From: Escherichia coli
GTDB lineage: Bacteria > Pseudomonadota > Gammaproteobacteria > Enterobacterales > Enterobacteriaceae
Assembly (NCBI RefSeq): GCF_003790525.1
Contig: NZ_CP033635.1
Direction: 5' to 3' (one strand)
Length of the DNA stretch: 64,000 nt
The notes under the pieces: generated by a model
The model's input: the letters and a program-made list of their open reading frames with translations, nothing else
What the model was told of the DNA's origin: nothing
Database searches by the model: none
Shown here: piece after piece, positions 1 through 64,000 of the stretch
How the letters are laid out: the number at the start of each line of letters is the position of its first letter
Numbering within the stretch: position 1 is the stretch's first letter
Made by a program: the position numbers and the translations under genes

Positions 1-54
1 CGGAATAGCGCCTGAAAGGCGAGGGCGGGTGAGTGACATCACCCGCCAGAGTCA

Positions 55-858
55 TTAACGCTTCAGGGCGTCGCTTAACTCGTCACGCATATTCGCCAGC
101 ATGGCTTTCACAACGCGCGGGTTACCAGCAACGATGTTACCGGTCAGCATATAGTTATGACCACCGGTGAAGTCGCTGACGATGCCGCCCGCTTCACGAA
201 CCAGCAGCTCGCCTGCCGCGAAATCCCACGGGCGCAGACCGATTTCAAAGAAACCGTCAACACGACCCGCAGCGACGTAAGCCAGATCCAGCGCCGCAGA
301 ACCGGTACGACGGAAGTCTGCACATTCGTTGAACAGTTTGCCGACGATGTTGATGTAGGTAGTGGCGTACTGTTTTGCTTTGAACGGGAAGCCGGTCGCC
401 AGAATAGTACCGTCGAGATCGCGAGCGGTGCTGCCGCGCAGACGGTAGCCGTTCAGCTGTGCGCCCTGACCGCGAGTGGCGGTGAACAGTTCGTTACGCA
501 TAGGATCGTATACCACAGCAACTTCGGTGCGGCCTTTGATACGAACGGCGATAGATACCGCGAAGTGCGGCAGACGTTTGATAAAGTTGGTAGTGCCATC
601 CAGTGGATCGATAACCCATTGAACATCCTGATCGGTACCTTCAAGTTCACCGCTTTCTTCGGTGATGATGGTGTGCTGTGGGTAAGATTTACGAATCGTG
701 TCGATAATCACCGCTTCGGCAGCTTTATCTACGTTGGTCACGAAATCGTTACTGCCTTTCTGGCTCGCTTCTACAGCGTCCGGGGTTTCATAGTTTTTGG
801 CAATTAAATTACCCGCCTTGCGCGCTGCGCGCACGGCGATGTTCAGCATCGGATGCAT
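55..858 (-). CDS. suhB: Inositol monophosphatase SuhB
   Basis: 267-aa ORF starting MHPMLNIAVRAARKAG, recognised as SuhB; conserved neighbour of trmJ-isc locus. Confidence 0.93.
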   Translation of the reverse strand: MHPMLNIAVRAARKAGNLIAKNYETPDAVEASQKGSNDFVTNVDKAAEAVIIDTIRKSYPQHTIITEESGELEGTDQDVQWVIDPLDGTTNFIKRLPHFAVSIAVRIKGRTEVAVVYDPMRNELFTATRGQGAQLNGYRLRGSTARDLDGTILATGFPFKAKQYATTYINIVGKLFNECADFRRTGSAALDLAYVAAGRVDGFFEIGLRPWDFAAGELLVREAGGIVSDFTGGHNYMLTGNIVAGNPRVVKAMLANMRDELSDALKR

Positions 859-976
859 CGGTCTCTCTCACTGGATGTTAAAGAACGGGAAAACGGCGCA
901 GAGTATAGCAGCGAGATCGGCATCTGTCTTCGTTTTATGATAAGATGCGCGAATAATCTTTAGACGAAGAAAGACA

Positions 977-1717
977 ATGCTGCAAAATATTCGAATTGTG
1001 CTGGTGGAGACGTCACACACCGGCAATATGGGTTCTGTTGCCCGTGCCATGAAAACAATGGGATTAACCAATCTGTGGCTGGTTAATCCACTGGTGAAAC
1101 CTGACTCCCAGGCGATTGCCCTGGCAGCAGGGGCCAGCGATGTGATTGGTAATGCTCACATCGTCGATACGCTCGACGAAGCGTTGGCTGGTTGTAGCCT
1201 GGTGGTGGGCACCAGCGCACGTTCCCGCACGCTGCCGTGGCCGATGCTCGACCCGCGCGAATGCGGTCTGAAAAGCGTCGCTGAAGCGGCAAATACCCCG
1301 GTGGCGCTGGTTTTTGGTCGTGAGCGTGTTGGCTTGACCAATGAAGAGTTGCAGAAATGCCATTATCATGTCGCGATTGCCGCGAACCCGGAATACAGTT
1401 CGCTGAACCTGGCGATGGCGGTTCAGGTTATTGCCTATGAAGTGCGCATGGCCTGGCTGGCAACTCAGGAAAATGGCGAGCAGGTCGAGCATGAAGAGAC
1501 GCCGTATCCGCTGGTCGATGATCTGGAGCGTTTTTATGGTCATCTGGAGCAAACGCTGCTGGCAACCGGTTTTATCCGTGAAAACCATCCGGGGCAGGTG
1601 ATGAATAAATTGCGCCGTCTGTTTACCCGTGCACGCCCGGAAAGCCAGGAATTGAATATCCTGCGCGGGATTCTGGCTTCTATTGAGCAGCAGAATAAAG
1701 GTAACAAGGCCGAATAA
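977..1717 (+). CDS. trmJ: tRNA 2'-O-methyltransferase TrmJ
   Basis: 246-aa [32 protein letters not shown], SpoU-type methylase, upstream of iscR. Confidence 0.9.
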
Positions 1718-1725
1718 CAGTGGTT

Positions 1726-1810
1726 GCCTGATGTGATGCTTAACGCGTCTTATCAGGCTTGTAAGTGCACGGAATCCCAGGTCGGATAAGGTGTTCACAC
1801 CGCATCCGAC
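1726..1810. repeat. REP/BIME-like palindromic units downstream of trmJ
   Basis: Two imperfect palindromes (gcctgatg...cgtcttatcaggc and gtcggataagg...gcatccgac) typical of REP elements. Confidence 0.4.
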
Positions 1811-1987
1811 AACAGGTACAAACGCCACGATAAAAAAATGGCACTGAAGGTTAAATACCCGACTAAATCAGTCAAGTAAATAGTTGACCAATTTACTCGG
1901 GAATGTCAGACTTGACCCTGCTATGCAATACCCCCACTTTTACAATAAAAAACCCCGGGCAGGGGCGAGTTTGAGGTGAAGTAAGAC

Positions 1988-2476
1988 ATGAGACTGACAT
2001 CTAAAGGGCGCTATGCCGTGACCGCAATGCTTGACGTTGCGCTCAACTCTGAAGCGGGCCCGGTACCGTTGGCTGATATTTCCGAACGTCAGGGAATTTC
2101 CCTTTCTTATCTGGAACAACTGTTTTCCCGTCTGCGTAAAAATGGTCTGGTTTCCAGCGTACGTGGACCAGGCGGTGGTTATCTGTTAGGCAAAGATGCC
2201 AGCAGCATCGCCGTTGGCGAAGTGATTAGCGCCGTTGACGAATCTGTAGATGCCACCCGTTGTCAGGGTAAAGGCGGCTGCCAGGGCGGCGATAAATGCC
2301 TGACCCACGCGCTGTGGCGTGATTTGAGCGACCGTCTTACCGGTTTTCTCAATAACATTACTTTAGGCGAACTGGTTAATAACCAGGAAGTGCTGGATGT
2401 GTCTGGTCGTCAGCATACTCACGACGCGCCACGCACCCGCACACAAGACGCGATCGACGTTAAGTTACGCGCTTAA
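1988..2476 (+). CDS. iscR: Fe-S cluster regulator IscR
   Basis: 162-aa [22 protein letters not shown], Rrf2 family with C-terminal Cys cluster. Confidence 0.95.
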
Positions 2477-2587
2477 TAAAAAGAATTCAGAATCAGGCCG
2501 GAGTGCTAAACACTCCGTAAACACGGTCGTACATCCAGCCGGTAGCCTGGTTCCTTGCATTGAGTGATGTACGGAGTTTATAGAGCA

Positions 2588-3802
2588 ATGAAATTACCGA
2601 TTTATCTCGACTACTCCGCAACCACGCCGGTGGACCCGCGTGTTGCCGAGAAAATGATGCAGTTTATGACGATGGACGGAACCTTTGGTAACCCGGCCTC
2701 CCGTTCTCACCGTTTCGGCTGGCAGGCTGAAGAAGCGGTTGATATCGCCCGTAATCAGATTGCAGATCTGGTCGGCGCTGACCCGCGTGAAATCGTCTTT
2801 ACCTCTGGTGCAACCGAATCTGACAACCTGGCGATCAAAGGTGCAGCCAACTTTTATCAGAAAAAAGGCAAGCACATCATCACCAGCAAAACCGAACACA
2901 AAGCGGTACTGGATACCTGCCGTCAGCTGGAGCGCGAAGGTTTCGAAGTCACCTACCTGGCACCGCAGCGTAACGGCATTATCGACCTGAAAGAACTTGA
3001 AGCAGCGATGCGTGACGACACCATCCTCGTTTCTATCATGCACGTGAATAACGAAATCGGCGTGGTGCAGGATATCGCGGCTATCGGCGAAATGTGCCGT
3101 GCTCGCGGCATTATCTATCACGTTGATGCAACCCAGAGCGTGGGCAAACTGCCTATCGACCTGAGCCAGTTGAAAGTTGACCTGATGTCATTCTCCGGTC
3201 ACAAAATCTATGGCCCGAAAGGTATCGGTGCGCTGTATGTGCGTCGTAAACCGCGCGTACGCATCGAAGCGCAAATGCACGGTGGCGGTCACGAGCGCGG
3301 TATGCGTTCCGGCACTCTGCCTGTTCACCAGATCGTTGGTATGGGCGAAGCCTATCGCATCGCAAAAGAAGAGATGGCGACCGAGATGGAACGTCTGCGC
3401 GGCCTGCGTAACCGTCTGTGGAACGGCATCAAAGATATCGAAGAAGTTTACCTGAACGGTGACCTGGAACACGGTGCGCCGAACATTCTCAACGTCAGCT
3501 TCAACTACGTTGAAGGTGAGTCGCTGATTATGGCGCTGAAAGACCTCGCGGTTTCTTCAGGTTCCGCCTGTACGTCAGCAAGCCTCGAACCGTCCTACGT
3601 GCTGCGCGCGCTGGGGCTGAACGACGAGCTGGCACATAGCTCTATCCGTTTCTCTTTAGGTCGTTTTACTACTGAAGAAGAGATCGACTACACCATCGAG
3701 TTAGTTCGTAAATCCATCGGTCGTCTGCGTGACCTTTCTCCGCTGTGGGAAATGTACAAGCAGGGCGTGGATCTGAACAGCATCGAATGGGCACATCATT
3801 AA
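2588..3802 (+). CDS. iscS: Cysteine desulfurase IscS
   Basis: Start chosen at [16 protein letters not shown] (ATG 2588), 404 aa; ORF-track start 2564 is a 5' extension. Confidence 0.95.
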
Positions 3803-3829
3803 TCGGTATCGGAATCAGGAGAATTTATA

Positions 3830-4216
3830 ATGGCTTACAGCGAAAAAGTTATCGACCATTACGAGAATCCGCGTAACGTGGGTTCTTTTGACAACAACGA
3901 CGAGAACGTCGGCAGCGGCATGGTGGGTGCACCGGCCTGTGGCGACGTGATGAAGTTGCAGATTAAAGTCAACGATGAAGGTATCATTGAAGACGCGCGT
4001 TTTAAAACTTACGGCTGCGGTTCTGCTATCGCTTCCAGCTCCCTGGTCACCGAATGGGTGAAAGGGAAGTCTCTCGACGAAGCGCAGGCGATCAAAAACA
4101 CCGATATTGCTGAAGAACTTGAACTGCCGCCAGTGAAAATTCACTGTTCTATTCTGGCAGAAGACGCGATCAAAGCCGCCATTGCGGACTATAAAAGCAA
4201 ACGTGAAGCAAAATAA
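3830..4216 (+). CDS. iscU: Fe-S scaffold IscU
   Basis: 128-aa ORF MAYSEKVIDHYENPRNVGSF with conserved Cys. Confidence 0.95.
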   Translation: MAYSEKVIDHYENPRNVGSFDNNDENVGSGMVGAPACGDVMKLQIKVNDEGIIEDARFKTYGCGSAIASSSLVTEWVKGKSLDEAQAIKNTDIAEELELPPVKIHCSILAEDAIKAAIADYKSKREAK

Positions 4217-4232
4217 GAGTTGAGGTTTGGTT

Positions 4233-4556
4233 ATGTCGATTACACTGAGCGACAGTGCAGCAGCGCGAGTAAATACCTTTCTGGCTAACCGTGGCAAAGG
4301 GTTTGGCCTGCGTCTGGGCGTGAGAACCTCCGGATGTTCAGGTATGGCTTATGTACTGGAATTTGTTGACGAACCGACGCCGGAAGACATCGTGTTTGAA
4401 GACAAAGGCGTGAAAGTCGTGGTCGATGGCAAAAGCCTGCAATTTCTGGACGGTACGCAGCTGGACTTCGTAAAAGAAGGCCTGAACGAAGGGTTTAAAT
4501 TCACCAACCCGAACGTTAAAGATGAGTGTGGTTGCGGCGAAAGCTTCCACGTTTGA
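4233..4556 (+). CDS. iscA: Fe-S carrier IscA
   Basis: 107 aa from [13 protein letters not shown]; C-terminal CGCGESF motif. Confidence 0.93.
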
Positions 4557-4651
4557 TGCGCATACCGATAACCCCACCGTGGTCGCCTGCGCGTGGGGTT
4601 TGTTTTACCTGATTCGCCGTTATCGCGGCGGATCGCAGCCCTGAGAATGTT

Positions 4652-5167
4652 ATGGATTACTTCACCCTCTTTGGCTTGCCTGCCCGTTATCAACTCGATA
4701 CCCAGGCACTGAGCCTGCGTTTTCAGGATCTACAACGTCAGTATCATCCTGATAAATTCGCCAGCGGAAGCCAGGCGGAACAACTCGCCGCCGTACAGCA
4801 ATCTGCAACCATTAACCAGGCCTGGCAAACGCTGCGTCATCCGTTAATGCGCGCGGAATATTTACTTTCTTTGCACGGTTTTGATCTCGCCTGCGAGCAG
4901 CATACTGTGCGCGACACCGCGTTCCTGATGGAACAGCTGGAACTGCGCGAAGAACTGGACGAGATCGAACAGGCGAAAGATGAAGCGCGGCTGGAAAGCT
5001 TTATCAAACGTGTGAAAAAGATGTTTGATACCCGCCATCAGTTGATGGTTGAACAGTTAGACAACGAGACGTGGGACGCGGCGGCGGATACCGTGCGTAA
5101 GCTGCGTTTTCTCGATAAACTGCGAAGCAGTGCCGAACAACTCGAAGAAAAACTGCTCGATTTTTAA
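4652..5167 (+). CDS. hscB: Co-chaperone HscB
   Basis: 171-aa J-domain protein [16 protein letters not shown] with HPD motif. Confidence 0.93.
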
Positions 5168-5183
5168 TTTCTGGAAGCTAAAC

Positions 5184-7034
5184 ATGGCCTTATTACAAAT
5201 TAGTGAACCTGGTTTGAGTGCTGCGCCGCATCAGCGTCGTCTGGCGGCCGGTATCGACCTGGGCACAACCAACTCGCTGGTGGCGACAGTGCGCAGCGGT
5301 CAGGCCGAAACGTTAGCCGACCATGAAGGCCGTCACCTGCTGCCATCTGTTGTTCACTATCAACAGCAAGGGCATTCGGTGGGTTATGACGCGCGTACTA
5401 ATGCAGCGCTCGATACCGCCAACACCATTAGTTCTGTTAAACGTCTGATGGGGCGCTCGCTGGCTGATATCCAGCAACGCTATCCGCATCTGCCTTATCA
5501 ATTCCAGGCCAGCGAAAACGGCCTGCCGATGATTGAAACGGCGGCGGGGCTGCTGAACCCAGTGCGCGTTTCTGCGGACATCCTCAAAGCACTGGCGGCG
5601 CGGGCAACTGAAGCCCTGGCAGGCGAGCTGGATGGTGTCGTTATCACCGTTCCGGCGTACTTTGACGATGCCCAGCGTCAGGGCACCAAAGACGCGGCGC
5701 GTCTGGCGGGGTTGCATGTTCTGCGCTTACTTAACGAACCGACCGCTGCGGCTATTGCCTACGGGCTGGATTCCGGTCAGGAAGGCGTGATCGCTGTTTA
5801 TGACCTCGGCGGCGGTACGTTTGATATTTCCATTCTGCGCTTAAGTCGCGGCGTGTTTGAAGTGCTGGCAACCGGCGGTGATTCCGCGCTCGGCGGCGAT
5901 GATTTCGACCATCTGCTGGCGGATTACATTCGCGAGCAGGCGGGCATTCCTGATCGTAGCGATAACCGCGTTCAGCGTGAACTGCTGGATGCCGCCATTG
6001 CAGCCAAAATCGCGCTGAGTGATGCGGACTCCGTGACCGTTAACGTTGCGGGCTGGCAGGGCGAAATCAGCCGTGAACAATTCAATGAACTGATCGCGCC
6101 ACTGGTAAAACGAACCTTACTGGCTTGTCGTCGCGCGCTGAAAGATGCGGGCGTAGAAGCTGATGAAGTGCTGGAAGTGGTGATGGTGGGCGGTTCTACT
6201 CGCGTGCCGCTGGTGCGTGAACGGGTAGGCGAATTTTTCGGTCGTCCACCGTTGACTTCCATCGACCCGGATAAAGTCGTCGCTATTGGCGCGGCGATTC
6301 AGGCGGATATTTTGGTGGGTAACAAGCCGGACAGCGAAATGCTGCTGCTTGATGTGATCCCGCTGTCGCTGGGCCTCGAGACCATGGGCGGCCTGGTGGA
6401 GAAAGTGATCCCGCGTAATACCACGATTCCGGTAGCCCGCGCCCAGGATTTCACCACCTTTAAAGATGGTCAGACGGCGATGTCTATCCATGTAATGCAG
6501 GGTGAGCGCGAACTGGTGCAGGACTGCCGCTCGCTGGCGCGTTTTGCGCTGCGAGGTATTCCGGCGCTACCGGCTGGCGGCGCGCATATTCGCGTGACGT
6601 TCCAGGTCGATGCCGACGGTCTTTTGAGCGTGACGGCGATGGAGAAATCCACCGGCGTTGAGGCGTCTATCCAGGTCAAACCGTCTTACGGTCTGACCGA
6701 TAGCGAAATCGCTTCGATGATCAAAGACTCAATGAGCTATGCCGAGCAGGACGTAAAAGCCCGTATGCTGGCAGAACAAAAAGTAGAAGCGGCGCGTGTG
6801 CTGGAAAGTCTGCACGGCGCGCTGGCTGCTGATGCCGCGCTGTTAAGCGCCGCAGAACGTCAGGATATCGACGATGCTGCCGCTCACCTGAGTGAAGTGG
6901 CGCAGGGCGATGATGTTGACGCCATCGAACAAGCGATTAAAAACGTAGACAAACAAACCCAGGATTTCGCCGCTCGCCGCATGGACCAGTCGGTTCGTCG
7001 TGCGCTGAAAGGCCATTCCGTGGACGAGGTTTAA
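5184..7034 (+). CDS. hscA: Chaperone HscA (Hsc66)
   Basis: Start at [10 protein letters not shown] (ATG 5184), 616 aa Hsp70-like; ORF-track start 5130 is an extension. Confidence 0.93.
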
Positions 7035-7035
7035 T

Positions 7036-7371
7036 ATGCCAAAGATTGTTATTTTGCCTCATCAGGATCTCTGTCCTGATGGCGCTGTTCTGGAAGCTAA
7101 TAGCGGTGAAACCATTCTCGACGCAGCTCTGCGTAACGGTATCGAGATTGAACACGCCTGTGAAAAATCCTGTGCTTGCACCACCTGCCACTGCATCGTT
7201 CGCGAAGGTTTTGACTCGCTGCCGGAAAGCTCAGAGCAGGAAGACGACATGCTGGACAAAGCCTGGGGGCTGGAGCCGGAAAGCCGTTTAAGCTGCCAGG
7301 CGCGCGTTACCGACGAAGATTTAGTGGTCGAAATCCCGCGTTACACTATCAACCATGCGCGTGAGCATTAA
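7036..7371 (+). CDS. fdx: [2Fe-2S] ferredoxin Fdx
   Basis: 111-aa [19 protein letters not shown] with Cys ligands, follows hscA. Confidence 0.93.
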
Positions 7372-7382
7372 CAGAGGTTAGT

Positions 7383-7583
7383 ATGGGACTTAAGTGGACC
7401 GATAGCCGCGAAATTGGCGAAGCACTGTACGATGCGTATCCCGATATTGATCCGAAAATGGTTCGATTCACCGATATGCATCAGTGGATTTGCGCTCTGG
7501 AAGATTTCGACGACGACCCGCAGGCATCGAATGAGAAAATCCTCGAAGCGATTTTGTTGGTCTGGCTGGACGAAGCCGAGTGA
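7383..7583 (+). CDS. iscX: IscX (YfhJ)
   Basis: 66-aa acidic [27 protein letters not shown], last gene of isc operon. Confidence 0.9.
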
Positions 7584-7641
7584 ATGAACGGGCTGCCTGA
7601 GGGTAGCCCGTTTTGCTGTTAAACGAATAAGGATAACTAAA

Positions 7642-8925
7642 ATGACAGAAGCGATGAAAATTACCCTCTCTACCCAACCTGCCGATGCGCGCTGGGGAGA
7701 AAAAGCAACTTACAGCATTAATAATGATGGCATTACCCTGCACTTGAACGGAGCGGACGATCTGGGGCTGATCCAGCGTGCGGCGCGCAAGATTGACGGT
7801 CTGGGCATCAAACATGTTCAGCTAAGCGGTGAAGGCTGGGATGCGGATCGTTGCTGGGCATTCTGGCAAGGTTACAAAGCCCCGAAAGGCACGCGTAAAG
7901 TGGAGTGGCCGGATCTGGACGATGTCCAGCGCCAGGAACTGGATAACCGCCTGATGATCATCGACTGGGTGCGTGACACCATTAACGCACCGGCGGAAGA
8001 GCTGGGGCCATCGCAACTGGCACAGCGTGCTGTTGATCTGATCAGCAATGTCGCGGGCGATCGTGTGACTTACCGGATCACCAAAGGCGAAGATCTGCGT
8101 GATCAAGGTTATATGGGGCTGCACACGGTCGGACGCGGTTCAGAACGTTCTCCGGTATTGCTGGCGCTGGATTACAACCCGACTGGCGATAAAGAAGCGC
8201 CAGTGTACGCGTGCCTGGTAGGTAAAGGTATCACTTTTGACTCCGGCGGCTACAGCATCAAACAGACCGCATTTATGGACTCGATGAAGTCGGACATGGG
8301 CGGCGCGGCAACGGTTACCGGGGCGCTGGCGTTTGCCATTACGCGCGGACTGAACAAGCGCGTGAAGCTGTTCCTCTGCTGTGCGGATAACCTGATCAGC
8401 GGCAACGCGTTCAAACTGGGCGATATTATTACCTATCGCAACGGTAAAAAAGTTGAAGTGATGAACACTGATGCGGAAGGGCGTCTGGTGCTGGCCGATG
8501 GCCTGATTGATGCCAGTGCGCAGAAACCGGAACTGATCATTGATGCGGCGACCCTCACCGGGGCGGCGAAAACTGCGCTGGGTAATGATTATCACGCGCT
8601 GTTCAGTTTTGACGATGCGCTTGCCGGTCGCTTGCTGGCGAGTGCCGCGCAGGAGAATGAACCGTTCTGGCGTCTGCCGCTGGCGGAGTTCCACCGCAGC
8701 CAGCTGCCGTCTAACTTTGCCGAACTGAACAATACCGGAAGCGCGGCGTACCCGGCAGGCGCGAGCACGGCGGCGGGCTTCCTGTCGCACTTTGTTGAGA
8801 ACTATCAGCAAGGCTGGCTGCATATCGACTGCTCGGCGACTTACCGTAAAGCGCCGGTTGAACAGTGGTCTGCGGGTGCTACGGGACTTGGTGTGCGCAC
8901 GATTGCTAATCTGTTAACGGCGTAA
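7642..8925 (+). CDS. pepB: Aminopeptidase B PepB
   Basis: 427-aa [25 protein letters not shown]17 peptidase family. Confidence 0.92.
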
Positions 8926-8931
8926 ACTAAT

Positions 8932-9045
8932 ATGCCGGATGCGGCGTAAACGCCTTATCCGGACTACAAATTGCGAAAATCCAATAGATTGCGACTCCCT
9001 TGTAGGCCTGATAAGCGTGGCGCATCAGGCACTTGTGCCCCGAAC
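8932..9045. repeat. REP/BIME element between pepB and sseB
   Basis: Canonical REP palindromes gccggatgcggcgtaaacgccttatccgg and inverted copy aggcctgataagcgtggcgcatcaggc. Confidence 0.55.
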
Positions 9046-9066
9046 GTTGAATGAATTGTGGTTCTT

Positions 9067-9843
9067 ATGTCCGAAACAAAAAATGAACTTGAAGACCTGC
9101 TGGAAAAAGCAGCAACCGAACCGGCGCACCGCCCGGCCTTTTTCCGTACTCTACTGGAATCCACCGTCTGGGTGCCGGGTACGGCGGCGCAGGGCGAGGC
9201 TGTGGTTGAAGATAGCGCGCTTGATTTACAGCACTGGGAAAAAGAAGACGGCACCAGCGTCATTCCTTTTTTTACCTCGTTAGAAGCACTTCAACAGGCG
9301 GTTGAAGACGAACAGGCATTTGTCGTAATGCCCGTTCGCACATTGTTTGAGATGACCCTTGGCGAAACGCTCTTCCTTAATGCCAAACTGCCAACCGGTA
9401 AAGAATTTATGCCGCGTGAAATCAGTTTGTTGATTGGTGAAGAAGGAAATCCGCTGAGCAGCCAGGAAGTACTGGAGGGCGGTGAATCGCTGATATTATC
9501 GGAAGTCGCAGAGCCACCAGCACAAATGATTGATTCTCTCACCACCTTATTTAAAACTATTAAGCCGGTGAAGCGTGCTTTTATTTGTTCAATTAAAGAG
9601 AACGAAGAGGCACAGCCTAATTTACTTATTGGCATTGAAGCCGATGGTGATATCGAAGAAATTATTCAGGCGGCGGGAAGTGTAGCGACCGATACAATAC
9701 CTGGCGATGAACCCATCGATATTTGTCAGGTGAAAAAAGGGGAAAAAGGAATTAGCCACTTTATTACCGAACATATTGTGCCATTCTATGAACGTCGCTG
9801 GGGTGGTTTTTTGCGTGACTTTAAACAGAACCGGATAATCTAA
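9067..9843 (+). CDS. sseB: SseB, enhancer of serine sensitivity
   Basis: 258 aa from MSETKNELEDLLEKAATEP; convergent with sseA. Confidence 0.85.
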   Translation: MSETKNELEDLLEKAATEPAHRPAFFRTLLESTVWVPGTAAQGEAVVEDSALDLQHWEKEDGTSVIPFFTSLEALQQAVEDEQAFVVMPVRTLFEMTLGETLFLNAKLPTGKEFMPREISLLIGEEGNPLSSQEVLEGGESLILSEVAEPPAQMIDSLTTLFKTIKPVKRAFICSIKENEEAQPNLLIGIEADGDIEEIIQAAGSVATDTIPGDEPIDICQVKKGEKGISHFITEHIVPFYERRWGGFLRDFKQNRII

Positions 9844-9945
9844 AATATGCCGCCCCAAAGGGCGGCATTCGGGCTTACCTGCTGTTCTGAAGGTTGTTAA
9901 CCACCAATAAATTGTTACCGGAGAGACTCCGGTTATTATTTACCT

Positions 9946-10325
9946 CGGTTAACAGCGCACCAGAAACAATAAGTACGATACAAAAGCACCGTATCTTCAT
10001 TGTGCGGTCCATGCGAAGACCGCATCACGACAGCACCACTGGCGATATTGCCGCGATAGCAAGCGCTGTGAAACACCTGCATTTACGGCCATGGAACATC
10101 CTTTCCTTAAGCCAGCGCCCGTTTGCGAGACGGCGGAAAGGGCCGGTGTCGATAATACGCTAAATAAACAATGATTACTCTCTTTCGCTTGACAAAAAGA
10201 GAGTTACTGGCGAGTATTGCTTTGCTGTGAAGCACCTGCGTTGCTCATGCAACACAAGCCAATCTGCTGGAAAGGCCGCGAACCAGACCAGCAATAAAAA
10301 ACCGCCAAATTCGGCGGTTTTTTAT
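9946..10325 (+). ncRNA. Candidate RyfA-like sRNA in the sseB-sseA intergenic region (strand and ends uncertain)
   Basis: About 500 bp non-coding gap between convergent genes; promoter-like TTGTTA-16-TATTAT at 9911-9938; strong hairpin plus T-run at 10300-10330; RyfA is known to lie between sseA and sseB in E. coli. Confidence 0.25.
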
Positions 10326-10330
10326 TGCCT
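10300..10330. terminator. Bidirectional intrinsic terminator downstream of sseA
   Basis: aaaaaaccgccaaattcggcggttttttatt: GC stem flanked by A-run and T-run. Confidence 0.55.
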
Positions 10331-10339
10331 GTTAAAAGC

Positions 10340-11185
10340 TTATTTCTCTGGCTCAACCGGTAAATCTGCTCGTGCGCCCCATTCACTCCATGCGCCGTCG
10401 TACAGTTTCACGTTTGGCACATCAAGTGTCGCGAGTGCCAACAAAACCACGGCTGCCGTTACACCAGAGCCGCAGCTGACGATAATCGGTTTGTCATAGC
10501 TGACGCCGCGACCAAAAAATATCGCATCCAGTTCATCGGTCGTTTTTAGTTCGCCTTCGCGCACCAGTTCCGTCCACGGAACGTTCAATGCACCGGGAAT
10601 ATGTCCGCGACGTAAACCTGGGCGAGGTTCATCAACTTCTGCGTTAAAACGTGCAGCCGGGCGGGCATCAATAATTTGCGCCGTATTTTCATGGCTTGCC
10701 AATAACACATCGGTGACTTTCACCACGGCTTCAGGATTAAACGTGGCGTTAAACTCTCCTTCCGGCAGCTCTACTGCACCTTCTTCTAACAGCAGATCAT
10801 CGCGCTGCCAGCCTGCAAGTCCACCCCCCAGAATCGACACTTTCTCTACACCAAAGGTGCGCAGCATCCACCATGCTCGTGGGGCTGAGAAAAGATTACC
10901 TTCGTCATAGATAATCAGGTGCTTATCCTGGTTAACGCCTAATTCACGCATCGCCACGGCGAACGTTTCCGGGCGCGGCAGCATGTGCGGAAGCGGGGAA
11001 GTGTGATCAGAAAGCGCTTCGATATCAAAAAACACTGCGCCGGGAATATGTCCATTCAGATACTCCTGAGCAACGTTACGATCTTCCTGTCCAGGCGACG
11101 CCATGCGGGCATCGATAATCTGAATTTCCGGGTCATCAATATGTTCGGCGAGCCAGTCGGCTCCTACAAACCATGTCGTGGACAT
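10340..11185 (-). CDS. sseA: 3-mercaptopyruvate sulfurtransferase SseA
   Basis: 281 aa from MSTTWFVGADWLAEH (start 11185), rhodanese domains; ORF-track start 11344 is an extension. Confidence 0.9.
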   Translation of the reverse strand: MSTTWFVGADWLAEHIDDPEIQIIDARMASPGQEDRNVAQEYLNGHIPGAVFFDIEALSDHTSPLPHMLPRPETFAVAMRELGVNQDKHLIIYDEGNLFSAPRAWWMLRTFGVEKVSILGGGLAGWQRDDLLLEEGAVELPEGEFNATFNPEAVVKVTDVLLASHENTAQIIDARPAARFNAEVDEPRPGLRRGHIPGALNVPWTELVREGELKTTDELDAIFFGRGVSYDKPIIVSCGSGVTAAVVLLALATLDVPNVKLYDGAWSEWGARADLPVEPEK

Positions 11186-11391
11186 AGGCATCTCCATTTT
11201 TGCCGGGGTTAGGCTAAATTGTCGGATGTTTAGTGAAAAGCGACAAGCAAAAGAGGCTGATTTGGCTGTCTGAGCCACAATTCTCACTAAAATTCGGATT
11301 GTATGGGCGTGATACTGAATTACATAACGTAAATTCTCACGCATAATAATTATTCGACGTTGCTAACGGGCCATTGTGGCAGGGATGAAAA

Positions 11392-14300
11392 ATGAAAAAG
11401 TTACGCTTAGCCGCCTGCATGCTAATGCTGGCGCTGGCAGGGTGCGACAACAACGATAACGCGCCAACAGCGGTGAAAAAAGATGCACCTTCTGAAGTTA
11501 CTAAAGCGGCATCTTCAGAAAACGCGAGTTCAGCAAAACTCTCTGCACCGGAGCGACAGAAACTGGCCCAACAGAGTGCCGGTAAGGCGCTGACATTGCT
11601 GGATCTCTCTGAAGTCCAACTTGATGGCGCAGCCACGCTGGTGCTGACCTTCTCTATCCCTCTCGACCCGGATCAGGATTTCTCGCGCGTTATTCACGTC
11701 GTTGATAAAAAAAGCGGCAAAGTGGATGGGGCCTGGGAGCTGTCAGATAATCTTAAAGAGCTGCGTTTACGCCACCTCGAGCCGAAACGTGATTTGATCG
11801 TTACTATTGGCAAGGAGGTCAAGGCACTCAACAACGCAACCTTCAGTAAAGATTACGAAAAAACTATAACTACCCGCGATATCCAGCCCAGCGTCGGTTT
11901 TGCCAGCCGTGGTTCGCTGCTGCCTGGAAAAGTCATTGAAGGGCTGCCGGTAATGGCGCTCAATGTTAACAATGTCGATGTTAACTTCTTCCGTGTTAAG
12001 CCAGAATCTCTGCCAGCATTTATTAGCCAATGGGAATACCGCAATTCGCTGGCGAACTGGCAGTCAGATAAACTGCTGCAGATGGCGGATCTGGTCTACA
12101 CCGGACGGTTTGATCTCAATCCTGCGCGTAACACCCGTGAAAAATTATTGCTGCCGCTGGGCGATATCAAACCGCTTCAGCAGGCGGGCGTGTATCTGGC
12201 TGTGATGAATCAGGCTGGACGTTACGATTACAGTAATCCCGCGACGCTGTTTACGTTAAGTGATATTGGCGTTTCAGCTCACCGTTATCACAATCGTCTG
12301 GATATCTTTACCCAAAGTCTGGAAAACGGCGCGGCCCAGCAAGGAATTGAAGTCTCTTTATTAAATGAGAAAGGGCAGACTCTGACTCAGGCAACCAGTG
12401 ACGCTCAGGGGCATGTGCAGCTGGAAAATGATAAAAACGCGGCATTACTGCTGGCGCGTAAAAACGGTCAGACAACGCTGCTCGATTTAAAACTCCCGGC
12501 GCTGGACTTAGCGGAATTTAACATTGCTGGCGCGCCGGGCTATAGCAAACAGTTTTTCATGTTTGGCCCGCGCGATCTTTATCGCCCGGGTGAAACGGTC
12601 ATCCTCAATGGTTTGCTGCGTGATGCAGACGGTAAAGCATTGCCCGATCAACCCATCAAGTTAGACGTGATTAAACCCGACGGGCAGGTACTCAGGAGCG
12701 TCGTTAGTCAGCCGGAGAATGGCCTCTACCACTTTACCTGGCCACTCGATAGCAATGCGGCAACCGGTATGTGGCATATTCGCGCTAACACGGGCGATAA
12801 CCAGTATCGGATGTGGGATTTCCACGTCGAAGATTTTATGCCAGAGCGTATGGCGCTGAATCTGACCGGTGAGAAAACCCCGCTAACGCCGAAAGATGAA
12901 GTGAAATTCTCCGTGGTGGGGTACTACCTGTATGGTGCACCTGCTAATGGTAATACTTTGCAAGGGCAACTTTTCCTGCGCCCACTGCGTGAAGCTGTGT
13001 CAGCCTTACCTGGTTTTGAATTCGGCGATATAGCTGCCGAAAATCTTTCCCGCACGCTGGATGAAGTTCAGTTGACGCTGGATGATAAAGGGCGTGGCGA
13101 AGTTTCCACTGAAAGCCAGTGGAAGGAAACGCATTCCCCATTACAGGTTATTTTCCAGGGGAGTTTGTTGGAATCGGGCGGTCGCCCGGTGACGCGCCGC
13201 GCTGAGCAGGCTATCTGGCCTGCCGATGCATTGCCGGGGATCCGTCCGCAGTTCGCCTCGAAATCGGTTTACGATTATCGCACTGACAGCACGGTGAAAC
13301 AGCCCATTGTTGATGAAGGCAGTAACGCCGCTTTTGACATCGTTTATAGCGATGCGCAAGGCGTAAAAAAAGCCGTGTCGGGCTTGCAGGTGCGCCTGAT
13401 TCGCGAACGCCGCGATTACTACTGGAACTGGTCAGAAGATGAAGGCTGGCAGTCACAGTTTGATCAAAAAGATCTGATTGAAAATGAACAAACTCTGGAT
13501 CTGAAAGCGGACGAAACCGGCAAGGTCAGTTTCCCGGTAGAGTGGGGCGCTTATCGTCTGGAAGTCAAAGCGCCGAATGAAGCGGTCAGTAGTGTGCGTT
13601 TCTGGGCTGGCTATAGCTGGCAGGACAACAGCGACGGGAGCGGTGCCGTGCGACCCGACCGTGTCACGCTGAAACTGGATAAAGCCAGTTATCGCCCTGG
13701 CGATACCATTAAGTTGCATATTGCCGCGCCAACGGCGGGTAAAGGTTATGCGATGGTCGAGTCCAGTGAAGGGCCGCTGTGGTGGCAAGAGATTGATGTT
13801 CCGGCTCAAGGGCTGGATCTGACGATTCCGGTAAATAAAACCTGGAATCGTCATGATCTTTATTTGAGTACGCTGGTGGTGCGTCCTGGCGATAAATCTC
13901 GCTCCGCGACGCCAAAACGCGCGGTTGGGGTGTTGCATCTGCCGCTTGGTGATGAAAACCGTCGCCTCGATCTGGCGCTGGAAACCCCCACCAAAATGCG
14001 CCCCAATCAGCCATTAACCGTGAAAATTAAAGCCAGCACTAAAAATGGTGAGATGCCAAAACAGGTGAATGTGCTGGTGTCTGCCGTTGATAGCGGTGTG
14101 CTGAATATTACTGATTACGTCACGCCAGATCCGTGGCAGGCGTTCTTTGGTCAGAAACGCTATGGCGCAGACATTTACGATATTTACGGTCAGGTTATTG
14201 AAGGTCAGGGGCGTCTGGCAGCTCTGCGTTTCGGTGGCGATGGTGATGAGCTGAAACGTGGTGGTAAACCGCCGGTCAATCACGTCAATATTGTCGCGCA

Positions 14301-16350
14301 GCAGGCGCTGCCGGTAACGCTCAACGAACAGGGCGAAGGCTCGGTTACACTGCCAATTGGCGATTTTAATGGTGAGTTACGAGTCATGGCGCAGGCCTGG
14401 ACAGCAGATGATTTCGGTAGCAACGAAAGCAAAGTGGTTGTTGCCGCACCGGTGATAGCAGAACTGAACATGCCGCGCTTTATGGCCAGCGGTGACACCT
14501 CACGTCTGACGCTGGATATCACTAATCTTACCGATAAACCGCAAAAACTGAACGTTGCCCTGACCGCCAGTGGTTTGCTTGAACTGGTCAGCGATTCACC
14601 CGCAGCCGTTGAATTAGCGCCAGGTGTGCGTACTACGCTGTTTATCCCGGTGCGAGCATTGCCGGGTTATGGTGATGGTGAAATTCAGGCCACCATTAGC
14701 GGGTTAGCGTTACCCGGGGAAACCGTTGCCGATCAGCATAAACAGTGGAAAATCGGCGTCCGTCCGGCGTTCCCGGCACAAACGGTCAATTACGGTACGG
14801 CGTTGCAGCCTGGTGAGACATGGGCGATTCCGGCGGATGGATTGCAAAACTTCTCGCCTGTTACGCTGGAAGGGCAATTGTTGTTGAGCGGCAAACCACC
14901 GCTGAACATCGCAAGTTATATCAAAGAGTTAAAAGCGTATCCGTACGGCTGTCTTGAGCAAACCGCCAGCGGCCTGTTCCCGTCACTTTATACCAACGCA
15001 GCCCAACTGCAGGCGTTGGGCATCAAAGGCGACAGTGATGAGAAACGCCGTGCATCGGTCGATATCGGCATTTCCCGTTTGCTGCAAATGCAACGTGATA
15101 ACGGCGGCTTTGCGCTGTGGGATAAAAACGGTGACGAAGAGTACTGGCTGACGGCTTACGTGATGGATTTCCTGGTCCGCGCAGGTGAGCAGGGTTACAG
15201 CGTGCCGACAGACGCCATTAACCGGGGAAATGAGCGTCTGCTGCGCTATTTACAAGATCCGGGCATGATGTCGATCCCGTACGCGGATAATCTCAAAGCC
15301 AGTAAATTCGCCGTACAGTCTTACGCTGCGCTGGTGCTGGCCCGTCAGCAAAAAGCTCCACTGGGTGCGCTGCGTGAAATCTGGGAGCATCGTGCAGATG
15401 CCGCTTCTGGTTTACCGCTGCTGCAACTTGGCGTTGCGCTGAAAACCATGGGTGATGCGACGCGTGGTGAAGAAGCAATTGCGCTGGCGCTGAAAACGCC
15501 GCGTAATGATGAGCGGAAATGGCTGGGTGATTACGGTAGCCCACTGCGCGACAACGCGTTAATGCTCTCCTTGCTGGAAGAAAATAAACTGCTACCCGAT
15601 GAGCAGAACACTTTGCTGAATACGCTTTCGCAGCAGGCGTTTGGTGAACGCTGGCTATCGACGCAGGAAAGTAACGCGTTGTTCCTGGCTGCCCGTACGG
15701 TTCAGGATTTACCGGGTAAATGGCAGGCGCAAACCTCTTTCTCAGCTGAGCCGCTGACAGGCGAGAAAGCGCAAACCAGCAATCTGAATAGCGATCAACT
15801 TGCCACCTTGCAGGTGACCAACAGTGGCGATCAGCCGTTATGGCTGCGTGTGGATGCCAGCGGTTATCCGCAATCCGCACCTTTACCGGCGAACAATGTG
15901 CTGCAAATCGAGCGTCATATTCTTGGTACTGATGGTAAGAGCAAATCGCTGGACTCGTTACGTAGCGGCGATCTGGTGCTGGTGTGGTTGCAGGTTAAAG
16001 CCAGTAACAGCGTGCCGGATGCGTTGGTCGTGGATCTGCTGCCAGCGGGTCTGGAACTGGAAAACCAGAATCTGGCGAACGGTAGCGCCAGCCTGGAGCA
16101 AAGTGGTGGCGAAGTGCAGAACTTACTGAACCAGATGCAGCAGGCGAGTATTAAGCACATTGAGTTCCGTGACGATCGCTTTGTGGCGGCGGTTGCCGTT
16201 GATGAATACCAACCGGTAACGCTGGTGTATCTGGCGCGGGCGGTGACGCCGGGAACGTATCAGGTACCGCAACCGATGGTGGAATCAATGTATGTTCCCC
16301 AATGGCGGGCGACCGGCGCGGCTGAAGATTTGCTAATTGTCAGACCGTAA
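11392..16350 (+). CDS. yfhM: Alpha-2-macroglobulin family lipoprotein YfhM
   Basis: 1652-aa ORF with lipoprotein signal MKKLRLAACMLMLALAGC; stop abuts pbpC start. Confidence 0.92.
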   Translation: MKKLRLAACMLMLALAGCDNNDNAPTAVKKDAPSEVTKAASSENASSAKLSAPERQKLAQQSAGKALTLLDLSEVQLDGAATLVLTFSIPLDPDQDFSRVIHVVDKKSGKVDGAWELSDNLKELRLRHLEPKRDLIVTIGKEVKALNNATFSKDYEKTITTRDIQPSVGFASRGSLLPGKVIEGLPVMALNVNNVDVNFFRVKPESLPAFISQWEYRNSLANWQSDKLLQMADLVYTGRFDLNPARNTREKLLLPLGDIKPLQQAGVYLAVMNQAGRYDYSNPATLFTLSDIGVSAHRYHNRLDIFTQSLENGAAQQGIEVSLLNEKGQTLTQATSDAQGHVQLENDKNAALLLARKNGQTTLLDLKLPALDLAEFNIAGAPGYSKQFFMFGPRDLYRPGETVILNGLLRDADGKALPDQPIKLDVIKPDGQVLRSVVSQPENGLYHFTWPLDSNAATGMWHIRANTGDNQYRMWDFHVEDFMPERMALNLTGEKTPLTPKDEVKFSVVGYYLYGAPANGNTLQGQLFLRPLREAVSALPGFEFGDIAAENLSRTLDEVQLTLDDKGRGEVSTESQWKETHSPLQVIFQGSLLESGGRPVTRRAEQAIWPADALPGIRPQFASKSVYDYRTDSTVKQPIVDEGSNAAFDIVYSDAQGVKKAVSGLQVRLIRERRDYYWNWSEDEGWQSQFDQKDLIENEQTLDLKADETGKVSFPVEWGAYRLEVKAPNEAVSSVRFWAGYSWQDNSDGSGAVRPDRVTLKLDKASYRPGDTIKLHIAAPTAGKGYAMVESSEGPLWWQEIDVPAQGLDLTIPVNKTWNRHDLYLSTLVVRPGDKSRSATPKRAVGVLHLPLGDENRRLDLALETPTKMRPNQPLTVKIKASTKNGEMPKQVNVLVSAVDSGVLNITDYVTPDPWQAFFGQKRYGADIYDIYGQVIEGQGRLAALRFGGDGDELKRGGKPPVNHVNIVAQQALPVTLNEQGEGSVTLPIGDFNGELRVMAQAWTADDFGSNESKVVVAAPVIAELNMPRFMASGDTSRLTLDITNLTDKPQKLNVALTASGLLELVSDSPAAVELAPGVRTTLFIPVRALPGYGDGEIQATISGLALPGETVADQHKQWKIGVRPAFPAQTVNYGTALQPGETWAIPADGLQNFSPVTLEGQLLLSGKPPLNIASYIKELKAYPYGCLEQTASGLFPSLYTNAAQLQALGIKGDSDEKRRASVDIGISRLLQMQRDNGGFALWDKNGDEEYWLTAYVMDFLVRAGEQGYSVPTDAINRGNERLLRYLQDPGMMSIPYADNLKASKFAVQSYAALVLARQQKAPLGALREIWEHRADAASGLPLLQLGVALKTMGDATRGEEAIALALKTPRNDERKWLGDYGSPLRDNALMLSLLEENKLLPDEQNTLLNTLSQQAFGERWLSTQESNALFLAARTVQDLPGKWQAQTSFSAEPLTGEKAQTSNLNSDQLATLQVTNSGDQPLWLRVDASGYPQSAPLPANNVLQIERHILGTDGKSKSLDSLRSGDLVLVWLQVKASNSVPDALVVDLLPAGLELENQNLANGSASLEQSGGEVQNLLNQMQQASIKHIEFRDDRFVAAVAVDEYQPVTLVYLARAVTPGTYQVPQPMVESMYVPQWRATGAAEDLLIVRP

Positions 16351-18663
16351 ATGCCTCGCTTGTTAACCAAACGCGGCTGCTGGATAACGCTGGCAGCTGC
16401 GCCATTTCTCCTTTTTCTTGCAGCGTGGGGAGCAGATAAACTCTGGCCTCTACCGCTGCATGAAGTCAATCCCGCACGAGTGGTTGTGGCGCAGGATGGG
16501 ACGCCGCTCTGGCGCTTTGCCGATGCGGAAGGCATCTGGCGTTATCCGGTAACAATCGAAGATGTTTCTCCACGTTACCTTGAAGCGCTGATCAATTATG
16601 AAGATCGCTGGTTCTGGAAGCATCCGGGGGTGAATCCATTCTCGGTGGCGCGCGCAGCATGGCAAGATCTCACTTCGGGAAGGGTTATTTCCGGTGGCAG
16701 CACGCTCACTATGCAGGTTGCTCGTCTGCTTGATCCTCACCCCAAAACATTTGGCGGCAAAATTCGCCAGCTCTGGCGCGCGTTGCAACTGGAGTGGCAT
16801 CTGTCTAAGCGTGAAATTCTGACCTTGTATCTTAACCGCGCTCCGTTTGGCGGTACGTTGCAGGGGATCGGTGCGGCAAGTTGGGCTTATCTCGGAAAAT
16901 CGCCTGCGAATTTAAGCTATTCCGAGGCGGCAATGCTGGCGGTGTTGCCGCAAGCGCCCAGCCGACTGCGCCCGGATCGCTGGCCGGAACGTGCCGAAGC
17001 CGCGCGTAATAAAGTGCTCGAAAGGATGGCCGTGCAAGGTGTGTGGTCCCGTGAGCAGGTAAAAGAGTCAAGGGAAGAACCCATCTGGCTGGCACCCCGA
17101 CAAATGCCGCAACTGGCACCGCTGTTTTCGCGCATGATGCTCGGTAAAAGCAAAAGCGACAAAATCGTTACGACGCTGGATGCCGGTCTTCAACGACGTC
17201 TGGAAGAACTGGCGCAAAACTGGAAAGGACGATTACCACCGCGCAGCTCACTGGCGATGATCGTGGTTGATCATACCGATATGCGTGTTCGCGGCTGGGT
17301 GGGTTCGGTTGATCTCAACGATGATTCACGCTTTGGTCATGTTGATATGGTCAATGCGATCCGATCGCCAGGATCGGTGCTCAAACCGTTTGTTTATGGT
17401 CTGGCGCTGGATGAAGGCTTGATCCACCCGGCATCGCTGTTGCAAGACGTCCCCCGACGCACCGGTGATTACCGACCTGGCAACTTTGACAGCGGTTTTC
17501 ATGGCCCGATCAGCATGAGTGAGGCGCTGGTGCGATCGCTGAACTTACCTGCTGTGCAGGTGCTGGAAGCCTATGGACCGAAACGGTTTGCGGCAAAGTT
17601 ACGCAATGTTGGATTGCCGTTATATTTGCCCAACGGTGCTGCACCGAATCTTTCGCTCATTCTCGGCGGCGCTGGCGCAAAACTGGAAGATATGGCGGCA
17701 GCGTATACCGCGTTTGCTCGCCACGGCAAGGCAGGCAAATTGCGCTTACAGCCTGACGATCCGCTGCTTGAACGGCCTTTAATGTCGTCGGGGGCTGCGT
17801 GGATCATTCGCCGGATTATGGCTGATGAAGCGCAACCCTTGCCGGATGGTGCCTTGCCGCGCGTCGCCCCACTGGCATGGAAAACGGGCACCAGCTATGG
17901 CTATCGTGATGCCTGGGCGATTGGGGTTAACGCTCGCTATGTCATTGGGATCTGGACTGGCAGACCGGACGGCACGCCCGTTGTTGGTCAGTTTGGCTTT
18001 GCCAGCGCCGTACCATTGTTGAATCAGGTCAATAATATCTTACTGTCGCGCAGTGCGAATCTGCCGGAAGACCCACGTCCTGACTCTGTAAGTCGTGGCG
18101 TTATCTGCTGGCCGGGCGGACAGTCTTTGCCGGAAGGTGACAGTAACTGTCGCCGCCGCCTGGCAACCTGGCTGCTGGACGGGAGTCAGCCGCCAACTCT
18201 ATTACTGCCGGAGCAGGAAGGCATTAATGGCATTCGTTTCCCCATCTGGCTGGATGAAAACGGCAAACGTGTTGCCGCTGATTGCCCTCAGGCGCGACAA
18301 GAAATGATAAATGTCTGGCCGCTACCGCTGGAACCCTGGCTGCCCGCATCAGAACGTCGCGCTGTGCGCTTGCCACCGGCCTCGACAATTTGCCCGCCAT
18401 ACGGTCACGATGCACAACTCCCGCTGCAGCTAACAGGTGTGCGCGATGGCGCGATTATTAAACGTTTACCGGGCGCAGCGGAAGCGACTTTGCCGTTACA
18501 ATCAAGTGGAGGGGCAGGTGAACGCTGGTGGTTTCTGAACGGCGAACCGTTAACTGAACGTGGGCGCAACGTGACCCTGCATTTGACGGATAAAGGCGAT
18601 TATCAATTGCTGGTGATGGATGAGGTGGGGCAAATAGCGACAGTGAAATTTGTCATGCAATAG
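16351..18663 (+). CDS. pbpC: Penicillin-binding protein 1C
   Basis: 770-aa ORF with transglycosylase and transpeptidase regions; ATG immediately after yfhM stop. Confidence 0.92.
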   Translation: MPRLLTKRGCWITLAAAPFLLFLAAWGADKLWPLPLHEVNPARVVVAQDGTPLWRFADAEGIWRYPVTIEDVSPRYLEALINYEDRWFWKHPGVNPFSVARAAWQDLTSGRVISGGSTLTMQVARLLDPHPKTFGGKIRQLWRALQLEWHLSKREILTLYLNRAPFGGTLQGIGAASWAYLGKSPANLSYSEAAMLAVLPQAPSRLRPDRWPERAEAARNKVLERMAVQGVWSREQVKESREEPIWLAPRQMPQLAPLFSRMMLGKSKSDKIVTTLDAGLQRRLEELAQNWKGRLPPRSSLAMIVVDHTDMRVRGWVGSVDLNDDSRFGHVDMVNAIRSPGSVLKPFVYGLALDEGLIHPASLLQDVPRRTGDYRPGNFDSGFHGPISMSEALVRSLNLPAVQVLEAYGPKRFAAKLRNVGLPLYLPNGAAPNLSLILGGAGAKLEDMAAAYTAFARHGKAGKLRLQPDDPLLERPLMSSGAAWIIRRIMADEAQPLPDGALPRVAPLAWKTGTSYGYRDAWAIGVNARYVIGIWTGRPDGTPVVGQFGFASAVPLLNQVNNILLSRSANLPEDPRPDSVSRGVICWPGGQSLPEGDSNCRRRLATWLLDGSQPPTLLLPEQEGINGIRFPIWLDENGKRVAADCPQARQEMINVWPLPLEPWLPASERRAVRLPPASTICPPYGHDAQLPLQLTGVRDGAIIKRLPGAAEATLPLQSSGGAGERWWFLNGEPLTERGRNVTLHLTDKGDYQLLVMDEVGQIATVKFVMQ

Positions 18664-18811
18664 TCTGTTTTGTCCCTGATTGTTGCTTAAACTGGGTTTA
18701 TTTTAAAAAAATGTTACCTTCATCAATAGTCAACGGCTCTGTTGCTCATTATAATCCGCGCCATCTCGTACGCTGGTACAGACAACAACAGAACAATTTA
18801 CAGAGGTAAAA

Positions 18812-19243
18812 ATGGCTATTGAACGTACTTTTTCCATCATCAAACCGAACGCGGTAGCAAAAAACGTGATTGGTAGTATCTTTGCGCGCTTTGAAGCTGC
18901 AGGGTTCAAAATTGTCGGCACCAAAATGCTGCACCTGACCGTTGAACAGGCTCGTGGCTTTTATGCTGAACACGATGGAAAACCGTTCTTTGATGGTCTG
19001 GTTGAATTCATGACTTCTGGCCCGATCGTTGTTTCCGTGCTGGAAGGTGAAAATGCTGTTCAGCGTCACCGCGATCTGCTGGGCGCGACCAATCCGGCAA
19101 ACGCACTGGCCGGTACTCTGCGTGCTGATTACGCTGACAGCCTGACCGAAAATGGTACCCACGGTTCTGATTCCGTCGAATCTGCCGCTCGCGAAATCGC
19201 TTATTTCTTCGGCGAAGGCGAAGTGTGCCCGCGCACCCGTTAA
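18812..19243 (+). CDS. ndk: Nucleoside diphosphate kinase
   Basis: 143-aa [27 protein letters not shown] signature. Confidence 0.95.
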
Positions 19244-19392
19244 TAATTTCGTAAATGCCGCGTGCAAACGTGGCATCCGTGCGCCAGAATTTGTACAATG
19301 CAGCGCCCCCGGACGAGCAGCCGCTCACCGGGGCGTTTCTTTTTTCAACCCTCCAGGGGCCATAACGTGTAATAACGAGGCCGGAATAGCAT

Positions 19393-20547
19393 ATGTCTGA
19401 ACAATTAGTCACACCTGAAAACGTCACCACTAAAGATGGAAAAATCAACCTGCTGGATCTCAACCGTCAGCAGATGCGGGAGTTTTTTAAAGATTTAGGT
19501 GAAAAACCCTTCCGCGCCGATCAGGTGATGAAGTGGATGTATCACTATTGCTGCGACAACTTTGATGAGATGACCGACATCAATAAAGTGTTGCGCGGCA
19601 AACTGAAAGAGGTGGCGGAAATCCGTGCACCGGAAGTGGTTGAAGAACAGCGTTCATCTGACGGCACCATTAAATGGGCGATCGCCGTTGGCGATCAACG
19701 CGTCGAAACGGTGTATATCCCGGAAGACGACCGCGCAACGCTCTGCGTCTCTTCGCAGGTGGGGTGTGCGCTGGAGTGTAAATTCTGTTCCACCGCCCAG
19801 CAGGGCTTTAACCGCAACCTGCGGGTATCGGAAATTATCGGCCAGGTGTGGCGTGCGGCGAAAATCGTCGGCGCAGCAAAAGTCACCGGTCAGCGCCCAA
19901 TCACTAACGTCGTGATGATGGGTATGGGCGAGCCGCTGCTCAACCTGAACAATGTCGTTCCGGCGATGGAGATCATGTTGGATGACTTTGGTTTTGGTCT
20001 GTCTAAACGTCGCGTCACGCTTTCCACTTCCGGTGTAGTTCCGGCGCTGGATAAACTGGGCGATATGATCGACGTTGCACTGGCAATTTCCCTGCACGCG
20101 CCGAACGACGAAATTCGTGACGAAATTGTGCCGATCAACAAAAAGTACAATATCGAAACGTTCCTTGCGGCGGTGCGCCGTTATCTGGAGAAATCCAACG
20201 CCAATCAGGGCCGAGTCACTATTGAATACGTGATGCTTGACCACGTTAACGACGGCACTGAACACGCGCACCAACTGGCGGAGCTACTGAAAGATACGCC
20301 GTGTAAGATCAACCTGATCCCGTGGAACCCGTTCCCTGGCGCGCCGTATGGACGCAGTTCGAACAGCCGTATCGACCGTTTCTCAAAAGTGCTGATGAGC
20401 TACGGTTTCACCACTATTGTGCGTAAAACTCGTGGTGATGATATCGATGCTGCCTGTGGTCAGTTGGCGGGCGATGTTATCGACCGTACGAAACGTACCC
20501 TGCGTAAACGGATGCAGGGTGAAGCCATCGATATTAAAGCGGTCTGA
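19393..20547 (+). CDS. rlmN: Radical-SAM rRNA/tRNA methyltransferase RlmN
   Basis: 384-aa ORF with CALECKFC radical-SAM motif. Confidence 0.94.
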
Positions 20548-20831
20548 TAGCCATTACGCCACGGTTACTTTATGTACCGTGGCGTAATCTTTTATGAATG
20601 AAGTATTAAGTTGCAATTGTCTGGTCAATATTAACGGTGCGTTTTTGCTGACTTTAAGGCAGTATGTAACGATGCAACAGTAAGTTAGCCTTAGTGAATG
20701 TGGGCTTTGTCACGAGCACACAGACGGTCTTATACTGTATGATAACGGTTAACTTAACGGATGTTTCGCGGTGTGGGTGAGCATGATGGTTCACCGGCAT
20801 CTCAATTCTCATTTAAACGTACCTGCAGCGA

Positions 20832-21842
20832 ATGAATACTGAAGCCACGCACGACCAAAATGAAGCACTTACTACCGGCGCTCGCCTGCGTAATGCTCGC
20901 GAACAACTAGGACTTAGTCAGCAGGCCGTTGCTGAGCGACTTTGCCTGAAGGTTTCCACGGTACGCGACATTGAAGAAGATAAGGCACCTGCCGATCTTG
21001 CTTCAACATTCCTGCGCGGATATATCCGCTCTTATGCGCGTCTGGTACATATTCCAGAAGAAGAACTGCTACCGGGGCTGGAAAAACAGGCTCCACTACG
21101 AGCTGCAAAAGTTGCGCCGATGCAGAGTTTTTCCCTCGGTAAACGCCGCAAAAAACGTGACGGCTGGCTGATGACCTTCACCTGGCTGGTGTTGTTTGTG
21201 GTTATTGGCCTGAGCGGTGCCTGGTGGTGGCAAGACCACAAAGCTCAGCAGGAAGAGATCACCACTATGGCCGATCAATCTTCTGCGGAACTGAATAATA
21301 ATCAAAGCCAGAGTGTACCGTTAGATACGTCGACAACCACAGATCAGGCTATGGCGACCACGCCGACATCACCTGTGGATACCACCGCAACTAACACGCA
21401 AACACCTGCCGCGACGACGGCTCCATCGCCAACCGTCGATTCACAACAGAATGCGGTTGTTCCACCTTCGCAGGCAAATGTTGATACCGCTGCGACTCCG
21501 GCACCAGCGGCAACAACAATGCCAGATGGTGCTGCGCCGTTGCCAACCGATCAGGCAGGCGTGACTACGCCGGCGGCTGATCCGAATGCGCTGGTGATGA
21601 ACTTTACTGCCGATTGCTGGCTGGAGGTTACTGATGCTACCGGTAAAAAACTGTTTAGCGGTATGCAGCGTAAAGACGGTAATTTGAACTTAACCGGCCA
21701 GGCACCGTACAAACTGAAAATTGGTGCGCCAGCCGCAGTACAGATCCAGTATCAAGGGAAACCTGTCGATCTGAGTCGTTTTATCAGAACTAACCAGGTT
21801 GCGCGTCTGACCCTCAATGCCGAACAATCACCGGCGCAGTAA
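20832..21842 (+). CDS. rodZ: Cytoskeleton protein RodZ
   Basis: 336-aa [37 protein letters not shown] plus TM segment plus Pro/Thr-rich linker. Confidence 0.92.
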
Positions 21843-21868
21843 CAGACGGGTAACGCGGGAGATTTTTC

Positions 21869-22987
21869 ATGCATAACCAGGCTCCAATTCAACGTAGAAA
21901 ATCAACACGTATTTACGTTGGGAATGTGCCGATTGGCGATGGTGCTCCCATCGCCGTACAGTCCATGACCAATACGCGTACGACAGACGTCGAAGCAACG
22001 GTCAATCAAATCAAGGCGCTGGAACGTGTTGGCGCTGATATCGTCCGTGTCTCCGTACCGACGATGGACGCGGCAGAAGCGTTCAAACTCATCAAACAGC
22101 AGGTTAACGTGCCGCTGGTGGCTGACATCCACTTCGACTATCGCATTGCGCTGAAAGTAGCGGAATACGGCGTCGATTGTCTGCGTATTAACCCTGGCAA
22201 TATCGGTAATGAAGAGCGTATTCGCATGGTGGTTGACTGTGCGCGCGATAAAAACATTCCGATCCGTATTGGCGTTAACGCCGGATCGCTGGAAAAAGAT
22301 CTGCAAGAAAAGTATGGCGAACCGACGCCGCAGGCGTTGCTGGAATCTGCCATGCGTCATGTTGATCATCTCGATCGCCTGAACTTCGAACAGTTCAAAG
22401 TCAGCGTGAAAGCGTCAGACGTCTTCCTCGCTGTTGAGTCTTATCGTTTGCTGGCAAAACAGATCGATCAGCCGCTGCATCTGGGGATCACCGAAGCGGG
22501 TGGTGCGCGCAGCGGGGCGGTTAAATCCGCCATTGGTTTAGGTCTGCTGCTGTCTGAAGGCATCGGCGACACGCTGCGCGTATCGCTGGCGGCCGATCCG
22601 GTCGAAGAGATCAAAGTCGGTTTCGATATTTTGAAATCGCTGCGTATCCGTTCGCGCGGGATCAACTTCATCGCCTGCCCGACCTGTTCGCGTCAGGAAT
22701 TTGATGTTATCGGTACGGTTAACGCGCTGGAGCAACGCCTGGAAGATATCATCACTCCGATGGACGTTTCGATTATCGGCTGCGTGGTGAATGGCCCAGG
22801 TGAGGCGCTGGTTTCTACACTCGGCGTCACCGGCGGCAACAAGAAAAGCGGCCTCTATGAAGATGGCGTGCGCAAAGACCGTCTGGACAACAACGATATG
22901 ATCGATCAGCTGGAAGCGCGCATTCGTGCGAAAGCCAGTCAGCTGGACGAAGCGCGTCGAATTGACGTTCAGCAGGTTGAAAAATAA
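21869..22987 (+). CDS. ispG: HMBPP synthase IspG
   Basis: 372-aa [39 protein letters not shown]. Confidence 0.95.
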
Positions 22988-23097
22988 TAACGTGATGGGA
23001 AGCGCCTCGCTTCCCGTGTATGATTGAACCCGCATGGCTCCCGAAACATTGAGGGAAGCGTTGAGGGTTCATTTTTATATTCAGAAAGAGAATAAAC

Positions 23098-24372
23098 GTG
23101 GCAAAAAACATTCAAGCCATTCGCGGCATGAACGATTACCTGCCTGGCGAAACGGCCATCTGGCAGCGCATTGAAGGCACACTGAAAAACGTGCTCGGCA
23201 GCTACGGTTACAGTGAAATCCGCTTGCCGATTGTAGAGCAGACCCCGCTATTCAAACGTGCGATTGGTGAAGTCACCGACGTGGTTGAAAAAGAGATGTA
23301 CACCTTTGAGGATCGCAATGGCGACAGCCTGACTCTGCGCCCTGAAGGGACGGCGGGCTGTGTACGCGCCGGCATCGAGCATGGTCTTCTGTACAATCAG
23401 GAACAGCGTCTGTGGTATATCGGGCCGATGTTCCGTCACGAGCGTCCGCAGAAAGGGCGTTATCGTCAGTTCCATCAGTTGGGCTGCGAAGTTTTCGGTC
23501 TGCAAGGTCCGGATATCGACGCTGAATTGATTATGCTCACCGCCCGCTGGTGGCGCGCGCTGGGTATCTCCGAGCACGTAACTCTTGAGCTGAACTCTAT
23601 CGGTTCGCTGGAAGCACGCGCCAATTACCGCGATGCGCTGGTGGCATTCCTTGAGCAGCATAAAGAAAAGCTGGACGAAGACTGCAAACGCCGCATGTAC
23701 ACTAACCCGCTGCGCGTGCTGGATTCAAAAAATCCGGAAGTGCAGGCGCTTCTCAACGACGCTCCGGCATTAGGCGATTATCTGGACGAGGAATCTCGTG
23801 AGCATTTTGCCGGTCTGTGCAAACTGCTTGAGAGCGCGGGGATCGCTTACACCGTCAACCAGCGTCTGGTGCGTGGTCTGGATTACTATAACCGTACCGT
23901 TTTCGAGTGGGTGACTAACAGCCTCGGTTCCCAGGGCACCGTGTGTGCAGGCGGTCGTTATGACGGTCTGGTGGAACAACTGGGCGGTCGTGCAACACCG
24001 GCTGTCGGTTTTGCGATGGGCCTCGAACGTCTTGTATTGTTAGTACAGGCCGTTAATCCGGAATTTAAAGCCGATCCTGTTGTCGATATATACCTGGTGG
24101 CTTCAGGTGCTGATACACAATCTGCGGCTATGGCATTAGCTGAGCGTCTGCGTGATGAATTACCGGGCGTGAAATTGATGACCAACCACGGCGGCGGCAA
24201 CTTTAAGAAACAGTTTGCCCGTGCTGATAAATGGGGTGCCCGCGTTGCTGTGGTGCTGGGTGAGTCTGAAGTGGCTAACGGCACAGCAGTAGTGAAGGAT
24301 TTGCGCTCTGGTGAGCAAACGGCAGTTGCGCAGGATAGCGTAGCCGCGCATTTGCGCACGTTACTGGGTTAA
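23098..24372 (+). CDS. hisS: Histidyl-tRNA synthetase
   Basis: 424-aa ORF, GTG start, class II aaRS motifs. Confidence 0.95.
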
Positions 24373-24389
24373 GGAAGGAGAAGGACAGC

Positions 24390-25010
24390 GTGGAAATTTA
24401 CGAGAACGAAAACGACCAGGTTGAAGCGGTTAAACGCTTTTTTGCTGAAAATGGCAAAGCACTGGCTGTTGGGGTGATTTTGGGCGTTGGCGCACTGATT
24501 GGCTGGCGCTACTGGAACAGCCATCAGGTTGATTCTGCACGCTCCGCTTCTCTTGCCTATCAAAATGCGGTTACCGCAGTGAGCGAAGGCAAACCGGATA
24601 GCATCCCGGCGGCGGAAAAATTTGCTGCTGAAAATAAAAATACTTATGGTGCGCTGGCTTCTTTGGAACTTGCGCAGCAATTTGTTGACAAAAATGAACT
24701 AGAGAAAGCTGCCGCCCAGTTACAACAGGGGCTGGCAGACACGAGCGATGAAAATCTCAAAGCCGTGATAAATCTGCGTCTTGCTCGCGTTCAGGTACAG
24801 CTCAAGCAGGCTGATGCCGCGCTGAAAACCCTTGATACCATCAAAGGTGAAGGGTGGGCTGCCATTGTTGCCGACCTGCGTGGTGAAGCATTGCTGAGCA
24901 AAGGTGATAAGCAAGGTGCGCGTAGTGCATGGGAAGCAGGCGTGAAAAGCGATGTTACCCCGGCACTGAGCGAAATGATGCAGATGAAAATTAATAATTT
25001 GTCCATCTGA
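24390..25010 (+). CDS. yfgM: YfgM, membrane-anchored TPR-like protein
   Basis: 206-aa ORF MEIYENENDQVEAVKRFFAENGKALAVGVILG, GTG start. Confidence 0.88.
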   Translation: MEIYENENDQVEAVKRFFAENGKALAVGVILGVGALIGWRYWNSHQVDSARSASLAYQNAVTAVSEGKPDSIPAAEKFAAENKNTYGALASLELAQQFVDKNELEKAAAQLQQGLADTSDENLKAVINLRLARVQVQLKQADAALKTLDTIKGEGWAAIVADLRGEALLSKGDKQGARSAWEAGVKSDVTPALSEMMQMKINNLSI

Positions 25011-25020
25011 GAGGGACCCG

Positions 25021-26199
25021 ATGCAATTGCGTAAATTACTGCTGCCAGGACTGCTTTCCGTTACCCTTTTAAGCGGCTGTTCGCTGTTTAACAGCGAAGA
25101 AGATGTGGTAAAGATGTCCCCATTGCCAACCGTTGAAAACCAGTTTACGCCGTCTACTGCGTGGAGCACTTCCGTTGGTAGCGGCATTGGCAACTTCTAT
25201 TCCAATCTTCATCCGGCACTGGCGGACAACGTTGTCTATGCTGCGGACCGCGCTGGTTTAGTAAAAGCGCTGAATGCGGATGACGGCAAAGAAATCTGGT
25301 CTGTCAACCTGGCCGAGAAAGATGGCTGGTTCTCTAAAGATCCTGCATTACTTTCTGGCGGCGTGACCGTGTCTGGTGGGCATGTCTACATTGGCACCGA
25401 AAAGGCGCAGGTTTACGCGCTGAATACCAGCGATGGTACTGTGGCATGGCAAACTAAAGTCGCGGGTGAAGCACTTTCGCGCCCGGTGGTCAGCGACGGT
25501 CTGGTGTTAATCCACACCAGTAACGGTCAGTTACAAGCGCTGAACGAAGCTGACGGCGCTGTCAAATGGACAGTTAACCTCGATATGCCTTCGCTCTCTT
25601 TGCGTGGCGAGTCTGCGCCGGCAACGGCTTTTGGTGCGGCCGTCGTGGGTGGCGATAATGGTCGCGTCAGCGCAGTGCTGATGGAACAGGGCCAGATGAT
25701 TTGGCAGCAGCGTATTTCCCAGGCGACCGGTTCTACCGAAATTGACCGTCTGAGCGATGTTGACACGACACCCGTCGTTGTTAACGGCGTTGTTTTCGCG
25801 CTGGCCTATAATGGTAACCTGACGGCGCTTGATCTGCGCAGTGGTCAGATTATGTGGAAACGCGAACTGGGTTCGGTGAATGATTTCATCGTCGACGGCA
25901 ATCGCATCTATCTGGTCGATCAAAATGACCGGGTGATGGCGTTGACCATTGATGGCGGCGTTACGCTGTGGACACAAAGCGATCTGCTGCATCGCCTGCT
26001 GACTTCTCCGGTGCTGTATAATGGCAACCTGGTGGTAGGTGACAGTGAAGGTTATCTGCACTGGATTAACGTCGAAGATGGTCGTTTCGTTGCCCAGCAA
26101 AAAGTTGATAGTTCCGGTTTCCAGACTGAACCGGTTGCCGCTGACGGCAAACTGCTGATCCAGGCAAAAGACGGAACCGTGTACTCTATTACACGTTAA
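25021..26199 (+). CDS. bamB: Outer membrane assembly lipoprotein BamB
   Basis: 392-aa ORF with lipobox LLSGC and PQQ-like beta-propeller repeats. Confidence 0.93.
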   Translation: MQLRKLLLPGLLSVTLLSGCSLFNSEEDVVKMSPLPTVENQFTPSTAWSTSVGSGIGNFYSNLHPALADNVVYAADRAGLVKALNADDGKEIWSVNLAEKDGWFSKDPALLSGGVTVSGGHVYIGTEKAQVYALNTSDGTVAWQTKVAGEALSRPVVSDGLVLIHTSNGQLQALNEADGAVKWTVNLDMPSLSLRGESAPATAFGAAVVGGDNGRVSAVLMEQGQMIWQQRISQATGSTEIDRLSDVDTTPVVVNGVVFALAYNGNLTALDLRSGQIMWKRELGSVNDFIVDGNRIYLVDQNDRVMALTIDGGVTLWTQSDLLHRLLTSPVLYNGNLVVGDSEGYLHWINVEDGRFVAQQKVDSSGFQTEPVAADGKLLIQAKDGTVYSITR

Positions 26200-26316
26200 T
26201 CGTCTCTGTCGTTCACTTTGAAAACGGCTCCTGGACAGGGGCCGTTTTCCTGTTTTTAACAACGACACGAATATAGCGTGCGTTGTCTGATGATTTATAA
26301 AAATGAGGCTTTAAAC

Positions 26317-27789
26317 ATGGTACCTGTGGTCGCGCTTGTCGGGCGCCCTAACGTAGGAAAATCCACGTTATTTAACCGTCTAACTCGCACCCGAGATGCG
26401 CTGGTTGCGGATTTCCCGGGTCTGACTCGTGACCGTAAGTACGGTCGTGCGGAAATTGAAGGCCGTGAGTTTATCTGCATTGATACCGGCGGGATTGATG
26501 GCACAGAAGACGGTGTAGAAACCCGCATGGCGGAACAGTCGCTGCTGGCGATTGAAGAAGCGGACGTCGTACTGTTTATGGTGGATGCGCGCGCGGGCCT
26601 GATGCCGGCGGATGAAGCGATTGCTAAACATCTGCGCTCCCGTGAAAAACCGACCTTCCTGGTGGCAAACAAAACTGACGGTCTGGATCCCGATCAGGCA
26701 GTGGTTGATTTCTACTCGCTTGGTTTAGGTGAAATCTACCCGATCGCCGCGTCTCACGGTCGTGGCGTATTAAGTCTGCTGGAGCACGTGCTGCTGCCGT
26801 GGATGGAAGATCTCGCACCGCAAGAAGAAGTCGACGAAGACGCCGAATACTGGGCGCAATTTGAAGCGGAAGAGAACGGCGAAGAAGAAGAGGAAGACGA
26901 CTTCGACCCGCAAAGTCTGCCGATCAAACTGGCGATTGTGGGTCGTCCGAACGTCGGTAAGTCTACACTCACTAACCGTATTCTTGGTGAAGAGCGCGTT
27001 GTTGTTTACGACATGCCTGGCACGACGCGTGACAGTATCTACATTCCAATGGAACGCGACGGACGTGAGTATGTGCTCATTGACACCGCTGGCGTACGTA
27101 AACGCGGCAAAATCACCGATGCGGTAGAGAAGTTCTCGGTAATCAAAACGTTGCAGGCCATTGAAGATGCCAACGTGGTGATGTTGGTGATTGATGCGCG
27201 TGAAGGTATTTCCGATCAGGATCTCTCCTTGCTGGGCTTTATTCTCAATAGTGGGCGCTCACTTGTGATTGTAGTGAACAAGTGGGACGGCCTGAGCCAG
27301 GAAGTGAAAGAGCAGGTGAAAGAGACGCTGGACTTCCGTCTGGGCTTTATCGATTTTGCTCGTGTGCACTTTATCTCTGCCTTGCACGGCAGTGGTGTTG
27401 GTAACTTGTTTGAATCAGTACGTGAAGCGTATGACAGCTCCACCCGTCGTGTGGGGACCTCTATGCTGACGCGCATCATGACGATGGCTGTTGAAGATCA
27501 CCAACCGCCGCTGGTACGCGGTCGTCGAGTGAAGCTGAAATATGCCCACGCCGGGGGTTATAACCCGCCGATTGTGGTGATTCACGGTAATCAGGTGAAA
27601 GACCTGCCTGATTCCTACAAGCGTTACCTGATGAACTACTTCCGCAAATCGCTGGACGTAATGGGATCGCCGATTCGTATTCAGTTCAAAGAAGGGGAAA
27701 ACCCGTATGCGAACAAGCGTAATACCCTGACGCCGACTCAGATGCGCAAGCGTAAGCGTCTGATGAAGCACATCAAGAAAAGTAAGTAA
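26317..27789 (+). CDS. der: GTPase Der (EngA)
   Basis: Start at [16 protein letters not shown] (ATG 26317), 490 aa, two GTPase domains (GRPNVGKS twice). Confidence 0.93.
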
Positions 27790-27851
27790 TCACTTATCTG
27801 GTTTCCCTTTCCACACGGAGAGGGAAACCGAATAACACGCGAGGAGTATTT

Positions 27852-28067
27852 ATGGCACTCAACTGTCCAACCTGCAAAACCCCTCTCGAACGCAATGGCG
27901 GGACTGCTCACTGTGCAACTTGTGCCAAAGATTTCACCATTCAGGCTCTTTGTCCTGACTGCCACCAGCCATTGCAGGTATTAAAAGCATGCGGTGCGGT
28001 GGATTATTTCTGCCAATATGGGCACGGTTTAATTTCTAAAACACGCGTTGAATTTGTTATTGTGTAA
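27852..28067 (+). CDS. yfgJ: YfgJ, small zinc-ribbon protein
   Basis: 71-aa ORF with two CxxC pairs (CPTC, CATC, CPDC). Confidence 0.8.
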   Translation: MALNCPTCKTPLERNGGTAHCATCAKDFTIQALCPDCHQPLQVLKACGAVDYFCQYGHGLISKTRVEFVIV

Positions 28068-28276
28068 TATCATTTAAATATATGATTTTATCATTCATAT
28101 TTATAATATGGATGATTATGCCATTTTTGTATTAGTTGAATTACTAATATGAGTGGAAAAAATCACTTATTTAAAAAATAATGATATATTTATCCTTTCT
28201 GGCATGCCTTTCTGAATAATCAGGGATACAATATTAAAGCTTATTTTTGACTTTATCATTGTCACAGGAAAAGTGC

Positions 28277-30451
28277 ATGCTGCGATGGACACGCTGTATT
28301 ATGCTAACATTTATCTCTGGGGCTGCTTTTGCGGCTCCAGAGATAAATGTTGAGCATAAAGAATCATTACCTGATTTAGGTAGTCAGGCCGCACAACAAG
28401 AAGAACAAACCAACAAGGGGAAATCGCTAAAAGAGCGTGGTGCCGATTACGTCATTAACTCCGCTACGCAAGGGTTTGAAAACCTGACACCCGAGGCGCT
28501 GGAGTCCCAGGCCAGAAGCTATCTGCAAAGTCAAATTACCTCTACGACACAATCTTATATTGAGGATACACTCTCCCCCTACGGTAAGGTTCGAACGAAT
28601 CTTTCTCTTGGCCAGGGCGGCGATCTGGATGGCAGTTCCATCGACTATTTTGTTCCCTGGTATGATAATCAAACTACTGTTTATTTCAGCCAATTTTCTG
28701 CACAACGAAAAGAAGATCGTACGATCGGGAATATTGGGCTTGGTGTAAGACATAATTTTGATAAATGGTTGTTGGGTGGAAATATATTTTATGATTATGA
28801 TTTTACCCGTGGGCATCGCCGTTTAGGTTTAGGTGTCGAAGCGTGGACTGATTATTTAAAATTCTCTGGCAACTATTATCACCCGCTTTCTGACTGGAAA
28901 GACTCCGAAGATTTCGATTTTTATGAGGAGCGTCCTGCGCGCGGCTGGGATATTCGCGCCGAAGCCTGGCTTCCCGCTTATCCGCAGCTTGGTGGTAAAA
29001 TTGTTTTCGAACAGTATTACGGTAATGAAGTCGCGCTTTTTGGCACTGATAATCTGGAGAAAGATCCCTTCGCTGTCACGCTGGGTGTGAAATACCAGCC
29101 CGTTCCGCTCATTGCTGTCGGTACAGATTTCAAAGCTGGCACTGGCGATAATACCGATCTTTCTGTTAACGCAACGCTTAATTATCAGTTTGGCGTCCCG
29201 CTCAAAGACCAGCTTGATCCTGACAAAGTGAGCGCTGCTCACTCGCTTATGGGCAGCCGTCATGACTTTGTTGAACGTAACAACTTTATTGTTCTGGAAT
29301 ACAAAGAAAAAGATCCCCTCGACGTCACTTTGTGGCTGAAAGCCGACGCCACGAATGAACATCCCGAGTGCGTGATTAAAGATACGCCTGAAGAAGCTAT
29401 CGGGCTGGAAAAATGTAAATGGACCATTAACGCGCTCATTAACCATCACTACAAAATCGTCGCTGCCTCCTGGCAGGCGAAAAACAATGCTGCACGTACG
29501 CTGGTGATGCCGGTTATCAAAGAAAACACGCTTACCGAAGGTAACAACAACCACTGGAATCTGGTGCTGCCTGCCTGGCAGTACAGTTCTGATAAAGCCG
29601 AACAAGAAAAACTCAATACCTGGCGGGTTCGTCTGGCGCTGGAAGATGAAAAAGGTAATCGACAGAATTCCGGCGTGGTGGAAATCACCGTTCAGCAGGA
29701 TCGCAAAATTGAGCTCATCGTTAACAACATCGCCGATGTACCAGATGAGAACAATCACAGTCATGAAGCCAGCGCACAGGCCGATGGTGTAGATGGTGTG
29801 GTGATGGATCTCGATATTACTGATAGCTTTGGCGACAACACTGACCGCAACGGTAATGTCTTGCCGCAGGATAATCTCAACCCGCAGTTGTTTGACGCCA
29901 ACGATAAAAAAGTGACGCTGACGAATAAACCCTGCACTACCGAGACTCCCTGTGTCTTTATCGCCAAACAAGATAAAGAAAAGGGGACCGTTACGCTCTC
30001 CAGTACATTGCCTGGCACCTTCCGTTGGAAGGCGAAAGCCGCTCCCTATGATGACAGTAACTATGTTGACGTAACGTTCCTGGGTTCTGACATCGGCGGG
30101 CTGAATGCCTTTATCTATCGTGTTGGTGCGGCTAAGCCCGTGAATCTTATCGGCAATAAAGAGCCGTTGCCTCTCAATAGCAGCTATCGCTTTGTGTTGT
30201 GGCGTGACGCTAACAAAGACGGCGTGTTCCAGCTATCAGAGAAATTCACTGAAGAGGAGATGAAACAGTATGACTATCAGTGGGAATTCACGGGACATAG
30301 CGTGAATGGCAATACCGGTGCGCAAGCCAATACCACTAACGCCGATATAGAGATCCCGGCAACGAACAAGGACGCGGCAACGAAGTTTAGTGCCCAGGTA
30401 ACCGATGGCGTGCAGGGATACGGTTTGCAGGTCAATTACAGCAAGAAATAG
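28277..30451 (+). CDS. sinH: Intimin/invasin-like inverse autotransporter (SinH-like)
   Basis: Signal peptide MLRWTRCIMLTFISGAAFA; intimin-type beta-barrel motifs (KWLLGGNIFYDYDF, ERPARGWDIRAEAWLPAYPQLGG); AGGA RBS before ATG 28277. Confidence 0.78.
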   Translation: MLRWTRCIMLTFISGAAFAAPEINVEHKESLPDLGSQAAQQEEQTNKGKSLKERGADYVINSATQGFENLTPEALESQARSYLQSQITSTTQSYIEDTLSPYGKVRTNLSLGQGGDLDGSSIDYFVPWYDNQTTVYFSQFSAQRKEDRTIGNIGLGVRHNFDKWLLGGNIFYDYDFTRGHRRLGLGVEAWTDYLKFSGNYYHPLSDWKDSEDFDFYEERPARGWDIRAEAWLPAYPQLGGKIVFEQYYGNEVALFGTDNLEKDPFAVTLGVKYQPVPLIAVGTDFKAGTGDNTDLSVNATLNYQFGVPLKDQLDPDKVSAAHSLMGSRHDFVERNNFIVLEYKEKDPLDVTLWLKADATNEHPECVIKDTPEEAIGLEKCKWTINALINHHYKIVAASWQAKNNAARTLVMPVIKENTLTEGNNNHWNLVLPAWQYSSDKAEQEKLNTWRVRLALEDEKGNRQNSGVVEITVQQDRKIELIVNNIADVPDENNHSHEASAQADGVDGVVMDLDITDSFGDNTDRNGNVLPQDNLNPQLFDANDKKVTLTNKPCTTETPCVFIAKQDKEKGTVTLSSTLPGTFRWKAKAAPYDDSNYVDVTFLGSDIGGLNAFIYRVGAAKPVNLIGNKEPLPLNSSYRFVLWRDANKDGVFQLSEKFTEEEMKQYDYQWEFTGHSVNGNTGAQANTTNADIEIPATNKDAATKFSAQVTDGVQGYGLQVNYSKK

Positions 30452-30506
30452 GATCAGCGCCATGGCTGATCGGGCCACCGCTGAATGTTAACCAAGGAGA
30501 GTGTTT

Positions 30507-31499
30507 ATGAAACCTCATATGAAACGTGGCCTGACAAGAGTCGCGCTGGCACTGATGCTGGCTGGATACTGTGCCGTGCCAGCCGCTATGGCGGAAGATG
30601 CCGCCTGGGTAGCCAGTGGGACGACCGCTGAATTCGAAGGGACCATACCCTGGCTTTATCGCGAGGGTGGGAATGCCACGATTAACTCGGATGATGCGGA
30701 TCACATCAAAGTAACGTCTGATGGTAAAGGTACTCGTCCTTCAGGTAGCGAGACGGATAAACGCCTTTACTCAGGAGATACCATCACGTTGGGGTGGGAT
30801 ATCGGCGATACCGAAGGGGATATCGACGATGGTCCAGACGGTATTGATGCGAAAACGACAGCCACTATCAAATGGTACAGTTACAGCGATAATGCGGGTG
30901 GCGGTAAAACGGAGCTGACCGCAGCGGCAGGCAAGACGAGTTATAAACTCACTGATGACGAACGTGGGCGTTATATCGGTGTTGAAATCCAGCCCATCAC
31001 CCAGACCGGTAATCCTTTCCAGGGAACATCGCTGACTCTGCTGGATATTTCAACGGCCAGCGGTGGCGGCAGCGATACGGATAATGTTGATCCTGGCCCG
31101 GTTGTGAACCAGAACCTGAAAGTTGCCATCTTCGAGAAAGGCACCAGTACCAACCTTATCGGTGGTAATACAGCCATTGCGCTTAACAAAACGTATGTGG
31201 CCAAACTGTACTCGGATGAAAACCAGAATGGTAAGTACGATGCGGGTACGGATGTGGACGTTACCGCTAACTACGACTTTGCGTGGGTCTTTAACGGTAA
31301 CAGTAAACAACTTGCGGCGGCGGGCGGTATTGCCAACGCCAGCTTCGATAACAATGACATTGTTATTCCGCAAACTAACGAACAAGCAAGAACCAGCCTT
31401 AACGGTAGTGACCGTAATGGTAAGACCGGCCTTGCAATCCCGGCAAACGGCGACGGCGTTCAGGGCTATACGCTGTCTATCATTTACAAACACCACTAA
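30507..31499 (+). CDS. sinI: Secreted protein, SinI-like
   Basis: Signal peptide MKPHMKRGLTRVALALMLAGYCAVPAAMA; C-terminal DGVQGY motif shared with the sinH-like product. Confidence 0.55.
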   Translation: MKPHMKRGLTRVALALMLAGYCAVPAAMAEDAAWVASGTTAEFEGTIPWLYREGGNATINSDDADHIKVTSDGKGTRPSGSETDKRLYSGDTITLGWDIGDTEGDIDDGPDGIDAKTTATIKWYSYSDNAGGGKTELTAAAGKTSYKLTDDERGRYIGVEIQPITQTGNPFQGTSLTLLDISTASGGGSDTDNVDPGPVVNQNLKVAIFEKGTSTNLIGGNTAIALNKTYVAKLYSDENQNGKYDAGTDVDVTANYDFAWVFNGNSKQLAAAGGIANASFDNNDIVIPQTNEQARTSLNGSDRNGKTGLAIPANGDGVQGYTLSIIYKHH

Positions 31500-31608
31500 T
31501 GCGCACAACAGCATTCCCGTATGGGAATGCTGTTTTCCGCCTGTTTTGCTTAGCGACGCGTTAAGCAAAACGGGTTGACGTTTTGTTTATCATGCTGGAG
31601 TTTTCTAC

Positions 31609-34600
31609 ATGTCGGTATGTCTGAAACCAGGAAAAATCATTGTGCTTCTGGGCATGTTGGCAGCCTTTATGCTGTCTGACTTTGCACGGGCAGGAGTGGA
31701 ATGGCAGACATATCCTGGTTCTACAGGCGAGTTTAACGGTACAGTTCCTATTGCCGATAGCGCTAGCGTACCCGTTTATCAGGGAAGCGTTCAGCTTGAT
31801 CCTGCTGCATCTCATGATGTGGCGTTTTCTGCTAAACCGAATGAATTTAGCGTTGACGATGACGCTGCTAACCTGATAGTCGCTAATCCTCAGGACAGTG
31901 AAGGCGACCAGTTTTCCACACCACCTGCGCTGCGCTGGGAAAACCAGACGCCGCCGACCGTCAGTCTGGTGTGGGCGGATGCCGCCACGCCGGATACGCC
32001 GCTCAACCCGCAGCCCATCGCCAACCGCAGCTTTTGCGCGCAAGGTCTGGCCGGGCGTTCGCTGGTGGCCTGGCCGCAGATAGATACACAACAAACCATT
32101 CCACTGCTTTACCTGCTGACCTCGACCGGTTATCCCTATGAGGGGACGGTGGCGCTGGCTGAACAGAAAGTGACGCTGAACATCGCGCCCGCACAGGGCG
32201 ATTTAATTTCGGTGAGCGCCAGTGGTTATAACGAAACGATCGCGGCGGCAAAAACCACCGTTGGTGGCACTATCACGCTGACCGTCACCACCAAAGATTG
32301 TCAGGGCAACGTCGCGGGTAATATTCCGTTTATTATCAAACGTAAAGATGCCCAAAACCGTCAGGGCGCGGTGAATAATACCGCGCCGGTGGTGCTGGGG
32401 AGTACCGAGTTAACGACGACGGCAACCGAGTATCGTGGCACATCGGATGCCAACGGTACGGCAACCATCACGGTGACCCAACCTAACGGCCCCGGCGTCA
32501 AAACGCCGCTGGTGGCGAGTATTTCCGGCATTGCGCAAACCAGCGAAACGGCGGTGATTTTTACCGTACTTACCAGCCCGGACGTGGCGCAGGCCACGAT
32601 GTGGGGCCATATGGCGGAAACGGTTGAGGCACACGGCTACACGTTCAGCAGGCCAAAACTGGCGGCGGAAGTCAGCAATGAAAATGCCACGGTCGTCGAT
32701 CACAACGAAACCTGGTCCACTTTCACCTGGAGCGGGGCAGACAGCCATTGCACCGTGCTGCCGGGCATGCGCCATTTCGGCGCACTGGCGACGGTGATTC
32801 CCTCCACGGTACAGACTGTCCTTGGCTGGCCGATGCAGGATGATTATTACTGGACATCGCTGGCGGGCACTACCGGGCAGCACCATGCAGCGGATGTCTC
32901 TAACCGTGCTGAAGCGCAAAAGCCGGATAGCACCACGTTTCTTGTAAGCTGCGTGGACAAACCCGCGCCTGACGTCGAACCGAAAATCGTCCTTACGCCA
33001 GAAAACTATGATGATACGGCACAGGCGATGAAAGCGAAGGTGGGTGAGGATGCCACGATGCGTCTGACGATCACCGACAATAAAAACAACGATCAACCGC
33101 TGGCGTATTATTACTTCTCGCTGCATCTGGATGACGGCGTTAACCGTAAGAATCAAACCGACTCCGCCTGGGAAGCCCATCCGGTGCAGATTACTGGCGG
33201 CAGTAATTTTCGCCAGGTCGACGCACATACCTATGAAGGCATGACCGACGCCAACGGCCAGGCTTCGCTCACCCTGAGCCAGCCCGGCGGCGCGGGGGTG
33301 AAAACCCATATCACGGCGAAAATGCGCAGCGATTTTAACGCCACGGATGCCAAAGATGTGATTTTTACCGTAATCACCAGCCCGGACAGCGACAAAGCGC
33401 GGATGTGGGGCCATATGCGCGGCATTATTGAGTCCGGCAGTCTGTATAAACGCCCGTTGCTGGCGGATGAAACCGAGCATGAACTGGGAACAGTGCGGGA
33501 AAACAACGAAGACTGGGCGTTGTACGATCAAAACACCAGTATGCAGGCGGAATGCGGGGTGGGTCATATACCGCGTCAGAGCTCACTGGAAAGCCTGTTT
33601 TCAGCCCATCCCGGTAACGCGATTGGCACTGAGTATGGCTGGCCTACCGCACAACAGAGCTACCTAAGCGCGGTGGAGCAAGAAACGCATTCATCGGTGA
33701 ATCTGGGGAACGGGAGCGTCGACAGCTATTCCGGCTTTAAGCAGAATTACCTCTCCTGTTCGGGTAATGAGATGGTAGCGAATGTTGAAGTCAGCACCGA
33801 TCATGATGTGTCTGTTGGCACCCAAGCGCAAGCCAAAGTGGGTGACACCATCGTAATGACCGTGCGTACGATTAACGCGCTAAATAATTCCCCGGTACCC
33901 TTTAGCGCATTCACCATTACCAAAGGTATGGGATATAACCGAGCGGGACAGGTGAGCGGGTTTGATGACCCGAGTAGCGGCTCAATCACGATGGATAACT
34001 CGCAATATGGTACATCACAGCCATCGATGGTTTATGCGGGAACAACCGATGTCCGGGGCGTGGCGACGGTCGAGATTAAGCAACCACAGGGCGTCGGGCT
34101 AAAAACGGTGCTGAGCGTAACACCGGTAAATTCCTACCTGCCGAATACCGTTAACTACAGCGTTATTTTTACTACCCCAACCAGCCCGGACGTTTCCGGC
34201 GCGCAGATGTGGGGCCATATGGATGAAACGATTACCGTTGATTCATCAACCTTTACCCGGCCTAGGCTGGCGGCGGAAATCGCCAGCCCGGACGGAACCC
34301 TGACTGAAAATAACGAAATCTGGGCGCGCGTGAGCCAGGCCAATACGTCCAGTACCAGCAAAGGCGGCTGCGGCACCAATATGCTGCCGCGTCGCTCCCA
34401 GCTAAGCGCGTTGTATAGCGCCAACAGTGGTAATGCAGTGCAAACGACGCACGGCTGGCCAACGCAGCGTCAGCCCTACTGGAGCAGCTCTCCGGCGGAT
34501 GTGACGCCGCACTTTTTCACGATAGCGCTGAACGATGGCGCACAAGCTATCGGCGGCGATACGCCGGTTTACGTCAGTTGCCTGACGACGGCGAACAAAC

Positions 34601-37600
34601 CTGCCAGCAGCATTACGCTGGAGGTGGTTGATAAAGCGCAATGGAATGCCGGGAATAACGCGGCAACGCTGAAAAAAGGCGAAACGCTACAGGTTAAGGT
34701 GACGGTAAAAGATGCACAGGGCAACGCGTTAGCGGATATGCCATTTACCCTCAGTCGCGGTGATGGCTATACCCGTAGCGGCGAAAAACATATTGCCGGT
34801 AGCGGCGATGCGCTGGTGGCGCCGGTGGTGGTCAATGGCGGGCTGGCCGATGAAACAACGTTGAATGACACCGCAACGGTGTATACCGCCATGACCGGCA
34901 GTGACGGCAGCAAAATTCTTAATATTACCCGTCCGGATACCCACGGCACCAAAACGGCGCTGACGGCAACGCTTTACTCCGATGCGACGAAAAAAGACAG
35001 CCTGGACACGATCTTTACGGTGGTTACCAGCCCGGATAGCAGCCAGGCGAAAATGTGGGGGCATATGCCGGAAACGGTGACGGCTGAGGACGGTACGGTC
35101 TTTAAACGCCCGCGGTTACTGAAGGAACTGAGCAGTCAGACTGGGCGAACATCAACGCTTGAAGACAACGAAAACTGGGCGTTGTTTAACATTAATTATG
35201 CGAGCTCTTCCACGACGTATAGTGGCTGTGGAACCAACTATATTCCGACTCAGGCCGGTCTGACGTCACTGTTTGCTAATAATGCGGGCAACACCATGAA
35301 AACCGTGCAGGGCTGGCCGGTGGCAACGCGCTATTTGTCCAACACGTCCGACAATGGCAGCATGGAGCAGCGTAACTACAAGGCGGTCGATCTCAGCAAT
35401 GGCACGAGTGCGGCAGTGTCATCAACGGCGCTGCAACTGCTGACCTGTCAGACTACACCGGTAACCACGGTGAGCCAAATCCTGCTGGAAGCGGCAGATC
35501 CGGCGACGCTGGATACCACCTATAACGTGGTAAAAGCGAAAAAAGGCGAAGAATCCGTGGTGCGCGTCACCACCAAAGATGCACAAGGCAACCTGGTGGG
35601 CAATACGGCATTTATCCTGACGCGTGCCAACAGCGTGAGTCGGGCTAATGCATCAGCGACGATGAGCGTGGGCTCGTTGACGGTGACGGATGCCTGGGGC
35701 AATACGCGAAATAATTTCCAGTCGACAAGTGAAACCATTTACGGCGTGACCGGTGCCGACGGGTCAACGACATTGACCCTGAAACAGGATAACAGTACCG
35801 GGTTAAGAACCGATCTCACGGCAAAACTGGATACGTCCAGCAGCGTCAAGGCAACGCTACCGGTGGTCTTTACCGTCGTGACCAGCCCGGATTCGCCAAA
35901 AGCGAATTTTTGGGGACATATGGCCGAAACGGTGGCGGCCTCCGATGGTTCAGTCTATAAACGCCCACTGTTGCTGGCAGAGCTGGCCAACACTGGCGGG
36001 CGACAAATCAGTTCAGAGAACGGGGAAAGCTGGGTACGATTCACCTGGAATCAGTCGACAGATCCTTCTGTAAGCGGCTGCGGCGTTGCGTATATGCCAA
36101 CGTTGGCAGGCCTGCAAGCGTTGTATGACGCTAATAGTGGTAATGCAATGAGTACGGTACAGGGATGGCCGGTAAAAGCGACCTATCTCACCAATACCCC
36201 AAGTGACACGCAAACGGGGAGCCGTTACTACAATGTGGTGCAACTGGATTCTGGCGCAGCCTCGCAAATCACGACGAACACGGGTGTACTGCAAACCTGC
36301 CGTACAACGCCGTTGACGGCTGCCAGCCAGATTACGCTGGAGGCCGCGGATCCTGCGCAATTTGTCAGCATTGACAGCACGCTTAGCGCTGTCAAAGTGC
36401 AGAAAGGCGATAGCGTGCCGATCCGCATTTCGACTAAAGATGCGCAGGGCAATTTCGTCGGCAATACGCCGTTTGCCCTGAAACACGCGAACTCGATCAA
36501 TCGTCAAAATGTGTCGTCATCGCAGAAAGTGTCGGTCACGACGGAGGTGGGTACGACGGTGGATACCAGTGCAACAACCACCCTGTATGGCGTAACCGGG
36601 CCAGACGGAACCACCACGATGACGCTCCGACAGGATGCGTCCACCGGGTTAAGAACCGACTTTTATGCCCTGTTGAACGATACCGGCGTGTCGTCGGACA
36701 CCTTGCCGGTGATCTTTACCGTCATCACCAGCCCGGATACGCCGCTGGCGGCCAACTGGGGCCATATGGCGGAAACCTTTACCAGTAGCGAAGGCGTCAC
36801 CTTCAAGCGGCCTTCCCTCAAAGCTGAACTCTCTGGCGGTACGGCCATAACGGTCAATAATGAAGTCTGGTCGCGCCTGACAGCGGCGGAGAAAGTGGAT
36901 GCCAGCAAGGCCGGGTGTGATGAGACGTATCAACCGCTGGTGAATGACATGCAGGGGTTGTATGCGGATTACCCTAACGGCCAGTTAGGATCGGTGCTCG
37001 GCTTGCCGACGTCTGCCGGGTATTGGTGGGCCTACGACATGATGATGGTTTCTGGCAACTGGACTAATCAGGCATTTTCACCTGTTAATGGTCAGTTGAT
37101 GCAGGCATCGTCCAGCTATACGGCGATCGTGATGTGTCTGGTAGAACCACATACGGAAGCAGCCACAATAGAGCTTACTTCAACGGCGCAGGACGCAGCA
37201 AAATCGGCCAGTAATGGTGGACGACCGAGCGCCGTAGCGAAGAAAGGCGAGACGATTCCGTTGACGGTGACCGTGCGTGATAGCGCCGGGAACCCGATGC
37301 CATATGCTGAGTTTACCCTCACGCGTGAAACGACGCTGGATCGCTCGAAAGCAACCGTTAACACGAGTGCGGACGACCTTACCGTAACGGCATTGGTACC
37401 CGCGAATACAAATAGTGTGTTGGCAGCAAGTGGAGCAAAACTGATCGGCACGACGGGCAGCGATGGCAAAGCGACCTTTGAGGTGAGTCAGAATGCGACG
37501 ACCGGGCTGGCGACGCCGTTAACCGTGACGCTGGCGCGTGATACGACGAAAGCCGCCACGCTGGATGTTATCTATACGGTGATCACCAGCCCGGATTCGC

Positions 37601-39684
37601 CGAGTGCGAAATTCTGGGGGCATATGCCGGACACCTTTACCAGCTCGACGGGCGTCACCTTCAAACGACCGCTGCTGAAAGCAGAAACCAGCTCAGGCTC
37701 ATCGATTAGCTCTAACGGCGAAGTTTGGTCATATATGAGCAACGCGCAAAATTTAACATCGACAGATTGCCCGCTCGAAAATCAACCGCGCAGTAATGAG
37801 CTGTTGGATTTGTATAGTGATCACCCGAACGGCACGCTAATGACCGACCTGGGGTTACCCGTATATGCAGGTAACTGGTGGGCCTATGATATGGTCATGC
37901 TGAGTGGAACGTCGTGGACTTATCAACTCATCAGCCTGAAAGACGGAACCATTACGCAGAAGGGGACAACCAGTGCGTTGATGCTTTGCCTGGCACAGCC
38001 GCATCCGGCCGGCGTCAGCGTAACATTGACGTCATCCGCACAGGATGACGCCAGAACCACCAGCAATGGCGGCCGTCCCAGCGCGTCAGCGAAAAAAGGT
38101 AACTCAATACCGATTGTGGTAACGGTAAAAGATCGTGATGGCAACCCGTTGGCGGGCGAAGCGGTGACGCTCAAACGTGATTCAGCGTTGAGCCGTTCAG
38201 GAACAATCGTGGGGACGCCAGCGAATGAAATAAAGTTGACGGAACTGACGCCCGTGTCGGCGACATTCCCGCTGGTTTCAAATGGTACACAATGGCTTGG
38301 TTTCACCGGTAGCGATGGTACGGCGACATTCAATGTTGAACAGCCTGATACTGTCGGCCTGGCAATCCCCTTTAACGCCATCCTGGCCCGTGACACGGCA
38401 AAGGTATCTACTCTGGATCTGATTTTTACCGTCCTCACCAGCCCGGATGCCGCATTAGCAACTTACTGGGGCCATATGCCGGATACCGTCACGGCGGAAA
38501 ACGGTGCTGTCTTTGAGCGCCCTAAACTGTGGAAAGAGCTGCCGTCGACATCCGGGGTAAGTCAGATAACGAATAGCAATGAAGCCTGGCCAGTGTTTAA
38601 CGCAACGCAGAGGGCTGACAGCAATCTCAGCCCTTGTGAAGCGGCGCGTCGACCATTGAGCGATGATTTAGAAGCGCTCTATACACGTTATCCAGGAAAC
38701 ACGATTACCGCGCAAATTGGCTGGCCTACGCAGTATGCATGGTGGGCGGTGGATAACTGGGAAGGGGGCAGTAATCCGCAGGCCGTCAGCCTGGTAAATG
38801 GTTCGAGAGGCCAATATAATCCCGCTCATCAGGCCTGCCTGGTTAACCCGCGTGCGAGCGTTTCCAGCGTCACGCTGACATCAACGGCGCTGGATGACGC
38901 CACACAGGCGGCGACGGTGAAAAAAGGCGACGCCGCGCCCATTGTCGTTACCGTAAAAGACAGCGCCGGGAAGCCGGTGCCGAATATCGCTTTTATCCTA
39001 AAACGCGGTGAGGCCGTGCCGCGTAACAGCGGGGCGACGCTGTATGGCGATGTGGATGCGATGGACGATTTGACTGTGCAACCTTCATCCGGTGCGGCAG
39101 TCACGTTGGCTGACAGTGGAAATACCATCGACGGAGTCACGGGAGCGGACGGTACGGCAAGCTTTACCGTTCGTCAGGATAATACGCCAGGATATAAAAC
39201 GCCGTTGACGGTGACGCTGACGGATAACGCCACCATAACGGCGACGCTGGACACGATTTTCACCGTGCCGACCAGCCCGAATGTCGCCACGGCGTATTTC
39301 TGGGGTCATATGGCGGATACCGCCACGGTAAGTGGCAAGACGCTGCATCGCCCGCTATTAAAATCGGAGTTGCCGTCAGGCGCTACCGCAGCAGCAACGC
39401 CTGATGTAAATAATGAAACCTGGGCACTGGCGCATGTTATGGATTCCTCTAAATGGGATGTCGCGCAGCAGTGTGGCAGTATGAATAACGTGCCGAGCAG
39501 TGCCGAATTACAAACATTACACTCCGGCTTTAGCACATTGGGATGGCCGTCCTCGATAAGCTTCCCGTATTTATCTACTGATAAGGCTGGGTCGTTCTAT
39601 TGTGGTGTTGATGAAGGCTCTGGCAGTCTCAACTGTGGCATTCAGCCTGCGAAAACGCCGGGGTTTGCAACCTGCTTCCAGTAA
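31609..39684 (+). CDS. ratA: Giant repeat-containing surface protein, RatA-like (2691 aa)
   Basis: Single ORF with signal peptide and nine ~270-aa repeats each carrying VIFTVxTSPD...WGHM; position next to sinI matches Salmonella ratA. Confidence 0.7.
32280..39684 (+). repeat. Nine tandem in-frame coding repeats of about 0.80-0.86 kb inside the ratA-like gene
   Basis: ACCAGCCCGGA(C/T) recurs at about 32572, 33380, 34183, 35028, 35885, 36731, 37585, 38443, 39271. Confidence 0.8.
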
Positions 39685-39737
39685 CCTTATCCACCTTGTC
39701 AATATGAGGTTCCGAAAGCCTGATACGCAACGCGCTA

Positions 39738-41135
<1,398 letters not shown>

Positions 41136-41266
41136 TTATTCAGTCGATAGTAACCCGCCCTCCGGGGATAGCAAGCATTTTTTGCAAAAAGGGGTAGATG
41201 CAATCGGTTACGCTCTGTATAATGCCGCGGCAATATTTATTAACCACTCTGGTCGAGATATTGCCC

Positions 41267-42733
41267 ATGCTACGTATCGCTAAAGAAGCTCTGACGTTTG
41301 ACGACGTTCTCCTCGTTCCTGCTCATTCTACCGTTCTGCCGAATACTGCTGACCTCAGCACCCAGCTGACGAAAACTATTCGTCTGAATATCCCTATGCT
41401 TTCCGCAGCAATGGATACCGTAACGGAAGCGCGCCTGGCTATTGCTCTGGCTCAGGAAGGCGGTATCGGCTTTATCCACAAAAACATGTCCATTGAACGC
41501 CAGGCAGAAGAAGTTCGCCGTGTGAAAAAACACGAATCTGGCGTGGTAACTGATCCGCAGACCGTGCTGCCGACAACCACCCTGCGTGAAGTGAAAGAAC
41601 TGACCGAGCGTAACGGCTTTGCGGGCTACCCGGTGGTTACCGAAGAAAACGAACTGGTCGGCATCATCACCGGTCGTGACGTGCGTTTTGTGACCGATCT
41701 GAATCAACCGGTTAGCGTTTACATGACGCCGAAAGAGCGTCTGGTAACCGTGCGTGAAGGCGAAGCCCGTGAAGTGGTGCTGGCAAAAATGCACGAAAAA
41801 CGCGTTGAAAAGGCGCTGGTGGTTGATGACGAATTCCACCTGATCGGCATGATCACTGTGAAGGACTTCCAGAAAGCGGAACGTAAACCGAACGCGTGTA
41901 AAGACGAACAAGGCCGTCTGCGTGTAGGTGCAGCGGTTGGCGCGGGTGCGGGTAACGAAGAGCGTGTTGATGCGCTGGTTGCCGCAGGCGTTGACGTTCT
42001 GCTGATCGACTCCTCTCACGGTCACTCTGAAGGTGTTCTGCAGCGTATCCGTGAAACTCGCGCTAAATATCCTGACCTGCAAATCATCGGCGGCAACGTG
42101 GCAACAGCAGCAGGTGCCCGCGCGCTGGCAGAAGCCGGTTGCAGTGCCGTTAAAGTGGGTATCGGCCCTGGTTCTATTTGTACTACCCGCATTGTTACTG
42201 GCGTCGGTGTTCCGCAGATCACCGCCGTTGCTGACGCAGTAGAAGCCCTGGAAGGCACCGGAATTCCGGTTATCGCTGACGGTGGTATTCGTTTCTCCGG
42301 CGACATCGCCAAAGCTATCGCCGCTGGCGCAAGCGCGGTAATGGTGGGTTCCATGCTGGCAGGTACTGAAGAATCTCCGGGTGAAATTGAACTCTACCAG
42401 GGCCGTTCTTACAAATCTTACCGTGGTATGGGTTCCCTGGGCGCGATGTCCAAAGGTTCTTCTGACCGTTACTTCCAGAGCGACAACGCTGCCGACAAAC
42501 TGGTGCCGGAAGGTATCGAAGGTCGCGTGGCCTATAAAGGTCGCCTGAAAGAGATCATTCACCAGCAGATGGGCGGCCTGCGCTCCTGTATGGGCCTGAC
42601 CGGCTGTGGTACTATCGACGAACTGCGTACTAAAGCGGAGTTTGTACGTATCAGCGGTGCGGGCATTCAGGAAAGCCACGTTCACGACGTGACCATTACT
42701 AAAGAGTCCCCGAACTACCGTCTGGGCTCCTGA
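41267..42733 (+). CDS. guaB: IMP dehydrogenase
   Basis: Start at [21 protein letters not shown] (ATG 41267), 488 aa. Confidence 0.95.
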
Positions 42734-42801
42734 TTCTCTTCGCCCGACTTCATGTCGGGCGATTTATATTATCTGTTTCACTTGCCTCGGAATAAGCGTC
42801 A

Positions 42802-44379
42802 ATGACGGAAAACATTCATAAGCATAGCATCCTCATTCTGGACTTCGGTTCCCAGTATACTCAACTGGTTGCGCGCCGCGTGCGTGAGCTGGGCGTTTAC
42901 TGCGAACTGTGGGCGTGGGATGTGACAGAAGCACAAATTCGTGACTTCAATCCAAGCGGCATTATTCTTTCCGGCGGCCCGGAAAGCACCACCGAAGAAA
43001 ACAGCCCGCGTGCGCCGCAGTATGTCTTTGAAGCAGGCGTACCGGTATTCGGCGTTTGCTATGGCATGCAGACCATGGCGATGCAGTTGGGTGGTCACGT
43101 TGAAGCCTCTAACGAACGTGAATTTGGCTACGCGCAGGTTGAAGTCGTAAACGACAGCGCACTAGTTCGCGGTATCGAAGATGCGCTGACCGCAGACGGT
43201 AAACCTCTGCTCGATGTCTGGATGAGCCACGGCGATAAAGTTACCGCTATCCCGTCCGACTTCGTCACCGTAGCCAGCACCGAAAGCTGCCCGTTTGCCA
43301 TTATGGCTAACGAAGAAAAACGCTTCTATGGCGTACAGTTCCACCCGGAAGTGACTCACACCCGCCAGGGTATGCGCATGCTGGAGCGTTTTGTGCGTGA
43401 TATCTGCCAGTGTGAAGCCCTGTGGACGCCAGCGAAAATTATCGACGATGCTGTAGCCCGTATCCGCGAGCAGGTAGGCGACGATAAAGTCATCCTCGGC
43501 CTCTCTGGTGGCGTGGATTCCTCCGTGACCGCAATGCTGCTGCACCGCGCTATCGGTAAAAATCTGACTTGCGTATTCGTCGATAACGGCCTGCTGCGTC
43601 TCAACGAAGCAGAGCAGGTTCTGGATATGTTTGGCGATCACTTTGGTCTGAACATTGTTCACGTTCCGGCAGAAGATCGCTTCCTGTCAGCGTTGGCCGG
43701 CGAAAACGATCCGGAAGCAAAACGTAAAATCATCGGGCGCGTTTTCGTTGAAGTATTCGATGAAGAAGCACTGAAACTGGAAGACGTGAAGTGGCTGGCG
43801 CAGGGCACTATCTACCCTGACGTTATTGAATCTGCCGCATCTGCAACCGGTAAAGCACACGTCATCAAATCTCACCACAACGTGGGCGGCCTGCCGAAAG
43901 AGATGAAGATGGGCCTGGTTGAACCGCTGAAAGAGCTGTTCAAAGACGAAGTGCGTAAGATTGGTCTGGAGCTGGGCCTGCCGTACGACATGCTGTACCG
44001 TCACCCGTTCCCGGGACCAGGCCTTGGCGTTCGTGTTCTGGGTGAAGTGAAGAAAGAGTATTGTGACCTGCTGCGCCGTGCTGACGCCATCTTCATTGAA
44101 GAACTGCGTAAAGCGGACCTGTACGACAAAGTCAGCCAGGCGTTCACCGTCTTCCTGCCGGTACGTTCCGTTGGCGTAATGGGCGATGGTCGTAAGTATG
44201 ACTGGGTTGTCTCTCTGCGTGCTGTCGAAACCATCGACTTTATGACCGCACACTGGGCGCATCTGCCGTACGATTTCCTCGGTCGCGTTTCCAACCGCAT
44301 TATCAATGAAGTGAACGGTATTTCCCGCGTGGTGTATGACATCAGCGGCAAGCCGCCAGCTACCATTGAGTGGGAATGA
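42802..44379 (+). CDS. guaA: GMP synthase
   Basis: 525-aa [38 protein letters not shown]. Confidence 0.95.
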
Positions 44380-44425
44380 TTAACAGCTAACTCATAGCAA
44401 CTCATTCCTATTCAGACACTAATTT

Positions 44426-44458
44426 AACCCTCTGTTTTTACAGAGGGTTTTTGTTTTT
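44426..44458 (+). terminator. Intrinsic terminator of guaA
   Basis: aaccctctg-ttttt-acagagggtt followed by tttgttttt. Confidence 0.6.
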
Positions 44459-44514
44459 ATGTATTCATTTCTATTCACTCTACACCATATTTTTTGGCGG
44501 TACAGGTGACGGTA

Positions 44515-44529
44515 TTACCTTAAAGGTAT
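44515..44529. promoter_or_regulatory. Operator-like palindrome TTACCttaaaGGTAt upstream of integrase
   Basis: Member of the recurring TTACC-N5-GGTAA motif family. Confidence 0.4.
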
Positions 44530-44571
44530 ACTCTCATACCGTCATGAAAATGGTTTCTATACGGGTGAATT

Positions 44572-45822
44572 GTGCTTACCGATACAAAATTAAAGAACCT
44601 CAAGCCACAGGACAAACTGTACAAAGTTTCCGATCGTGACGGGCTGTATGTAGCTGTGCTTACGTCAGGTACGGTCTCGTTTCGCTATGACTACCGTATC
44701 AACGGTCGCCGCGAAACACTGGTAATCGGGCAGTATGGGCGTGACGGTATCAGCCTGGCAGAAGCGCGAGAAGAACTGATTGCTGCAAAGAAGCTGCTTA
44801 AAGCAGGCCAGTCGCCGGCTGCGGCTAAACGTGACGGTATCAAAAAGATTCGTGGTGCCGAGACGTTTGCGGTACATACCGACAGTTATATGAAACACGT
44901 CATCCTGGCTGAAAGTACCCGCGCAATGAAGCAGGCAGTGATCGACCGTGACATACTTCCTGTTCTTGGCAACAAAATGATGACTGAAATTACCACATCG
45001 ATGGTTCGTGATTTGTGTGACCGGATTGTCGAACGCGGTGGTCGGGCAACAGCAGTACAGGCCAGGGAGATCATTAGCAGCGTATACCGTCACGCCAATG
45101 ACCGTGGTCATGGTTTGTTTAATCCTGCGGCTGACATTAAACCTTCGTCTATCGCCATATTTAAACCACGAGAGCGAACACTGACACCAGAAGAAATTGG
45201 TCTGTTCTTCCGCACGCTGGATGCCATTGGTGCTATGGGCACTATGAAAATGGCTTTAAAGCTGGTGCTTATCACTATGGTTCGTAAAGGCGAATTCACC
45301 AATGCAACGTGGGACGAAATAGATTTTAAAAAATGGACATGGACAATTCCTTCAGACCGCATGAAGGGAAGCCGGGCGCACGTTATTTACCTGCCAAAAC
45401 AGGCACAGGATATATTGGTTGGGTTGCAGATGTGCGCTGGTGGAAGTGAATATCTGGTTCCTGGTCGTTACAATTTCCGGAAGCCATTATCTAATGCCGC
45501 ACTGAACTCTCTGATCGACAGAACGGTGAAAATAATAAATGAAGATGGTGAGCATATTCAGGGCTTCACCGTACACGATATGCGCCGTACAGCCAGTACG
45601 TTGTTGCATGAGGCTGGTTATCCTTCAGACTGGATTGAAAAGGCTCTGGCACATGAGCAGAAAGGTGTGCGCGCCGTATATAACAAAGCGGAATACGCCA
45701 GACAGCGCGCCTACATGTTGCAGCAGTGGGCCGATATGATTGATTCCTGGATTAACGGGGAGCATACGGATCTAATTCCGTTCTCCCCGTCGAAGTTTGA
45801 GAAGTGGATGGCGGGGGAATAA
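44572..45822 (+). CDS. Tyrosine-type phage integrase (P4-like family)
   Basis: 416-aa ORF MLTDTKLKNLKPQDKLYKVSDRDGLYVAV..., C-terminal HDMRRTASTLL and catalytic-region motifs; GTG start. Confidence 0.85.
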   Translation: MLTDTKLKNLKPQDKLYKVSDRDGLYVAVLTSGTVSFRYDYRINGRRETLVIGQYGRDGISLAEAREELIAAKKLLKAGQSPAAAKRDGIKKIRGAETFAVHTDSYMKHVILAESTRAMKQAVIDRDILPVLGNKMMTEITTSMVRDLCDRIVERGGRATAVQAREIISSVYRHANDRGHGLFNPAADIKPSSIAIFKPRERTLTPEEIGLFFRTLDAIGAMGTMKMALKLVLITMVRKGEFTNATWDEIDFKKWTWTIPSDRMKGSRAHVIYLPKQAQDILVGLQMCAGGSEYLVPGRYNFRKPLSNAALNSLIDRTVKIINEDGEHIQGFTVHDMRRTASTLLHEAGYPSDWIEKALAHEQKGVRAVYNKAEYARQRAYMLQQWADMIDSWINGEHTDLIPFSPSKFEKWMAGE

Positions 45823-45825
45823 CGT

Positions 45826-46020
45826 TTAATAGTTCTGCTGATTTTCTTCCATCTCTGCTTCTGCTGCCAGTGATTCAATTTTGTTTTCGAATATTGCTGA
45901 CAGTGTTGCAAATTCAGCATCAGTGACAGCGGGAATTGGAACAAACCTGATCCCGCTGTGTGCAAGCATGTTTGCAGTTTCAAGGCATTTTCTTAAATCT
46001 GCTGGTGATGCCCTGTTCAT
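45826..46020 (-). CDS. Hypothetical small acidic protein
   Basis: Internal Met of ORF 45826..46140 positioned right after methylase stop; weak support. Confidence 0.2.
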   Translation of the reverse strand: MNRASPADLRKCLETANMLAHSGIRFVPIPAVTDAEFATLSAIFENKIESLAAEAEMEENQQNY

Positions 46021-46679
46021 GCAGCACGCTCCCGCCCCTGGTTGTCTGTTGGTGACAGCGGAGAATTGCTGAATGCATTTGTTAATCCGCCAATATCCAA
46101 CGCGTATCCAGGGTGTAGTTGCACTGCCGAGTTTTCGCACTGATTACCCCAAACATCGAAGCCATGAGACGACTGGCGGGCGAACAGTTCAATGCGAGAA
46201 ACATCGCCTAACAATTGCACAAGTTTTTCACGAACGACATCTGGTTTTCTTGAGTGCTCAAGCCGCGGTGCGGTAAATGACTGAACGATCCCTGCATTAA
46301 TGCGCGGAGGTAGTTTTCCCTTTACCGCAAACAGGCAATCTTCACTATTGGCGCGGGTCATGTGTCCCATACCCATAACCAGTTTATCTGGTTGTCGACT
46401 ACCACATTTTATCCACGTGAAGCCCTTCATGGTCATAAGACGAAATCCCCAGGCTTCAACAACTTTTAGTGCTTCGAGTGGTTGTGTTGGCACCCACCAC
46501 ATGGCCAACAGACAGTTTTCAGCGGCCAAATCCCACACAGGAAGGCGGCAGATATCCAGCACACTCATAACTGGATATTTAAAACCGGCACCGCGATTAC
46601 CATCTGCGGCTTTGTCCCGGTATACCCAGGGTGGATCTGCATAGATTAGTGTGTATTTCTTAGTCATAAACCACCCCAC
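46017..46679 (-). CDS. DNA N6-adenine methyltransferase (MT-A70-like, orphan)
   Basis: 220-aa ORF with DPPW motif (YTLIYADPPWVYR); no adjacent restriction endonuclease recognised. Confidence 0.7.
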   Translation of the reverse strand: MGWFMTKKYTLIYADPPWVYRDKAADGNRGAGFKYPVMSVLDICRLPVWDLAAENCLLAMWWVPTQPLEALKVVEAWGFRLMTMKGFTWIKCGSRQPDKLVMGMGHMTRANSEDCLFAVKGKLPPRINAGIVQSFTAPRLEHSRKPDVVREKLVQLLGDVSRIELFARQSSHGFDVWGNQCENSAVQLHPGYALDIGGLTNAFSNSPLSPTDNQGRERAA

Positions 46680-47068
46680 AACATCCTATGCCGCCATAGT
46701 CGCCACGGCGAAGGCCGTTACCTTTTGTGATACATTGGTCCCTGCGAACCGCGATCCTTGCACGCTCAACATCACCAGAAGCAACATCCATACACTGAAG
46801 CCAAAGGTGAGCGGCAATGCGGAACTGCCCTTTTTTCTCTCTTTCAATCGCGCGTTTTTCGATCTCTATCGCCGCAGGAGTAACGGCGACAATCTTTGAC
46901 GGACTGCGCATTGAAACCTTGTTCATGTGATATTTTTCAAGTCGGCTTAACTTTCTCACTTAATCCAACCCTCTCTGAAAATTAATGCCAGCAGATAAAG
47001 CCATGCTGAAACAGAGGCCAGGAATAAGTACCATCCTGACCATTTGCTCCAGTGCCTTAGCAGCACAC

Positions 47069-47317
47069 TCATGCAGCGTTGCTCACAGGACGATATACAC
47101 GTTGCTGAACAGGAGGCTTTTTACCCTGGAACTCTGCCGGGCTTGCTGCCTGACGTTCATCAAGCCAACGCTCAACTTCATCACGGTTCCATGCGCAGCG
47201 TTTATCGGTGATATACCAGCGTTTAGGAAATTCCCCTGCGCGCTCCATACGGTCGATAGTGCTCCATGACAGTGGCACCACCGCCAGGAGTTCCTTCTTA
47301 CCTAATGCACCTTTCAT
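47069..47317 (-). CDS. AlpA-family phage regulator / excisionase-like
   Basis: 82-aa ORF with ...STIDRMERAGEFPKRWYITDKRCAWNRDEVERWL... Confidence 0.55.
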   Translation of the reverse strand: MKGALGKKELLAVVPLSWSTIDRMERAGEFPKRWYITDKRCAWNRDEVERWLDERQAASPAEFQGKKPPVQQRVYRPVSNAA

Positions 47318-47366
47318 AAATACCTCTCTTGGTTGCAGTGCGGCGCGCGTGGCGCCGCGGTGGTGG

Positions 47367-48248
47367 TTACATAGATGTTTCGTTTAATTCTTCCCGACGA
47401 ACGCTGTAAACGTCGGTGGCTTTTGCCAGCAGTTCGTCATCATCTGAAAGTTTTTGTGCAATGTATTTGTAAGCCTTATCCAGTTCGGAGACAGTGCTGT
47501 AATTCATCGCTGCGCTGGTAAAGGCCATCAGCATTTCTTCTGGCTCACGGCTATCCGCTTTACGCGTTTGCTCATCAGGCTTTTTCACTGATTTAGCGTT
47601 GATCAGACTGTTCATTCCCGCAGCCGTAGTCATTTGCGGAGTAATGTCTCGCTCAACGCGCGGTGCCGTTTCCTGTAATTCGTCAGGGGTGTAAACACCG
47701 AGAAGTACATCAGGAGCGTGCAGGCGAGCCCATCGTTTCGTGCAAAGATATGCAAGTTGCTGGCGCGGATCCTGTTCCCACAATGGAGAGTTACGCACTC
47801 CTGCTTGCGCCATACTGATGGTAAGCTCACGTGGTTCTGCTTCTCCTTTAAGAACTGCTGACACAGTTACCGTCAGATTCGGTGATTTATCTGTTTTGCC
47901 GTTAACATTCGACCAGTCACCGCTCCAGCGATAATTCAGGCGTGTCGCCAGCAGGCTGGAAGAGGATACGACCGCGTTTACCAACTGTGCTTCGTAGCCT
48001 AACGTTCCGTTTACCACATGCGTTTTCTGCGCCACGGCGAAAGGGTTCATTCCCCACTGTGCCGCCTGCATGGTCACCGCCAGGCAATCGGCAGGTTTGC
48101 CTTCAAGATGTTTCGGTACAGTCGCTTTGCTTTGTGACATCAACTCCGCGAAACGCACCAGTTGATTCATACCCTCGGGGCTGAAGATTGCAGCAGCAGT
48201 GCCTACAGTTGCGCCTGGTTGTGATGTGATTGCGATATCATTGCTCAT
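47367..48248 (-). CDS. Single-strand annealing protein (Bet/RecT-like)
   Basis: 293-aa ORF with QAAQWGMNPF segment resembling lambda Bet; directly downstream of exonuclease-like gene. Confidence 0.5.
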   Translation of the reverse strand: MSNDIAITSQPGATVGTAAAIFSPEGMNQLVRFAELMSQSKATVPKHLEGKPADCLAVTMQAAQWGMNPFAVAQKTHVVNGTLGYEAQLVNAVVSSSSLLATRLNYRWSGDWSNVNGKTDKSPNLTVTVSAVLKGEAEPRELTISMAQAGVRNSPLWEQDPRQQLAYLCTKRWARLHAPDVLLGVYTPDELQETAPRVERDITPQMTTAAGMNSLINAKSVKKPDEQTRKADSREPEEMLMAFTSAAMNYSTVSELDKAYKYIAQKLSDDDELLAKATDVYSVRREELNETSM

Positions 48249-49066
48249 ACGTACATATCCTGTTTACGTGCCCAGTCAGGGCGTTTAATAATTTCCACTC
48301 CGCCCCATTCATCGTTGATGCGGCATTCGTGATAGGTATTCAGATCCCGGCGGAACAGAGCGTGCCCGGCATCGACATCCTGCGCATCCAGCTCGAACAC
48401 GCGTACCGGATACCGACCACAATCAATGCTTTCGCTCACGGCAAGAAAGAAAAAACCATGCGGCTGACCAGTAACCATCATTGCGCCTTCGCGGTACATT
48501 GCGTCCTGCACGTGGTAGCGGAATTCCTCGATGTGGCGTGCAAAACGGTCCATATCTGCAACCTTTTTCACGTCGACGATCACGTTGTGCTCGTTCAGCC
48601 ATTTGTCTGGACGAATTCGGCACAACTCCCCCGTCTCTTCATCGTTCCAGTACATTGATGCTTCGCAGTAACCAGGTGCTTCCAGCATCCAGCGTGCCGC
48701 CGGGTGAGCCATTGCGCTATCACGCATCAGCTCCAGTTTCCGCCACTGCTCGGCATCAAGTACCGTAATCCCCATATCCGCCACATCACGAAGAAATTCC
48801 TCTTCGTCAGCTTTACCTTGTTTCGTCCGACGATCGAATTTCGGTGAAACAATGAAGCGTTTGTCGAACTCTCCAGGCTCCAGAAGCAGACAGTGCAATG
48901 CGGTTCCCATATCCAGTGCAGACTTTTTCTCTTCGTCTTCTGGTGCTGCCTGAACCCATTTAAGAAGCGCCGGATTCTTGGCAACCATGTCCAGTTGCGA
49001 CTTACTCACGCCGTCACCGGCGTGGTAGTCTTCGTTGCTGATGTCGAAATAAATTCCCGGTTTCAT
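48245..49066 (-). CDS. Putative PD-(D/E)xK recombination exonuclease
   Basis: 273-aa ORF with D...IVDVKKV motif, overlapping start/stop with annealase gene. Confidence 0.5.
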   Translation of the reverse strand: MKPGIYFDISNEDYHAGDGVSKSQLDMVAKNPALLKWVQAAPEDEEKKSALDMGTALHCLLLEPGEFDKRFIVSPKFDRRTKQGKADEEEFLRDVADMGITVLDAEQWRKLELMRDSAMAHPAARWMLEAPGYCEASMYWNDEETGELCRIRPDKWLNEHNVIVDVKKVADMDRFARHIEEFRYHVQDAMYREGAMMVTGQPHGFFFLAVSESIDCGRYPVRVFELDAQDVDAGHALFRRDLNTYHECRINDEWGGVEIIKRPDWARKQDMYV

Positions 49067-49377
49067 GCCGCGTCCCTCTGCCCATCAAGCTGATCAGCCA
49101 GATCCCAGCGGGCGATAATTGCCATTGCCTCGCGCCGGTAGGCATCCATTAGTTCTTCGAACTCAGGGCTGTCTTTAGCGGCCTCCAGTACTTCCTGGCG
49201 AACGCCTTTAACTGTTACAACGTCGAAAGTTGATGCCAGTTGATGAAGCCGGATACTCTCAATCAGTTCAACTTGTCGGTCATATAGCTGTTCTGACAGA
49301 CGGTAGTCCTTGTCGAATGCCAGCATGATTTTTTGAAGATTTTTCTGCTGATTAACGTTCATTATCAGCCCTCCCAT
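49063..49377 (-). CDS. Hypothetical early protein
   Basis: 104-aa ORF, first gene of leftward operon, overlapping stop with exonuclease gene. Confidence 0.4.
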   Translation of the reverse strand: MGGLIMNVNQQKNLQKIMLAFDKDYRLSEQLYDRQVELIESIRLHQLASTFDVVTVKGVRQEVLEAAKDSPEFEELMDAYRREAMAIIARWDLADQLDGQRDAA

Positions 49378-49526
49378 ATCTCGTTATCGTTGGCCACATC
49401 GCGAGCTTCTTTGCTGACGAAAGCCCACTTAATGCCTTCCTGTAAGGTGCGGAACTTCCAGCTCATGAATCCGCATGCAGTAACGCAGTACCAACCGTTG
49501 ATGATTTTCCACTGCATAACTTGTTA

Positions 49527-49603
49527 CCTCGGTCTGTTACCGTTGAGGTAATAATTATGCGTATATGGTTTGATGTCAATAGATATGAGTTAAAAAAATT
49601 ACC
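49527..49603. promoter_or_regulatory. OL-like operator pair (two perfect TTACC-N5-GGTAA palindromes)
   Basis: TTACCgttgaGGTAA at 49527-49541 and TTACCcgttaGGTAA at 49589-49603, between leftward early operon and repressor gene. Confidence 0.5.
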
Positions 49604-49670
49604 CGTTAGGTAATCGAATAGGCAATAAAAAAGCCGCCATAAGGCGGCTTACTTACTGAAAAATATGGTT

Positions 49671-50255
49671 TTATTGTTTGTTTTTTTCGTTCTGGTTGAT
49701 GACAAATTCAATGTAACTTTCGATCTTTGCTTTCTCGGTTTCGGGTAACAATGCGTAGCGCGAGCGATCATAGTTGATGGTCGCAGGGTCATGCGGATGA
49801 ATCAGTAGTTCATATCCGTGACGCCCGAATGCAGATGCAACATTCTCCAGGGTGGAAATGGAAACGCTGACCTCATTGTTTAACAGGCGGCTTATTGTCA
49901 CCTGGGCGACGCCGGATGCGCGGTGAAGTTTTCCCTGAGTTGAAAGGTCGCGGCTTTCACTCATCCAGCGTTCCAGGTTGTGAGCCGCCAGCTGACCTAT
50001 ATCACTCGGGCCGACAGGCTGAAAACCCTCCTGAGAAAGCGAGCGATCAATATCAAGCCAGTTACGGGGTTTATTGGCGGCAGCTTCAATTTTTCGCGCA
50101 ACCTGGTCGCCGATAACCTTCTTGCCAAGAGCCCAGCGGTTTACCAGATTTGCCTGAGTTCCAAGTTTTTCTGCCATCCGCGTCTGAACACCATTGAATT
50201 CACGGTCGATCAAGTCGTTGAGATTTTGCCTGCGGACGTCCTGGATACTTTTCAT
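49671..50255 (-). CDS. Prophage repressor (two HTH regions)
   Basis: 194-aa ORF divergent from cro-like gene; HTH-like segments QTRMAEKLGTQANLVNRWALGKK and ASGVAQVTISRLLNNE. Confidence 0.55.
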   Translation of the reverse strand: MKSIQDVRRQNLNDLIDREFNGVQTRMAEKLGTQANLVNRWALGKKVIGDQVARKIEAAANKPRNWLDIDRSLSQEGFQPVGPSDIGQLAAHNLERWMSESRDLSTQGKLHRASGVAQVTISRLLNNEVSVSISTLENVASAFGRHGYELLIHPHDPATINYDRSRYALLPETEKAKIESYIEFVINQNEKNKQ

Positions 50256-50310
50256 TTTCTGGAAAATCGCCTCATATATGAATCAGTAGATGATTCAATT
50301 TAAAGCAATA

Positions 50311-50373
50311 TTACCCAACAGGTAAATGCACCTCATGGGTAACTATCCTTGATTTTTGTTACCTTATGGGTGA
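50311..50373. promoter_or_regulatory. OR-like operator cluster between repressor and cro-like genes
   Basis: TTACCcaacaGGTAA (50311-50325), weak gcACCtcatgGGTAA (50328-50342), TTACCttatgGGTgA (50359-50373); promoter-like TTGTTA-17-TATTAT overlaps. Confidence 0.5.
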
Positions 50374-50409
50374 ATATTTATTATCTGAAATAAATATCAG
50401 GCAATAGCT

Positions 50410-50640
50410 ATGAGCGATAACGGACATTTCGATTTCAAAAAGCACTGGCTTGCACTTACTCCGGATGAGCGTGAAGCCTTCGCACAGGAAGCCGGAACGA
50501 CGAGTCACTATATCCAGACTCACTTAACAGGTAAGCGCAAAATGCCAGGTAAAGTATTGATGAATGGGCTTTTTAAAGCCTGTAAAACAAGACAATGGCT
50601 GCGCTCAAAAGCAGAACTGGCATACTTCTTCTACTCATGA
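50410..50640 (+). CDS. Cro-like early regulator
   Basis: 76-aa ORF divergent from repressor; followed by terminator. Confidence 0.45.
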   Translation: MSDNGHFDFKKHWLALTPDEREAFAQEAGTTSHYIQTHLTGKRKMPGKVLMNGLFKACKTRQWLRSKAELAYFFYS

Positions 50641-50662
50641 TATCCAGCTACAACCCTCTGTA

Positions 50663-50684
50663 GACCGCCACCCGGCGGTCTTTT
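50663..50684 (+). terminator. Intrinsic terminator after cro-like gene
   Basis: gaccgcc-accc-ggcggtc followed by tttt. Confidence 0.5.
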
Positions 50685-50695
50685 CATATCTATTC

Positions 50696-50710
50696 GTACC
50701 TCAAAGGTAA
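50696..50710. promoter_or_regulatory. Operator-like palindrome gTACCtcaaaGGTAA
   Basis: Motif family member immediately after the cro terminator. Confidence 0.35.
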
Positions 50711-50788
50711 TAAAAAACCAAATCTGGTTGATCAAATTTTCCAATTGTGCAAAATAGCCAATATCAATAACAAAAAGGTGCGGAAAAA

Positions 50789-51001
50789 TTGAAGATAGTA
50801 ACCAGAATGGAGGCCGCAAAAGCCGGGTTAAATCGCTATTTCACAGGAAAGCGGTGCCGTCACGGCCATCTCTCTGAAAGGTATGTTCTGAACGGAACAT
50901 GTGTTGAATGTGCAATGAATAGCGCCAACCGCCATCGTAATGAATTTGCTTGTGCACTAAAGAGTGCAAGAGGGGAAACCTATGGCAAGCAGCTGGATTA
51001 A
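50789..51001 (+). CDS. Small zinc-ribbon-like protein
   Basis: 70-aa ORF with C-x-H-G-H ... C-x2-C; TTG start in track, true start uncertain. Confidence 0.35.
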   Translation: MKIVTRMEAAKAGLNRYFTGKRCRHGHLSERYVLNGTCVECAMNSANRHRNEFACALKSARGETYGKQLD

Positions 51002-51812
51002 GGTTGAAGTTATCACTCCTGATAAACCTGAAATTTTTCAGATAGCAGAAATTCTGGGTATTGATCCAGATGCTGTTCTTGGAAAGCTGGTTCGTATATG
51101 GGCATGGGCTGACCAGCAAACAATAGACGGTAACGCTGGCAGCGTTACAAAAGGAGTACTTGATAGACTCGCTTTTATTACAGGATTTGCTGACGCCCTC
51201 ATTAGCGTCGGATGGCTTGCTTATCATGACGGCAAACTAATTCTTCCAAACTTTGAGCGACACAATGGAGAATCATCGAAAAAACGTGCACTTACGAATA
51301 GAAGAGTGGCAGAGCATCGAAAACGAGTAACGCAAAAAGTAACGCCAACAGCGTTACAAAAGGAGTTACCAGAGGAAGAGGAAGAGGAAGATATATATAA
51401 AACCCCACACATAGCGCACGTGCGCGAGGGGGCTACGACCAGTGAAGCGAACGGTATGCCGTTGCAGGTGGCTGAACCTGAATTTCTGGATGGCCTGAGT
51501 GAACCCATCGGGAAATTTCCGATGACCGATGACTGGCATCCGTCGCCGGATTTTCGACGGCGTGCTGCGCTGTGGGGAACGGCCCTGCCGGAACCGGAAT
51601 TTACACCTGCTGAACTTGCTGCATTCCGGGATTACTGGATGGCTGAGGGCAAAGTGTTCACGCAGGTTCAGTGGGAACAAAAATTCGCCAGGCACGTAAA
51701 TCATATCAGGGGAAAATCAAAAAACGCCGGGAAAAGCGATGAGCTTGACTGGAATAACACTGACTGGATAGAAGGGGTGTGGGATGAAATCAACTCCAGA
51801 ACTTCTCAATGA
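50982..51812 (+). CDS. Replication initiation protein (O-like)
   Basis: Start MASSWIKVEV after GAGGGG RBS; acidic EEEEEED linker; overlaps start of P-like gene. Confidence 0.45.
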   Translation: MASSWIKVEVITPDKPEIFQIAEILGIDPDAVLGKLVRIWAWADQQTIDGNAGSVTKGVLDRLAFITGFADALISVGWLAYHDGKLILPNFERHNGESSKKRALTNRRVAEHRKRVTQKVTPTALQKELPEEEEEEDIYKTPHIAHVREGATTSEANGMPLQVAEPEFLDGLSEPIGKFPMTDDWHPSPDFRRRAALWGTALPEPEFTPAELAAFRDYWMAEGKVFTQVQWEQKFARHVNHIRGKSKNAGKSDELDWNNTDWIEGVWDEINSRTSQ

Positions 51813-52560
51813 GTACGATCGCTTACGTGAGCATGGTGTTGCTGTGCATGAAGAGCGGCGTGACAGCAATGGCAAAAAGGAGCAGGTCGCTAGAATTTTC
51901 AATGAACTATTTGTCCAGTTACAGGCTGCATTTCCCGCAAGCGTTTCGACCATAAGGGAGCAGAACAAACTTAATGAATTCCGTAAGCAATGGATGCTTG
52001 CGTTTCTGGAGAATGGGATCACAACAATGGAACAGGTTAACGCTGGTATGCGCCACGCCCGCGCCAGTGAGTCTCCGTTCTGGCCGTCGCCAGGGCAATT
52101 TATCAAGTGGTGTAAAGACAGCAAGATGGTTCTTGGCGTCACCATTGACGATGTGATGGCGGAGTTTCACCGGTACAGCAAGGAAAAAAGTTTATATCCT
52201 GGTGGTCCCGAAAGATTCCCGTGGCGGCATCCGGTTATGTACTGGGTCGTATGTGATACCCGCCGTGCAATGTATCAGCGCCAGCTTAGCGAGATTGAAG
52301 TTGAGAAACACGCGCGCAGGCTGCTCGATGATTGGGCGAAAAAGGTGGCTTCCGGGCAGCAGATACCCGATCCGGTGATCAGCATACAGGCAAAGCCAGA
52401 ACCCATGAGTACGCCTCCGGACACAGGGAGAGACGTTTACCACCCGCCAGGGCGAAGTTTCGGGTGCATGCCTAACGCCGCCACCCTTGGGGGAATAACA
52501 CCGGCTCAGTGGCTGATGGAGGAATACAGGCGGGGAAAGGCGGCAGGATTTATCAAGTAA
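51784..52560 (+). CDS. Replication protein P-like (DnaB helicase loader)
   Basis: 258-aa ORF with ENGITTMEQVNAGMRHAR and PSPGQF, matching lambda P as recalled. Confidence 0.75.
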   Translation: MKSTPELLNEYDRLREHGVAVHEERRDSNGKKEQVARIFNELFVQLQAAFPASVSTIREQNKLNEFRKQWMLAFLENGITTMEQVNAGMRHARASESPFWPSPGQFIKWCKDSKMVLGVTIDDVMAEFHRYSKEKSLYPGGPERFPWRHPVMYWVVCDTRRAMYQRQLSEIEVEKHARRLLDDWAKKVASGQQIPDPVISIQAKPEPMSTPPDTGRDVYHPPGRSFGCMPNAATLGGITPAQWLMEEYRRGKAAGFIK

Positions 52561-52597
52561 TACCAGCGCGATAGCGCATTTTTTTACGCCTTGATAA

Positions 52598-52612
52598 TTA
52601 CCTGTAGGGTAA
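52598..52612. promoter_or_regulatory. Operator-like palindrome TTACCtgtagGGTAA
   Basis: Perfect motif family member. Confidence 0.4.
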
Positions 52613-52659
52613 CAAAATATTCTAAACTCTATTGATTTCGTGTCTTATGTGGTTTTTAA

Positions 52660-52674
52660 TTACCTCAGAGGTAA
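52660..52674. promoter_or_regulatory. Operator-like palindrome TTACCtcagaGGTAA 3 nt upstream of ATG
   Basis: Perfect palindrome overlapping the translation initiation region of the 52678 gene. Confidence 0.4.
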
Positions 52675-52677
52675 ATC

Positions 52678-53022
52678 ATGAGAAAACAGATACAGGCTCT
52701 TGGTCGACTCAAAACAGGCCAGATGAACAAAACAGAATCTGCGTATTGCCAGCACCTTGAGCTGCGTAAACGTGCAGGGGAAATCGCCTGGTATCGATTC
52801 GAGGGTATCAAGCTGCGGTTAGCTGACAACACGTTCTATACGCCCGATTTTGCTGTGATGCTCGCCACCGGCGAGATGGAACTGCACGAAGTGAAAGGTT
52901 TCTGGACCGACGACGCTAGGGTGAAAACCAAAGTCGCCGCAGATCAGTATCCGTTCCGAATCATCGGGGTAACGGTTAAACCAAAGAAAGCAGGTGGTGG
53001 CTGGAACATCGAAGAGTTCTGA
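52678..53022 (+). CDS. Small PD-(D/E)xK-like nuclease (nin-region)
   Basis: 114-aa ORF with YTPDFAVM...GEMELHEVKGFW (D, E-x-K pattern). Confidence 0.4.
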   Translation: MRKQIQALGRLKTGQMNKTESAYCQHLELRKRAGEIAWYRFEGIKLRLADNTFYTPDFAVMLATGEMELHEVKGFWTDDARVKTKVAADQYPFRIIGVTVKPKKAGGGWNIEEF

Positions 53023-53083
53023 ATCGACGATCTTTTTAGTTATCAATGTAATCAATAAGTTATGTGGATAAGCGAGGGTAAAG

Positions 53084-53626
53084 ATGGAAAGTAATATCAA
53101 AGGGTTAGTTGCCGCCGGGCATGAGATGGCTTCGGAACTGAAAGCTGAATGTGGTGCCGTTGATATGCGTAGTGTGGCAAAGCTGCTCAGCGATTTGGCA
53201 ACGCAACTGGAAGTGCAACTGGTGCGTGCTAATGCGCTGGCCGAAGACCAACAGAGAGCGATTGAGTCAATTAAGCAGGCTGATTCGGCTGTTAAGTTGG
53301 CACACAAGAAGTTTTCGGAGCTGGCAGCGGAGAATGCGGCACTGAAGGCTGCGCACCCTCAACCATTCGGACCTGAGATGATGAAGGCTCTTGATGCGTA
53401 TGAGAAGTATCAGGATGAAGTGCCGGAGACTGGGATGCTCAATGCATTTTTCATCTTGCGCGACAGTATCCGTGTTGACACCCCAGCCACCGACGCTTTC
53501 CTAGCTGAAGTTCGAGCGCAGGGTGTAGATATGGCAGCTTGCGCCCTTGATAACGTAAACCAGTTCAATTACGCAAACATGCTCGATGATTTAGCGCAGA
53601 AGATTCGCAAAGGAGTGCAGTCATGA
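53084..53626 (+). CDS. Hypothetical phage protein
   Basis: 180-aa ORF, helical/coiled-coil composition. Confidence 0.4.
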   Translation: MESNIKGLVAAGHEMASELKAECGAVDMRSVAKLLSDLATQLEVQLVRANALAEDQQRAIESIKQADSAVKLAHKKFSELAAENAALKAAHPQPFGPEMMKALDAYEKYQDEVPETGMLNAFFILRDSIRVDTPATDAFLAEVRAQGVDMAACALDNVNQFNYANMLDDLAQKIRKGVQS

Positions 53627-53808
53627 AAAACCGTAAAGCCAAAATCATCGTTCTTCGCGCTCTGAAAAACTGCTACCCGCGCCAATGGCTGAATGTAAGC
53701 AATCGACGCATGGTTCTCTTCACGCTAGGTGGTGTTAGCCGTGAAGGGCATCAATTCAAAAACAGCGCAGCACAGAATCGCTGGAAGAATCATGCGAGGT
53801 TCCAATGA
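53623..53808 (+). CDS. Small basic protein, paralog 1 (MKNRKAK family)
   Basis: 61-aa ORF starting ATGAAAAACCGTAAAGC, ATGA overlap with upstream stop; ends AAQNRWKNH. Confidence 0.35.
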   Translation: MKNRKAKIIVLRALKNCYPRQWLNVSNRRMVLFTLGGVSREGHQFKNSAAQNRWKNHARFQ

Positions 53809-53914
53809 GCAATATCGACAAGCGGCCTCTACGTGACAAGCTGTCACCGTATGACACAGAAGAGATGCTTGAGGCTATGCGTATTTTTCTGTAAGAACAG
53901 GGAGGTGAGCAAAA

Positions 53915-54232
53915 ATGACGATCACAAAACAACGGGTAGAAGAAATCATATCCCGCATTGAAATGTATGGGCATGGCGCAGGGTATACCGCCGAAGAGGT
54001 TTATGACCTGGCTGTACTGGCGCTGAATTTATCAAATATCGCAAAACTCAAGCGATACGAGCTTGATATGGATGGTTGTGACTCGTTCGGTCAGGATTGT
54101 GGCGCTGACATGACTGAAGATTCTGATGGCGATTATGTCCTGTTTGATGACGTGGTTAAGTTGTTTGAGTTTGATACAACCACTCAGAAGATAGAAAGCC
54201 CAGCAAAGGAGGCAACCAGTGAGCAAGATTGA
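53915..54232 (+). CDS. Hypothetical phage protein
   Basis: 105-aa acidic ORF. Confidence 0.35.
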   Translation: MTITKQRVEEIISRIEMYGHGAGYTAEEVYDLAVLALNLSNIAKLKRYELDMDGCDSFGQDCGADMTEDSDGDYVLFDDVVKLFEFDTTTQKIESPAKEATSEQD

Positions 54233-54773
54233 CTATCAGGCACTGCGTGAAAAGGCAGAGAAAGCAACGTGTGGTGTATGGTCGATCGAATATGGAGAGA
54301 GCCGATTTGATGGTGATGATGCGTTAATTCACCGTGAAGTTGCTGGATATATTCCCATTTGCAGAATTGAAGGAGCGCATCCTGAAAGCGGTTTCGATGA
54401 AGATTTCCAAACTGAACAGCAGGCCAATGCTGAATTCATCGCCGCAGCCAATCCGGCTACTGTGCTGGCGCTTCTGGATGAACGGGAAAGAAACCAGCAA
54501 TACATCAAACGCCGCGACCAGGAGAACGAGGATATTGCGCTAACGGTAGGGAAGCTGCGCGTTGAGCTGGAAGCCGCAGAGAAGCGCATAGCAGAACTGG
54601 AAGCGCGGGAAATACTGCTCCCTGAACGTAGCAGCATGCTTCATCGAACAGATTTTCACGATGATTACCAAACGGTAATGGCATACAAAGTTTCTGAAGT
54701 CATCGATGCAATCCGCGCTACTGGCATTTGCATCAAAGGAGACGCAGGAGAGCAAAACGATGAAAAACCGTAA
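54219..54773 (+). CDS. Ead/Ea22-like protein
   Basis: 184-aa ORF MSKIDYQALREKAEKATCGVWSIEYGE, resembles lambdoid Ea22-like proteins. Confidence 0.5.
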   Translation: MSKIDYQALREKAEKATCGVWSIEYGESRFDGDDALIHREVAGYIPICRIEGAHPESGFDEDFQTEQQANAEFIAAANPATVLALLDERERNQQYIKRRDQENEDIALTVGKLRVELEAAEKRIAELEAREILLPERSSMLHRTDFHDDYQTVMAYKVSEVIDAIRATGICIKGDAGEQNDEKP

Positions 54774-54936
54774 AGCAAAATTACTTCTTTTATCGCGTTC
54801 GACGGGGTACGAGAAGCTACCAATCAGCAATCACAAACGGGCGGTGATCGGCATGTTTGGTAGGGTGGTATTCGCATTTAACTATAAACCCACCGCGTCG
54901 CGGAACAGACGAGAGAAGGGGTACGCAGTGCGATGA
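54760..54936 (+). CDS. Small basic protein, paralog 2 (MKNRKAK family)
   Basis: Starts with the same ATGAAAAACCGTAAAGC inside the 3' end of the Ea22-like gene. Confidence 0.3.
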   Translation: MKNRKAKLLLLSRSTGYEKLPISNHKRAVIGMFGRVVFAFNYKPTASRNRREKGYAVR

Positions 54937-55124
54937 AAAACCGTAAGGCAAAGATGCTGATAGCAAAGCCCGGGCAGCGTATCCGTATCTCAAATCGGCT
55001 TGTTATTTACTATAGATATCTGGGTTTTAGGGGGTGTTCCTCTATTCGTTTTTACGGTGTCTGGCGAAACAGAAGCGCAGCACAAAACCGCTGGAAAAAC
55101 CACTTTCGCACTAAAGGAGAGTGA
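54933..55124 (+). CDS. Small basic protein, paralog 3 (MKNRKAK family)
   Basis: 63-aa ORF, same 5' sequence, ends SAAQNRWKNH like paralog 1. Confidence 0.35.
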   Translation: MKNRKAKMLIAKPGQRIRISNRLVIYYRYLGFRGCSSIRFYGVWRNRSAAQNRWKNHFRTKGE

Positions 55125-55125
55125 T

Positions 55126-55875
55126 ATGACCACTTTCACCGACAAAGAACTGATTAAAGAAATCAAAGAGCGTATCAGCAGCCTGGACGTTCGAGACAAT
55201 ATTGAACGCCGGGCTTATGAAATTGCACTGGCATCGCTGGAAGCAGATCCAGTTGCTTATATTTTCAAACATCCGGCCGGGAAATTATTCTGGGCTTTGA
55301 CGGATGAAAGCAATAAAGAGCAATCGGACGTTATTCCTGTTTATGCCGCCCCTCCAGTGCCAGTAGTACCTGAAGAAAAACCAATGCCTAACCCTCTTAA
55401 AATGTACGCGGTCGATGCTGTTGCCGCTATTGCAGAGGTGAGAGGCTGGAACGCCTGCCGCGCCGCCATGCTTCAGGCCGAACCTGTAAGTAATAGTGAT
55501 GAGTTACCGCTGGACTATCTGCAAGGACACAAAGACGGCCTGGAGTGGGCTGCACAATTGGCAGAAGCCAATCATCCGCAAACAGGTGACTGGTTGTACG
55601 ACGACCCAATCGATCTTGCCAGGGCGATTCGCAAAGGTCCTGATATGCCTACTGTTCAGGCTGGCAACTATCCGGTAACTCCGGATGGTTGGATAAGCTG
55701 TAGTGAGCGAATGCCCGCTCAAGATGATTGGATTTTTATTTATTCAAAGCACGGCGAGTATATGGCAGGACAGGTACAAGGGGAATACGTGGAGTTGAGC
55801 GACGGCACTTTATCGTGGTTAGGGAACGCCTTGTACTGGATGCCTCTACCGGAACCGCCGCAGGAGGTTAATTGA
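55126..55875 (+). CDS. DUF551-family phage protein
   Basis: Start MTTFTDKELIKEIK after GGAG RBS; C-terminal YWMPLPEPP signature. Confidence 0.55.
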   Translation: MTTFTDKELIKEIKERISSLDVRDNIERRAYEIALASLEADPVAYIFKHPAGKLFWALTDESNKEQSDVIPVYAAPPVPVVPEEKPMPNPLKMYAVDAVAAIAEVRGWNACRAAMLQAEPVSNSDELPLDYLQGHKDGLEWAAQLAEANHPQTGDWLYDDPIDLARAIRKGPDMPTVQAGNYPVTPDGWISCSERMPAQDDWIFIYSKHGEYMAGQVQGEYVELSDGTLSWLGNALYWMPLPEPPQEVN

Positions 55876-56159
55876 TGGTCTCCTTCGCGAAATATACGAT
55901 TATTGACTGGATAGCATTCATTCAGGTTTTGCTCATCTGGTTTTATATGGCTTACAGGAGTGGACAGTGGATTGTCAGTGTAGCCTGTAGCAATGGATGG
56001 CGTTGGTGGAACCGAAAGAATAAAAAAGCGCTGGCCTTGGCTTCGTTTTACGAAGCATTCAATCTTAACAGTCTTCAGCCTGGTTCTGTCGTTGTAGTCA
56101 CCACTCAAAGCGGCATGACGATACAAATTCACAAGCCAAAGGAGGAAGGTCGTGGCTAA
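55872..56159 (+). CDS. Hypothetical small membrane protein
   Basis: 95-aa ORF with hydrophobic N-terminal segment. Confidence 0.3.
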   Translation: MMVSFAKYTIIDWIAFIQVLLIWFYMAYRSGQWIVSVACSNGWRWWNRKNKKALALASFYEAFNLNSLQPGSVVVVTTQSGMTIQIHKPKEEGRG

Positions 56160-56433
56160 CCTGCAACTTGCCGTTAAAGGTGAATACTTCGATGCCATGA
56201 TTCGCGGGGAGAAAACGGAAGAGTATCGCCTGTGTAATGACTACTGGAATAAGCGAATTATGTTCCGCGAGTATGACCGCCTGATTATCACAAAGGGATA
56301 TCCGAAGCGCGACGATTCCAGCCGCAGAATTGACGTCCCGTATGACGGATATGAAATCAAGACAATCACACATCCGCACTTCGGCGATAAACCGGTAAAG
56401 GTGTTCGCTATAAAGGTGAATATTGATGGCTAA
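56152..56433 (+). CDS. ASCH-domain-like protein
   Basis: 93-aa ORF MANLQLAVKGEYFDAMIRGEKTEEYR. Confidence 0.4.
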   Translation: MANLQLAVKGEYFDAMIRGEKTEEYRLCNDYWNKRIMFREYDRLIITKGYPKRDDSSRRIDVPYDGYEIKTITHPHFGDKPVKVFAIKVNIDG

Positions 56434-56764
56434 ATCAGCAGCAGAGCGCAAAGCCGCGCAGCGCGCTCGGCAGTCCGCCGCCGGTGAGCGCAAAATTGAA
56501 CTGGTGCTGGATAAGCAGGAGCAGGAAATGCTGGCGCGGAACTGCGCCGCCCGGCGCCCTGGTCACGATCCCTATGAAATGGCCGAGTACATCGCGCTGC
56601 TGATCCGCCAGGATGATGCACGTGTGCGCGGGCGTATAAAATCGATCAGTAGAAAACGTTGCGGTAAGTGCGGCGAGAGAGTTCCAGTTAATTCATGTCC
56701 GTGTAATGGTGACTCGCAATGCTGGGTGACTAAAGGCTGGCATGAAACGAAATTAATAGTGTGA
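56423..56764 (+). CDS. Cys-rich hypothetical protein upstream of terminase
   Basis: 113-aa ORF with basic N-terminus and C-terminal CGKCG...CPCNGDSQC. Confidence 0.4.
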   Translation: MMAKSAAERKAAQRARQSAAGERKIELVLDKQEQEMLARNCAARRPGHDPYEMAEYIALLIRQDDARVRGRIKSISRKRCGKCGERVPVNSCPCNGDSQCWVTKGWHETKLIV

Positions 56765-56882
56765 CATGTCACGAGTAGATTATGCATGATGAATTTGATG
56801 GGTTTTGAATACTGCCGCCAACTATGGCGGCTTTATTTTGCATGGTACTATTACCACAACGGTAACTATTACCACGGTGGTT

Positions 56883-57479
56883 ATGATGCCTGCTGAACCT
56901 AAAACCTATAAACGCAAATCAACGCAATTTAAGCCGCTCACAGCAATGCAGGAGGCTTATTGCCAGTCATACATCAAAACGCCTGAAAACCAGACTCAGG
57001 CAGCGATTAACGCAGGATTCTCCCCAAATACAGCGGCAGTTAAAGCCAGTGTCATGATGCGCGATGAACGCATTCAAAAACGGATTGCCGAGTTGATGGA
57101 GGAGCGCAACAAACGAATGCGCGTCAGTGCTGATTACGTTCTCATGCGCCTGGTGGAGATCGACCAGATGGACGTGATCGATATCCTCAACGACGATGGG
57201 AGCCTTAAACCAATCCGTGAGTGGCCGAAAATCTGGCGCACTACGCTTAGTGGCTTTGATCTGTCATCGACCATCATGAACATGAACGAGGATTCGATAG
57301 AGACAATCCTCAAAAAAATTAAATGGCCTGACAAGGTGAAGAACCTCGAACTGATTGGTAAGCACGTCGACGTTAACGCGTTCAAAGAACGTCTGGATGT
57401 TAATGTGAATGTGACAATTGCTGATCGCATAGCAGCAGCCAGGAAGCGACTCAAAGAACGTCAGGATGGTAATCAGTGA
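56883..57479 (+). CDS. Terminase small subunit
   Basis: Positioned immediately before terL with GTGA stop/start overlap; start inferred at MMPAEPKTYKRK. Confidence 0.5.
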   Translation: MMPAEPKTYKRKSTQFKPLTAMQEAYCQSYIKTPENQTQAAINAGFSPNTAAVKASVMMRDERIQKRIAELMEERNKRMRVSADYVLMRLVEIDQMDVIDILNDDGSLKPIREWPKIWRTTLSGFDLSSTIMNMNEDSIETILKKIKWPDKVKNLELIGKHVDVNAFKERLDVNVNVTIADRIAAARKRLKERQDGNQ

Positions 57480-58950
57480 CAGATACAGCGTTATCTCCTG
57501 AAGAGCAGTTGATCGAGGATATTGCAGGGTTCACTCACGATCCGCTTGGCTATGCCCTCTATGCGTTCCCGTGGGGGAAGAGGGTACTGAACTGGCACAT
57601 GCCACCGGCCCACGTCAGTGGCAGGCTGATGCGTTCCGAGAGATACGTGATCACCTGCAGAATCCAGAGACGCGCTATCAGCCGCTTATGCTGGCACGCG
57701 CTTCTGGTCACGGTATTGGTAAATCCGCATTCATCTCAATGCTGATCAACTGGGGCATGTCCACTTGCGAGGATTGTAAGGTCGTGGTGACCGCCAACAC
57801 CGACAACCAGCTACGAACTAAGACCTGGCCGGAAATTATCAAGTGGTCGAACCTTGCTATCACGAAAGACTGGTTTACCTGTACCGCTACCGCGATGTAC
57901 AGCAATGATCCTGGGCACGACAAGCGGTGGCGAGCTGACGCAATCCCTTGGTCTGAGCACAACACTGAGGCATTCGCCGGACTACACAACGAGCGTAAAC
58001 GCATCATCGTGGTATTTGATGAAGCGTCGAACATTGCGGATCTGGTGTGGGAAGTTGCCGAGGGTGCGCTAACGGACGAAGACACTGAGATTATCTGGGT
58101 GGCGTTCGGAAACCCTACACGTAACACCGGACGTTTCCGCGAATGTTTCCGCAAATATAAACACCGCTGGAAAACTGCGCAGATTGACAGCCGAACGGTG
58201 GAAGGCACTAACAAACAGCAGTTGCAGAAATGGGTTGATGACTACGGGGAAGACAGCGACTTCGTTAAAATCCGTGTGCGCGGCATATTCCCTGATGCAT
58301 CTGAATTGCAGTTTATCCCTACCGGTCTTACTGATGAGGCAATGAAACGGGTGGTGACCGCTGCGCAGGTGGCGCATGCTCCGGTGATAATCGGTGTTGA
58401 CCCGGCATATTCAGGCGTTGATGACGCGGTGATATACCTGCGGCAGGGGCTACACAGTAAGGTGCTGTGGACTGGCAACAAGACTACCGACGATCTGATT
58501 ATGGCGAAGCGTATCGCTGACTTTGAAGACCAGTATCAGGCTGACGCGGTGTTCATCGACTTCGGTTACGGAACCGGTTTGAAGTCAATCGGTGATGGCT
58601 GGGGACGTACATGGCAACTTGTTCCGTTCGGTGGCGCGTCTACTGACCCGCAGATGCTCAACAAGCGTGGGGAGATGTTCAACTCATGCAAGACATGGCT
58701 GAGGCTCGGCGGCATGCTGGATGACCAGGAAACTGCAGACGACCTGTCGGCGGCAGAGTACAAAGTTCGTGTGGACGGTAAAATCGTTATCGAACCGAAG
58801 GAAGATATCAAAGAGCGGCTTGGGCGTTCGCCTGGTAAAGGCGATGCGCTACTGCTGACGTTTGCTTTCCCGGTGTCAAAGCGCCTGCGACTTCCCGGGC
58901 AGCAGAACCAGCAAGGCAAGGCGCTTACCGAGTACGATCCATATGCTTAG
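57476..58950 (+). CDS. Terminase large subunit, apparently frameshifted in a G5 run (57573-57577)
   Basis: Coupled GTG start 57476 gives 32 codons in one frame; Walker-A (GHGIGKS) body continues in another frame from 57571; adding one G restores a single ORF. Confidence 0.7.
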
Positions 58951-59765
58951 TCTTTATTTTTATCCTCGAAACCTGATAATCCAGATAGAACACCAAAGTT
59001 ATTAAAAACGTTTGGCTTACCAGATTTTAATCCGGATAAGTTGTGTTGCTCCAAAAAGTTACTAATTGTTTGGCCGTTGCCAAGTGCAAGGCTTTTTATT
59101 TGAGATTTTTCAGGGTATTTGAGTTTGTATTCGTCGAAATCATTTTGGAGGGTCTTATATGCCTCATTCATTCTTCCAAGAGTTTCCGATATCTCTTTTA
59201 ATGAATGATTTAGAGCTGCTAACTGAGCACTGGCGGATCTCAATTCGTCATCTTTAGCTTTCAACTCGGCAGTCAATTCACCCATACTATTCTTTGATCG
59301 AATAATCTCTTCTTTCATCTCTTGGATGTCTTTTTCCGCGCCAGTCTTAACTTTGTCGTATGTAACATCTTTTTTAGCCAATAACCTCTGCAGTCTTGTT
59401 TCACGCTGGATTTTTCTTGCCTTCAGGTGATTTTCGATTGAGTCATTATTATCAAGAGGCTTTGCTTGCCATACGTTAATGATATTGTTTACCCATGGTA
59501 ATAGGCAGCAGATAGCAATTACAGATAAGCATGGATAAAACATAACAGTTTTCCATGTGCTGTTATCTGAGATATATGAAATTTTATCTATTATGTTTGA
59601 TTTGCTAAAAAATAGATAAAGAATTGATTTCCAGTTGAAGGCGCACCAGGACATAACAAAAGCACCAAGCACAGGGTTTTTGGCTCGATTCACGGCAGTA
59701 TTGGCAGTAGATAAAAACAGCTCTTTGAACGATTCAAACATGCTAATTACCTTGAAGTTTTTCAT
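58947..59765 (-). CDS. AT-rich moron: membrane protein with coiled-coil C-terminal region
   Basis: Start inferred at MKNFKVISMF; two hydrophobic segments then Lys/Glu-rich heptad-like region; opposite strand to structural genes. Confidence 0.55.
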   Translation of the reverse strand: MKNFKVISMFESFKELFLSTANTAVNRAKNPVLGAFVMSWCAFNWKSILYLFFSKSNIIDKISYISDNSTWKTVMFYPCLSVIAICCLLPWVNNIINVWQAKPLDNNDSIENHLKARKIQRETRLQRLLAKKDVTYDKVKTGAEKDIQEMKEEIIRSKNSMGELTAELKAKDDELRSASAQLAALNHSLKEISETLGRMNEAYKTLQNDFDEYKLKYPEKSQIKSLALGNGQTISNFLEQHNLSGLKSGKPNVFNNFGVLSGLSGFEDKNKD

Positions 59766-59769
59766 GATT

Positions 59770-59784
59770 ATACCTTTAAGGTAA
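59770..59784. promoter_or_regulatory. Operator-like palindrome next to moron start, overlapping a TATAAT element
   Basis: On moron strand reads TTACCttaaaGGTATAATcATG. Confidence 0.4.
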
Positions 59785-59801
59785 TTTGCGGTCATCAAGC
59801 A

Positions 59802-59825
59802 AAAAAATGCCCGGCGAACCGGGCG
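59802..59825 (-). terminator. Intrinsic terminator downstream of phage tRNA
   Basis: Minus strand gcccgg-ttcg-ccgggc followed by attttttt. Confidence 0.5.
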
Positions 59826-59987
59826 AACTGGAAGCAATGAGTTATGCCTTCCGTGGCTGTACGGGTTTACAGCATGAAGTCATCGCAATGGCGTCCTGCT
59901 GTAAAAAGGGCGGTGATAGTCCTTCAAGGGAAACCATCACCGCCAAGCCCCTGGAACTTCTGGCATCACGGTCCTTAGGCGTGATTC

Positions 59988-60064
59988 TGGCGCGGCATGC
60001 AGGATTCGAACCTGCGACCAACCGCTTAGAAGGCGGTTGCTCTGTCCAACTGAGCTAATGCCAC
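59988..60064 (-). tRNA. tRNA-Arg (anticodon UCU), phage-encoded
   Basis: 77-nt cloverleaf folded by hand: acceptor GTGGCAT/ATGCCGC, anticodon loop CTTCTAA, T-loop GCAGG-TTCGAAT-CCTGC, encoded CCA. Confidence 0.85.
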
Positions 60065-60386
60065 AACGCTGAGAGCACTTAGCCTGTTAAGGCACCACAC
60101 TTTGTCGCGGCTCCATAAATGCTCTCATCGTTGCACCCTCGTCTCTTCCGAGGTGTCACACCGAATCGCCGGGATGGTGAATCCCCGTGCGCGGAATAAA
60201 ACCGCTCGACTTGCACATTCCGGCTACCTGGTTCGTTTGCCCGAGCAAGGGAGGGTGCCCCTTAAACGTATCCAGACCGCTATCGGCGCATGTGCCATAC
60301 ACCGTACTGCTCAAAATAAAAGCTCACCCCACCTGTTCAATTTAACGACAAGCCAGTCAGGTTAATAACCGGAATGAACTCTTTGC

Positions 60387-60401
60387 TTACCTGAAAGGTA
60401 A
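60387..60401. promoter_or_regulatory. Operator-like palindrome TTACCtgaaaGGTAA upstream of head genes
   Basis: Perfect motif family member, followed by TAATAAT. Confidence 0.4.
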
Positions 60402-60480
60402 TAATTAGTGCAGTATCTACGATAAATAAATCACATGTGGTTAAATTGGTAATAATTTAATTGCGTACGGAGTCATTGAT

Positions 60481-60687
60481 ATGTGCATGGGTAGCTCACC
60501 ATCAGTGCCTGCAACACCAGAAGTTCAGGCAGCACCACAGGAGCAGGATGCCGCCGTTGTTGATGCCCGCGACGAAGAAACTCGTCGCCGTCGCGCTGCT
60601 GCTGGTCGTAGTTCTACGCTGCTTACCGGTTCTCAGGGCGACACATCAACCGCTAATACCAGCGGTAAAACGCTGCTTGGTCAGTAA
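60481..60687 (+). CDS. Small phage protein preceding portal
   Basis: 68-aa ORF with GGAG RBS, tightly followed by portal gene. Confidence 0.35.
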   Translation: MCMGSSPSVPATPEVQAAPQEQDAAVVDARDEETRRRRAAAGRSSTLLTGSQGDTSTANTSGKTLLGQ

Positions 60688-60701
60688 CCGGAGTCATTGA
60701 A

Positions 60702-62381
60702 ATGGCGGAAACAACTAAAGAGCGATTGAACAAACAGTTCGCACAACTTGAAAGCGAGCGTCAGTCGTTCGAGCCGCACTGGCGCGAGTTGAGTGATTAC
60801 ATCAACCCGCGTGGTTCCCGCTTTCTGACTTCTGAGGTCAACCGTAACGATCGACGCAATACACGCATTATTGATTCGACCGGGACTATGGCGGCGCGCA
60901 CTCTCGCCAGCGGCATGATGTCAGGCATCACAAGCCCCGCGCGTCCGTGGTTTCGCCTGGCTACGCCAGATCCTGAAATGATGGATTATGGCCCTGTTAA
61001 GTTGTGGCTTGAGGCGGTGCAGAACCGCATGAACGATATGTTCAATAAGTCGAATCTCTACCAGTCTCTTCCGCAGTTATACGGAAGCCTCGGCACATAC
61101 AGCACTGGTGCAATGGCGGTGCTGGAGGATGACGAGGACATCATTCGCACAATGCCATTCCCGATAGGCAGTTACTACCTGGCTAACTCACCTCGTGGCA
61201 GTGTGGACACCTGTTTTCGCAAGTTCTCTATGACTGTTCGTCAGCTTGTTCAGGAGTTCGGGCTAAATAACGTCAGCGAATCCGTAAAAAGCATGTGGGA
61301 AAGCGGCACCTACGAGAAGTGGATTGAAGTGATGCATTCGGTTTACCCGAACATTGACCGCGATACATCGAAGCTGGATAGCAAGAACAAGCCATTCAAA
61401 TCGGTTTATTACGAGGTTGGTGGCGATAACGACAAGTTGTTGCGTGAGTCCGGATTCGATGAGTTTCCAATTATGGCTCCGCGCTGGGAAGTTAACGGCG
61501 AAGATGTTTATGGATCATCATGCCCGGGTATGCTGGCGCTTGGACCTGTTAAGGCATTGCAGCTTCTCCAGAAGCGCAAGTCGCAGTTGATTGATAAAGC
61601 CACCAATCCGCCGATGGTTGCTCCGACTTCCCTCAAGAATCAGCGCGCCTCCCTTCTTCCTGGCGACATAACGTATATCGATCAGATTACTGGTCAGGAT
61701 GGTTTCAGGCCTGCTTATCTGGTTAACCCCAGTACAGCAGATCTGGTAGCAGACATTCAGGACACCCGCCAAATCATTAACAGCGCCTACTTTGTCGATC
61801 TGTTCATGATGTTGCAGAACATCAATACCCGCTCGATGCCTGTTGAAGCGGTGATCGAAATGAAAGAAGAAAAACTTCTGATGTTGGGGCCGGTTCTGGA
61901 GCGTCTGAACGACGAATGTCTTAATCCTCTCATTGACCGCGCTTTCTCGATGATGGTGCGTAAAAACATGCTGCCGCCACCGCCTGACGCGATGGAAGGT
62001 ATGCCCCTGAAGGTCGAATACATTTCTGTCATGGCTCAGGCGCAGAAGTCTATCGGCCTGTCCAGTCTGGCGTCTACGGTCAACTTCATTGGTCAACTTG
62101 CGCAAGCGAAACCAGAAGCTCTCGACAAACTCAATGTTGATCAGGCGATCGATGCATTCGCTGATATGTCCGGAGTGTCTCCAACCGTCATTGTTCCGCA
62201 GGAACAGGTTGAGCAGGCTCGCCAGCAACGGGCACAGCAGCAACAGCAGCAACAAATGATGGCGATGGGAATGGCGGCGGCACAGGGCGCCAAGACGCTA
62301 AGCGAAGCTAAAACTTCGGATCCGAGTGTTTTGTCAGCTATGGCGAATGCAGTTAGTGGTCAGGGTGGGCAATCACAATGA
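60702..62381 (+). CDS. Portal (head-tail connector) protein
   Basis: 559-aa ORF after terminase; Gln/Ala/Met-rich C-terminal tail reminiscent of podovirus connectors. Confidence 0.65.
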   Translation: MAETTKERLNKQFAQLESERQSFEPHWRELSDYINPRGSRFLTSEVNRNDRRNTRIIDSTGTMAARTLASGMMSGITSPARPWFRLATPDPEMMDYGPVKLWLEAVQNRMNDMFNKSNLYQSLPQLYGSLGTYSTGAMAVLEDDEDIIRTMPFPIGSYYLANSPRGSVDTCFRKFSMTVRQLVQEFGLNNVSESVKSMWESGTYEKWIEVMHSVYPNIDRDTSKLDSKNKPFKSVYYEVGGDNDKLLRESGFDEFPIMAPRWEVNGEDVYGSSCPGMLALGPVKALQLLQKRKSQLIDKATNPPMVAPTSLKNQRASLLPGDITYIDQITGQDGFRPAYLVNPSTADLVADIQDTRQIINSAYFVDLFMMLQNINTRSMPVEAVIEMKEEKLLMLGPVLERLNDECLNPLIDRAFSMMVRKNMLPPPPDAMEGMPLKVEYISVMAQAQKSIGLSSLASTVNFIGQLAQAKPEALDKLNVDQAIDAFADMSGVSPTVIVPQEQVEQARQQRAQQQQQQQMMAMGMAAAQGAKTLSEAKTSDPSVLSAMANAVSGQGGQSQ

Positions 62382-62674
62382 CAGATTACGAAGATGATCA
62401 ACTGAAAGAAGAAAACGCCCGTAAGCAACGTGACATGGCACAGCGTGAAATTGATGACATTCGCTTTGTCATGAGCAGTGAACAGGGGCGTCGCGTTGTC
62501 TGGTCGGTGCTGGAGAAAGGCCGTGTGTTTTCCGCTATCTCACCGATGGACGCTATGGCAATGGCATTTAATGAGGGGCAACGCAATCTGGCGCTGGAAC
62601 TGTTTCAGCGCGTTATGGCGCATTGCCCTGAACAGTATTTGAAGATGGCCAAAGAGGCCAGTGAACAGGAGTGA
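62378..62674 (+). CDS. Hypothetical head-assembly protein
   Basis: 98-aa ORF overlapping stop of portal gene. Confidence 0.35.
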   Translation: MTDYEDDQLKEENARKQRDMAQREIDDIRFVMSSEQGRRVVWSVLEKGRVFSAISPMDAMAMAFNEGQRNLALELFQRVMAHCPEQYLKMAKEASEQE

Positions 62675-63372
62675 TCATGAATTTATTTGAGCGTTTGCTG
62701 TATCGCCGTCTTTGCAATGAGCAACCAGTCGATGGTGGAGCAGCTCCGGCTGCGTCAGAACCGTCAGCGCCTGCAGGTGATAACCCTGCTCCAGTTGGTG
62801 ATCCATCACAACCGGAAGGTGATAAGCCACAACCTGTTGCTGATGGCGATAAACCTGCTGATGACAAAAAGCCTGAAAACGATAAGCAGGATGAAAAAAA
62901 GGACGGCGATAAACCAGAGGGTGCGCCTGAGAAGTACGAGTTTCAGGCTGCCGAAGGCGTAGAGCTGGATACAGAAGCGTTGAAGGAATTCGAGCCGGTG
63001 GCGCGAGAACTAAACCTGACCAACGAGCAAGCGCAAAAGCTGGTTGATGCTTATCCGAAGATTCTGGCAGGTGTTCAGCAGCGCCAGGCAGAAGCCTGGC
63101 AGAAAACAACCGAGCAGTGGGCTACGGATGTAAAAGCTGACAAAGAAATCGGTGGCGACAAGTTGATTTCTAACCTTAGCGCCGCACAGCGTGCGCTTGA
63201 CCAGTTCGGGACACCTGAACTCAAAGAATATCTGAACACCACCGGGCTGGGTAATCACCCTGATCTGGTCAAAACGTTCGTGAAAATCGGAAAGGCGATG
63301 TCTGAAGATGGCATGGTCACCGGTGGTAATGAAGGCCAGCGTAGTGCGGCCGAAGTGCTCTATGGCAAATAA
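62671..63372 (+). CDS. Scaffolding protein (putative)
   Basis: 233-aa acidic Pro/Ala/Asp-rich N-terminus then helical region; between portal and capsid. Confidence 0.45.
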   Translation: MIMNLFERLLYRRLCNEQPVDGGAAPAASEPSAPAGDNPAPVGDPSQPEGDKPQPVADGDKPADDKKPENDKQDEKKDGDKPEGAPEKYEFQAAEGVELDTEALKEFEPVARELNLTNEQAQKLVDAYPKILAGVQQRQAEAWQKTTEQWATDVKADKEIGGDKLISNLSAAQRALDQFGTPELKEYLNTTGLGNHPDLVKTFVKIGKAMSEDGMVTGGNEGQRSAAEVLYGK

Positions 63373-63386
63373 GAGAGGAAATGACA

Positions 63387-64000
63387 ATGGCTGTTAAAGG
63401 CTTAACTGCGCTAACGCTGGCTGACTGGGGTAAGCGCGTCGATCCAAACGGGAAAGTAGATAAGATTATCGAGCTTCTCGGTCAAACTAACCCGATCCTT
63501 CAGGATATGCCTTTTGTCGAAGGGAACCTTCCTACCGGACACCGAACCACCATTCGTTCTGGTTTACCTTCAGCTACCTGGCGTTTGCTGAACTATGGCG
63601 TACAGCCAAGCAAATCAACCACAGTGCAGGTAACCGATTCCGTTGGCATGCTGGAAACCTATGCTGAAGTCGATAAGTCACTGGCTGATCTGAACGGCAA
63701 TACCGCTGAATTCCGCCTGTCTGAAGACCGCGCATTTATTGAAGCGATGAATCAGCAGATGGCGCAGACGCTGTTTTATGGTGATTCCAGCGTTAACCCT
63801 CAGCAGTTTATGGGACTGTCCTCCCGCTATTCCAGCCTGTCTGCGGGTAATGCTCAGAACATCATTGATGCTGGTGGCACGGGTACAGATAACACCTCAA
63901 TCTGGTTAGTGGTGTGGGGCGAAAACACCGTGCATGGCATCTTCCCGAAAGGGCAGAAGGCTGGCATCCAGATGGAAGATAAAGGCCAGGTGACACTGGA
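63387..64000 (+). CDS. Major capsid protein (putative, 5' partial at window end)
   Basis: ORF MAVKGLTALTLADWGKRVDPNGK with GAGAGGAA RBS, runs off window. Confidence 0.4.
   Translation, partial: MAVKGLTALTLADWGKRVDPNGKVDKIIELLGQTNPILQDMPFVEGNLPTGHRTTIRSGLPSATWRLLNYGVQPSKSTTVQVTDSVGMLETYAEVDKSLADLNGNTAEFRLSEDRAFIEAMNQQMAQTLFYGDSSVNPQQFMGLSSRYSSLSAGNAQNIIDAGGTGTDNTSIWLVVWGENTVHGIFPKGQKAGIQMEDKGQVTL

Follow-up and report, generated by a model that had tools for sequence, protein, structure and literature searches.

The locus and its genes

The 64-kb stretch of DNA analysed here, called the window throughout, contains three genes of the PHROG 1380 family (copies A, B and C). They belong to the array of early accessory genes in a phiV10/epsilon15-like Escherichia coli prophage, an array that has the replication genes on one side and the terminase genes on the other. 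Its genes are co-directional and packed on the same strand, the first strong terminator-like hairpin being found at 56814, and an Rfam scan of the interval from 50 to 58 kb at E values up to 1 gave no structured RNA match. The features are listed below; here and throughout, peptide tails run to the stop codon.

53084..53626, + strand: eae-like gene, 180 aa (PHROG 492/614; phiV10 p46 is annotated 'eae-like')
53623..53808, + strand: copy A, 61 aa, pI 12.0, tail ..NHARFQ (PHROG 1380, E = 6.7e-29)
53764..53792, + strand: DNA encoding SAAQNRWKNH in copy A, a repeat of 86% identity with the copy C version
53805..53894, + strand: 29-aa ORF, which starts MSNIDKR.LR as Ea22-like genes do and then diverges
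53915..54232, + strand: 105-aa ORF, PHROG 3126 (unknown function), in module 53523-54202
54219..54773, + strand: ead/Ea22-like gene, 184 aa (PHROG 250/368; PGAP name)
54732..54759, + strand: copy B start region, 28 nt, ..CAAAGGAGACGCAGGAGAGCAAAACG (from the alignment of loci and the upstream-frame table)
54760..54936, + strand: copy B, 58 aa, pI 11.6, 'first-position' tail ..NRREKGYAVR (PHROG 1380, E = 5.8e-23)
54933..55124, + strand: copy C, 63 aa, pI 11.8, tail ..FRTKGE (PHROG 1380, E = 5.5e-13)
55074..55102, + strand: DNA encoding SAAQNRWKNH in copy C, the same repeat as in copy A
55105..55128, + strand: 3' junction TTCGCACTAAAGGAGAGTGATATG, comprising tail, ribosome-binding site, stop and next start (from the locus comparison)
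55126..55875, + strand: DUF551-type gene, 249 aa, downstream (PHROG 60/5117)

The tail of the eae-like gene, ..IRKGVQS, encodes the ribosome-binding site of copy A, AAAGGAG (53609-53615), and this junction class was found again in A-type loci. Copy A and the 29-aa ORF overlap by ATGA; this ORF is without a PHROG match and is probably the remnant of the Ea22-like gene that succeeds A-type copies in relatives. Further downstream, the copy B start region supplies the final ~9-14 codons of the Ea22-like gene (..GDAGEQNDEKP), the tail of copy B contains the start region of copy C, and the tail of copy C encodes the AAAGGAG (55113-55119) that is the ribosome-binding site of the next gene. For copy B, the mechanical ORF list uses the upstream ATG at 54706; the start at 54760 was chosen by family homology and its ribosome-binding site. 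The first-pass annotation had described the three ORFs as tandem paralogs. This applies to B and C, which adjoin with an ATGA overlap, but not to copy A, which lies upstream and is separated from B by 951 nt that hold three other ORFs.

A diverged family of small phage proteins

All three ORFs match the PHROG 1380 HMM over its full length (residues 1-61 of A, 1-58 of B and 1-63 of C), and at the protein level B is 28% and C 45% identical to copy A. A, B and C are old, diverged paralogs of this family. The peptide AAQNRWKNH, first described as the end of two of the products, is indeed present as SAAQNRWKNH in A and C, but it is followed by four more residues in A (ARFQ) and by six in C (FRTKGE); copy B carries the degenerate motif TASRNRREKG. 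Among 40 diverse members (58-71 aa), N3, R4 and R53 are invariant, and M1, K5, A6, L9, S26, N27, A49, Q51 and N52 are conserved in at least 90%.

No match was obtained in Pfam at E <= 0.001 for any of the 17 members of the first alignment (copy A included), in NCBIfam at E up to 1, in a sequence profile search of the PDB, or in PADLOC at E up to 10, a library that covers defence and not anti-defence. A remote-homolog search of 1.84 billion cluster representatives returned 47 clusters, all of them small phage ORFs or fusions and frameshifts thereof, and therefore no informative domain fusion. Literature searches with the motif strings, the PHROG identifier and the locus tags found nothing relevant to the family. 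The family and its tandem copies are already catalogued and annotated as hypothetical proteins. The repeat that drew attention to this locus is an ordinary, already catalogued paralog family of phage "dark matter".

The shared 5' end and the translation start region

The three ORFs had been said to begin with an identical 17-mer. This sequence, ATGAAAAACCGTAAAGC, occurs without mismatch at 53623 and 54760, whereas the version at 54933 matches at 16 of 17 positions, AAA becoming AAG there, a synonymous change; an uninterrupted stretch of 14 nt (ATGAAAAACCGTAA), and not of 17, is thus shared unchanged by all three copies. When flanking bases are included, the 5' repeat covers 22 nt at 86-95% identity. 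Three occurrences of the 17-mer in the window compare with a chance expectation of 0.03, and none of 100 shuffles gave three matches.

The observation that the ORF starts overlap upstream stops was correct. An ATGA is found at 53623-53626 for A and at 54933-54936 for B/C, and copy B overlaps the Ea22-like gene by 14 nt (54760-54773), which places the Ea22-like stop (TAA, 54771-54773) inside the 17-mer. The 14-mer holds an ATG in frame 1, a TGA in frame 2 and a TAA in frame 3, so that upstream genes in either of the last two frames end inside it: aTGA is used at A and C, and cgTAA by the Ea22-like gene before B. The suggestion that these coupling-type junctions are conserved also held up, since ATGA overlaps recur and the preceding ~28 nt, in which the ribosome-binding site lies, are kept across upstream frames. 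These 28 nt before the ATG are common to loci where the gene upstream is Ea22-like (frame 3) and the start junction reads ..GDAGEQNDEKP, and to loci where it is a 58-aa ORF (frame 2) and the junction reads ..AKKRRRAKR. The two junction classes are a 1-nt indel apart, and the sequences further upstream are unrelated. At the 5' boundary, conservation covers 28 + 17 nt, with unrelated sequence beyond; at the 3' boundary it continues through the next ATG, and the TTCGCACTAAAGGAGAGTGATATG junction precedes at least seven unrelated downstream genes across phages.

Coding evidence and selection

One reading of this conservation is that the 17-mer and its flanks form an element that acts as DNA or RNA, for instance as a regulatory site or a recombination signal, the ORFs being incidental. 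It agrees with the start or stop that the 14-mer offers in each of the three frames, and with the conservation of the 5' codons (K2 is AAA in 71/71 sequences, R4 is CGT in 66/75 and K5 is AAA in 68/75) and of the 28 nt upstream beyond coding needs. By contrast, R28, R29 and G37 are invariant residues encoded by several codons across 75 unique CDS, and synonymous entropy reaches 1.7-1.9 bits at R28 and R29. Low synonymous entropy is not confined to the 5' codons, since N58 and R59 show it too, and the comparison ignores the shared ancestry of the CDS. What speaks against an element with incidental ORFs is, first, that protein homology extends over the full length in spite of diverged DNA. Moreover, A and C differ by four bases across SAAQNRWKNH, all at silent third-codon positions that leave the amino acids unchanged, and the Rfam scan was negative. 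The pN/pS ratio is well below 1, at 0.08-0.43 in seven of eight subfamilies (0.09 in the copy A subfamily); the B-type subfamily gave 0.74 at a pS of 0.012, a divergence too low for judging selection. N-terminal conservation looks inflated because the loci were gathered with peptide patterns that included M[KN]NRKAK, but NRKA(K/R) was still present in distant members recovered by a pattern-free HMM search, and these encode it with other codons, for example ATGAGCAACAGAAAAGC. The substitution pattern has already largely refuted an element of this kind, which we regard as very improbable. Judged by the same pattern, A, B and C are protein-coding and under purifying selection, and the proposal of a small-protein family is upheld.

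Pair architecture and cassettes

We compared 88 sequences, that is, 87 related loci and the window. More than one copy is present in 31/88, whereas in 57/88 no second copy lies within 3 kb on either side. The order is the same in each of the 31 multi-copy loci, namely a copy ending ..G[YDG]AVR, an ATGA overlap and a copy ending ..KG(E/D/A). The window is the only one of the 88 sources to combine copy A with a B-C pair.

A recent tandem duplication for gene dosage, as offered in the first-pass annotation, would account for the adjacency and homology of B and C. However, DNA similarity between the window copies is confined to patches of 22 and 29 nt, their protein identity to A is only 28-45%, and the B-C order is old, being kept throughout the multi-copy loci in phages with otherwise different neighbours. 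The divergence of the window copies refutes a recent duplication for them, and the dosage explanation is scarcely credible.

The constant order could also mean that B and C are an obligate heteromeric pair, made in a fixed ratio through ATGA coupling, with A acting alone or as a homomer. The 4-nt overlap and the position-specific tails are found, like the order itself, in 31/31 multi-copy loci, and first-position copies are under purifying selection where this can be tested (pN/pS 0.08, RLFLQRP type). Nevertheless, one first-position body occurs with at least three second-position bodies, one body type is found in either position, and single copies are the case in most sources. The position-specific tail is also more simply read as the start region encoded for the next gene, and the shuffled B-C pairings make a co-evolution signal between partners unlikely. 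We consider an obligate pair to be quite unlikely.

Our preferred reading is that the genes are reshuffled as coding cassettes. Across the loci, the types of upstream junction are combined in many ways with gene bodies, C-terminal tails and downstream genes; the same body type, for instance, is found with both tails and with junctions of types 2 and 3. The earlier idea of module shuffling at the junctions gains support from this combinatorial assortment, which comes from the comparison of loci and not from a demonstrated recombination event. The sole near-isogenic comparison is with E. coli LS45, in which module 53523-54202 is replaced by a 207-bp segment; here the left breakpoint of the copy-A module lies inside the upstream gene, and not at the 17-mer. 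As the aligned loci show, each copy acts as a small cassette made of a start region, ATGAAAAACCGTAA, a variable body, ..SAAQNRWKNH.. and a tail, and the tail itself encodes the ribosome-binding site and the start for the following gene. The conservation of 28 nt across frames, together with the many gene combinations, fits a portable cassette with its own translation start region.

In the mechanism that we propose, A, B and C would be translated from a polycistronic early transcript by means of their own ribosome-binding sites and stop-start coupling. The near-identity of their 5' ends would have three causes acting together: a strongly conserved N-terminal peptide (M-K/N-N-R-K-A-K/R), a further constraint that acts on the start region at the level of nucleotides, and exchange between cassettes, by recombination or gene conversion, at their short conserved ends.

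Predicted fold and function

The proteins, of ~60 aa, have a net charge of +13 to +16 and a pI of 11.6-12.0. AF2 models built from two alignments have the same alpha-beta3-alpha topology, at moderate confidence (pLDDT 72.6 and 71.6). Conservation is highest for Asn, Arg, Lys, Gln and Ser residues at the N-terminus, in the first hairpin turn (SNRR) and in the C-terminal helix (QNRWKNH). A significant fold match was found for none of A, B and C. From the high charge, the predicted fold and the polar or basic nature of the conserved residues, we tentatively suggest that PHROG 1380 proteins may bind nucleic acid and in this way modulate early infection or lysogeny without being essential, a role for which the chances seem somewhat below even.

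Three more specific identities were considered and rejected. The 'W.(V/I)SNRR' motif and the beta3-alpha arrangement had suggested a NUMOD4/AP2/integrase-arm-like domain, for which hhalign probabilities were <1%, leaving a topological resemblance only. Identity with lambda orf61 or orf63 was considered since two of the proteins happen to have 61 and 63 aa, and phage 933W has separate homologs of these genes. For lambda Orf55, which others have predicted to be beta3-alpha, hhalign against the family profile gave a probability of 0.4%.

Alternatively, the proteins could serve counter-defence or host takeover by binding not nucleic acid but an acidic protein of the host (such as a defence sensor, a nuclease or RNA polymerase), with paralog diversity as the product of an arms race. 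The genes do occupy variable accessory regions of Stx lambdoids, Uetakevirus, P1-like phage-plasmids and Sashavirus, their copy number ranges from 0 to 3 between near-identical prophages, and variable bodies accompany invariant motifs. However, selection within subfamilies is purifying and not diversifying, and the polar, basic invariant residues fit nucleic-acid contacts equally well. There was also no match in PADLOC, whose library is one of defence systems, and nothing in the literature searched. Counter-defence seems to us unlikely, though less so than an obligate B-C pair. Altogether, we consider it probable that the locus is explained by diverged paralogs of PHROG 1380 that form reshuffled coding cassettes with their own start regions and encode putative nucleic-acid binders.

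Distribution and significance

The exact copy A protein was found in 289 public contigs, always named 'hypothetical'. A-type copies are present in 9/5426 complete E. coli genomes and are commoner in Enterobacter and Citrobacter, and the 933W-type protein occurs in at least 999 public contigs. DNA matches to the B-C region, which often cover the conserved junction segments only, were found in 698/5426 complete E. coli genomes and include Stx-converting phages and P1-like phage-plasmids. PHROG 1380 is a widespread, uncharacterised family, real but ordinary.

The family is often mis-annotated or missed, as in the GenBank record of 933W, the 155-aa call for VT2-Sa p08 and the RefSeq annotation of E. 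coli LS45.

PHROG 1380 offers a clean natural example of accessory genes that bring their own start region with them and whose reshuffling takes place at short conserved ends. If a function could be assigned, the early development of Stx and related prophages would gain a new small-protein player. A bolder proposal, which we regard as a long shot, is that the family is a self-contained, promiscuously recombining 'plug-in' cassette whose products would be a new class of proteins that modulate early phage development or counter-defence by binding nucleic acid or host factors. If so, the 14-mer and the tail with its ribosome-binding site would allow insertion beside almost any gene while leaving operon translation intact, the products would be basic alpha-beta3-alpha proteins, often in a fixed-order heterotypic pair, and the scheme would apply to thousands of enterobacterial prophages, Stx phages included.

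Comparison with known systems

The predicted models may resemble the beta3-alpha DNA-binding domains of AP2/ERF (GCC-box) proteins and of the arm-type N-terminal region of integrases in having a three-stranded antiparallel sheet followed by a C-terminal helix, a basic N-terminal tail, and conserved Arg and Trp on or near the strands. The beta3-alpha unit is contained in the predicted topology at pLDDT ~72, with an extra N-terminal helix.

The exo-xis proteins of lambda and Stx phages (Orf60a, Orf61, Orf63, Orf73 and Orf55) are comparable in size (55-73 aa), in their unknown or modulatory roles and, in Stx phages, in their early accessory position in the pL operon. However, these small ORFs have no homology to PHROG 1380, and in 933W the homologs of orf60a, orf61 and orf63 (L0070-L0072) sit apart from its PHROG 1380 copy. 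The two sections consulted in the exo-xis modelling paper do not discuss the family.

In lambdoid phages, modules are exchanged via 'flanking, short and conserved sequences', and diverged DNA recombines efficiently (PMC2327257). Such boundary sequences, which serve Red/RecET-type homeologous or microhomology recombination, are like those of the window in that short conserved DNA at gene boundaries is flanked by unrelated modules. In the window, by contrast, the conserved ends extend into a small gene, whose protein and start region also constrain them, so that their conservation need not reflect recombination alone.

The closest systems are the known members of PHROG 1380, namely PhiV10p50, PhiV10p51, VT2-Sakai (VT2-Sa) p08 and an unannotated ORF of 933W (3766-3951). 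The window genes share with them full-length HMM matches, the motifs MKNRKAK, SNRR and SAAQNRWKNH, an early accessory-region position and a tandem pair with an ATGA overlap. Indeed, the two copies in phiV10 are in tandem, and the similarity of p51 to p50 and VT2-Sa p08 is already mentioned in the phiV10 record. The window differs from these known systems by its third, A-type copy.

Three paralogous genes in a prophage early region

With two mismatches allowed, the 17-mer ATGAAAAACCGTAAAGC has exactly three matches in the 64-kb window, and these are the 5' ends of three small ORFs:

Copy A: 53623-53808, + strand, 61 aa
Copy B: 54760-54936, + strand, 58 aa
Copy C: 54933-55124, + strand, 63 aa

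Shuffled sequence gave a mean of 0.03 matches, with fewer than three in each of 100 shuffles. The first-pass annotation had described the 17 nt as identical in the three ORFs; this holds for A and B, at 53623 and 54760, but the match at 54933 carries one synonymous mismatch (AAA to AAG), and the identity common to A, B and C is therefore 14 nt (ATGAAAAACCGTAA). A mechanical ORF list places the start of B at an upstream ATG at 54706; family homology and a GGAG located 9 nt upstream of 54760 indicate that the true start is at 54760. As was also proposed, all three ORFs overlap upstream stops. The start of A forms an ATGA overlap with the stop of a 180-aa gene and that of C does so with the stop of B, while B overlaps by 14 nt the end of an Ea22-like gene (184 aa), whose TAA (54771-54773) thus lies inside the 17-mer. 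The peptide SAAQNRWKNH does not end the products as first described: it is present in A with 4 residues after it and in C with 6, and a degenerate version occurs in B. Self-comparison of 53500-55250 revealed only two patches of DNA common to the copies: 22 nt at the gene start (86-95% identity) and 29 nt across the SAAQNRWKNH-coding stretch in A and C (86%).

All three products match PHROG 1380, a family of small basic phage proteins of unknown function, from end to end (E = 7e-29 for A, 6e-23 for B and 5e-13 for C); B shares 28% and C 45% identity with A. Between A and C, the SAAQNRWKNH stretch has four substitutions, all in third-codon positions and none changing an amino acid. Among 75 unique family coding sequences from 88 sources (the window and 87 related loci), other invariant residues, for example R28, R29 and G37, are each encoded by several codons. 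Within subfamilies the pooled pN/pS ranges from 0.08 to 0.43, with 0.09 in the A type; the B type, where divergence is almost nil (pS 0.012), is the one exception. Judged from these patterns of substitution and homology, A, B and C are real paralogous coding genes. The exact proteins occur in 289 (A), 95 (B) and 95 (C) public contigs, always under the name 'hypothetical protein' or 'prophage protein'.

Window positions 1-5000 are E. coli chromosome (isc-suhB region, 100% identical to several strains), and the three genes lie inside a prophage that in its early region is collinear with phage phiV10 (Uetakevirus, epsilon15-like). The gene order is DnaT-like and P-like replication genes, DUF1064, eae-like, Ea22-like and DUF551, ASCH, a regulator and the terminase genes. 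From about 51.0 to 56.8 kb the genes are closely spaced and all on the + strand; no part of this array matched an Rfam RNA family, and its first convincing terminator-like hairpin is at 56814-56831. This strong hairpin (GCCGCC..GGCGGC, then a T-run) directly follows a regulator-like ORF (56423-56764) and lies inside the 5' end of the longest small-terminase ORF reading (56805-57479), suggesting that the latter really begins further downstream than 56805. A 459-aa ORF (57571-58950) is taken to be the large terminase; about 1 kb downstream, on the opposite (minus) strand, is a tRNA-Arg (anticodon TCT, 59988-60064). The best coverage of 53000-55900 in any complete RefSeq E. coli genome or phage record is at most 77%, so this region is highly mosaic.

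Conserved junctions and the B-C pair

The sequences upstream of family genes fall mainly into three classes:

Class 1: ..CGCAAAGGAGTGCAGTC followed by ATGA; after eae-like genes; copy A
Class 2: ..CAAAG(G)AGACGCAGGAGAGCAAAACG followed by ATG; copy B
Class 3: tail of the preceding family copy; copy C

Class 2 occurs in two situations. Either an Ea22-like gene read in frame 3 ends ..GDAGEQNDEKP* at the TAA within the 17-mer, or a 58-aa ORF read in frame 2 ends ..AKKRRRAKR* at aTGA. Both have the identical 28 nt ahead of the ATG; the two contexts are a 1-nt indel apart and have no relation further upstream. Since the same 28 nt are read in two frames, the last codons of the upstream gene come from the start region of the cassette itself, that is, of one family gene with its conserved start region and tail. 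The 14-mer carries ATG, TGA and TAA, one in each frame. When each context is counted once, aTGA terminates the longest upstream ORF in 34 and cgTAA in 5, and in 4 that ORF runs on in frame, giving fused or over-extended calls. One such upstream over-extension is the 155-aa p08 of VT2-Sakai (VT2-Sa p08), which is probably the basis of PHROG 12350.

Codons 2-5 vary less than other conserved codons: AAA encodes K2 in 71/71 and K5 in 68/75, and CGT encodes R4 in 66/75, against a synonymous entropy of 1.7-1.9 bits at R28 and R29. This holds for a set of sequences that are related to one another and in which N58 and R59 also vary rather little. NRKA(K/R) is retained in distant members through different codons, which shows constraint on the peptide as well.

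Over 3 kb on each side, a single copy is present in 57 of the 88 sources, two copies in 29 and three copies in 2. In all 31 multi-copy cases a copy ending ..G[YDG]AVR* is joined by a 4-nt ATGA overlap to a copy ending ..(T/A)KG(E/D/A)*. A triple tandem was found at one locus, and an A-type copy upstream of the pair in the window only. The pairing of B with C is thus old and conserved and does not stem from a recent duplication, nor is the dosage effect first considered borne out; the proposal of conserved translational-coupling junctions is supported by the 31 overlaps and by the 28 nt kept across reading frames. The tails owe their sequences to what they must encode: ACTAAAGGAGAGTGAtATG supplies the ribosome-binding site, stop and start of the next gene, and AGAAGGGGTACGCAGTGCGATGA the start region of the second copy.

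Comparative signs of cassette exchange

Gene bodies cluster into 11 types. Type 0 is seen with either tail and at class 2 as well as class 3 junctions, and type 2 with several junctions and many different downstream genes; first-position bodies each have several second-position partners, and at least seven mutually unrelated genes follow the 3' junction. This mix of junctions, bodies, tails and neighbours is consistent with exchange through short conserved ends, as has been proposed before for lambdoid mosaics (PMC2327257). E. coli LS45 (NZ_CP095448) is near-isogenic and carries its prophage at the same chromosomal locus, with flanks about 99% identical. There, 680 bp of the window (53523-54202: the C-terminus of the eae-like gene, copy A, a 29-aa ORF and a 105-aa ORF) are replaced by 207 bp (LS45 2024-2230). 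Both versions of the module end at ..ATTCGCAAAGGAG.. or ..CAAAGGAGGCAACCAGTGAGC junctions, and the right breakpoint is at a CAAAGGAG junction, but the left one falls within the eae-like gene. For the module shuffling envisaged at first, the signs are comparative.

The 29-aa ORF (53805-53894) has an ATGA overlap with the stop of copy A, begins MSNIDKR.LR as Ea22-like genes do, then diverges and stops. Since full Ea22-like genes follow A-type copies in relatives, it looks like a recombination remnant. RefSeq/PGAP leaves intact B (2788-2964) and C (2961-3152) unannotated in LS45, and flags an intact 184-aa Ea22-like ORF (2247-2801) as a C-terminally truncated pseudogene.

Possible role of the proteins

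Copy number varies between near-identical prophages, so the genes are not essential. The products are very basic (pI 11.6-12.0; 14-17 Lys+Arg against 1-2 Asp+Glu). AF2 predicted the same topology from alignments of 17 and 40 sequences (mean pLDDT 72.6 and 71.6): helix 4-15, strands 20-26, 29-34 and 37-44, and helix 49-59. In this model the most conserved residues (N3, R4, K5, S26, N27, Q51, N52 and R53) sit in the N-terminal tail, at the first hairpin turn and on the C-terminal helix. We tentatively consider that the family might be a small nucleic-acid-binding accessory protein, though we would put this at somewhat less than an even chance; binding to a host protein, for example in counter-defence, is the leading alternative. 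The family and fold libraries searched gave no significant match, and specific comparisons with the AP2 and integrase arm domains and with lambda Orf55 as a homologue were negative.

Distribution and relation to known phages

Searched with an HMM, 1.84 billion cluster representatives yielded 47 clusters only, all of them enterobacterial phage small ORFs or fusions or frameshifts of such ORFs. Members occur in Stx-converting lambdoid phages, phiV10-like phages, P1-like phage-plasmids and a Salmonella Sashavirus. Of 5426 complete E. coli genomes, 698 contain B-C-like DNA (341 places on plasmids), although many matches take in no more than conserved junction segments; A-type DNA is present in only 9.

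Phage 933W (AF125520) carries an intact 62-aa family gene (3766-3951, minus strand) that its GenBank record leaves unannotated. The annotated L0068 (3546-3833) has its start within this gene but in a different frame; the 24 residues at its N-terminus are the family gene read out of frame, and its true start is likely MAIAASYT... Many family entries in public databases (P0037, P0041, P0043, P0022 and P0068 among them) have frameshifts near the C-terminal motif (..LQKAQRGAKPLEKPLA..) or in-frame fusions to an upstream Ea22-like N-terminus or a downstream DUF551 gene, suggesting that decay, errors of sequencing or annotation, or rearrangements at junctions are frequent.

The initial observation is confirmed with small corrections and its interpretation partly supported. 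The set is real and tidy, and of modest interest: A, B and C are further members of a phage family already catalogued but uncharacterised and without assigned function. P1-like phage MH422554 has the same two-copy unit (3828-4189, about 67% DNA identity to B-C), and P1-like phage-plasmids of about 95-155 kb carry it beside EaA-like and RecT-like genes, making it an accessory cassette exchanged between very different temperate phage types. The paralogy itself is not new, since a resemblance of p51 to p50 and VT2-Sa p08 is already stated in the phiV10 record.

Follow-up and report, generated by a model that had tools for sequence, protein, structure and literature searches.

A predicted ribbon-helix-helix protein and a palindrome at its own stop codon mark the early/late junction of an epsilon15-type prophage in Escherichia coli

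Introduction

Which protein, if any, controls the late genes of a prophage in which a small cysteine-rich protein is the only regulator-type product encoded after cro? This question is raised by a prophage inserted at the 3′ end of guaA in an Escherichia coli chromosome, of which a stretch of 64 kb (hereafter the window) was analyzed. The prophage starts with an integrase gene (44572-45822), followed by a gene for a 194-aa HTH repressor on the reverse strand (49671-50255), cro (at 50410), O/P-like genes (50964-52560) and a nin-like region, after which come terS, terL, the gene of a T7-type portal and the head genes. According to megablast, the late module is that of the Uetakevirus group (epsilon15/phiV10 group), with PAS61, TL-2011b, phiV10 and ZX5 as relatives. 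The closest overall relative is the prophage of strain 20AR0300 (98% identical), and strain LS45 is identical across the 701-nt stretch compared (56300-57000). To our knowledge, the late-gene switch of epsilon15/phiV10-type phages has not been described. The first-pass annotation of this DNA pointed to the cysteine-rich protein, here called X, as a possible late regulator.

Results

Gene X Closes the Early-Right Operon

The open reading frame predicted for X at 56423-56764 on the forward strand could be confirmed, with a correction of its start. Mechanical ORF calling produced the TTG start at 56423 as an artefact, while the ATG at 56426 is almost certainly the true start because the homologues are 112 aa long and RefSeq calls the identical gene of LS45 at 339 nt. 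Gene X (56426-56764) hence encodes a protein of 112 aa, an assignment based on the open reading frame, a full-length match to PHROG 536, the homologues, an AlphaFold2 model and fold searches that point to ribbon-helix-helix (RHH) proteins. We found 775 homologues in a large protein database and 150 representative clusters at 50% identity; X is therefore under selection.

The start of X overlaps the stop of an upstream gene encoding an ASCH domain (56152-56433, forward strand), which is the last gene of a P22-like nin segment matching CUS-3 and ST104 in megablast. Up to 56423, this segment shares 99.8% identity with the nin region of CUS-3 and 97.7% with ST104. Both matches stop at query position 524, and the Uetakevirus matches start at 527 or 528, corresponding to 56426-56427 in the window. 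The coincidence of both borders with the start of X indicates a mosaic joint at 56423-56426, exactly at the start codon, and X itself appears, from these alignments, as part of the epsilon15-type late module.

The early-right operon ends with X, which is also the final early gene in every phage context that we examined, usually just before lysis or packaging genes. The strategic site upstream of the terminase that had been attributed to it is thus real: X lies exactly at the early/late junction and starts where the nin segment ends. A terminator scan and RNA folding identified an intrinsic terminator at the end of the operon (56814-56839, forward strand; GCCGCC-AACTAT-GGCGGC followed by TTTATTTT). 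It is followed by terS (56883-57479, forward strand), encoding a Terminase_2 protein (Pfam PF03592, E=1.4e-29). Its start is probably the ATG at 56883 or 56886, the mechanical ORF begins with a TTG at 56805, and the TL-2011b annotation gives a length of 594 nt.

A comparison of all ORFs from cro to terS with PHROG and Pfam revealed no antiterminator, holin or endolysin, in agreement with the RefSeq annotation of the identical region and with the earlier statement that Q-like and lysis genes are missing between P and terS. The lysis genes do lie outside the window, as had been presumed: in LS45 and 20AR0300 they form a cassette at the right prophage end, past the tailspike, with two holins, a GH19 endolysin and a DUF2514 protein. 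No Q-like gene is annotated in the examined late regions of these two strains. An Rfam scan of the 49-64 kb part of the window gave a tRNA-Arg as the sole match.

X is a Predicted Ribbon-Helix-Helix Protein With a Cysteine Module

The basic N-terminus (MAKSAAERKAAQRARQ) and the C-terminal cluster CGKCG...CPCNGDSQC are both present as originally described. Residues 1-111 of X match positions 2-114 of the 115 positions of the PHROG 536 profile (E=1.2e-53), an uncharacterised family labelled ‘transcriptional regulator’ that is also matched by N15 gp46 and by a distant Vibrio-type homologue. Scans of X against Pfam, NCBIfam and PADLOC gave no match. An alignment of 55 diverse members shows R8 and R13 of the Arg-rich N-terminus in at least 90% of the sequences, with C79 and C82 invariant and C99 nearly so. 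Other conserved features are a beta-alpha-alpha core and the motif C-x-K-C-G-x2-L-P...C...G-D-x2-C, and the cysteine pattern of the family can be written as CX2C-X8-10-C-X5-7-C.

The AlphaFold2 model built from the 55-member alignment (pLDDT 89) contains helices at residues 5-18, 30-42, 52-74 and 100-107. When two linker-joined copies were modelled, beta-strands (residues 22-28) formed in both and paired as in RHH dimers. The models hence show the beta-alpha-alpha fold and the antiparallel beta-ribbon dimer that are typical of RHH proteins (Arc/MetJ/CopG), and RHH proteins rank top in both fold searches. We conclude that X is predicted to be an RHH protein that starts with an Arg-rich helix and ends in a Cys4 (zinc) module, and it very probably binds DNA. 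The same dimeric beta-ribbon fold is known from omega (pSM19035), Arc/Mnt (P22), CopG and ParG, but X adds the conserved Arg-rich helix and the zinc module, and its proposed sites are located at the 3′ ends of genes instead of at promoters.

The first-pass annotation regarded X as a possible zinc-finger late activator of the Ogr/Delta type. X shares with these proteins its small size, its phage origin, four cysteines and its candidacy for late control. Nevertheless, this assignment does not hold. HMM scans of X and its 55 homologues gave no match to Ogr_Delta or to any other zinc-finger activator family, nor did Pfam detect MatP or DksA/TraR among these homologues, and the predicted DNA-binding part is the RHH fold, not the cysteine cluster. 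Ogr/Delta proteins (PF04606) have a length of about 72-80 aa and a CX2C-X22-CX4C pattern, and they differ from X in fold, cysteine spacing and target site, the latter being TGT-N12-ACA for Ogr. A profile search against the PDB yielded TraR and YbiI as weak top matches (E=0.044-0.051; hhalign against TraR 46%). The likeness to the DksA/TraR proteins (PF01258) concerns the C-x2-C-G-x2-(L/I)-P...G(D)..C motif after a long helix, but X has no second CxxC, in contrast to the CxxC-N17-CxxC finger of DksA/TraR.

A Palindrome Overlaps the Stop Codon of X

A perfect 12-bp palindrome (56761-56772; GTGACATGTCAC) includes the TGA with which gene X ends. It has the consensus GTGAC-NN-GTCAC, is here called Pal and is proposed as the cognate site of X. 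It occurs once in the 64-kb window, against 0.04 copies expected. Pal is found at the X stop in 78 out of 80 close IMG/VR loci and likewise in TL-2011b, PAS61, PAT1, ST512phi13.3, BUCT554 and Chlobot. It is also present at or near the stop of distant homologues, specifically N15 gp46, ZF40 gp22, the homologue of Yersinia phage vB_YenM_201.16 and metagenomic relatives with about 30% identity. Among 81 distinct X variants, a sample partly made up of loci that were found via the palindrome itself, 57 have an exact copy at most 45 nt from the stop, with the register G-TGA-C in 53. The linkage was also tested in the reverse direction: 47 out of 120 viral contig stretches retrieved by the extended palindrome TTGTGACNNGTCACAA alone encode an ORF of the X family. 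No copy was found within 14 kb of the distant homologue L226.

Phages with X often contain additional copies, with three identical ones in N15 (0.01 expected), three in PAS61 (0 expected) and three in Vibrio phage K308. The spacer is strictly 2 nt long (184 sites), as spacers of 1, 3 and 4 nt occur at 0, 1 and 0 sites, respectively. From Vibrio to E. coli phages the half-sites neither vary nor covary, while the central dinucleotide is free, which fits a dimeric protein on double-stranded DNA and argues against an RNA hairpin. A hairpin recognized by an Arg-rich helix was also rejected for its stem of just 4-5 bp in RNA folding. Pal can be read as the inverted heptads TGTGACA and TGTCACA, comparable to the heptads of omega. 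On the other hand, the residues of the predicted beta-strand are poorly conserved despite this constancy of the half-site, and the basic residues that are conserved, R8 and R13, are part of the N-terminal helix. Taken together, the gene-site linkage, the copy excess, the strict spacer and the invariant half-sites make it likely that X binds Pal.

Two further candidate roles of Pal were discarded. A pac or cos element would be consistent with the position before terS in the window and in Vibrio phages with an HNH-terS arrangement, yet further copies lie well away from terS, and for N15 and P2-like phages the position is unrelated to cos. Neither does Pal correspond to the SopB centromere of N15, since the inverted repeat near the N15 late promoter has another sequence (GCGACC-AT-GGTCGC).

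Pal Copies at the Ends of Transcription Units

In PAS61 and LS45, three Pal copies mark the 3′ ends of rightward units, namely those closing with X, with terL and with the tail-internal genes. Each copy is 0-41 nt from an intrinsic terminator, and the stems of these terminators vary while Pal is fixed. In the window, the terminator at 56814-56839 sits 41 nt past Pal, and the hairpin is kept in relatives at a distance of 22-41 nt. The extra copies in relatives, at the ends of the terS-terL and tail operons, are even closer to the terminators (0-7 nt). After terL, the terminator stem differs among relatives and Pal stays 4 nt off; on its far side, the reverse-strand morons differ as well, and most of them end at a distance of about 4 nt. 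Pal is the exact point where conserved sequence yields to variable morons.

This organization is not uniform. N15 has one copy at the end of the leftward repA operon, one at the end of the rightward early operon and one inside repA; another intragenic copy was found in L100. In N15, Chlobot and some Vibrio phages, Pal directly precedes the Shine-Dalgarno sequence of the next gene without a terminator, and in Vibrio-type phages a first Pal separates X from the late promoter and a second one precedes the start codon of terS by about 11-19 nt. Nor is there a constant distance between Pal and the terminator or the terS promoter (22 nt, 41 nt or an inserted gene in between). The prophage of 20AR0300 has a single Pal at the X stop and none ahead of the portal and tailspike operons, from which it follows that the additional copies next to terminators are dispensable.

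A Dispersed, Probable Operator Motif Accompanies the Late Operons

It had been suggested to look for a conserved motif upstream of terS and of the gene at 60481. A motif common to both regions exists (Op, TTACC-N5-GGTAA), but it is also found at PL, PR, the int promoter region, a moron promoter and the antirepressor gene (ant), and it is probably not the target of X. Counted with at most 2 mismatches to a slightly longer pattern, Op has 24 matches in the window versus 1.4 expected. Scans, position maps and conservation among relatives support two copies before the start of terS, an exact one at 56851-56865 and one with a single mismatch at 56869-83. The terS-proximal Op is kept in PAT1, ST512phi13.3 and BUCT554, and in 45 of the 47 loci long enough to scan. 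Another copy (60387-60401; TTACCTGAAAGGTAA), supported by the scan, the position maps and the relatives, precedes the small gene at 60481 and the portal operon by about 80 nt. A -10-like hexamer (AATAAT) overlaps the right half of this copy, whose place is kept in relatives. Other sites are located upstream of int, at PL (two), at PR/PRM (two), past the cro terminator, before the nin genes (two) and at the moron promoter at 59770, and relatives carry Op further before the tailspike gene and around ant.

The positions of Op are kept even at about 41% identity of CI, and a recombinant whose early region differs still has Op ahead of its late operons. In contrast to Pal, it does not travel with X, being absent from all X-carrying phages outside Uetakevirus. 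Op is probably the immunity (CI/Cro) operator. The pair at 56851-56883 represents the putative operator and weak promoter of the terS-terL operon, and, in the most economical interpretation, every late operon is served by an Op-controlled promoter of its own, in which the -10 element is good but the -35 element poor. Such a design with dispersed operators is comparable to that of P1, and it reduces the need for a Q-like switch.

X Coexists With Q and With an Ogr-Position Gene

X resembles Q proteins (lambda Q, Q82, Q21 and N15 gp40) in being small, basic and encoded by the last early gene, with the site directly downstream and then a terminator. However, X has no homology to Q (Pfam and PHROG 304 negative), and the stretch of the window from Pal to the terminator lacks a strong promoter with a pause element. 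All that was detected is a promoter-like match over Pal (56761-56790); a PR′/6S-like unit composed of this match and the terminator was rejected because the match is weak (9/12) and is not kept in PAT1-type relatives.

Furthermore, N15 encodes Q (gp40, PHROG 304) together with the X homologue gp46 (PHROG 536), and the P2-like Yersinia phage vB_YenM_201.16 encodes the X homologue gp13 as well as a 72-aa protein (gp51), which was identified by position as it follows gpD, where ogr is expected. Vibrio-type and N15-like phages have a late region like that of lambda PR′, composed of a strong promoter, a -10-like element (CAACGTGGTG) conserved in the initial transcribed region, a terminator and a holin gene. 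Here, Pal is found 55-600 nt upstream of the -35 hexamer. In the Vibrio-type phages, where the PR′-like promoter comes with a pause-like element and the terminator, the distance of Pal to the late promoter varies from -95 to -650. A role of X as a Q analogue in the Vibrio-type phages was rejected, since a conserved PHROG 7047 protein occupies the position of N15 Q and Pal is too far from the late promoter. Of the original proposal of a late regulator at this spot, the location and the status of sole regulator type after cro thus stand, but the family coexists with Q and with an Ogr-position gene, and therefore X is not simply ‘the’ late switch. X is neither an Ogr/Delta zinc finger nor a Q protein.

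Discussion

A Tentative Role at Transcription-Unit Boundaries

As Pal sits at operon ends beside terminators, we tentatively favor a reading in which X is a site-specific regulator of transcription-unit boundaries. X would be made as the final product of the early-right operon and would then bind Pal, which overlaps the stop codon of gene X at the end of the early operon, ahead of the terminator at 56814-56839 and just before the terS operon. In relatives, it would also bind the extra copies at the ends of the terS-terL and tail operons. Bound X may decide if RNA polymerase coming from one operon stops at, or runs past, the terminator next to it. The favored direction would be read-through into the late genes; alternatively, X may act as a roadblock or insulator. 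X is a modulator at most and not the sole late switch, because the late operons have their own Op-marked promoters, which are probably held off by the immunity repressor in the lysogen.

A Resemblance to MatP/matS

The site of MatP in E. coli, matS, is a 13-bp sequence GTGAC(A/G)N(T/C)GTCAC (PMC3116907), elsewhere given as GTGACAGTGTCAC (PMC7394560), and the MatP-matS complex unloads MukBEF (PMC8669397). The half-sites of Pal are identical to all 10 specified bases of matS, with a spacer that is 1 bp shorter. MatP (PDB 3VEA, 4D8J), the organizer of the Ter macrodomain, also resembles X in having an RHH core after a basic helix and few, dispersed palindromic sites. The named hosts of X-carrying phages (Escherichia, Salmonella, Klebsiella, Enterobacter, Citrobacter, Yersinia, Pectobacterium, Vibrio and Aeromonas) coincide with the clade that has MatP and MukBEF. 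A literature search yielded nothing on the X family, on Pal or on a phage counterpart of MatP/matS.

X and Pal could accordingly be seen as an architectural system without a role in transcription, which would mark phage DNA or compete at host matS sites. Such a reading would readily accommodate the variable copy number (1-4) and positions of Pal, some of them intragenic, as well as the coexistence of X with Q and Ogr-like proteins. Against it, there is no detectable homology between X and MatP (PF06303/PF17414 in 0 of 55 members; hhalign against E. coli MatP 0.2% probability), and the spacer is strictly 2 nt versus 3 in matS, the matS-like spacing occurring at 1 site against 184. In addition, the four-helix bundle, coiled coil and ZapB-binding tail of MatP are absent from the 112-aa X, which has a Cys4 module instead; X is moreover encoded by a phage, with a site that overlaps its own stop codon. 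Finally, the tight association with stop codon and terminator points to transcription. We consider an architectural role rather unlikely, although it is the main rival to the transcriptional reading; the effects of X might then be the exclusion or unloading of MukBEF, the bridging of phage DNA, or a disturbance of Ter organization and cell division.

Other Explanations

X on Pal might also stall RNA polymerase in the 3′ end of its own gene and thereby limit its own synthesis and stop early read-through at late times of infection. In 53 variants, the stop codon has one and the same register inside the left half-site, which fits such an autogenous roadblock, as does the fact that Pal is a single copy at the end of X in many phages. 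This explanation is nonetheless improbable, since an intrinsic terminator already follows and the extra copies would have no autoregulatory role; we know of no phage precedent for a roadblock of this type.

It is similarly doubtful that Pal is the site of a host factor, for example MatP or a SlmA-like protein, or serves as a recombination junction for module exchange, with X acting elsewhere, for instance on RNA polymerase via a TraR/DksA-like finger. SlmA sites have the length of Pal (12 bp) and agree with it in the outer 4 bp, the border between conserved sequence and variable morons would suit a junction, and the TraR and YbiI matches would suit the finger. The similarity to TraR is, however, below significance and the second CxxC is not conserved. 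Moreover, no matS-spaced or SlmA-type variants occur, and the linkage of gene and site over very different phages is best explained by direct binding.

An activator of the Ogr kind, which would contact the DNA ahead of late promoters and bring in RNA polymerase, is made plausible by the site directly before terS, the Cys4 cluster, the lack of another candidate in the prophage and the apparently good -10 and poor -35 elements of the late promoters, but it is very unlikely given the absence of an Ogr_Delta match, the different cysteine spacing, the distance of Pal to the predicted terS start (about -108) and, in relatives, to the next operons (about -1000 and -370), the lack of Pal before the portal and tailspike operons of the closest relative, the fact that Op, the motif common to the late promoters, does not travel with X, and the presence of X alongside an Ogr-position gene in a P2-like phage.

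Implications for Phages Encoding X

The epsilon15/phiV10-type group includes O157 typing and reporter phages and many prophages of E. coli, Salmonella and Klebsiella. Two concrete cis-elements (Op and Pal) and one candidate trans-factor can now be offered for its late switch. PHROG 536 is widespread beyond this group, being present in N15, phiKO2, ZF40, P2-like Yersinia phages and many Vibrio phages, and the conserved gene-site pair gives this family a candidate site.

The identity of the half-sites to those of matS and the predicted RHH fold raise a possible link between phages and MatP/MukBEF, which, if true, would be a new type of phage-host interaction. We see only a small chance that X and Pal are the phage counterpart of MatP/matS, with an RHH protein that recognizes matS-type half-sites whose spacing is off by one base pair. 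If they are, temperate phages of the gamma-proteobacteria that have MatP and MukBEF would keep the SMC complex MukBEF off their own DNA, organize or bridge this DNA, or interfere with the control of Ter and division, and X could mark a mobile-element source of the DNA-binding core of MatP.

The Op inverted repeat

The inverted repeat TTACC-N5-GGTAA (Op) has 24 loose matches in the window, against 1.4 expected. Sites at 44515, 49537, 49599, 50311, 50359, 50696, 52598, 52660, 56851, 56869, 59770 and 60387 mark nearly all promoter regions of the prophage, including those of the late operons, and in relatives the antirepressor and tailspike genes are marked as well. At several sites the right half of the repeat also serves as a Shine-Dalgarno sequence or as a -10 element. 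In phages of the Uetakevirus type, Op probably acts as the immunity operator. A role as CI operator only is nevertheless hard to reconcile with the recombinant L064 (IMGVR_UViG_3300045988_095680, 1-10000), which has a wholly different early/immunity region with no Op sites within it but retains the Op sites ahead of terS and the portal operon, together with X (the PHROG 536 protein encoded directly before terS) and Pal (the palindrome GTGAC-NN-GTCAC at the X stop codon).

The cro terminator and an Op site are directly followed by a gene (50789-51001) for a 70-aa Cys-rich protein with the motif CRHGH...CVEC. It belongs to PHROG 1081, a family without a named function, and is possibly another, uncharacterized regulator.

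Genes and repeats downstream of X

In several relatives a promoter with a LexA box (CTGT-N8-ACAG) directly follows X and Pal and drives an inserted gene. We found this arrangement in BUCT554 (L011, 2782-2850), ST512phi13.3 (L012) and a Yersinia phage (L006, around 5480). The gene driven in BUCT554 encodes a 109-aa protein that from its sequence looked like a putative UmuD/S24-like protein, while the Yersinia phage carries small tum-like genes behind the promoter. One sub-lineage of X (IMG/VR loci L132, L171, L205 and L173) has a different inverted repeat after the X stop codon, GGTRC-TGATAGT-GYACC, and the standard Pal is found about 540 nt further downstream, beyond one intervening gene.

Phage N15 contains CGTGACTGGTCACG in three identical copies (28550, 33237 and 39269). 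One is at the stop codon of gp46 (the X homologue), one lies within repA, and one separates gene 33 from the terminator that precedes the antirepressor operon. These copies are unlike the SopB inverted repeat (GCGACC-AT-GGTCGC) that adjoins the N15 late promoter.

The terL gene and the adjoining moron

The window terL (57476-58950) is 1475 nt long compared to 1476 nt in relatives. A G6 run at about 57573 is short of one G, and the resulting frameshift splits the gene into two open reading frames (57476-57745 and 57571-58950). Either the prophage is defective or the missing base is a sequencing error in the homopolymer.

A moron on the minus strand (58947-60064) separates terL from the portal operon and includes a tRNA-Arg(TCT) (59988-60064). 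It encodes, under its own promoter, a coiled-coil protein of 264-296 aa (PHROG 4780), for which PADLOC gave weak SMC-like matches and nothing stronger. The same spot holds at least eight different cargo genes in relatives.

Late control in Vibrio-type and N15-like phages

The late control region of Vibrio-type and N15-like phages is lambda PR'-like, consisting of a strong sigma-70 promoter, a terminator and then the holin gene (L223, 7467-7600; L224, 7433-7560; L015, 33330-33515; L099, 8600-8670; L101, 11030-11200). ACCACAAAA repeats adjoin the -35 element, and a conserved -10-like CAACGTGGTG lies at the transcript start. In these phages, the position after cro that corresponds to that of N15 Q (gp40) is held by a protein about 140 aa long (PHROG 7047) that may represent a new family of Q-like antiterminators.

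Follow-up and report, generated by a model that had tools for sequence, protein, structure and literature searches.

The terL locus and its two reading frames

The window, by which we mean the whole stretch of 64,000 nucleotides of Escherichia coli DNA analysed here (from NZ_CP033635.1), contains a prophage in which the gene for the terminase large subunit, terL, lies directly after the gene for the small subunit, terS, and before the portal gene (Table 1). The gene order in the window, terS-terL-cargo-tRNA-Arg-gp3-portal, is that of the E. coli relatives. terS is intact; its counterpart in the relatives is also 675 nt long, lies at the equal position and is annotated as “terminase small subunit” (WP_001090120.1), and its product matches the terminase small subunit family PHROG 51 with an E-value of 6e-58. 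As a preliminary description of this DNA had it, the stop codon of terS (TGA, 57477-57479) overlaps a GTG start at 57476 in the tetranucleotide GTGA, and this is confirmed both from the sequence and from the list of open reading frames.

The frame that begins at this GTG (frame A) is composed of 34 native TerL codons (57476-57577), whose residues 1-34 are identical to those of phiV10, and then of 55 out-of-frame codons. The preliminary description placed the stop of this frame correctly at 57745 but counted 32 codons before the frame is lost, while the native part in fact extends through W33-G34. The body of terL with all of the catalytic motifs is found in another frame (frame B), which is -1 relative to frame A and is hence explained by either the deletion of one base or the re-reading of one base; the overlap of A and B falls on GGGGG (57573-57577). 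Frame B is open from 57502, and its first start is GTG at 57571, the last G of which is the first G of the GGGGG run. This GTG had been regarded as the only start available to the body and as having no Shine-Dalgarno sequence. The latter holds, but ATG at 57688, from which a 420-aa product would be made, is a second frame-B start upstream of the Walker A motif; no Shine-Dalgarno sequence is present in the 20 bases upstream of either GTG 57571 or ATG 57688. Reinitiation at the frame-B ATG that overlaps the frame-A stop (ATGCTGA) would yield a 403-aa product without Walker A. When one G is added to the run, the two frames become a single open reading frame of 1476 nt and 491 aa, in which the junction peptide is FPWGEEGTELAH and the stretch across the join reads FPWGEEGTEL.

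Table 1. Features of the terL locus in the window (positions are those of the whole stretch)
Feature	Position	Strand	Description and basis
terS (terminase small subunit)	56805..57479	+	224 aa, intact; ORF list, relatives' annotation, PHROG 51
terL (terminase large subunit), pseudogene as written	57476..58950	+	1475 nt vs 1476 nt expected
Frame A	57476..57745	+	89 codons + stop; TGA 57743-57745
Frame B (terL body)	57571..58950	+	459 codons/459 aa, all catalytic motifs; ORF list
G5 homopolymer	57573..57577	+	site of one-base deletion; G6 in relatives
Walker A P-loop SGHGIGKS	57703..57726	+	residues 77-84 of the repaired protein
ATGCTGA	57739..57745	+	frame-A stop overlapping frame-B ATG; sequence
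Walker B Asp and catalytic Glu (D182/E183)	58018..58023	+	in IIVVFDEAS; both invariant in alignment
Portal gene	60702..62381		downstream of terL; Head-tail_con in relatives

Identity of the gene and its intact relatives

The repaired protein matches PHROG 2, “terminase large subunit,” with an E-value of 1e-52 over residues 21-479. No Pfam-A domain at E ≤ 0.001, no NCBIfam model and no PDB sequence match was found for it, and the family was assigned instead from PHROG 2 together with the conservation of the motifs and the modelled fold. An exhaustive homologue search gave 9,082 representatives at E ≤ 0.001, and in the full-length homologues, which go down to ~40% identity, the alignment starts at query residues 5-17. 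In an alignment of 97 homologues, G78 of Walker A is invariant, and S77, G80, G82 and K83 are conserved in at least 90%; the deviant S-x4-GK[ST] form of Walker A is usual in TerL. Among the acidic residues of the nuclease, D309 is invariant in this 97-sequence alignment, and D362 and D457 are conserved in at least 90%. An AlphaFold2 model built from the same alignment has a pLDDT of 94.3 and a pTM of 0.83, and the top 22 PDB matches of this model by Foldseek are all large terminases (Sf6, D6E, T4 gp17 and HK97).

The best of these matches (E-value, 4e-17) is Sf6 gp2, a motor composed of an ATPase and an RNase H-like nuclease (PDB 4IDH and 4IFE), to which the model corresponds over both domains (E 4e-17 to 1e-16, probability 1.00); the Walker A, Walker B and acidic nuclease residues are conserved in the repaired TerL as well. 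The two proteins nonetheless share only 15-17% sequence identity, and the whole-chain TM score is only 0.35-0.40, presumably reflecting a different orientation of the domains. Isolated TerL nuclease domains were also matched, with TM scores of ~0.6-0.68 (Sf6, 5C10 with TMt 0.68; E217, 8DKR; G20c, 5M1F). By its identity, the gene is a bona fide terL; as written, it is a pseudogene, the frame of which is broken after codon 34.

We then searched the 5,426 complete genomes of E. coli and phage records with a 701-nt query across the site, which hit 526 records in 523 of the genomes and 27 phage records. All close matches among those listed span 702 bases, i.e., one above the length of the query, and the one extra base is present in 15 of 15 records of E. 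coli phages. Over terS-terL, the window is 96-98% identical in nucleotides to phiV10, vB_EcoP_ZX5, PAS61, TL-2011b and other E. coli phages; epsilon15, SPN1S and Tyrion match the 701-nt query at ~80%, and all of these are podophages of the Uetakevirus type. The best match of the region among the complete E. coli genomes is 99.3%, and none is 100%. Direct alignment, which the preliminary description had proposed, places the extra base exactly in the G run: the E. coli prophages and phiV10 read GTGGGGGGAAG (G6), which spans the codons TGG GGG GAA for W33, G34 and E35, and epsilon15 reads GTGGGGAGAGG, where the run is broken (GGGGAG). In the aligned relatives, terL is continuous over 1476 nt and overlaps the terS stop by 4 nt. 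Furthermore, a 23-nt pattern with G6 occurs in at least 120 contigs of IMG/VR, and the corresponding pattern with G5 in none. Since the intact relatives carry one more G, the run was ancestrally G6, and a single G is missing from it in the window.

The repaired protein differs by only one amino acid from WP_225090658.1 in a prophage of E. coli 20AR0300, by three from the LS45 protein, by five from phiV10 gp2 and by 28 from epsilon15 TerL. With a fused product that is nearly identical to intact TerLs, the repair into one open reading frame is far beyond chance. The earlier proposal of a terL gene interrupted by a one-base frameshift in the G run, which a single G mends, is hence borne out.

The preliminary description had also named what would speak against a frameshift, namely related intact phages with the same G5 run and a 459-aa terminase starting at the internal GTG. 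Here, the native functional terminase would be the protein from GTG 57571, and the 32-34 codons upstream would be outside the gene; indeed, every catalytic motif is downstream of the run, and this product is emitted by gene callers. The intact phages, however, all encode proteins of 491-493 aa (phiV10, epsilon15, Tyrion, SPN1S and a Klebsiella phage) from the upstream start that overlaps the terS stop, and GTG 57571, which has no Shine-Dalgarno sequence, is out of frame when the run is G6. Also, comparison of codons 2-34 with those of epsilon15, Tyrion, SPN1S and the Klebsiella phage shows 14-18 synonymous codon changes and only 2-7 that alter the amino acid; P23 and W33 (consensus DPLGF...AFPWG) reach at least 90% conservation among the 97 homologues, to ~40% identity, and the full-length homologues align from the N-terminal region as described above. 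In the AlphaFold2 model, residues 8-30 fold into two helices, with mean pLDDT values of 98-99 for the 10-residue blocks over 11-40. The lost N-terminus is thus not only conserved and constrained by purifying selection but also ordered within the predicted Sf6-gp2-like fold. Because this segment is constrained and conserved, the 459-aa form is not a native alternative, and the starts of the intact phages, the homologue alignments and the conservation effectively refute it as the native terminase.

Deletion, base-calling error or recoding

The shortened run is rare but not unique to the window. When the run lengths were read with a seed-restricted 45-nt query, G5 was found in three and G7 in none of the 5,426 complete E. 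coli genomes, i.e., G5 in three of the ~523 that carry this terL; the others read G6. The three strains with G5 pseudogenes, E. coli VE-V11-M (QQK36_RS05990), Z1323CEC0014 (WHU39_RS10140) and UID2404240036 (ACYTVD_RS17885), have the identical lesion in the same kind of prophage, for which the PGAP label is “terminase, frameshifted,” and the prophage of Z1323CEC0014 lies at guaA like that of the window. Their terL backgrounds, however, are 49-149 nt different from the window, their neighbouring cargo gene is another one (Gp49 family), and two of the three have further indels suggestive of noisy assemblies. In total, G5 recurs on at least eight other backgrounds, some in noisy and some in clean assemblies. 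The exact 459-aa product of frame B (P0001) is recorded from five other contigs, all of which are different sequences, and at least six other 459-aa variants are found in Logan or NCBI assemblies; the exact 89-aa peptide of frame A is absent from the protein collection searched.

The nearest relative, L129 (GCA_045572415.1), carries essentially the prophage of the window, with seven mismatches in 7.2 kb, four of which are beside its own indels, and also reads G5. This assembly is noisy: over 7 kb it has another 13 short indels, and the other G5 of the region is shortened to G4 in it. Among the further assemblies with G5, L005 has a second indel in terL, and L007 and L131 have other homopolymer indels. 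In L130 (from a 62-kb Logan contig), L133 and L006, the deletion in the G run is the only single-base coding indel, and the backgrounds are 3-4% divergent.

We consider that a genuine slip-strand deletion in terL is the most probable reading (probability roughly 0.6), and the two causes that the preliminary description had left side by side, an inactivating mutation and a sequencing or assembly error, both remain with the mutation somewhat favoured. Our inference is that the base is missing from the DNA of the strain and was not dropped in sequencing, and the assembly is otherwise clean. Over positions 1-24000, the window matches at least ten independent complete genomes in one piece at 100.0% identity, and positions 24001-49000 are 100.0% identical to strain 702/18. 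Positions 43000-53522, including the prophage from the integrase at 44572, differ from 702/18 by eight mismatches and no gaps, and the 49 A/T runs of at least six and the 18 G/C runs of at least five in this segment are all of concordant length. In ~19 kb of aligned prophage, the G run of terL is the only 1-nt indel, and the only other length difference is a private deletion of 11 bp at ~60411, which is absent from all relatives and from the 5,426 complete genomes. A deletion of 11 bp is atypical of a sequencing artefact, and this copy of the prophage thus has real private lesions. We also considered that the 11-bp deletion might remove a leftward promoter (deleted bases TTGACA on the minus strand), but a consensus scan gave no full promoter there in an intact relative, and this idea is unsupported.

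The alternative is that the DNA of the strain in truth carries G6, and with it an intact terL, and that one G was under-called, for instance in a long-read or unpolished consensus; we regard this as less probable than a genuine deletion but as a serious competitor. Other homopolymer indels accompany the G5 calls in the assemblies of L129, L005, L007 and L131, the changes are in the direction of deletion only (G5 in three genomes and G7 in none), which is the usual direction of homopolymer errors in long reads, and IMG/VR is without G5. Moreover, G/C runs of at least six are nearly absent from the 64 kb (one C6), and the wild-type G6 of terL would exceed every other G run in the window; since it would then be the most error-prone G site there, the clean remainder of the window tests the run only weakly. 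Against such an artefact, no further single-base indel is present either in the 53.5 kb set against independent genomes or in the rest of the aligned prophage, and the A/T and G/C runs counted above are correct. Furthermore, G5 is also found in L130, L133 and L006 without any other single-base coding indel, and the nearly identical L129 and the window both read G5.

The preliminary description had moreover raised slippage-prone expression, in which the G5 allele would still give the full-length TerL by -1 frameshifting on G_GGG or by transcriptional slippage. The shift needed is indeed -1, a tRNA-Gly paired with GGG can move to the overlapping GGG without any mismatch, and small amounts of TerL would probably suffice. 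A run of G5 is, however, short for slippage of RNA polymerase, and no heptamer of the type X_XXY_YYZ is present; in the 0 frame, which reads CCG UGG GGG AAG, there is only a G_GG.G tetramer. In E. coli, Z_ZZ.N tetramers without a stimulator were reported to shift at ~0.15% compared with a background of 0.11%, and the signal of G_GG.G was put down to spurious initiation at a Shine-Dalgarno-like sequence (Sharma et al. 2014, PMC4066793). The 100 nt downstream of the run (57578-57677) fold with -31 kcal/mol, which is close to the mean of shuffled sequences (-28.8 kcal/mol; z, -0.65). In the intact relatives, no shift is needed and no two-frame architecture exists, and the run is confined to the E. 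coli clade: Gly34 is encoded by GGG only there and by GGA, GGC or GGT in epsilon15, Tyrion, SPN1S and the Klebsiella phage. The run hence looks like an accident of codon choice. In the known -1 sites of dnaX (A_AAA_AAG) and lambda G/GT (G_GGA_AAG), a shift on a purine run is likewise needed for joining the frames, but terL has neither an in-register heptamer nor a stimulatory structure, nor a conserved run with a two-frame architecture, and one of its frames is the plain tail of a pseudogene. Because there is no heptamer and no downstream structure, the run is unconserved and an isolated G_GG.G barely shifts, programmed frameshifting was rejected, and recoding of any kind is very unlikely to account for the locus.

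A related idea, to which we attach only a slightly higher though still small likelihood, is that the G6 of terL acts as a reversible contingency switch that grounds and restores prophages, or, as a weaker version, that leaky -1 decoding gives particles at a low level. The recurrence of G5 on at least eight backgrounds, otherwise clean contigs included, would be in line with a switch, but these are partly noisy assemblies, the allele amounts to ~0.6% of complete genomes, and G7 was never seen. A tract maintained by selection across the clade is not what we observed; the tract exists only where Gly34 is encoded by GGG and is broken in the sister phages. We found no paper on frameshifts in the phiV10 terminase. 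If the switch were real, loss of a G would repeatedly stop packaging and escape of the prophage, and a +1 slip could restore its mobility.

The prophage and the predicted packaging defect

From the nucleotide similarity and gene order of its packaging/head module, the prophage is epsilon15/phiV10-like (Uetakevirus-type), and it is integrated next to guaA. In phiV10 (gp2, AAZ95895.1) and epsilon15 (AAO06065.1) of the genus Uetakevirus, the same gene is found in the same position with a GTGA or ATGA overlap with terS, and terL is likewise followed by a variable gene on the minus strand and then by gp3 and the portal gene; in phiV10, the region is 98% identical in nucleotides to the window. The difference lies in the run: terL is intact (1476 nt) in both phiV10 (G6) and epsilon15 (GGGGAG), whereas that of the window with G5 is out of frame after codon 34. 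The neighbouring cargo protein of the window (272 aa) is found in 1764 blocks and stands next to an intact 491-aa terL in 10 of the 10 matches listed. As a known defence gene, the cargo gene gave only weak matches of a coiled-coil type in PADLOC (E 2e-5 to 1e-2), and such an assignment was dropped. Other genes of the prophage in the window are intact as in the relatives, including those for the integrase, MT-A70 methylase, RecT, nuclease, TerS and portal protein as well as repressor-like HTH proteins and the replication genes.

Supposing a genuine deletion, an ancestral terL of 1476 nt would have lost one G of six, for which slippage during replication in the bacterial lineage is the most likely cause. 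Ribosomes that start at GTG 57476, coupled to the terS stop, would then make 34 native and 55 out-of-frame residues, i.e., a useless peptide of 89 aa, and the ATPase-nuclease body would be left without an efficient route of translation, so that no functional TerL is expected. Upon induction, the prophage might still undergo excision, replication, procapsid assembly and lysis, but packaging of its DNA would not be possible unless the run reverted to G6 or TerL was supplied by a related phage. We thus predict a packaging-defective phenotype.

In conclusion, the locus can be put down to an ordinary pseudogene of a prophage or to a sequencing error in a homopolymer and calls for no new mechanism, and identical lesions are already known from the three public genomes labelled by PGAP. 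In terms of annotation, one frameshifted terL pseudogene should be entered at 57476..58950 in place of two genes or a 459-aa “terminase,” with the prophage counted as probably defective in packaging. The repeated reading of G5 in the TGG-GGG-GAA run of public E. coli assemblies points to a minor mutational hot spot or else to a site of systematic error, and the run in terL is hence worth checking before phiV10-like prophages are scored as intact or defective. A real deletion would be a recent and isolated inactivation of terL and a textbook first step of prophage domestication.

Integration site and mosaicism of the prophage

The prophage in the window, which is of the phiV10/epsilon15-like (Uetakevirus) type, was found directly downstream of guaA, and the same site is also occupied by related prophages in E. 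coli strains 702/18 and Z1323CEC0014. Over its chromosomal part, which spans yfhM to guaA (1-44.4 kb), the window is 100.0% identical to strain 702/18. Two stretches upstream of the small terminase gene terS did not align to the 702/18 prophage, even though that prophage is otherwise nearly identical; both align with other relatives (L001, L004, and L129, the last being the nearly identical prophage of GCA_045572415.1). These breaks fall among genes for DUF551, DUF4752, ASCH, and Ea22-like proteins and are typical of modular exchange.

Features of the prophage and its chromosomal flank (window coordinates)
Feature	Position	Strand	Remarks
Adhesin ORF, 2691 aa	31609..39684		chromosomal part of the window
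guaA	42802..44379		
Tyrosine integrase	44572..45822		prophage gene near guaA
Mosaic breaks	53522-54203; 55877-56427		"nin-like" region, upstream of terS
Cargo protein gene, 272 aa	58947..59765	-	phrog_4780
tRNA-Arg, anticodon TCT	59988..60064	-	cargo gene on one side, head genes on the other
Deletion, 11 bp	60411/60412		intergenic, between tRNA-Arg and the gp3 ORF; from alignment with relatives
gp3 ORF, 68 aa	60481..60687		

Cargo, tRNA, and a private deletion downstream of terL

The slot from the stop of the large terminase gene terL to the phage tRNA-Arg is a variable cargo position, occupied in the relatives by a Gp49-family protein of 123 aa or by unrelated ORFs that are 139, 181, or 264 aa long. 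In the window, the slot holds a gene whose stop overlaps the terL stop region and whose 272-aa product has a hydrophobic N-terminus followed by a coiled coil; its matches in PADLOC and NCBIfam were weak and of the coiled-coil type only. This cargo allele is very common, with 1764 blocks of the collection listing the protein. The adjoining tRNA-Arg is the sole tRNA in the window and is kept in the E. coli relatives; its anticodon reads AGA, a rare codon in E. coli.

Between this tRNA and gp3, furthermore, the window lacks 11 bases, GTTAAATGTCA, that are present in every relative examined, including the nearly identical L129, and the resulting junction had no match among 5,426 complete E. coli genomes. 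Located 10 nt to the left of the deletion is a palindrome, TTACCTGAAAGGTAA, which aligns with the epsilon15 site annotated as "repressor, lysogeny" (AY150271, 2931-2947); conservation of the surrounding stretch extends out to epsilon15. Read on the minus strand, the deleted bases spell TTGACA, but a scan of this site in an intact relative did not reveal a full consensus promoter.

Terminase homologues and a second lesion

Many homologues of the repaired TerL, such as P0016 (814 aa, 92% identical) and P0024, are 810-880 aa long and carry ~320-390 extra residues, which split the Walker A loop precisely between residues K83 and S84 (GHGIGK/ALRPDD...IVTHN/SAFIS, with slashes at the junctions). Given the LAGLIDADG-like motif LLDTDGWV within it, this P-loop insertion resembles an intein that contains a homing endonuclease; it is confined to the relatives and is absent from the window.

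Z1323CEC0014 is one of the three complete genomes with the G5 terL allele, in which one G is lost from a G6 run and the frame is broken. In the same prophage of this strain, a DnaT-like replication gene (L144, 19647..20461) is also annotated as frameshifted, while the flanking chromosomal genes (12 kb) are clean. The DnaT-like frameshift is a second lesion in the Z1323CEC0014 prophage.

Follow-up and report, generated by a model that had tools for sequence, protein, structure and literature searches.

A solitary membrane/coiled-coil protein gene carried as cassette cargo between terL and tRNA-Arg of an epsilon15/phiV10-like prophage

The stretch of Escherichia coli DNA analysed here (64,000 nucleotides of contig NZ_CP033635.1, hereafter the window) includes a prophage in which a reverse-strand gene for a 264-residue membrane/coiled-coil protein lies in the late region, between the terminase and portal genes (Table 1). 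The TAA stop codon of this gene (58947-58949) overlaps the TAG stop codon of terL (58948-50), and a tRNA-Arg(UCU) gene is found immediately upstream. The resident terL looks frameshifted; the membrane-protein gene stays intact. In a relative, the prophage of NZ_CP195498, terL is intact. The original prediction that this is the only reverse-strand gene of the late region holds for the protein genes within the window, but not for genes in general, as tRNA-Arg(UCU) is on the same strand. AGA accounts for 4 of the 8 arginine codons of the gene and for none in terS, terL, portal or the repressor gene.

Table 1. Positions in the window of the gene, its control elements and the segments of its product
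Feature	Position	Strand	Basis or remark
Membrane/coiled-coil protein CDS, 264 aa	58947..59741	-	ORF and comparative start evidence
Hypervariable C-terminal coiled coil and tail, residues about 162-264	58950..59257	-	allele alignment
Conserved basic juxtamembrane coiled-coil stem, residues about 92-161	59258..59468	-	many invariant residues
Hydrophobic segment 2, residues 63-91, continuous with coiled-coil helix	59469..59555	-	Kyte-Doolittle up to 2.15
Hydrophobic segment 1, residues 22-46, near-invariant FNW motif	59604..59678	-	hydropathy
N-terminal extension MKNFKVIS, 8 codons (probably untranslated)	59742..59765	-	PGAP call WP_000787773.1
Putative Shine-Dalgarno AAGG	59750..59753	-	8 nt 5' of ATG 59741, read from sequence
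Predicted sigma-70-type promoter: -35 ATGACC (59795-59790), 17-nt spacer, -10 TATAAT (59772-59767)	59767..59795	-	10/12 consensus match
Operator-like palindrome ATTACCTTAAAGGTATA, 17-mer, core TACC-N5-GGTA	59769..59785	.	in promoter spacer, overlaps -10
Intrinsic terminator GCCCGGTTCGCCGGGC, hairpin 59824-59809 and T-run	59801..59824	-	ends upstream tRNA module
tRNA-Arg(UCU)	59988..60064	-	ARAGORN and Rfam; immediately upstream of gene, conserved slot neighbour

The open reading frame had originally been placed at 58947-59837. Its reverse-strand end at 58947 is correct; the start is not, because the TTG at 59837 falls within the intrinsic terminator of the conserved tRNA module and because ATG 59741 is the start in 31 of 31 aligned homologues and in the PHROG 4780 profile. 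The conserved distance between promoter and ATG also supports 59741, which is the start codon of the 264-residue protein. PGAP calls ATG 59765 instead. The extension that this call implies is missing from all other alleles, in which the leader reads CAGAAAAAAC where the present one reads CATGAAAAAC, and its ATG stands 1 nt past the -10 hexamer, before the expected transcription start; the eight codons probably represent untranslated leader. The Shine-Dalgarno element has a counterpart, AAGGG or ATGGG, in other alleles. Judged by sequence comparison, the gene is real and constrained, because 177 homologues were collected, the family forms 305 clusters at 50% identity (E<=1e-10) across phyla, and codons 1-160 differ from those of a 91%-identical allele by 23 synonymous versus 10 non-synonymous changes.

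The score of the predicted promoter is by itself not significant (5 sites found versus 3.0 expected from shuffles), and the case for it is therefore built on conservation. Of 38 distinct upstream sequences from 74 loci, 37 have a TGAC-core -35 element, a spacer of exactly 17 nt and a TAnnnT -10 element, which agrees with the earlier suggestion that the gene has a promoter-like element of its own. The -10 element is 25 nt from ATG 59741, a distance of 25-26 nt being kept in 35 of the 37 promoter-carrying sequences. This conserved geometry, together with the Shine-Dalgarno element, argues for a normal short leader, and the sigma-70 promoter of the cassette would yield a transcript with a leader of about 19 nt. 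A spacing of 4 nt between TATAAT and ATG, and hence a near-leaderless transcript, had been proposed; the actual distance to the upstream ATG is 1 nt, and the leaderless reading was dropped on the geometry and the comparison of alleles.

The gene is the cargo of a mobile accessory cassette, and the site that it occupies is a diversity hotspot in epsilon15/phiV10-like prophages. Its G+C content is 0.365 (GC3 0.362), against 0.47-0.54 for terS, terL and portal, and it is the lowest-G+C 800-nt window of the 64 kb (mean 0.519, sd 0.037), in line with the AT-richness noticed at the outset. The separate acquisition that had been suggested on these grounds is supported by comparison with related phages: homology to phiV10-like phages starts at 59801 and runs rightwards only, and phiV10 and EC.W1-9 have the flanks in common and carry other, likewise reverse-strand, genes in the slot. 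The terminator forms the right-hand edge of the cassette, which measures 854 bp (58947-59800). In a set of 64 IMG/VR contigs sharing this terminator, the slot holds a family member in 12 cases and a phiV10p03-like gene in 21; the remaining 31 have other cargos, of more than ten kinds. Family members with 29-100% identity have been found in this slot. The locus thus has the flanks shared with related phages, the insert that differs or is absent there, the deviant composition and the predicted promoter of its own that mark a moron, and no minus-strand terminator was found downstream in 58700-58947. E. coli carriers of the gene include clinical, animal and environmental isolates. To our knowledge, the terL/tRNA slot of epsilon15-like phages has not been described as a hotspot.

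Hydropathy and AlphaFold2 (AF2) modelling bear out the predicted architecture of two hydrophobic helices followed by a Lys/Glu-rich coiled-coil-like region. AF2 splits hydrophobic segment 1, in which N36 and W37 are 99% conserved among 145 sequences, into helices 23-35 and 37-45, and predicts one helix for residues 63-169 (pLDDT 83-97; mean pLDDT 86.7 for the model of residues 1-170). The Lys/Glu-rich, heptad-periodic helix that follows segment 2 reaches to about residue 205, and its residues 92-130 include 10 Lys and Arg. The predicted inner-membrane protein runs from an N-terminal amphipathic helix through a kinked FNW hydrophobic helix and a short acidic loop into hydrophobic helix 2, which continues unbroken into a coiled coil of about 100 residues, probably cytoplasmic, and a low-complexity tail; the coiled coil may be oligomeric. 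The positive-inside rule, our sole basis for the topology, makes N-in/C-in probable, with a family-wide charge bias of +0.7 in the N-flank, -0.95 in the loop and +1.0 and +1.7 in the C-flank. The predicted periplasmic loop has only about 16 residues, and neither a signal peptide nor an exposed domain is present.

Variation in this protein is modular. Residues 1-160 are conserved and the remainder is swapped between alleles: alleles that are 90-92% identical in DNA share stem and promoter and vary in the C-terminal part, and matches in E. coli genomes break at query position 308, which is position 59258 of the window.

The protein matches PHROG 4780, of unknown function, over its full length (E = 3e-137; residues 9-272 of the PGAP protein align to profile positions 1-267 of 275). 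This large, uncharacterised family, as defined by sequence comparison with PHROG 4780 and its relatives, extends from Enterobacteriaceae to roseobacters and Flavobacteria and is found in 5 of 50,697 deposited phage genomes. As the original prediction had it, no functionally characterised family was recognised: searches of Pfam (with the protein and 36 diverse members), NCBIfam, PADLOC and PDB sequence profiles returned coiled-coil noise only, and none of the 36 members matched Pfam SLATT or DUF4231. The best matches in PADLOC-DB 2.0 (DndD, PbeC, LmuB, JetC and PD-Lambda-1) have E>=2e-5 and lie within residues 92-260, none of them covering the N-terminal transmembrane domain. An AFDB50 fold search retrieved uncharacterised family members only, and searching BFVD with the high-confidence model of the N-terminus yielded no match at E<0.8. 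Neither the accession nor the PHROG identifiers were found in the literature.

A membrane anchor with a coiled coil, sited between packaging and head genes, could in principle belong to a lysis, assembly or structural accessory protein such as a holin, spanin or scaffold-like protein, and weak matches to tape-measure and head PHROGs point the same way. These matches are limited to the coiled coil, however, with E of 0.004 or worse, and PHROG and Pfam searches gave no match to a lysis family. The gene is missing from most epsilon15-like phages and fills about 19% of sampled slots, it is oriented against the late operon and deviates from it in composition, and its place between terL and a tRNA gene is not that of a lysis cassette; portal, protease and capsid genes are annotated elsewhere in related genomes. 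We consider this reading very improbable.

The genes around some relatives are of a kind associated with conflict. Family members are solitary throughout, without a conserved partner gene; the genes downstream of a Ketobacter member and of one in a metagenomic prophage share no relationship with one another or with the family. In a P2-like prophage, one relative (P0191, 514 aa) has gpA on one side and the portal gene on the other; this P2 gpA-gpQ locus has been validated as a hotspot of anti-phage genes (PMC9122126). Another follows an S24 repressor gene on the same strand, two genes 5' of a TIR gene, and a third adjoins an AbiU-like/AIPR gene; a second AIPR-adjacent gene considered for membership is not a family member. 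Some relatives are found outside recognisable phages, near an AbiU-like gene and transposases. A role in conflict, which we infer, is plausible because of the P2 hotspot and the AbiU-like and TIR neighbours, and it would consist in the exclusion of superinfecting phages or in abortive infection. Residues 1-160, which are conserved, would serve as a membrane-acting or anchoring module and the swapped C-terminal coiled coil as a specificity module. The latter would recognise a variable partner at the cytoplasmic face, for example a protein or the ejection conduit of an incoming phage, and engagement would block genome entry or perturb the membrane. We tentatively favour an exclusion or abortive-infection membrane protein, at a little under an even chance.

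A lysogenic-conversion factor unrelated to phage conflict, altering envelope physiology, stress tolerance or virulence, would also agree with an AT-rich single gene that has its own promoter, stays intact beside an apparently frameshifted terL and occurs in E. coli from clinical, animal and environmental sources. The short periplasmic loop and the lack of a signal peptide or exposed domain speak against it, and a hypervariable cytoplasmic tail in a phage hotspot fits conflict better. A lysogen of a related Uetakevirus, a phage that itself lacks the gene, had no growth, biofilm, stress or virulence phenotype (PMC9782041). Overall, such a role seems improbable.

Sequence comparison also offers a view of how the gene may be controlled. 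The overlap of the TATAAT element with a palindrome copy, noticed originally, is confirmed in the sequence. The 17-mer ATTACCTTAAAGGTATA recurs identically at 44516, upstream of int, and further sites of its motif class lie at 50697, 52599, 52661 and 60388. The form TACCT-N3-AGGTA has five copies in the window, all in the prophage part, and a looser 16-mer search gave 9 matches versus 0.35 expected. Sites of the TTACC-N5-GGTAA type flank the repressor gene (49671-50255), with OL sites at 49538 and 49600 and an OR site at 50312 that is accompanied by two degenerate copies. The repressor gene has such flanking sites in two immunity types, and the palindrome core is retained in 33 of 38 family promoters. 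There was a hint that the cassette operator co-varies with immunity type, but the pattern was not clean: TTACC/GGTAA half-sites are used by both types, and the class-B promoter site, CTACC-N5-GGTAT, is just weaker. We make no claim of co-variation.

The promoter would thus contain an operator of the resident repressor/Cro pair, the Cro-like gene being at 50410-50640; we infer the identity of the regulator. The paper on ZX5 verified the repressor functionally and did not define operators. An operator in the promoter would wire expression into the phage switch, so that the gene may be off in lysogens, with repressor bound, or may be shut off in lytic growth, with Cro bound. Since the promoter spacer holds this repressor-type motif, expression in lysogens is doubtful, and on these sequence grounds we regard it as uncertain. 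Repressor control is not universal, because the Klebsiella prophage L008 keeps the promoter palindrome next to local cI-cro operators of a different type and the palindrome has decayed in phage KO-TP1.

This arrangement can be read in favour of an early lytic accessory factor, made only on infection or induction, when repressor is absent, and aiding the phage that carries it. Such a factor could neutralise a membrane-based host defence, exclude secondary phages during the phage's own lytic cycle or remodel the envelope. The promoter is laid out like a PR-like phage promoter, with the operator in the spacer overlapping the -10 element, and both the identical copy upstream of int and the sites flanking the repressor gene in two immunity types speak for the same reading. 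The slot occupants of sister phages include Tad2-like anti-defence genes, which makes a counter-defence role a live rival, and a hypervariable C-terminus would fit an arms race with host defences as well. Against this stand the relatives that have transposases and an AbiU-like gene nearby and no recognisable phage around them, the relative downstream of a repressor gene on the same strand, a position typical of lysogen-expressed genes, the rarity of the family in deposited phage genomes and the promoters of L008 and KO-TP1, which argue against universal repressor control. We consider an early factor, whether for counter-defence or for takeover, rather unlikely, though it is the main rival reading.

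Several observations weigh against exclusion or abortive infection, the reading that we favour. By sequence, the protein resembles no exclusion or defence protein that has been characterised, and the operator may mean repression in lysogens, although a defence gene would have to be expressed there. The variable part of this protein is predicted to be cytoplasmic, whereas classical injection blockers are generally regarded as acting at the envelope. The slot of sister phages carries anti-defence genes, and the P2 hotspot includes non-defence cargo too (PMC9122126). A rather unlikely extension is that the family forms a novel class of phage sensors and effectors, solitary and anchored in the membrane. 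In these, a conserved FNW two-helix module joined by one continuous helix to an exchangeable cytoplasmic coiled coil would recognise proteins of rival phages and bring about exclusion or abortive infection; in epsilon15-like phages it would be silenced through the CI/Cro operator during the carrying phage's own lytic growth, a built-in self-immunity.

If a role in conflict is true, the family would be a widespread single-gene membrane system of about 300 clusters, with boundaries clear enough for specificity swaps. The terL/tRNA-Arg slot of Uetakevirus-like prophages would then be an anchor-defined hotspot with candidate defence and anti-defence cargo, useful for mining, and the operator in the cassette promoter would make accessory cargo part of the resident genetic switch. 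If there is no such role, the protein would be another hypothetical prophage membrane protein.

Among known systems, two-TM defence effectors (SLATT, retron or CBASS 2TM) have two N-terminal TM helices, a cytoplasmic helical region and a presumed action at the membrane. The present protein shares the two helices and the helical region that follows them; however, these effectors act with a partner enzyme, whereas the family gene is solitary and matches neither SLATT nor DUF4231. SieB of P22 and lambda is likewise a single prophage protein with its own promoter, and it acts against other phages, by exclusion of the abortive-infection type; its self-immunity comes from an internal start, Esc. An hhalign comparison with P22 SieB gave a probability of 0.2%, and no match to Pfam SieB (PF14163) was found. 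P22 SieA (PMC10883804) is encoded, like this protein, by a single prophage gene opposite to the flanking virion genes and with its own promoter, and it is an inner-membrane superinfection-exclusion protein with highly divergent alleles. Unlike it, SieA has 162-164 residues, three TM helices, a FxRYPxEAxxFNK motif and no coiled coil, and its gene is flanked by genes 16 and 9 in P22-like phages; hhalign of the family profile against it gave a probability of 0.3%. In sister phages the terL/tRNA slot can hold genes for Tad2-like (DUF2829) anti-Thoeris proteins, which are soluble and unrelated in sequence; these genes have no promoter of their own and begin right after the terminator T-run. PADLOC does not list the present family among its validated systems. 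The family resembles the cargos of the P2 gpA-gpQ and P4 hotspots (Rousset et al. 2022, PMC9122126) in residing at a small locus of high turnover between two conserved phage genes.

The AT-rich reverse-strand gene between terL and the portal gene belongs to an epsilon15/phiV10-like (Uetakevirus-type) prophage that occupies the right-hand third of the window and is integrated beside guaA. Its G+C content is 0.365 (GC3 0.362) versus 0.47–0.54 in its neighbours, and it forms the lowest 800-nt window of the 64 kb, about 4 standard deviations under the mean, bearing out the AT-richness noted in the original prediction. A second low-GC patch (0.38–0.41 in 800-nt windows) is found at 27600–28900 in the chromosomal part; Rfam matches to the iscRS stability element (2477–2586), ryfA (9842–10146), and sroE (22987–23078) identify the left part of the window as E. 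coli core chromosome. In terL, the G-run at 57568–57572 reads GGGGG versus GGGGGG in the intact 1476-nt genes of NZ_CP195498 and phiV10, a 1-nt deletion that shifts the frame at about codon 33; either the prophage is packaging-defective or the homopolymer was mis-sequenced.

Prophage features surrounding the reverse-strand gene
Feature	Position	Strand	Location
Repressor-like gene	49671-50255	-	
Cro-like gene	50410-50640		divergent from repressor-like gene
terS	56805-57479	+	
terL	57476-58950	+	
Intrinsic terminator 2	59824-59809	reverse	between terL and portal
Intrinsic terminator 1	59944-59909	reverse	between terL and portal
tRNA-Arg(UCU)	59988-60064	reverse	between terL and portal
Portal gene	60702-62381	+	
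TTACC-N5-GGTAA-type palindromes	44516		upstream of int (identical 17-mer)
	49538, 49600		just downstream of repressor-like gene (relaxed search, TACC-N5-GGTA)
	50312, ~50333, ~50358		154-bp gap between repressor-like and Cro-like genes (TACC-N5-GGTA at 50312, other two degenerate)
	50697, 52599, 52661		
	56852		inside terS
	59771		target promoter
	60388		before small gene preceding portal

A mechanical ORF listing gives the gene as 58947–59837, starting from TTG. The original prediction had adopted this ORF, which is real, but its start is wrong: the TTG falls within the second terminator, and homologues start later. In E. coli 20AR0300, the identical sequence carries the PGAP annotation WP_000787773.1 (272 aa, ATG at 59765); all 31 aligned homologues, as well as the PHROG 4780 profile, start eight codons past this ATG. 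The leader reads CAGAAAAAAC in other alleles and CATGAAAAAC in the target allele. Because of these starts, the leader difference, and the location of the TTG, the coding sequence is most likely 58947–59741, encoding 264 aa. The DNA shared with phiV10-like phages begins at 59801. The gene makes up a genuine accessory cassette with clear limits, and its product belongs to a large family of uncharacterised proteins.

Of the sigma-70-like sites in the region, ATGACC-17-TATAAT (59795–59767) scores best at 10 of 12, which alone is not above chance (5 sites found versus 3.0 expected), so that the case for a promoter rests on comparison. Among 38 distinct upstream sequences, obtained from 74 family-member loci, 37 display a TGAC-core −35 element, a spacer of exactly 17 nt, and a TAnnnT −10 element. 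In 35 of these 37, the end of the −10 lies 25–26 nt from the ATG (25 nt in the target), and downstream of the −10 comes an A-rich leader carrying an AAGG(G) Shine-Dalgarno sequence. The upstream PGAP ATG is 1 nt past TATAAT, 5′ of any plausible transcription start. This conserved geometry and the position of the PGAP ATG refute the near-leaderless transcript that had been proposed. A 16-nt inverted repeat specific to the target allele (59742–59757/59774–59789, 88% complementary) pairs the left half of the operator-type palindrome with the leader's Shine-Dalgarno region; only transcripts reading through from the tRNA side would form it, and there it would sequester the ribosome-binding site.

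The promoter spacer holds ATTACCTTAAAGGTATA (59785–59769). TACCT-N3-AGGTA occurs five times in the window, always within the prophage, and a looser 16-mer search returned 9 matches versus 0.35 expected. The copies flanking the repressor-like gene are in the classic OL/OR layout, and one OR copy sits within a PR-like promoter spacer, matching its placement in the target promoter. The same half-sites surround the repressor gene in prophages with a repressor of only 45% identity. One palindrome precedes a DUF1064 gene; together with the copies before int, the target, and the small gene upstream of portal, this suggests that many of the prophage's promoters are under the control of a single repressor/Cro pair. 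In phage ZX5, in which operators were left unmapped, a homologous repressor blocks the lytic cycle (PMC9782041). We take the resident repressor, its Cro, or both to bind the target promoter. The gene may be inactive in lysogens, or active there and turned off during lytic growth, which leaves the earlier claim of lysogen expression in doubt. Shut-off during lytic growth would also prevent head-on collision with late transcription, as the gene and terL have no terminator between them. Of the 38 family promoters, 33 retain the core palindrome; the lambdoid Klebsiella phage KO-TP1 has a decayed version, and a Klebsiella prophage with cI-cro operators of a different type has an intact one. The palindrome appears to be an ancestral trait of the cassette, not one that functions wherever it occurs.

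The slot between terL and tRNA-Arg in epsilon15-like prophages (IMG/VR loci L091–L164), which corresponds to 58951–59800 in the window, is a hotspot of diversity holding over 10 types of cargo. In phiV10 it holds an unrelated 123-aa reverse gene, and in EC.W1-9 a 201-aa family member (hhalign probability 99.9%). Across 64 IMG/VR contigs sharing the tRNA-side terminator and terL, the slot contains a family member in 12, the phiV10p03 type in 21, and something else in 31; these other cargos are of at least ten kinds, all on the reverse strand. Non-family cargos lack their own promoter and begin, with a ribosome-binding site, immediately downstream of the terminator T-run; a promoter comes only with the family gene. 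In other hosts, the same slot holds members down to 29% identity. The target allele is present in 36 of 5426 complete E. coli genomes, and about 18 more carry the promoter and first ~161 codons at 90–92% DNA identity with a different 3′ end. AGA, decoded by the phage tRNA-Arg(UCU), accounts for 4 of 8 Arg codons in the target and for none in terS, terL, portal, the gene at 62671–63372, or the repressor; the tRNA may serve the hotspot cargo. Two cargo kinds are Tad2-like (Thoeris anti-defense 2-like domain; E = 2e-25 and 7e-22). These, and the operator within the target promoter, favour an early lytic factor (counter-defence, exclusion during lytic growth, or envelope takeover), the main rival reading, which we consider rather unlikely.

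The two hydrophobic helices and Lys/Glu-rich coiled-coil-like region originally described are indeed present, as segments at residues 22–46 and 63–91 and a heptad-periodic helix to about residue 205, followed by a low-complexity tail. AlphaFold2 (145-sequence alignment; residues 1–170, mean pLDDT 86.7) predicts helices at 2–20, 23–35, 37–45 (kinked at N36), and 50–60, and a single helix, 63–169, that spans the second hydrophobic segment and continues into the coiled coil. Across the 145 sequences, conservation is at least 90% at R19, P23, G26, W32, N36, W37, P70, and P82. Family-wide charges (N-flank +0.7, inter-helix loop −0.95, C-flanks +1.0 and +1.7) point, by the positive-inside rule, to a probable N-in/C-in topology. 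Compared with a 91%-identical allele, 23 of the N-terminal 160 codons differ synonymously and 10 non-synonymously; residues 1–124 are almost the same, and the proteins are unrelated past about residue 165. A 90%-clustered collection yielded 177 homologues, named hypothetical or given generic or spurious domain labels. A profile search of 1.84 billion representatives gave 305 clusters at E ≤ 1e-10 and 1764 at E ≤ 1e-3, nearly all of 200–400 aa with the conserved domain N-terminal. Among the AFDB50 matches are proteins from Yersinia, Providencia, Marinomonas, Idiomarina, roseobacters, Flavobacterium, and Desulfomicrobium; nearly all are labelled uncharacterised, and the few names are generic. 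In 36 diverse members, the N-terminal domain falls under no Pfam family, and NCBIfam, PADLOC, and PDB profile searches returned only coiled-coil noise.

Relatives occur in only 5 of 50,697 deposited phage genomes, always annotated hypothetical. Klebsiella podovirus-like and lambdoid prophages carry the gene, along with the same promoter, in opposite orientation within the nin/replication region. A metagenomic member is located downstream of an S24 repressor gene on the same strand, two genes upstream of a TIR-domain gene, and a Ketobacter member follows an AIPR gene matching PADLOC AbiU (E = 4e-31), amid transposase genes. One member lies outside any mobile-element context, and no conserved partner gene was found in the neighbourhoods compared.

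A solitary gene travelling with its own promoter, small high-turnover slots in several prophage types, defence-kind neighbours, and a probably cytoplasmic coiled coil exchanged by recombination and attached to a strongly conserved membrane module together point to a role in phage–phage or phage–host conflict. We tentatively favour an exclusion or abortive-infection protein anchored in the membrane, which would draw its specificity from its variable coiled coil. Less likely than this, besides the early lytic reading, are a lysogenic-conversion role unrelated to phages, which appears improbable, and a lysis or structural role, which is scarcely credible. The original prediction described the gene largely correctly, its start and leader excepted, and this accessory membrane protein of a prophage hotspot merits experimental study. 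In a P2-like prophage of Pantoea, a 514-aa member is placed between gpA and the portal gene, and a NACHT/STAND-type gene directly adjoins the CI-type repressor gene (locus L087, 1–1355); the gpA–portal locus is described by Rousset et al. as an anti-phage hotspot holding old and tin (PMC9122126).

Follow-up and report, generated by a model that had tools for sequence, protein, structure and literature searches.

In this work we analysed a stretch of 64,000 nucleotides of Escherichia coli DNA (the window below) and the comparative evidence indicates that the tRNA-Arg(UCU) gene of the prophage it contains is not free-standing, but belongs, as its 3' cassette, to a larger conserved unit that includes a structured RNA; this unit, about 0.5 kb long, would run roughly from 60390 to 59903 on the minus strand. 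Judged by covariation, it is close to certain that the region upstream of the tRNA (60065–60307) encodes a real conserved RNA, sense to the tRNA, with six helices and at least two pseudoknots. The tRNA by itself is ordinary, and indeed routine, for the phiV10/epsilon15-like group of phages; what is new relative to the annotated phage tRNA-Arg genes is the fusion of the tRNA to this upstream RNA.

The tRNA-Arg gene and its prophage setting

A 77-nt tRNA-Arg(UCU) on the minus strand had been proposed in a preliminary description of this DNA, with a tRNA prediction tool named as a check. ARAGORN calls a single tRNA in the 64-kb window, tRNA-Arg with anticodon UCU at 59988–60064 (minus strand), exactly the coordinates proposed; the cloverleaf is full and the CCA encoded. 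Rfam agrees, since a search of the whole window with RF00005 gives the gene 69.4 bits, compared with a gathering score of 29 (E = 4.7e-13). An alignment with argU of E. coli K-12 shows no difference in the D arm, D loop or T arm, in the anticodon loop (CUUCUAA) or in G73-CCA, and compensatory changes distinguish the acceptor and anticodon stems. The identity set of ArgRS (A20, C35, U36 and a discriminator base as in argU) is well established, and A20, C35, U36 and G73 are all kept. By every sequence feature this is a genuine argU-type tRNA, an identity that is close to certain, and it is probably functional. A tRNA-Arg is already annotated at the same place in several Uetakevirus records and in RefSeq E. 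coli prophages, examples being SPN9TCW, SPC32H and the O157 typing phages 9 and 10; the RefSeq record of phiV10 carries no tRNA annotation, and there a CDS on the opposite strand covers the tRNA. The argN and argO genes of Stx phages are likewise phage-borne and specify the same isoacceptor, and the tRNA itself shows no difference from such other phage-borne tRNA-Arg(UCU) genes.

On its left side the window is chromosomal E. coli DNA (iscRS, ryfA, sroE), and a prophage of the phiV10/epsilon15 type (Uetakevirus) occupies it from about 45 kb onward. Near-identical prophages have been annotated with integrase, RecT, exonuclease, HTH repressor, replication genes, terS, terL, tRNA-Arg, portal, major capsid, Bbp16 cement protein and gp10 staple protein. 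The tRNA lies between the genes for the terminase large subunit and the portal, in the morphogenesis region as first described. The layout of the locus is recurrent, namely terL (plus strand), a variable gene (minus), tRNA-Arg (minus), about 400 nt without annotated genes, a small ORF (plus) and the portal gene (plus), and from terL to portal it is common to phiV10, Salmonella phage SPN9TCW and a Klebsiella phage. The features of the locus are as follows:

57571–58950, plus strand: terminase large subunit gene, flanking the unit, from the annotation of prophages that are 99–100% identical
58947–59765, minus strand: cargo ORF (the moron of the preliminary description), 272 amino acids, 36% G+C, PHROG 4780, replaced by unrelated genes in relatives
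59767–59795, minus strand: cargo promoter, ATGACC-17-TATAAT, 10/12 consensus matches, with a one-mismatch palindrome at 59770–59784
59801–59824, minus strand: terminator T2, GCCCGG-UUCG-CCGGGC followed by U7 (hairpin 59824–59809), the last conserved element before the mosaic break
59903–59944, minus strand: intrinsic terminator T1 of the RNA–tRNA unit, 14-bp stem and U run, conserved in phiV10
59965–59986, minus strand: conserved 3' hairpin AAUCACG-CCUAAGGAC-CGUGAU, present after the slot in tRNA, tRNA-like and cassette-less versions
59988–60064, minus strand: tRNA-Arg(UCU), 77 nt, CCA encoded (ARAGORN, Rfam, argU identity elements)
60065–60307, minus strand: core of the conserved structured RNA, about 245 nt (covariation, strand-specific G.U pairs)
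60308–60386, minus strand: 5' leader of the RNA unit, a variable stretch that the aligned Salmonella and Klebsiella relatives lack or have in different form
60387–60401: exact operator-like palindrome TTACCTGAAAGGTAA, overlapping the –10-like TACCTT (60400–60395, minus strand) of the RNA–tRNA promoter
60407–60417, minus strand: 11-bp deletion (junction 60412/60411) by which the TTGACA –35 kept in all relatives is lost
60423–60460: AT-rich block that lies between the RNA unit and the small ORF/portal operon divergent from it, and does not vary from E. coli to Klebsiella phages
60481–62381, plus strand: small 68-amino-acid ORF (PHROG 831) and portal gene (60702–62381), flanking the RNA unit and divergent from it

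The minus-strand terminator said to follow the tRNA is indeed there, as a hairpin of 14 pairs (59944–59909) that begins 44 nt after the tRNA and is followed by CUUUUU. The suggestion of a mosaic boundary was also borne out, as homology to phiV10 and its relatives stops after T2 (about 59801), some 190 nt from the tRNA. The gene between terL and the second terminator differs in each relative, and aligning the locus across relatives, which had been put forward as a check, shows that the cargo gene downstream of the tRNA is what varies.

The region upstream of the tRNA encodes a conserved RNA fold

The E. coli, Salmonella and Klebsiella versions of the locus align upstream of the tRNA as near-invariant blocks split by variable, indel-rich stretches, and no convincing ORF was found in 60065–60307. 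A scan of viral contigs with one conserved block (GGTAGCCGGAATGTGCAAG) yielded at least 120 loci. The fold was read from the alignment, and its elements in the window, all on the minus strand, are:

60304–60284: helix H1, with loop UAUGGCACAUG
60276–60227: helix H2, enclosing a variable hairpin
60228–60210: invariant 19-mer GGUAGCCGGAAUGUGCAAG
between the 19-mer and H4: H3, a variable hairpin
60185–60171: helix H4
60153–60137: helix H5
60133–60120 with 60077–60064: closing helix H6
H1 loop GCACAU with AUGUGC (60218–60213): pseudoknot
H4 loop CACC with GGUG (60162–60159): pseudoknot

Helices H1, H2, H4, H5 and H6 and three candidate pseudoknots entered the counts. Among 79 distinct sequences, 92.1% of the cells pair and 24 of the 49 pairs have changed on both sides; on four of five measures none of 500 shuffles reaches the observed value, and on the remaining one, further pair types, 106 of 500 do. 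When the partner was slid by one to three columns, only 30–46% of the cells of these 79 sequences paired. The result is sharper still for 29 sequences that are less than 92% identical and include P1: 98.7% of the cells pair, 11 of 31 pairs are compensatory, and at most 1 of 500 shuffles reaches the observed value. The pseudoknot of the H4 loop covaries among the 79 sequences (C-G in 61, A-U in 17), while that of the H1 loop is invariant, so that covariation neither supports nor contradicts it. Many G.U pairs are compatible with the tRNA strand only. Seeding a search independently, with the H1 loop, gave 100 further loci, and because 91 of them carry the exact 19-mer, this element is truly conserved and not an artefact of seeding. 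When the window and 12 loci were searched at the gathering score, and three regions at E<=10, neither the upstream RNA nor the cassettes described below matched any family of Rfam 15 apart from tRNA; only scattered matches far below the gathering score came up.

The tRNA occupies a slot that is filled by different cassettes in relatives

Helix H6, formed by CAACG..GAGAGCA and UGCUCUC..CGUUG, reaches as far as U(–1); G(+1) of the tRNA comes immediately after. This U|G is present at –1/+1 in 96 of 104 distinct cassettes. A tRNA-Arg fills the slot in 33 of 153 loci, and in 19 of the 100 newly found ones, and in about 80% of the copies the slot is occupied by hypervariable tRNA-shaped RNAs or is empty. 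The cassettes fall into 23 sequence clusters, tRNA-Arg and at least 22 others, and at least 10 types are found within a single terL–portal context. Most of the loci that lack the tRNA carry one of these other families, which start with GUGG after the same U. The cassettes have in common a terminal stem of 5–7 bp, a 4-nt tail (GCCA, ACCA, AACA or AACC), a D-arm-like hairpin 2–3 nt after the terminal stem and a T-arm-like hairpin, sometimes the canonical GGUUCGAUUCC, stacked on the 3' strand; the central domain, of 20–300 nt, is wholly different between families. With its intron and tmRNA options ARAGORN called only the tRNA-Arg and one dubious case among the cassettes, and the idea that they are unusual tRNAs or tmRNAs was rejected.

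In the form without a cassette (BUCT708, L030 type), the hairpin AAUCACG...CGUGAU comes directly after H6, and a terminator follows. As H6 is joined in this form to the very hairpin that follows the cassette elsewhere, the tRNA is an insertion in a larger RNA gene, at a slot whose conserved flanks would permit the exchange of cassettes by recombination. The RNase P of E. coli recognizes U(–1)/G(+1) together with an acceptor and T-arm mimic, and we infer that it would cleave at this junction. The usual leader of an RNase P substrate is single-stranded, and the helix that abuts the predicted cleavage site here counts against this proposal.

Promoters, putative operators and the cargo gene

The RNA–tRNA unit has a putative promoter, TTGAC(A/C)-17-TACCTT, that the aligned phages of E. 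coli, Salmonella and Klebsiella share. It is weak by consensus, the –10 matching at 3 of 6 positions, and was not called by a consensus scan. The window copy may be poorly expressed, because its 11-bp deletion took the –35 hexamer; this allele was found in no complete E. coli genome. Over 130 loci, promoter consensus upstream of the RNA was not enriched (39 compared with 31 after shuffling), and a strict terminator scan detected one or more terminators in 69, a result that is not decisive.

The palindrome TTACC-N5-GGTAA occurs, with at most one mismatch, at 17 sites in the window (1.0 expected), and the seven exact sites are all in the prophage. The HTH repressor gene lies at 49671–50255 and encodes a protein of 194 amino acids. 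Exact palindromes flank it, two on its left and one, together with a near-match, in the divergent region between repressor and cro; another lies on the –10/+1 of the RNA–tRNA promoter, and a one-mismatch palindrome covers the –10 of the cargo promoter. The positions of these sites suggest that the palindrome is the operator of the repressor. Since this reading places both promoters under repressor control, the RNA, the tRNA and the cargo would be early lytic functions, and such timing would match what the two other genomic contexts of the RNA suggest (see below). The AT-rich block at 60423–60460 is probably regulatory DNA.

The cargo ORF has a promoter of its own (10/12), as a moron should, and the operator-like palindrome on it argues for repression in the lysogen; because it shares this palindrome with the RNA–tRNA promoter, it would be expressed early in lytic growth rather than as a lysogen-expressed moron. 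In searches for a defence or anti-defence identity, the cargo proteins gave only weak coiled-coil matches and fell in PHROG families of no assigned function, and no known defence or anti-defence protein was found near the unit.

AGA usage

The preliminary description suggested that the tRNA compensates for codon usage. In the window, AGA is 2.7-fold enriched in prophage ORFs over flanking host ORFs (3.8 compared with 1.4 per 1000 codons, Fisher p = 0.008). The AGA codons are concentrated in the replication genes and in the cargo ORF, where they make up 4 of the 8 Arg codons, and there are almost none in the structural genes. This part of the suggestion stands, but related loci without the tRNA use AGA as much as those that carry it (4.4 per 1000 in 16 loci with another cassette, 3.9 in 19 loci with tRNA-Arg, p = 0.96). 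Codon supply may not be what maintains the tRNA, since AGA use is equal with and without it; compensation is possible and weakly supported, and it is not what sets the tRNA carriers apart.

Distribution and genomic contexts of the RNA

The RNA is present in 1849 of 5426 complete E. coli genomes (about a third), on chromosomes and on P1-like plasmids and never annotated, and in 89 phage records. The 19-mer occurs in about 18 species, all of them Enterobacterales apart from two tiny MAG contigs. One RNA-bearing record is labelled as a Stenotrophomonas phage. A count with a profile HMM gave one copy in each of 153 loci and one in the window; no second copy was detected on the pR side or elsewhere in these loci, some of which cover cro and cII, or in the window. 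We found no description of this RNA in the searchable literature, whose coverage is incomplete.

The RNA is found once per phage in three unrelated phage types. The first comprises the Uetakevirus phages, as in the window. The second is made up of lambdoid and other siphophages (cdtI, mEp460, 2H10, Stx2c phages, Stx2a_1447, BUCT708). A CI/HTH repressor gene precedes the RNA on the same strand in 78 of the 96 other loci, with a median of 277 nt from the end of this gene to the 19-mer. In cdtI, the RNA comes after the cI terminator and a TTGACA promoter with dyad symmetry, and is followed by a cassette, two terminators and early-left genes of the yfdP/Q/R type. In lambdoid phages the RNA thus occupies the position where N/nutL would be, and no N-like protein was found in the cdtI-type early-left regions examined; the YfdP-like first ORF was considered as an N analogue and rejected, as it has no arginine-rich motif. 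In prophage CPS-53 of E. coli K-12 the RNA is lost, though yfdPQR is kept.

The third context is that of P1, P7, D6, SJ46 and RCS47, where the RNA lies in the C1-controlled ban operon. In the P1 type it is located 14 nt after trnI and before ban, without H6 or cassette, and reading of the sequence reveals no terminator after the P1 copy in the approximately 100 nt up to ban. In P1-like elements a tRNA-Ile lies upstream of the RNA, and in P1 the operon holds three tRNAs. Because the P1 copy has neither H6 nor cassette nor terminator, it appears that the RNA can also live inside an mRNA. In P1, CRISPRi knock-down of the region from tciA to ban is tolerated under laboratory conditions (PMC10695390). 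As this region is dispensable there, and as K-12 CPS-53 has lost the RNA, an accessory role fits.

Comparison with known RNAs

The closest kind of RNA to this one is GOLLD/ROOL. These are complex, pseudoknotted phage RNAs that are often found by tRNA genes and sometimes have tRNAs in a linker (bioRxiv 10.1101/2024.12.08.627333). The likeness is that of an ornate, pseudoknotted phage or prophage RNA beside or around tRNAs; however, no match to either family (RF01998, RF03087) was obtained at E<=10, and our RNA, at about 170–330 nt (core about 245), is shorter than the 580–800 nt or more of GOLLD/ROOL. It also differs from them in having a precise slot with an RNase P-type junction at its border, and in its hosts, all detected copies coming from Enterobacterales or their phages (one record being labelled otherwise). 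Enterobacterales are not known as a main home of GOLLD or ROOL.

The put sites of HK022 are of about 70 nt, form two stem-loops and are present at both pL and pR (PMC9378689). Like put, our RNA is the first early-left element in lambdoid phages that lack N, with terminators after it (cdtI, Stx2a_1447, BUCT708), a position that it does not have in P1. In contrast with put, it has a core of 170–250 nt with six helices and two pseudoknots, is three times as large, and is present in a single copy instead of two. Homology to put was discarded, as HK022 pL/putL shows no similarity apart from 13 nt inside nun that match by chance. The Pas sRNAs are unrelated to the RNA.

The C4/CI/CA antisense RNAs of P1, P7, P4 and N15 are small RNAs cut by RNase P from the leader of a phage operon and have a tRNA-like acceptor end. 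The tRNA-shaped cassettes have the same look and the same leader position, and their sequence is compatible with such an acceptor (U(–1)|G(+1), terminal stem, NCCA-like tail). Nevertheless, Rfam searches gave no match of the RNA or the cassettes to RF01695, and complementarity between cassette and core is not enriched (longest complement 7.4 nt on average, 7.2 after shuffling); inverted repeats in two units gave only short, chance-level matches of the cassette to the rest of the unit, for instance 9 nt in cdtI. In addition the P1 copy of the RNA is in the ban operon and not in immI. The arrangement also recalls MALAT1/mascRNA in that a tRNA-like element directly downstream would let RNase P make the 3' end of the RNA. 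MALAT1 is eukaryotic and unrelated; in our case a true tRNA, probably functional, can stand downstream, and the processing is a prediction.

Discussion

Our observations can be brought together in one account, which we hold to be fairly probable taken as a whole chain: the unit would be an early, repressor-controlled non-coding transcript that RNase P cuts into a stable structured RNA and a tRNA. The RNA–tRNA unit would be transcribed from the TTGAC(A)-17-TACCTT promoter under the operator palindrome, and would be made once the repressor is lifted, early in lytic growth, and not in the lysogen. The cut at U(–1)/G(+1) would free the 5' end of the tRNA and give the structured RNA a defined 3' end; RNase P makes such ends in MALAT1/mascRNA and in the phage C4/CI RNAs. 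The tRNA would then add to the scarce host tRNA-Arg(UCU) for the AGA codons of the replication and cargo genes, and the structured RNA would act as a separate, stable, accessory RNA.

Two simpler explanations bear on the tRNA and its surroundings. The tRNA could be a free-standing gene for rare-codon supply, in which case the conserved sequence upstream would be DNA with the promoters and operators of the tRNA and the divergent portal operon. The AGA enrichment of the prophage ORFs agrees with this, as does the resemblance of the AT-rich block and the operator to regulatory DNA, but DNA that binds proteins would not be expected to show compensatory changes in five helices and one pseudoknot, strand-specific G.U pairs or invariant blocks between indel-rich hairpins, and the same element exists without any tRNA in about 80% of the loci, so that we regard this explanation as very improbable. 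Even less credence, practically none, can be given to the idea that the tRNA is a former or current integration site, an attP/attB remnant that would account for the mosaic junction. The preliminary description had pointed to tRNA genes as integration hotspots; they are common att sites, and the gene content near this one does change. The positions of the prophage ends refute this idea: the prophage lies next to guaA, with the integrase at the end far from the tRNA and beside that junction, and a relative prophage is also integrated next to guaA with its integrase alongside. The tRNA, being internal, is therefore not the attachment site; it is moreover complete, occupies the same internal place in free phage genomes, and the mosaic break is 190 nt away from it, after the second terminator.

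The main rival for the RNA is that it is a cis-acting processive antiterminator, put-like in its action yet unrelated to put, with the tRNA riding on the leader; the RNA would modify the RNA polymerase that transcribes it, and this polymerase would pass the terminators that follow and reach the cargo gene in the prophage, or the early-left operon in lambdoid phages without N. How these phages manage without N is an open problem (PMC12315714), and the setting of the RNA speaks for such a role: in lambdoid phages it stands where N/nutL or putL would be, with the repressor gene and an early-promoter-like site immediately before it and the early-left genes after it, beyond one or two intrinsic terminators; those regions encode no N-like protein; and in the window two terminators separate it from the cargo gene. 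We nevertheless consider this reading unlikely, as the RNA is single in each phage, with none on the pR side in 153 loci, whereas put has two copies, its six-helix core far exceeds the size of put and shares no sequence similarity with HK022 pL/putL, the cargo gene has its own promoter, no terminator is seen in the sequence between the P1 copy and ban, and the tRNA or tRNA-like elements at either end suggest excision as a separate molecule. The reading in which the tRNA and the tRNA-shaped cassettes are counter-defence decoys or spares against tRNA-cutting nucleases, made at the start of infection, starts from the cassettes themselves, whose ends mimic the acceptor, D and T arms and whose centres are extremely variable among close relatives (23 clusters, at least 10 types in the same terL–portal context); the predicted early expression, the uncoupling of tRNA presence from AGA usage and the three tRNAs of the operon that holds the P1 copy would all suit it. 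We judge it quite improbable: no result implicates a defence nuclease specific for tRNA-Arg(UCU), the anticodon loop is identical to that of argU so that the phage tRNA would be cut as well, the hypervariability may reflect a lack of constraint on an RNase P recognition module, and the vicinity of the unit holds no known defence or anti-defence protein. The account of an RNase P-processed early transcript remains the one we prefer.

Whatever its function, this RNA is absent from Rfam and unannotated in every record examined, including those of P1, P7 and Shiga-toxin, Salmonella and Klebsiella phages, and several 'hypothetical proteins' annotated over its region are probably spurious. With its precise cassette slot, the unit adds a new case, besides GOLLD, of tRNAs that are physically part of a larger phage RNA, here in hosts that are genetically tractable. 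The fixed position of the RNA, after the repressor in N-less lambdoid phages and under the operator in phiV10-like phages, leads to testable hypotheses, and it bears on how N-less lambdoid phages read through their early terminators. A bolder possibility, which we put forward as tentative and rather doubtful, is that the RNA founds a new class of regulatory or catalytic RNAs in phages, as the first de-repressed early product of many temperate enterobacterial phages, with a slot for hypervariable tRNA-mimic cassettes, tRNA-Arg among them, shaped by an arms race with tRNA-targeting immunity. If this were true, the RNA could take over the N/put antitermination that lambdoid and Stx phages without N lack, or have a host machine as its target.

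The presumed promoter of the RNA–tRNA unit and the hairpins 3' of its cassette slot

In the window copy, the presumed promoter of the unit formed by the structured RNA and tRNA-Arg(UCU) has lost its TTGACA -35 hexamer through an 11-bp deletion, as judged by comparison with all relatives, and a search of 5426 complete E. coli genomes did not find this deletion allele in any of them. At the other end of the unit, two conserved hairpins lie 3' of the cassette slot, the position that the tRNA occupies here.

60407-60417, junction 60412/60411: site of the 11-bp deletion
59965-59986, minus strand: conserved hairpin 3' of the cassette slot
59869-59902, minus strand: second conserved hairpin, ACAGCAGG...CAUGCUGU, between the two terminators

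The first hairpin has the loop CCUAAGGAC, and its loop and 3' strand together read UAAGGACCGUGAU, which agrees at 10 of 12 positions with the perfect Shine-Dalgarno/anti-16S sequence UAAGGAGGUGAU. The second, which is found in relatives too, could belong to a compound terminator or be a further small RNA element.

The variable gene beyond the terminators

58947-59765, minus strand: cargo ORF, 36% G+C, PHROG 4780

The product of this variable gene has a hydrophobic segment at its N-terminus and a coiled coil. Homologues with 55-69% identity occupy the equivalent slot in other viral contigs of the phiV10/epsilon15-like type, several of which are also close to a Klebsiella phage across the portal region.

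The RNA in other phages and in K-12

In the phiV10 RefSeq record (NC_007804.2) the tRNA-Arg is not annotated, and a hypothetical CDS, PhiV10p04, runs across it on the opposite strand (2672-2923, plus strand, versus 2853-2929, minus strand, in the phiV10 locus); in Tyrion, mEp460, mEp390 and other phages, 'hypothetical proteins' are annotated across the RNA itself. All of these are probably spurious gene calls. The structured RNA core is likewise unannotated in P1 and P7, where it stands between trnI and ban, with a small upstream ORF before ban and with the closing helix and the cassette missing.

Phage P1 (AF234173), 70704-70881 (3001-3178 of the compared locus): structured RNA core

The K-12 prophage CPS-53 retains the early-left genes yfdP/Q/R of lambdoid type; its repressor and RNA segment has given way to sequence containing GATTTTGACGGGTCA-like direct repeats (7248-7604 of the compared locus, L154). 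This replacement may account for the RNA never having come up in work on K-12.

Some copies of the RNA carry large insertions 3' of helix H4/H5 (viral contigs L021 and L019/L029/L100); the one in L021 holds a small, roughly 45-codon ORF, and in another insertion copy H5 is exchanged for a different structured segment. One of the RNA-carrying viral contigs, L014, also has a group II intron D1-D4 domain elsewhere along its length (3929-4154; Rfam RF02005, 186.6 bits). The host-side RNAs of the window are those expected for an E. coli chromosome, and they help to place it.

9842-10146: ryfA
2477-2586: iscRS element
22987-23078: sroE

Putative operators of the prophage repressor

The palindrome TTACC-N5-GGTAA is strongly over-represented in the window (17 sites observed, 1.0 expected), and all seven exact sites lie within the prophage.

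44515, 49537, 49599, 50311, 50359, 50696: TTACC-N5-GGTAA sites
52598, 52660, 56851, 56869, 59770, 60387: further TTACC-N5-GGTAA sites

Sites are present on either side of the HTH repressor gene, within the start of terS and between the replication and downstream genes, and such an operator-like palindrome is also present in the cargo ORF promoter. The sites are probably the operator set of the prophage repressor, a set that exceeds a simple oL/oR pair.
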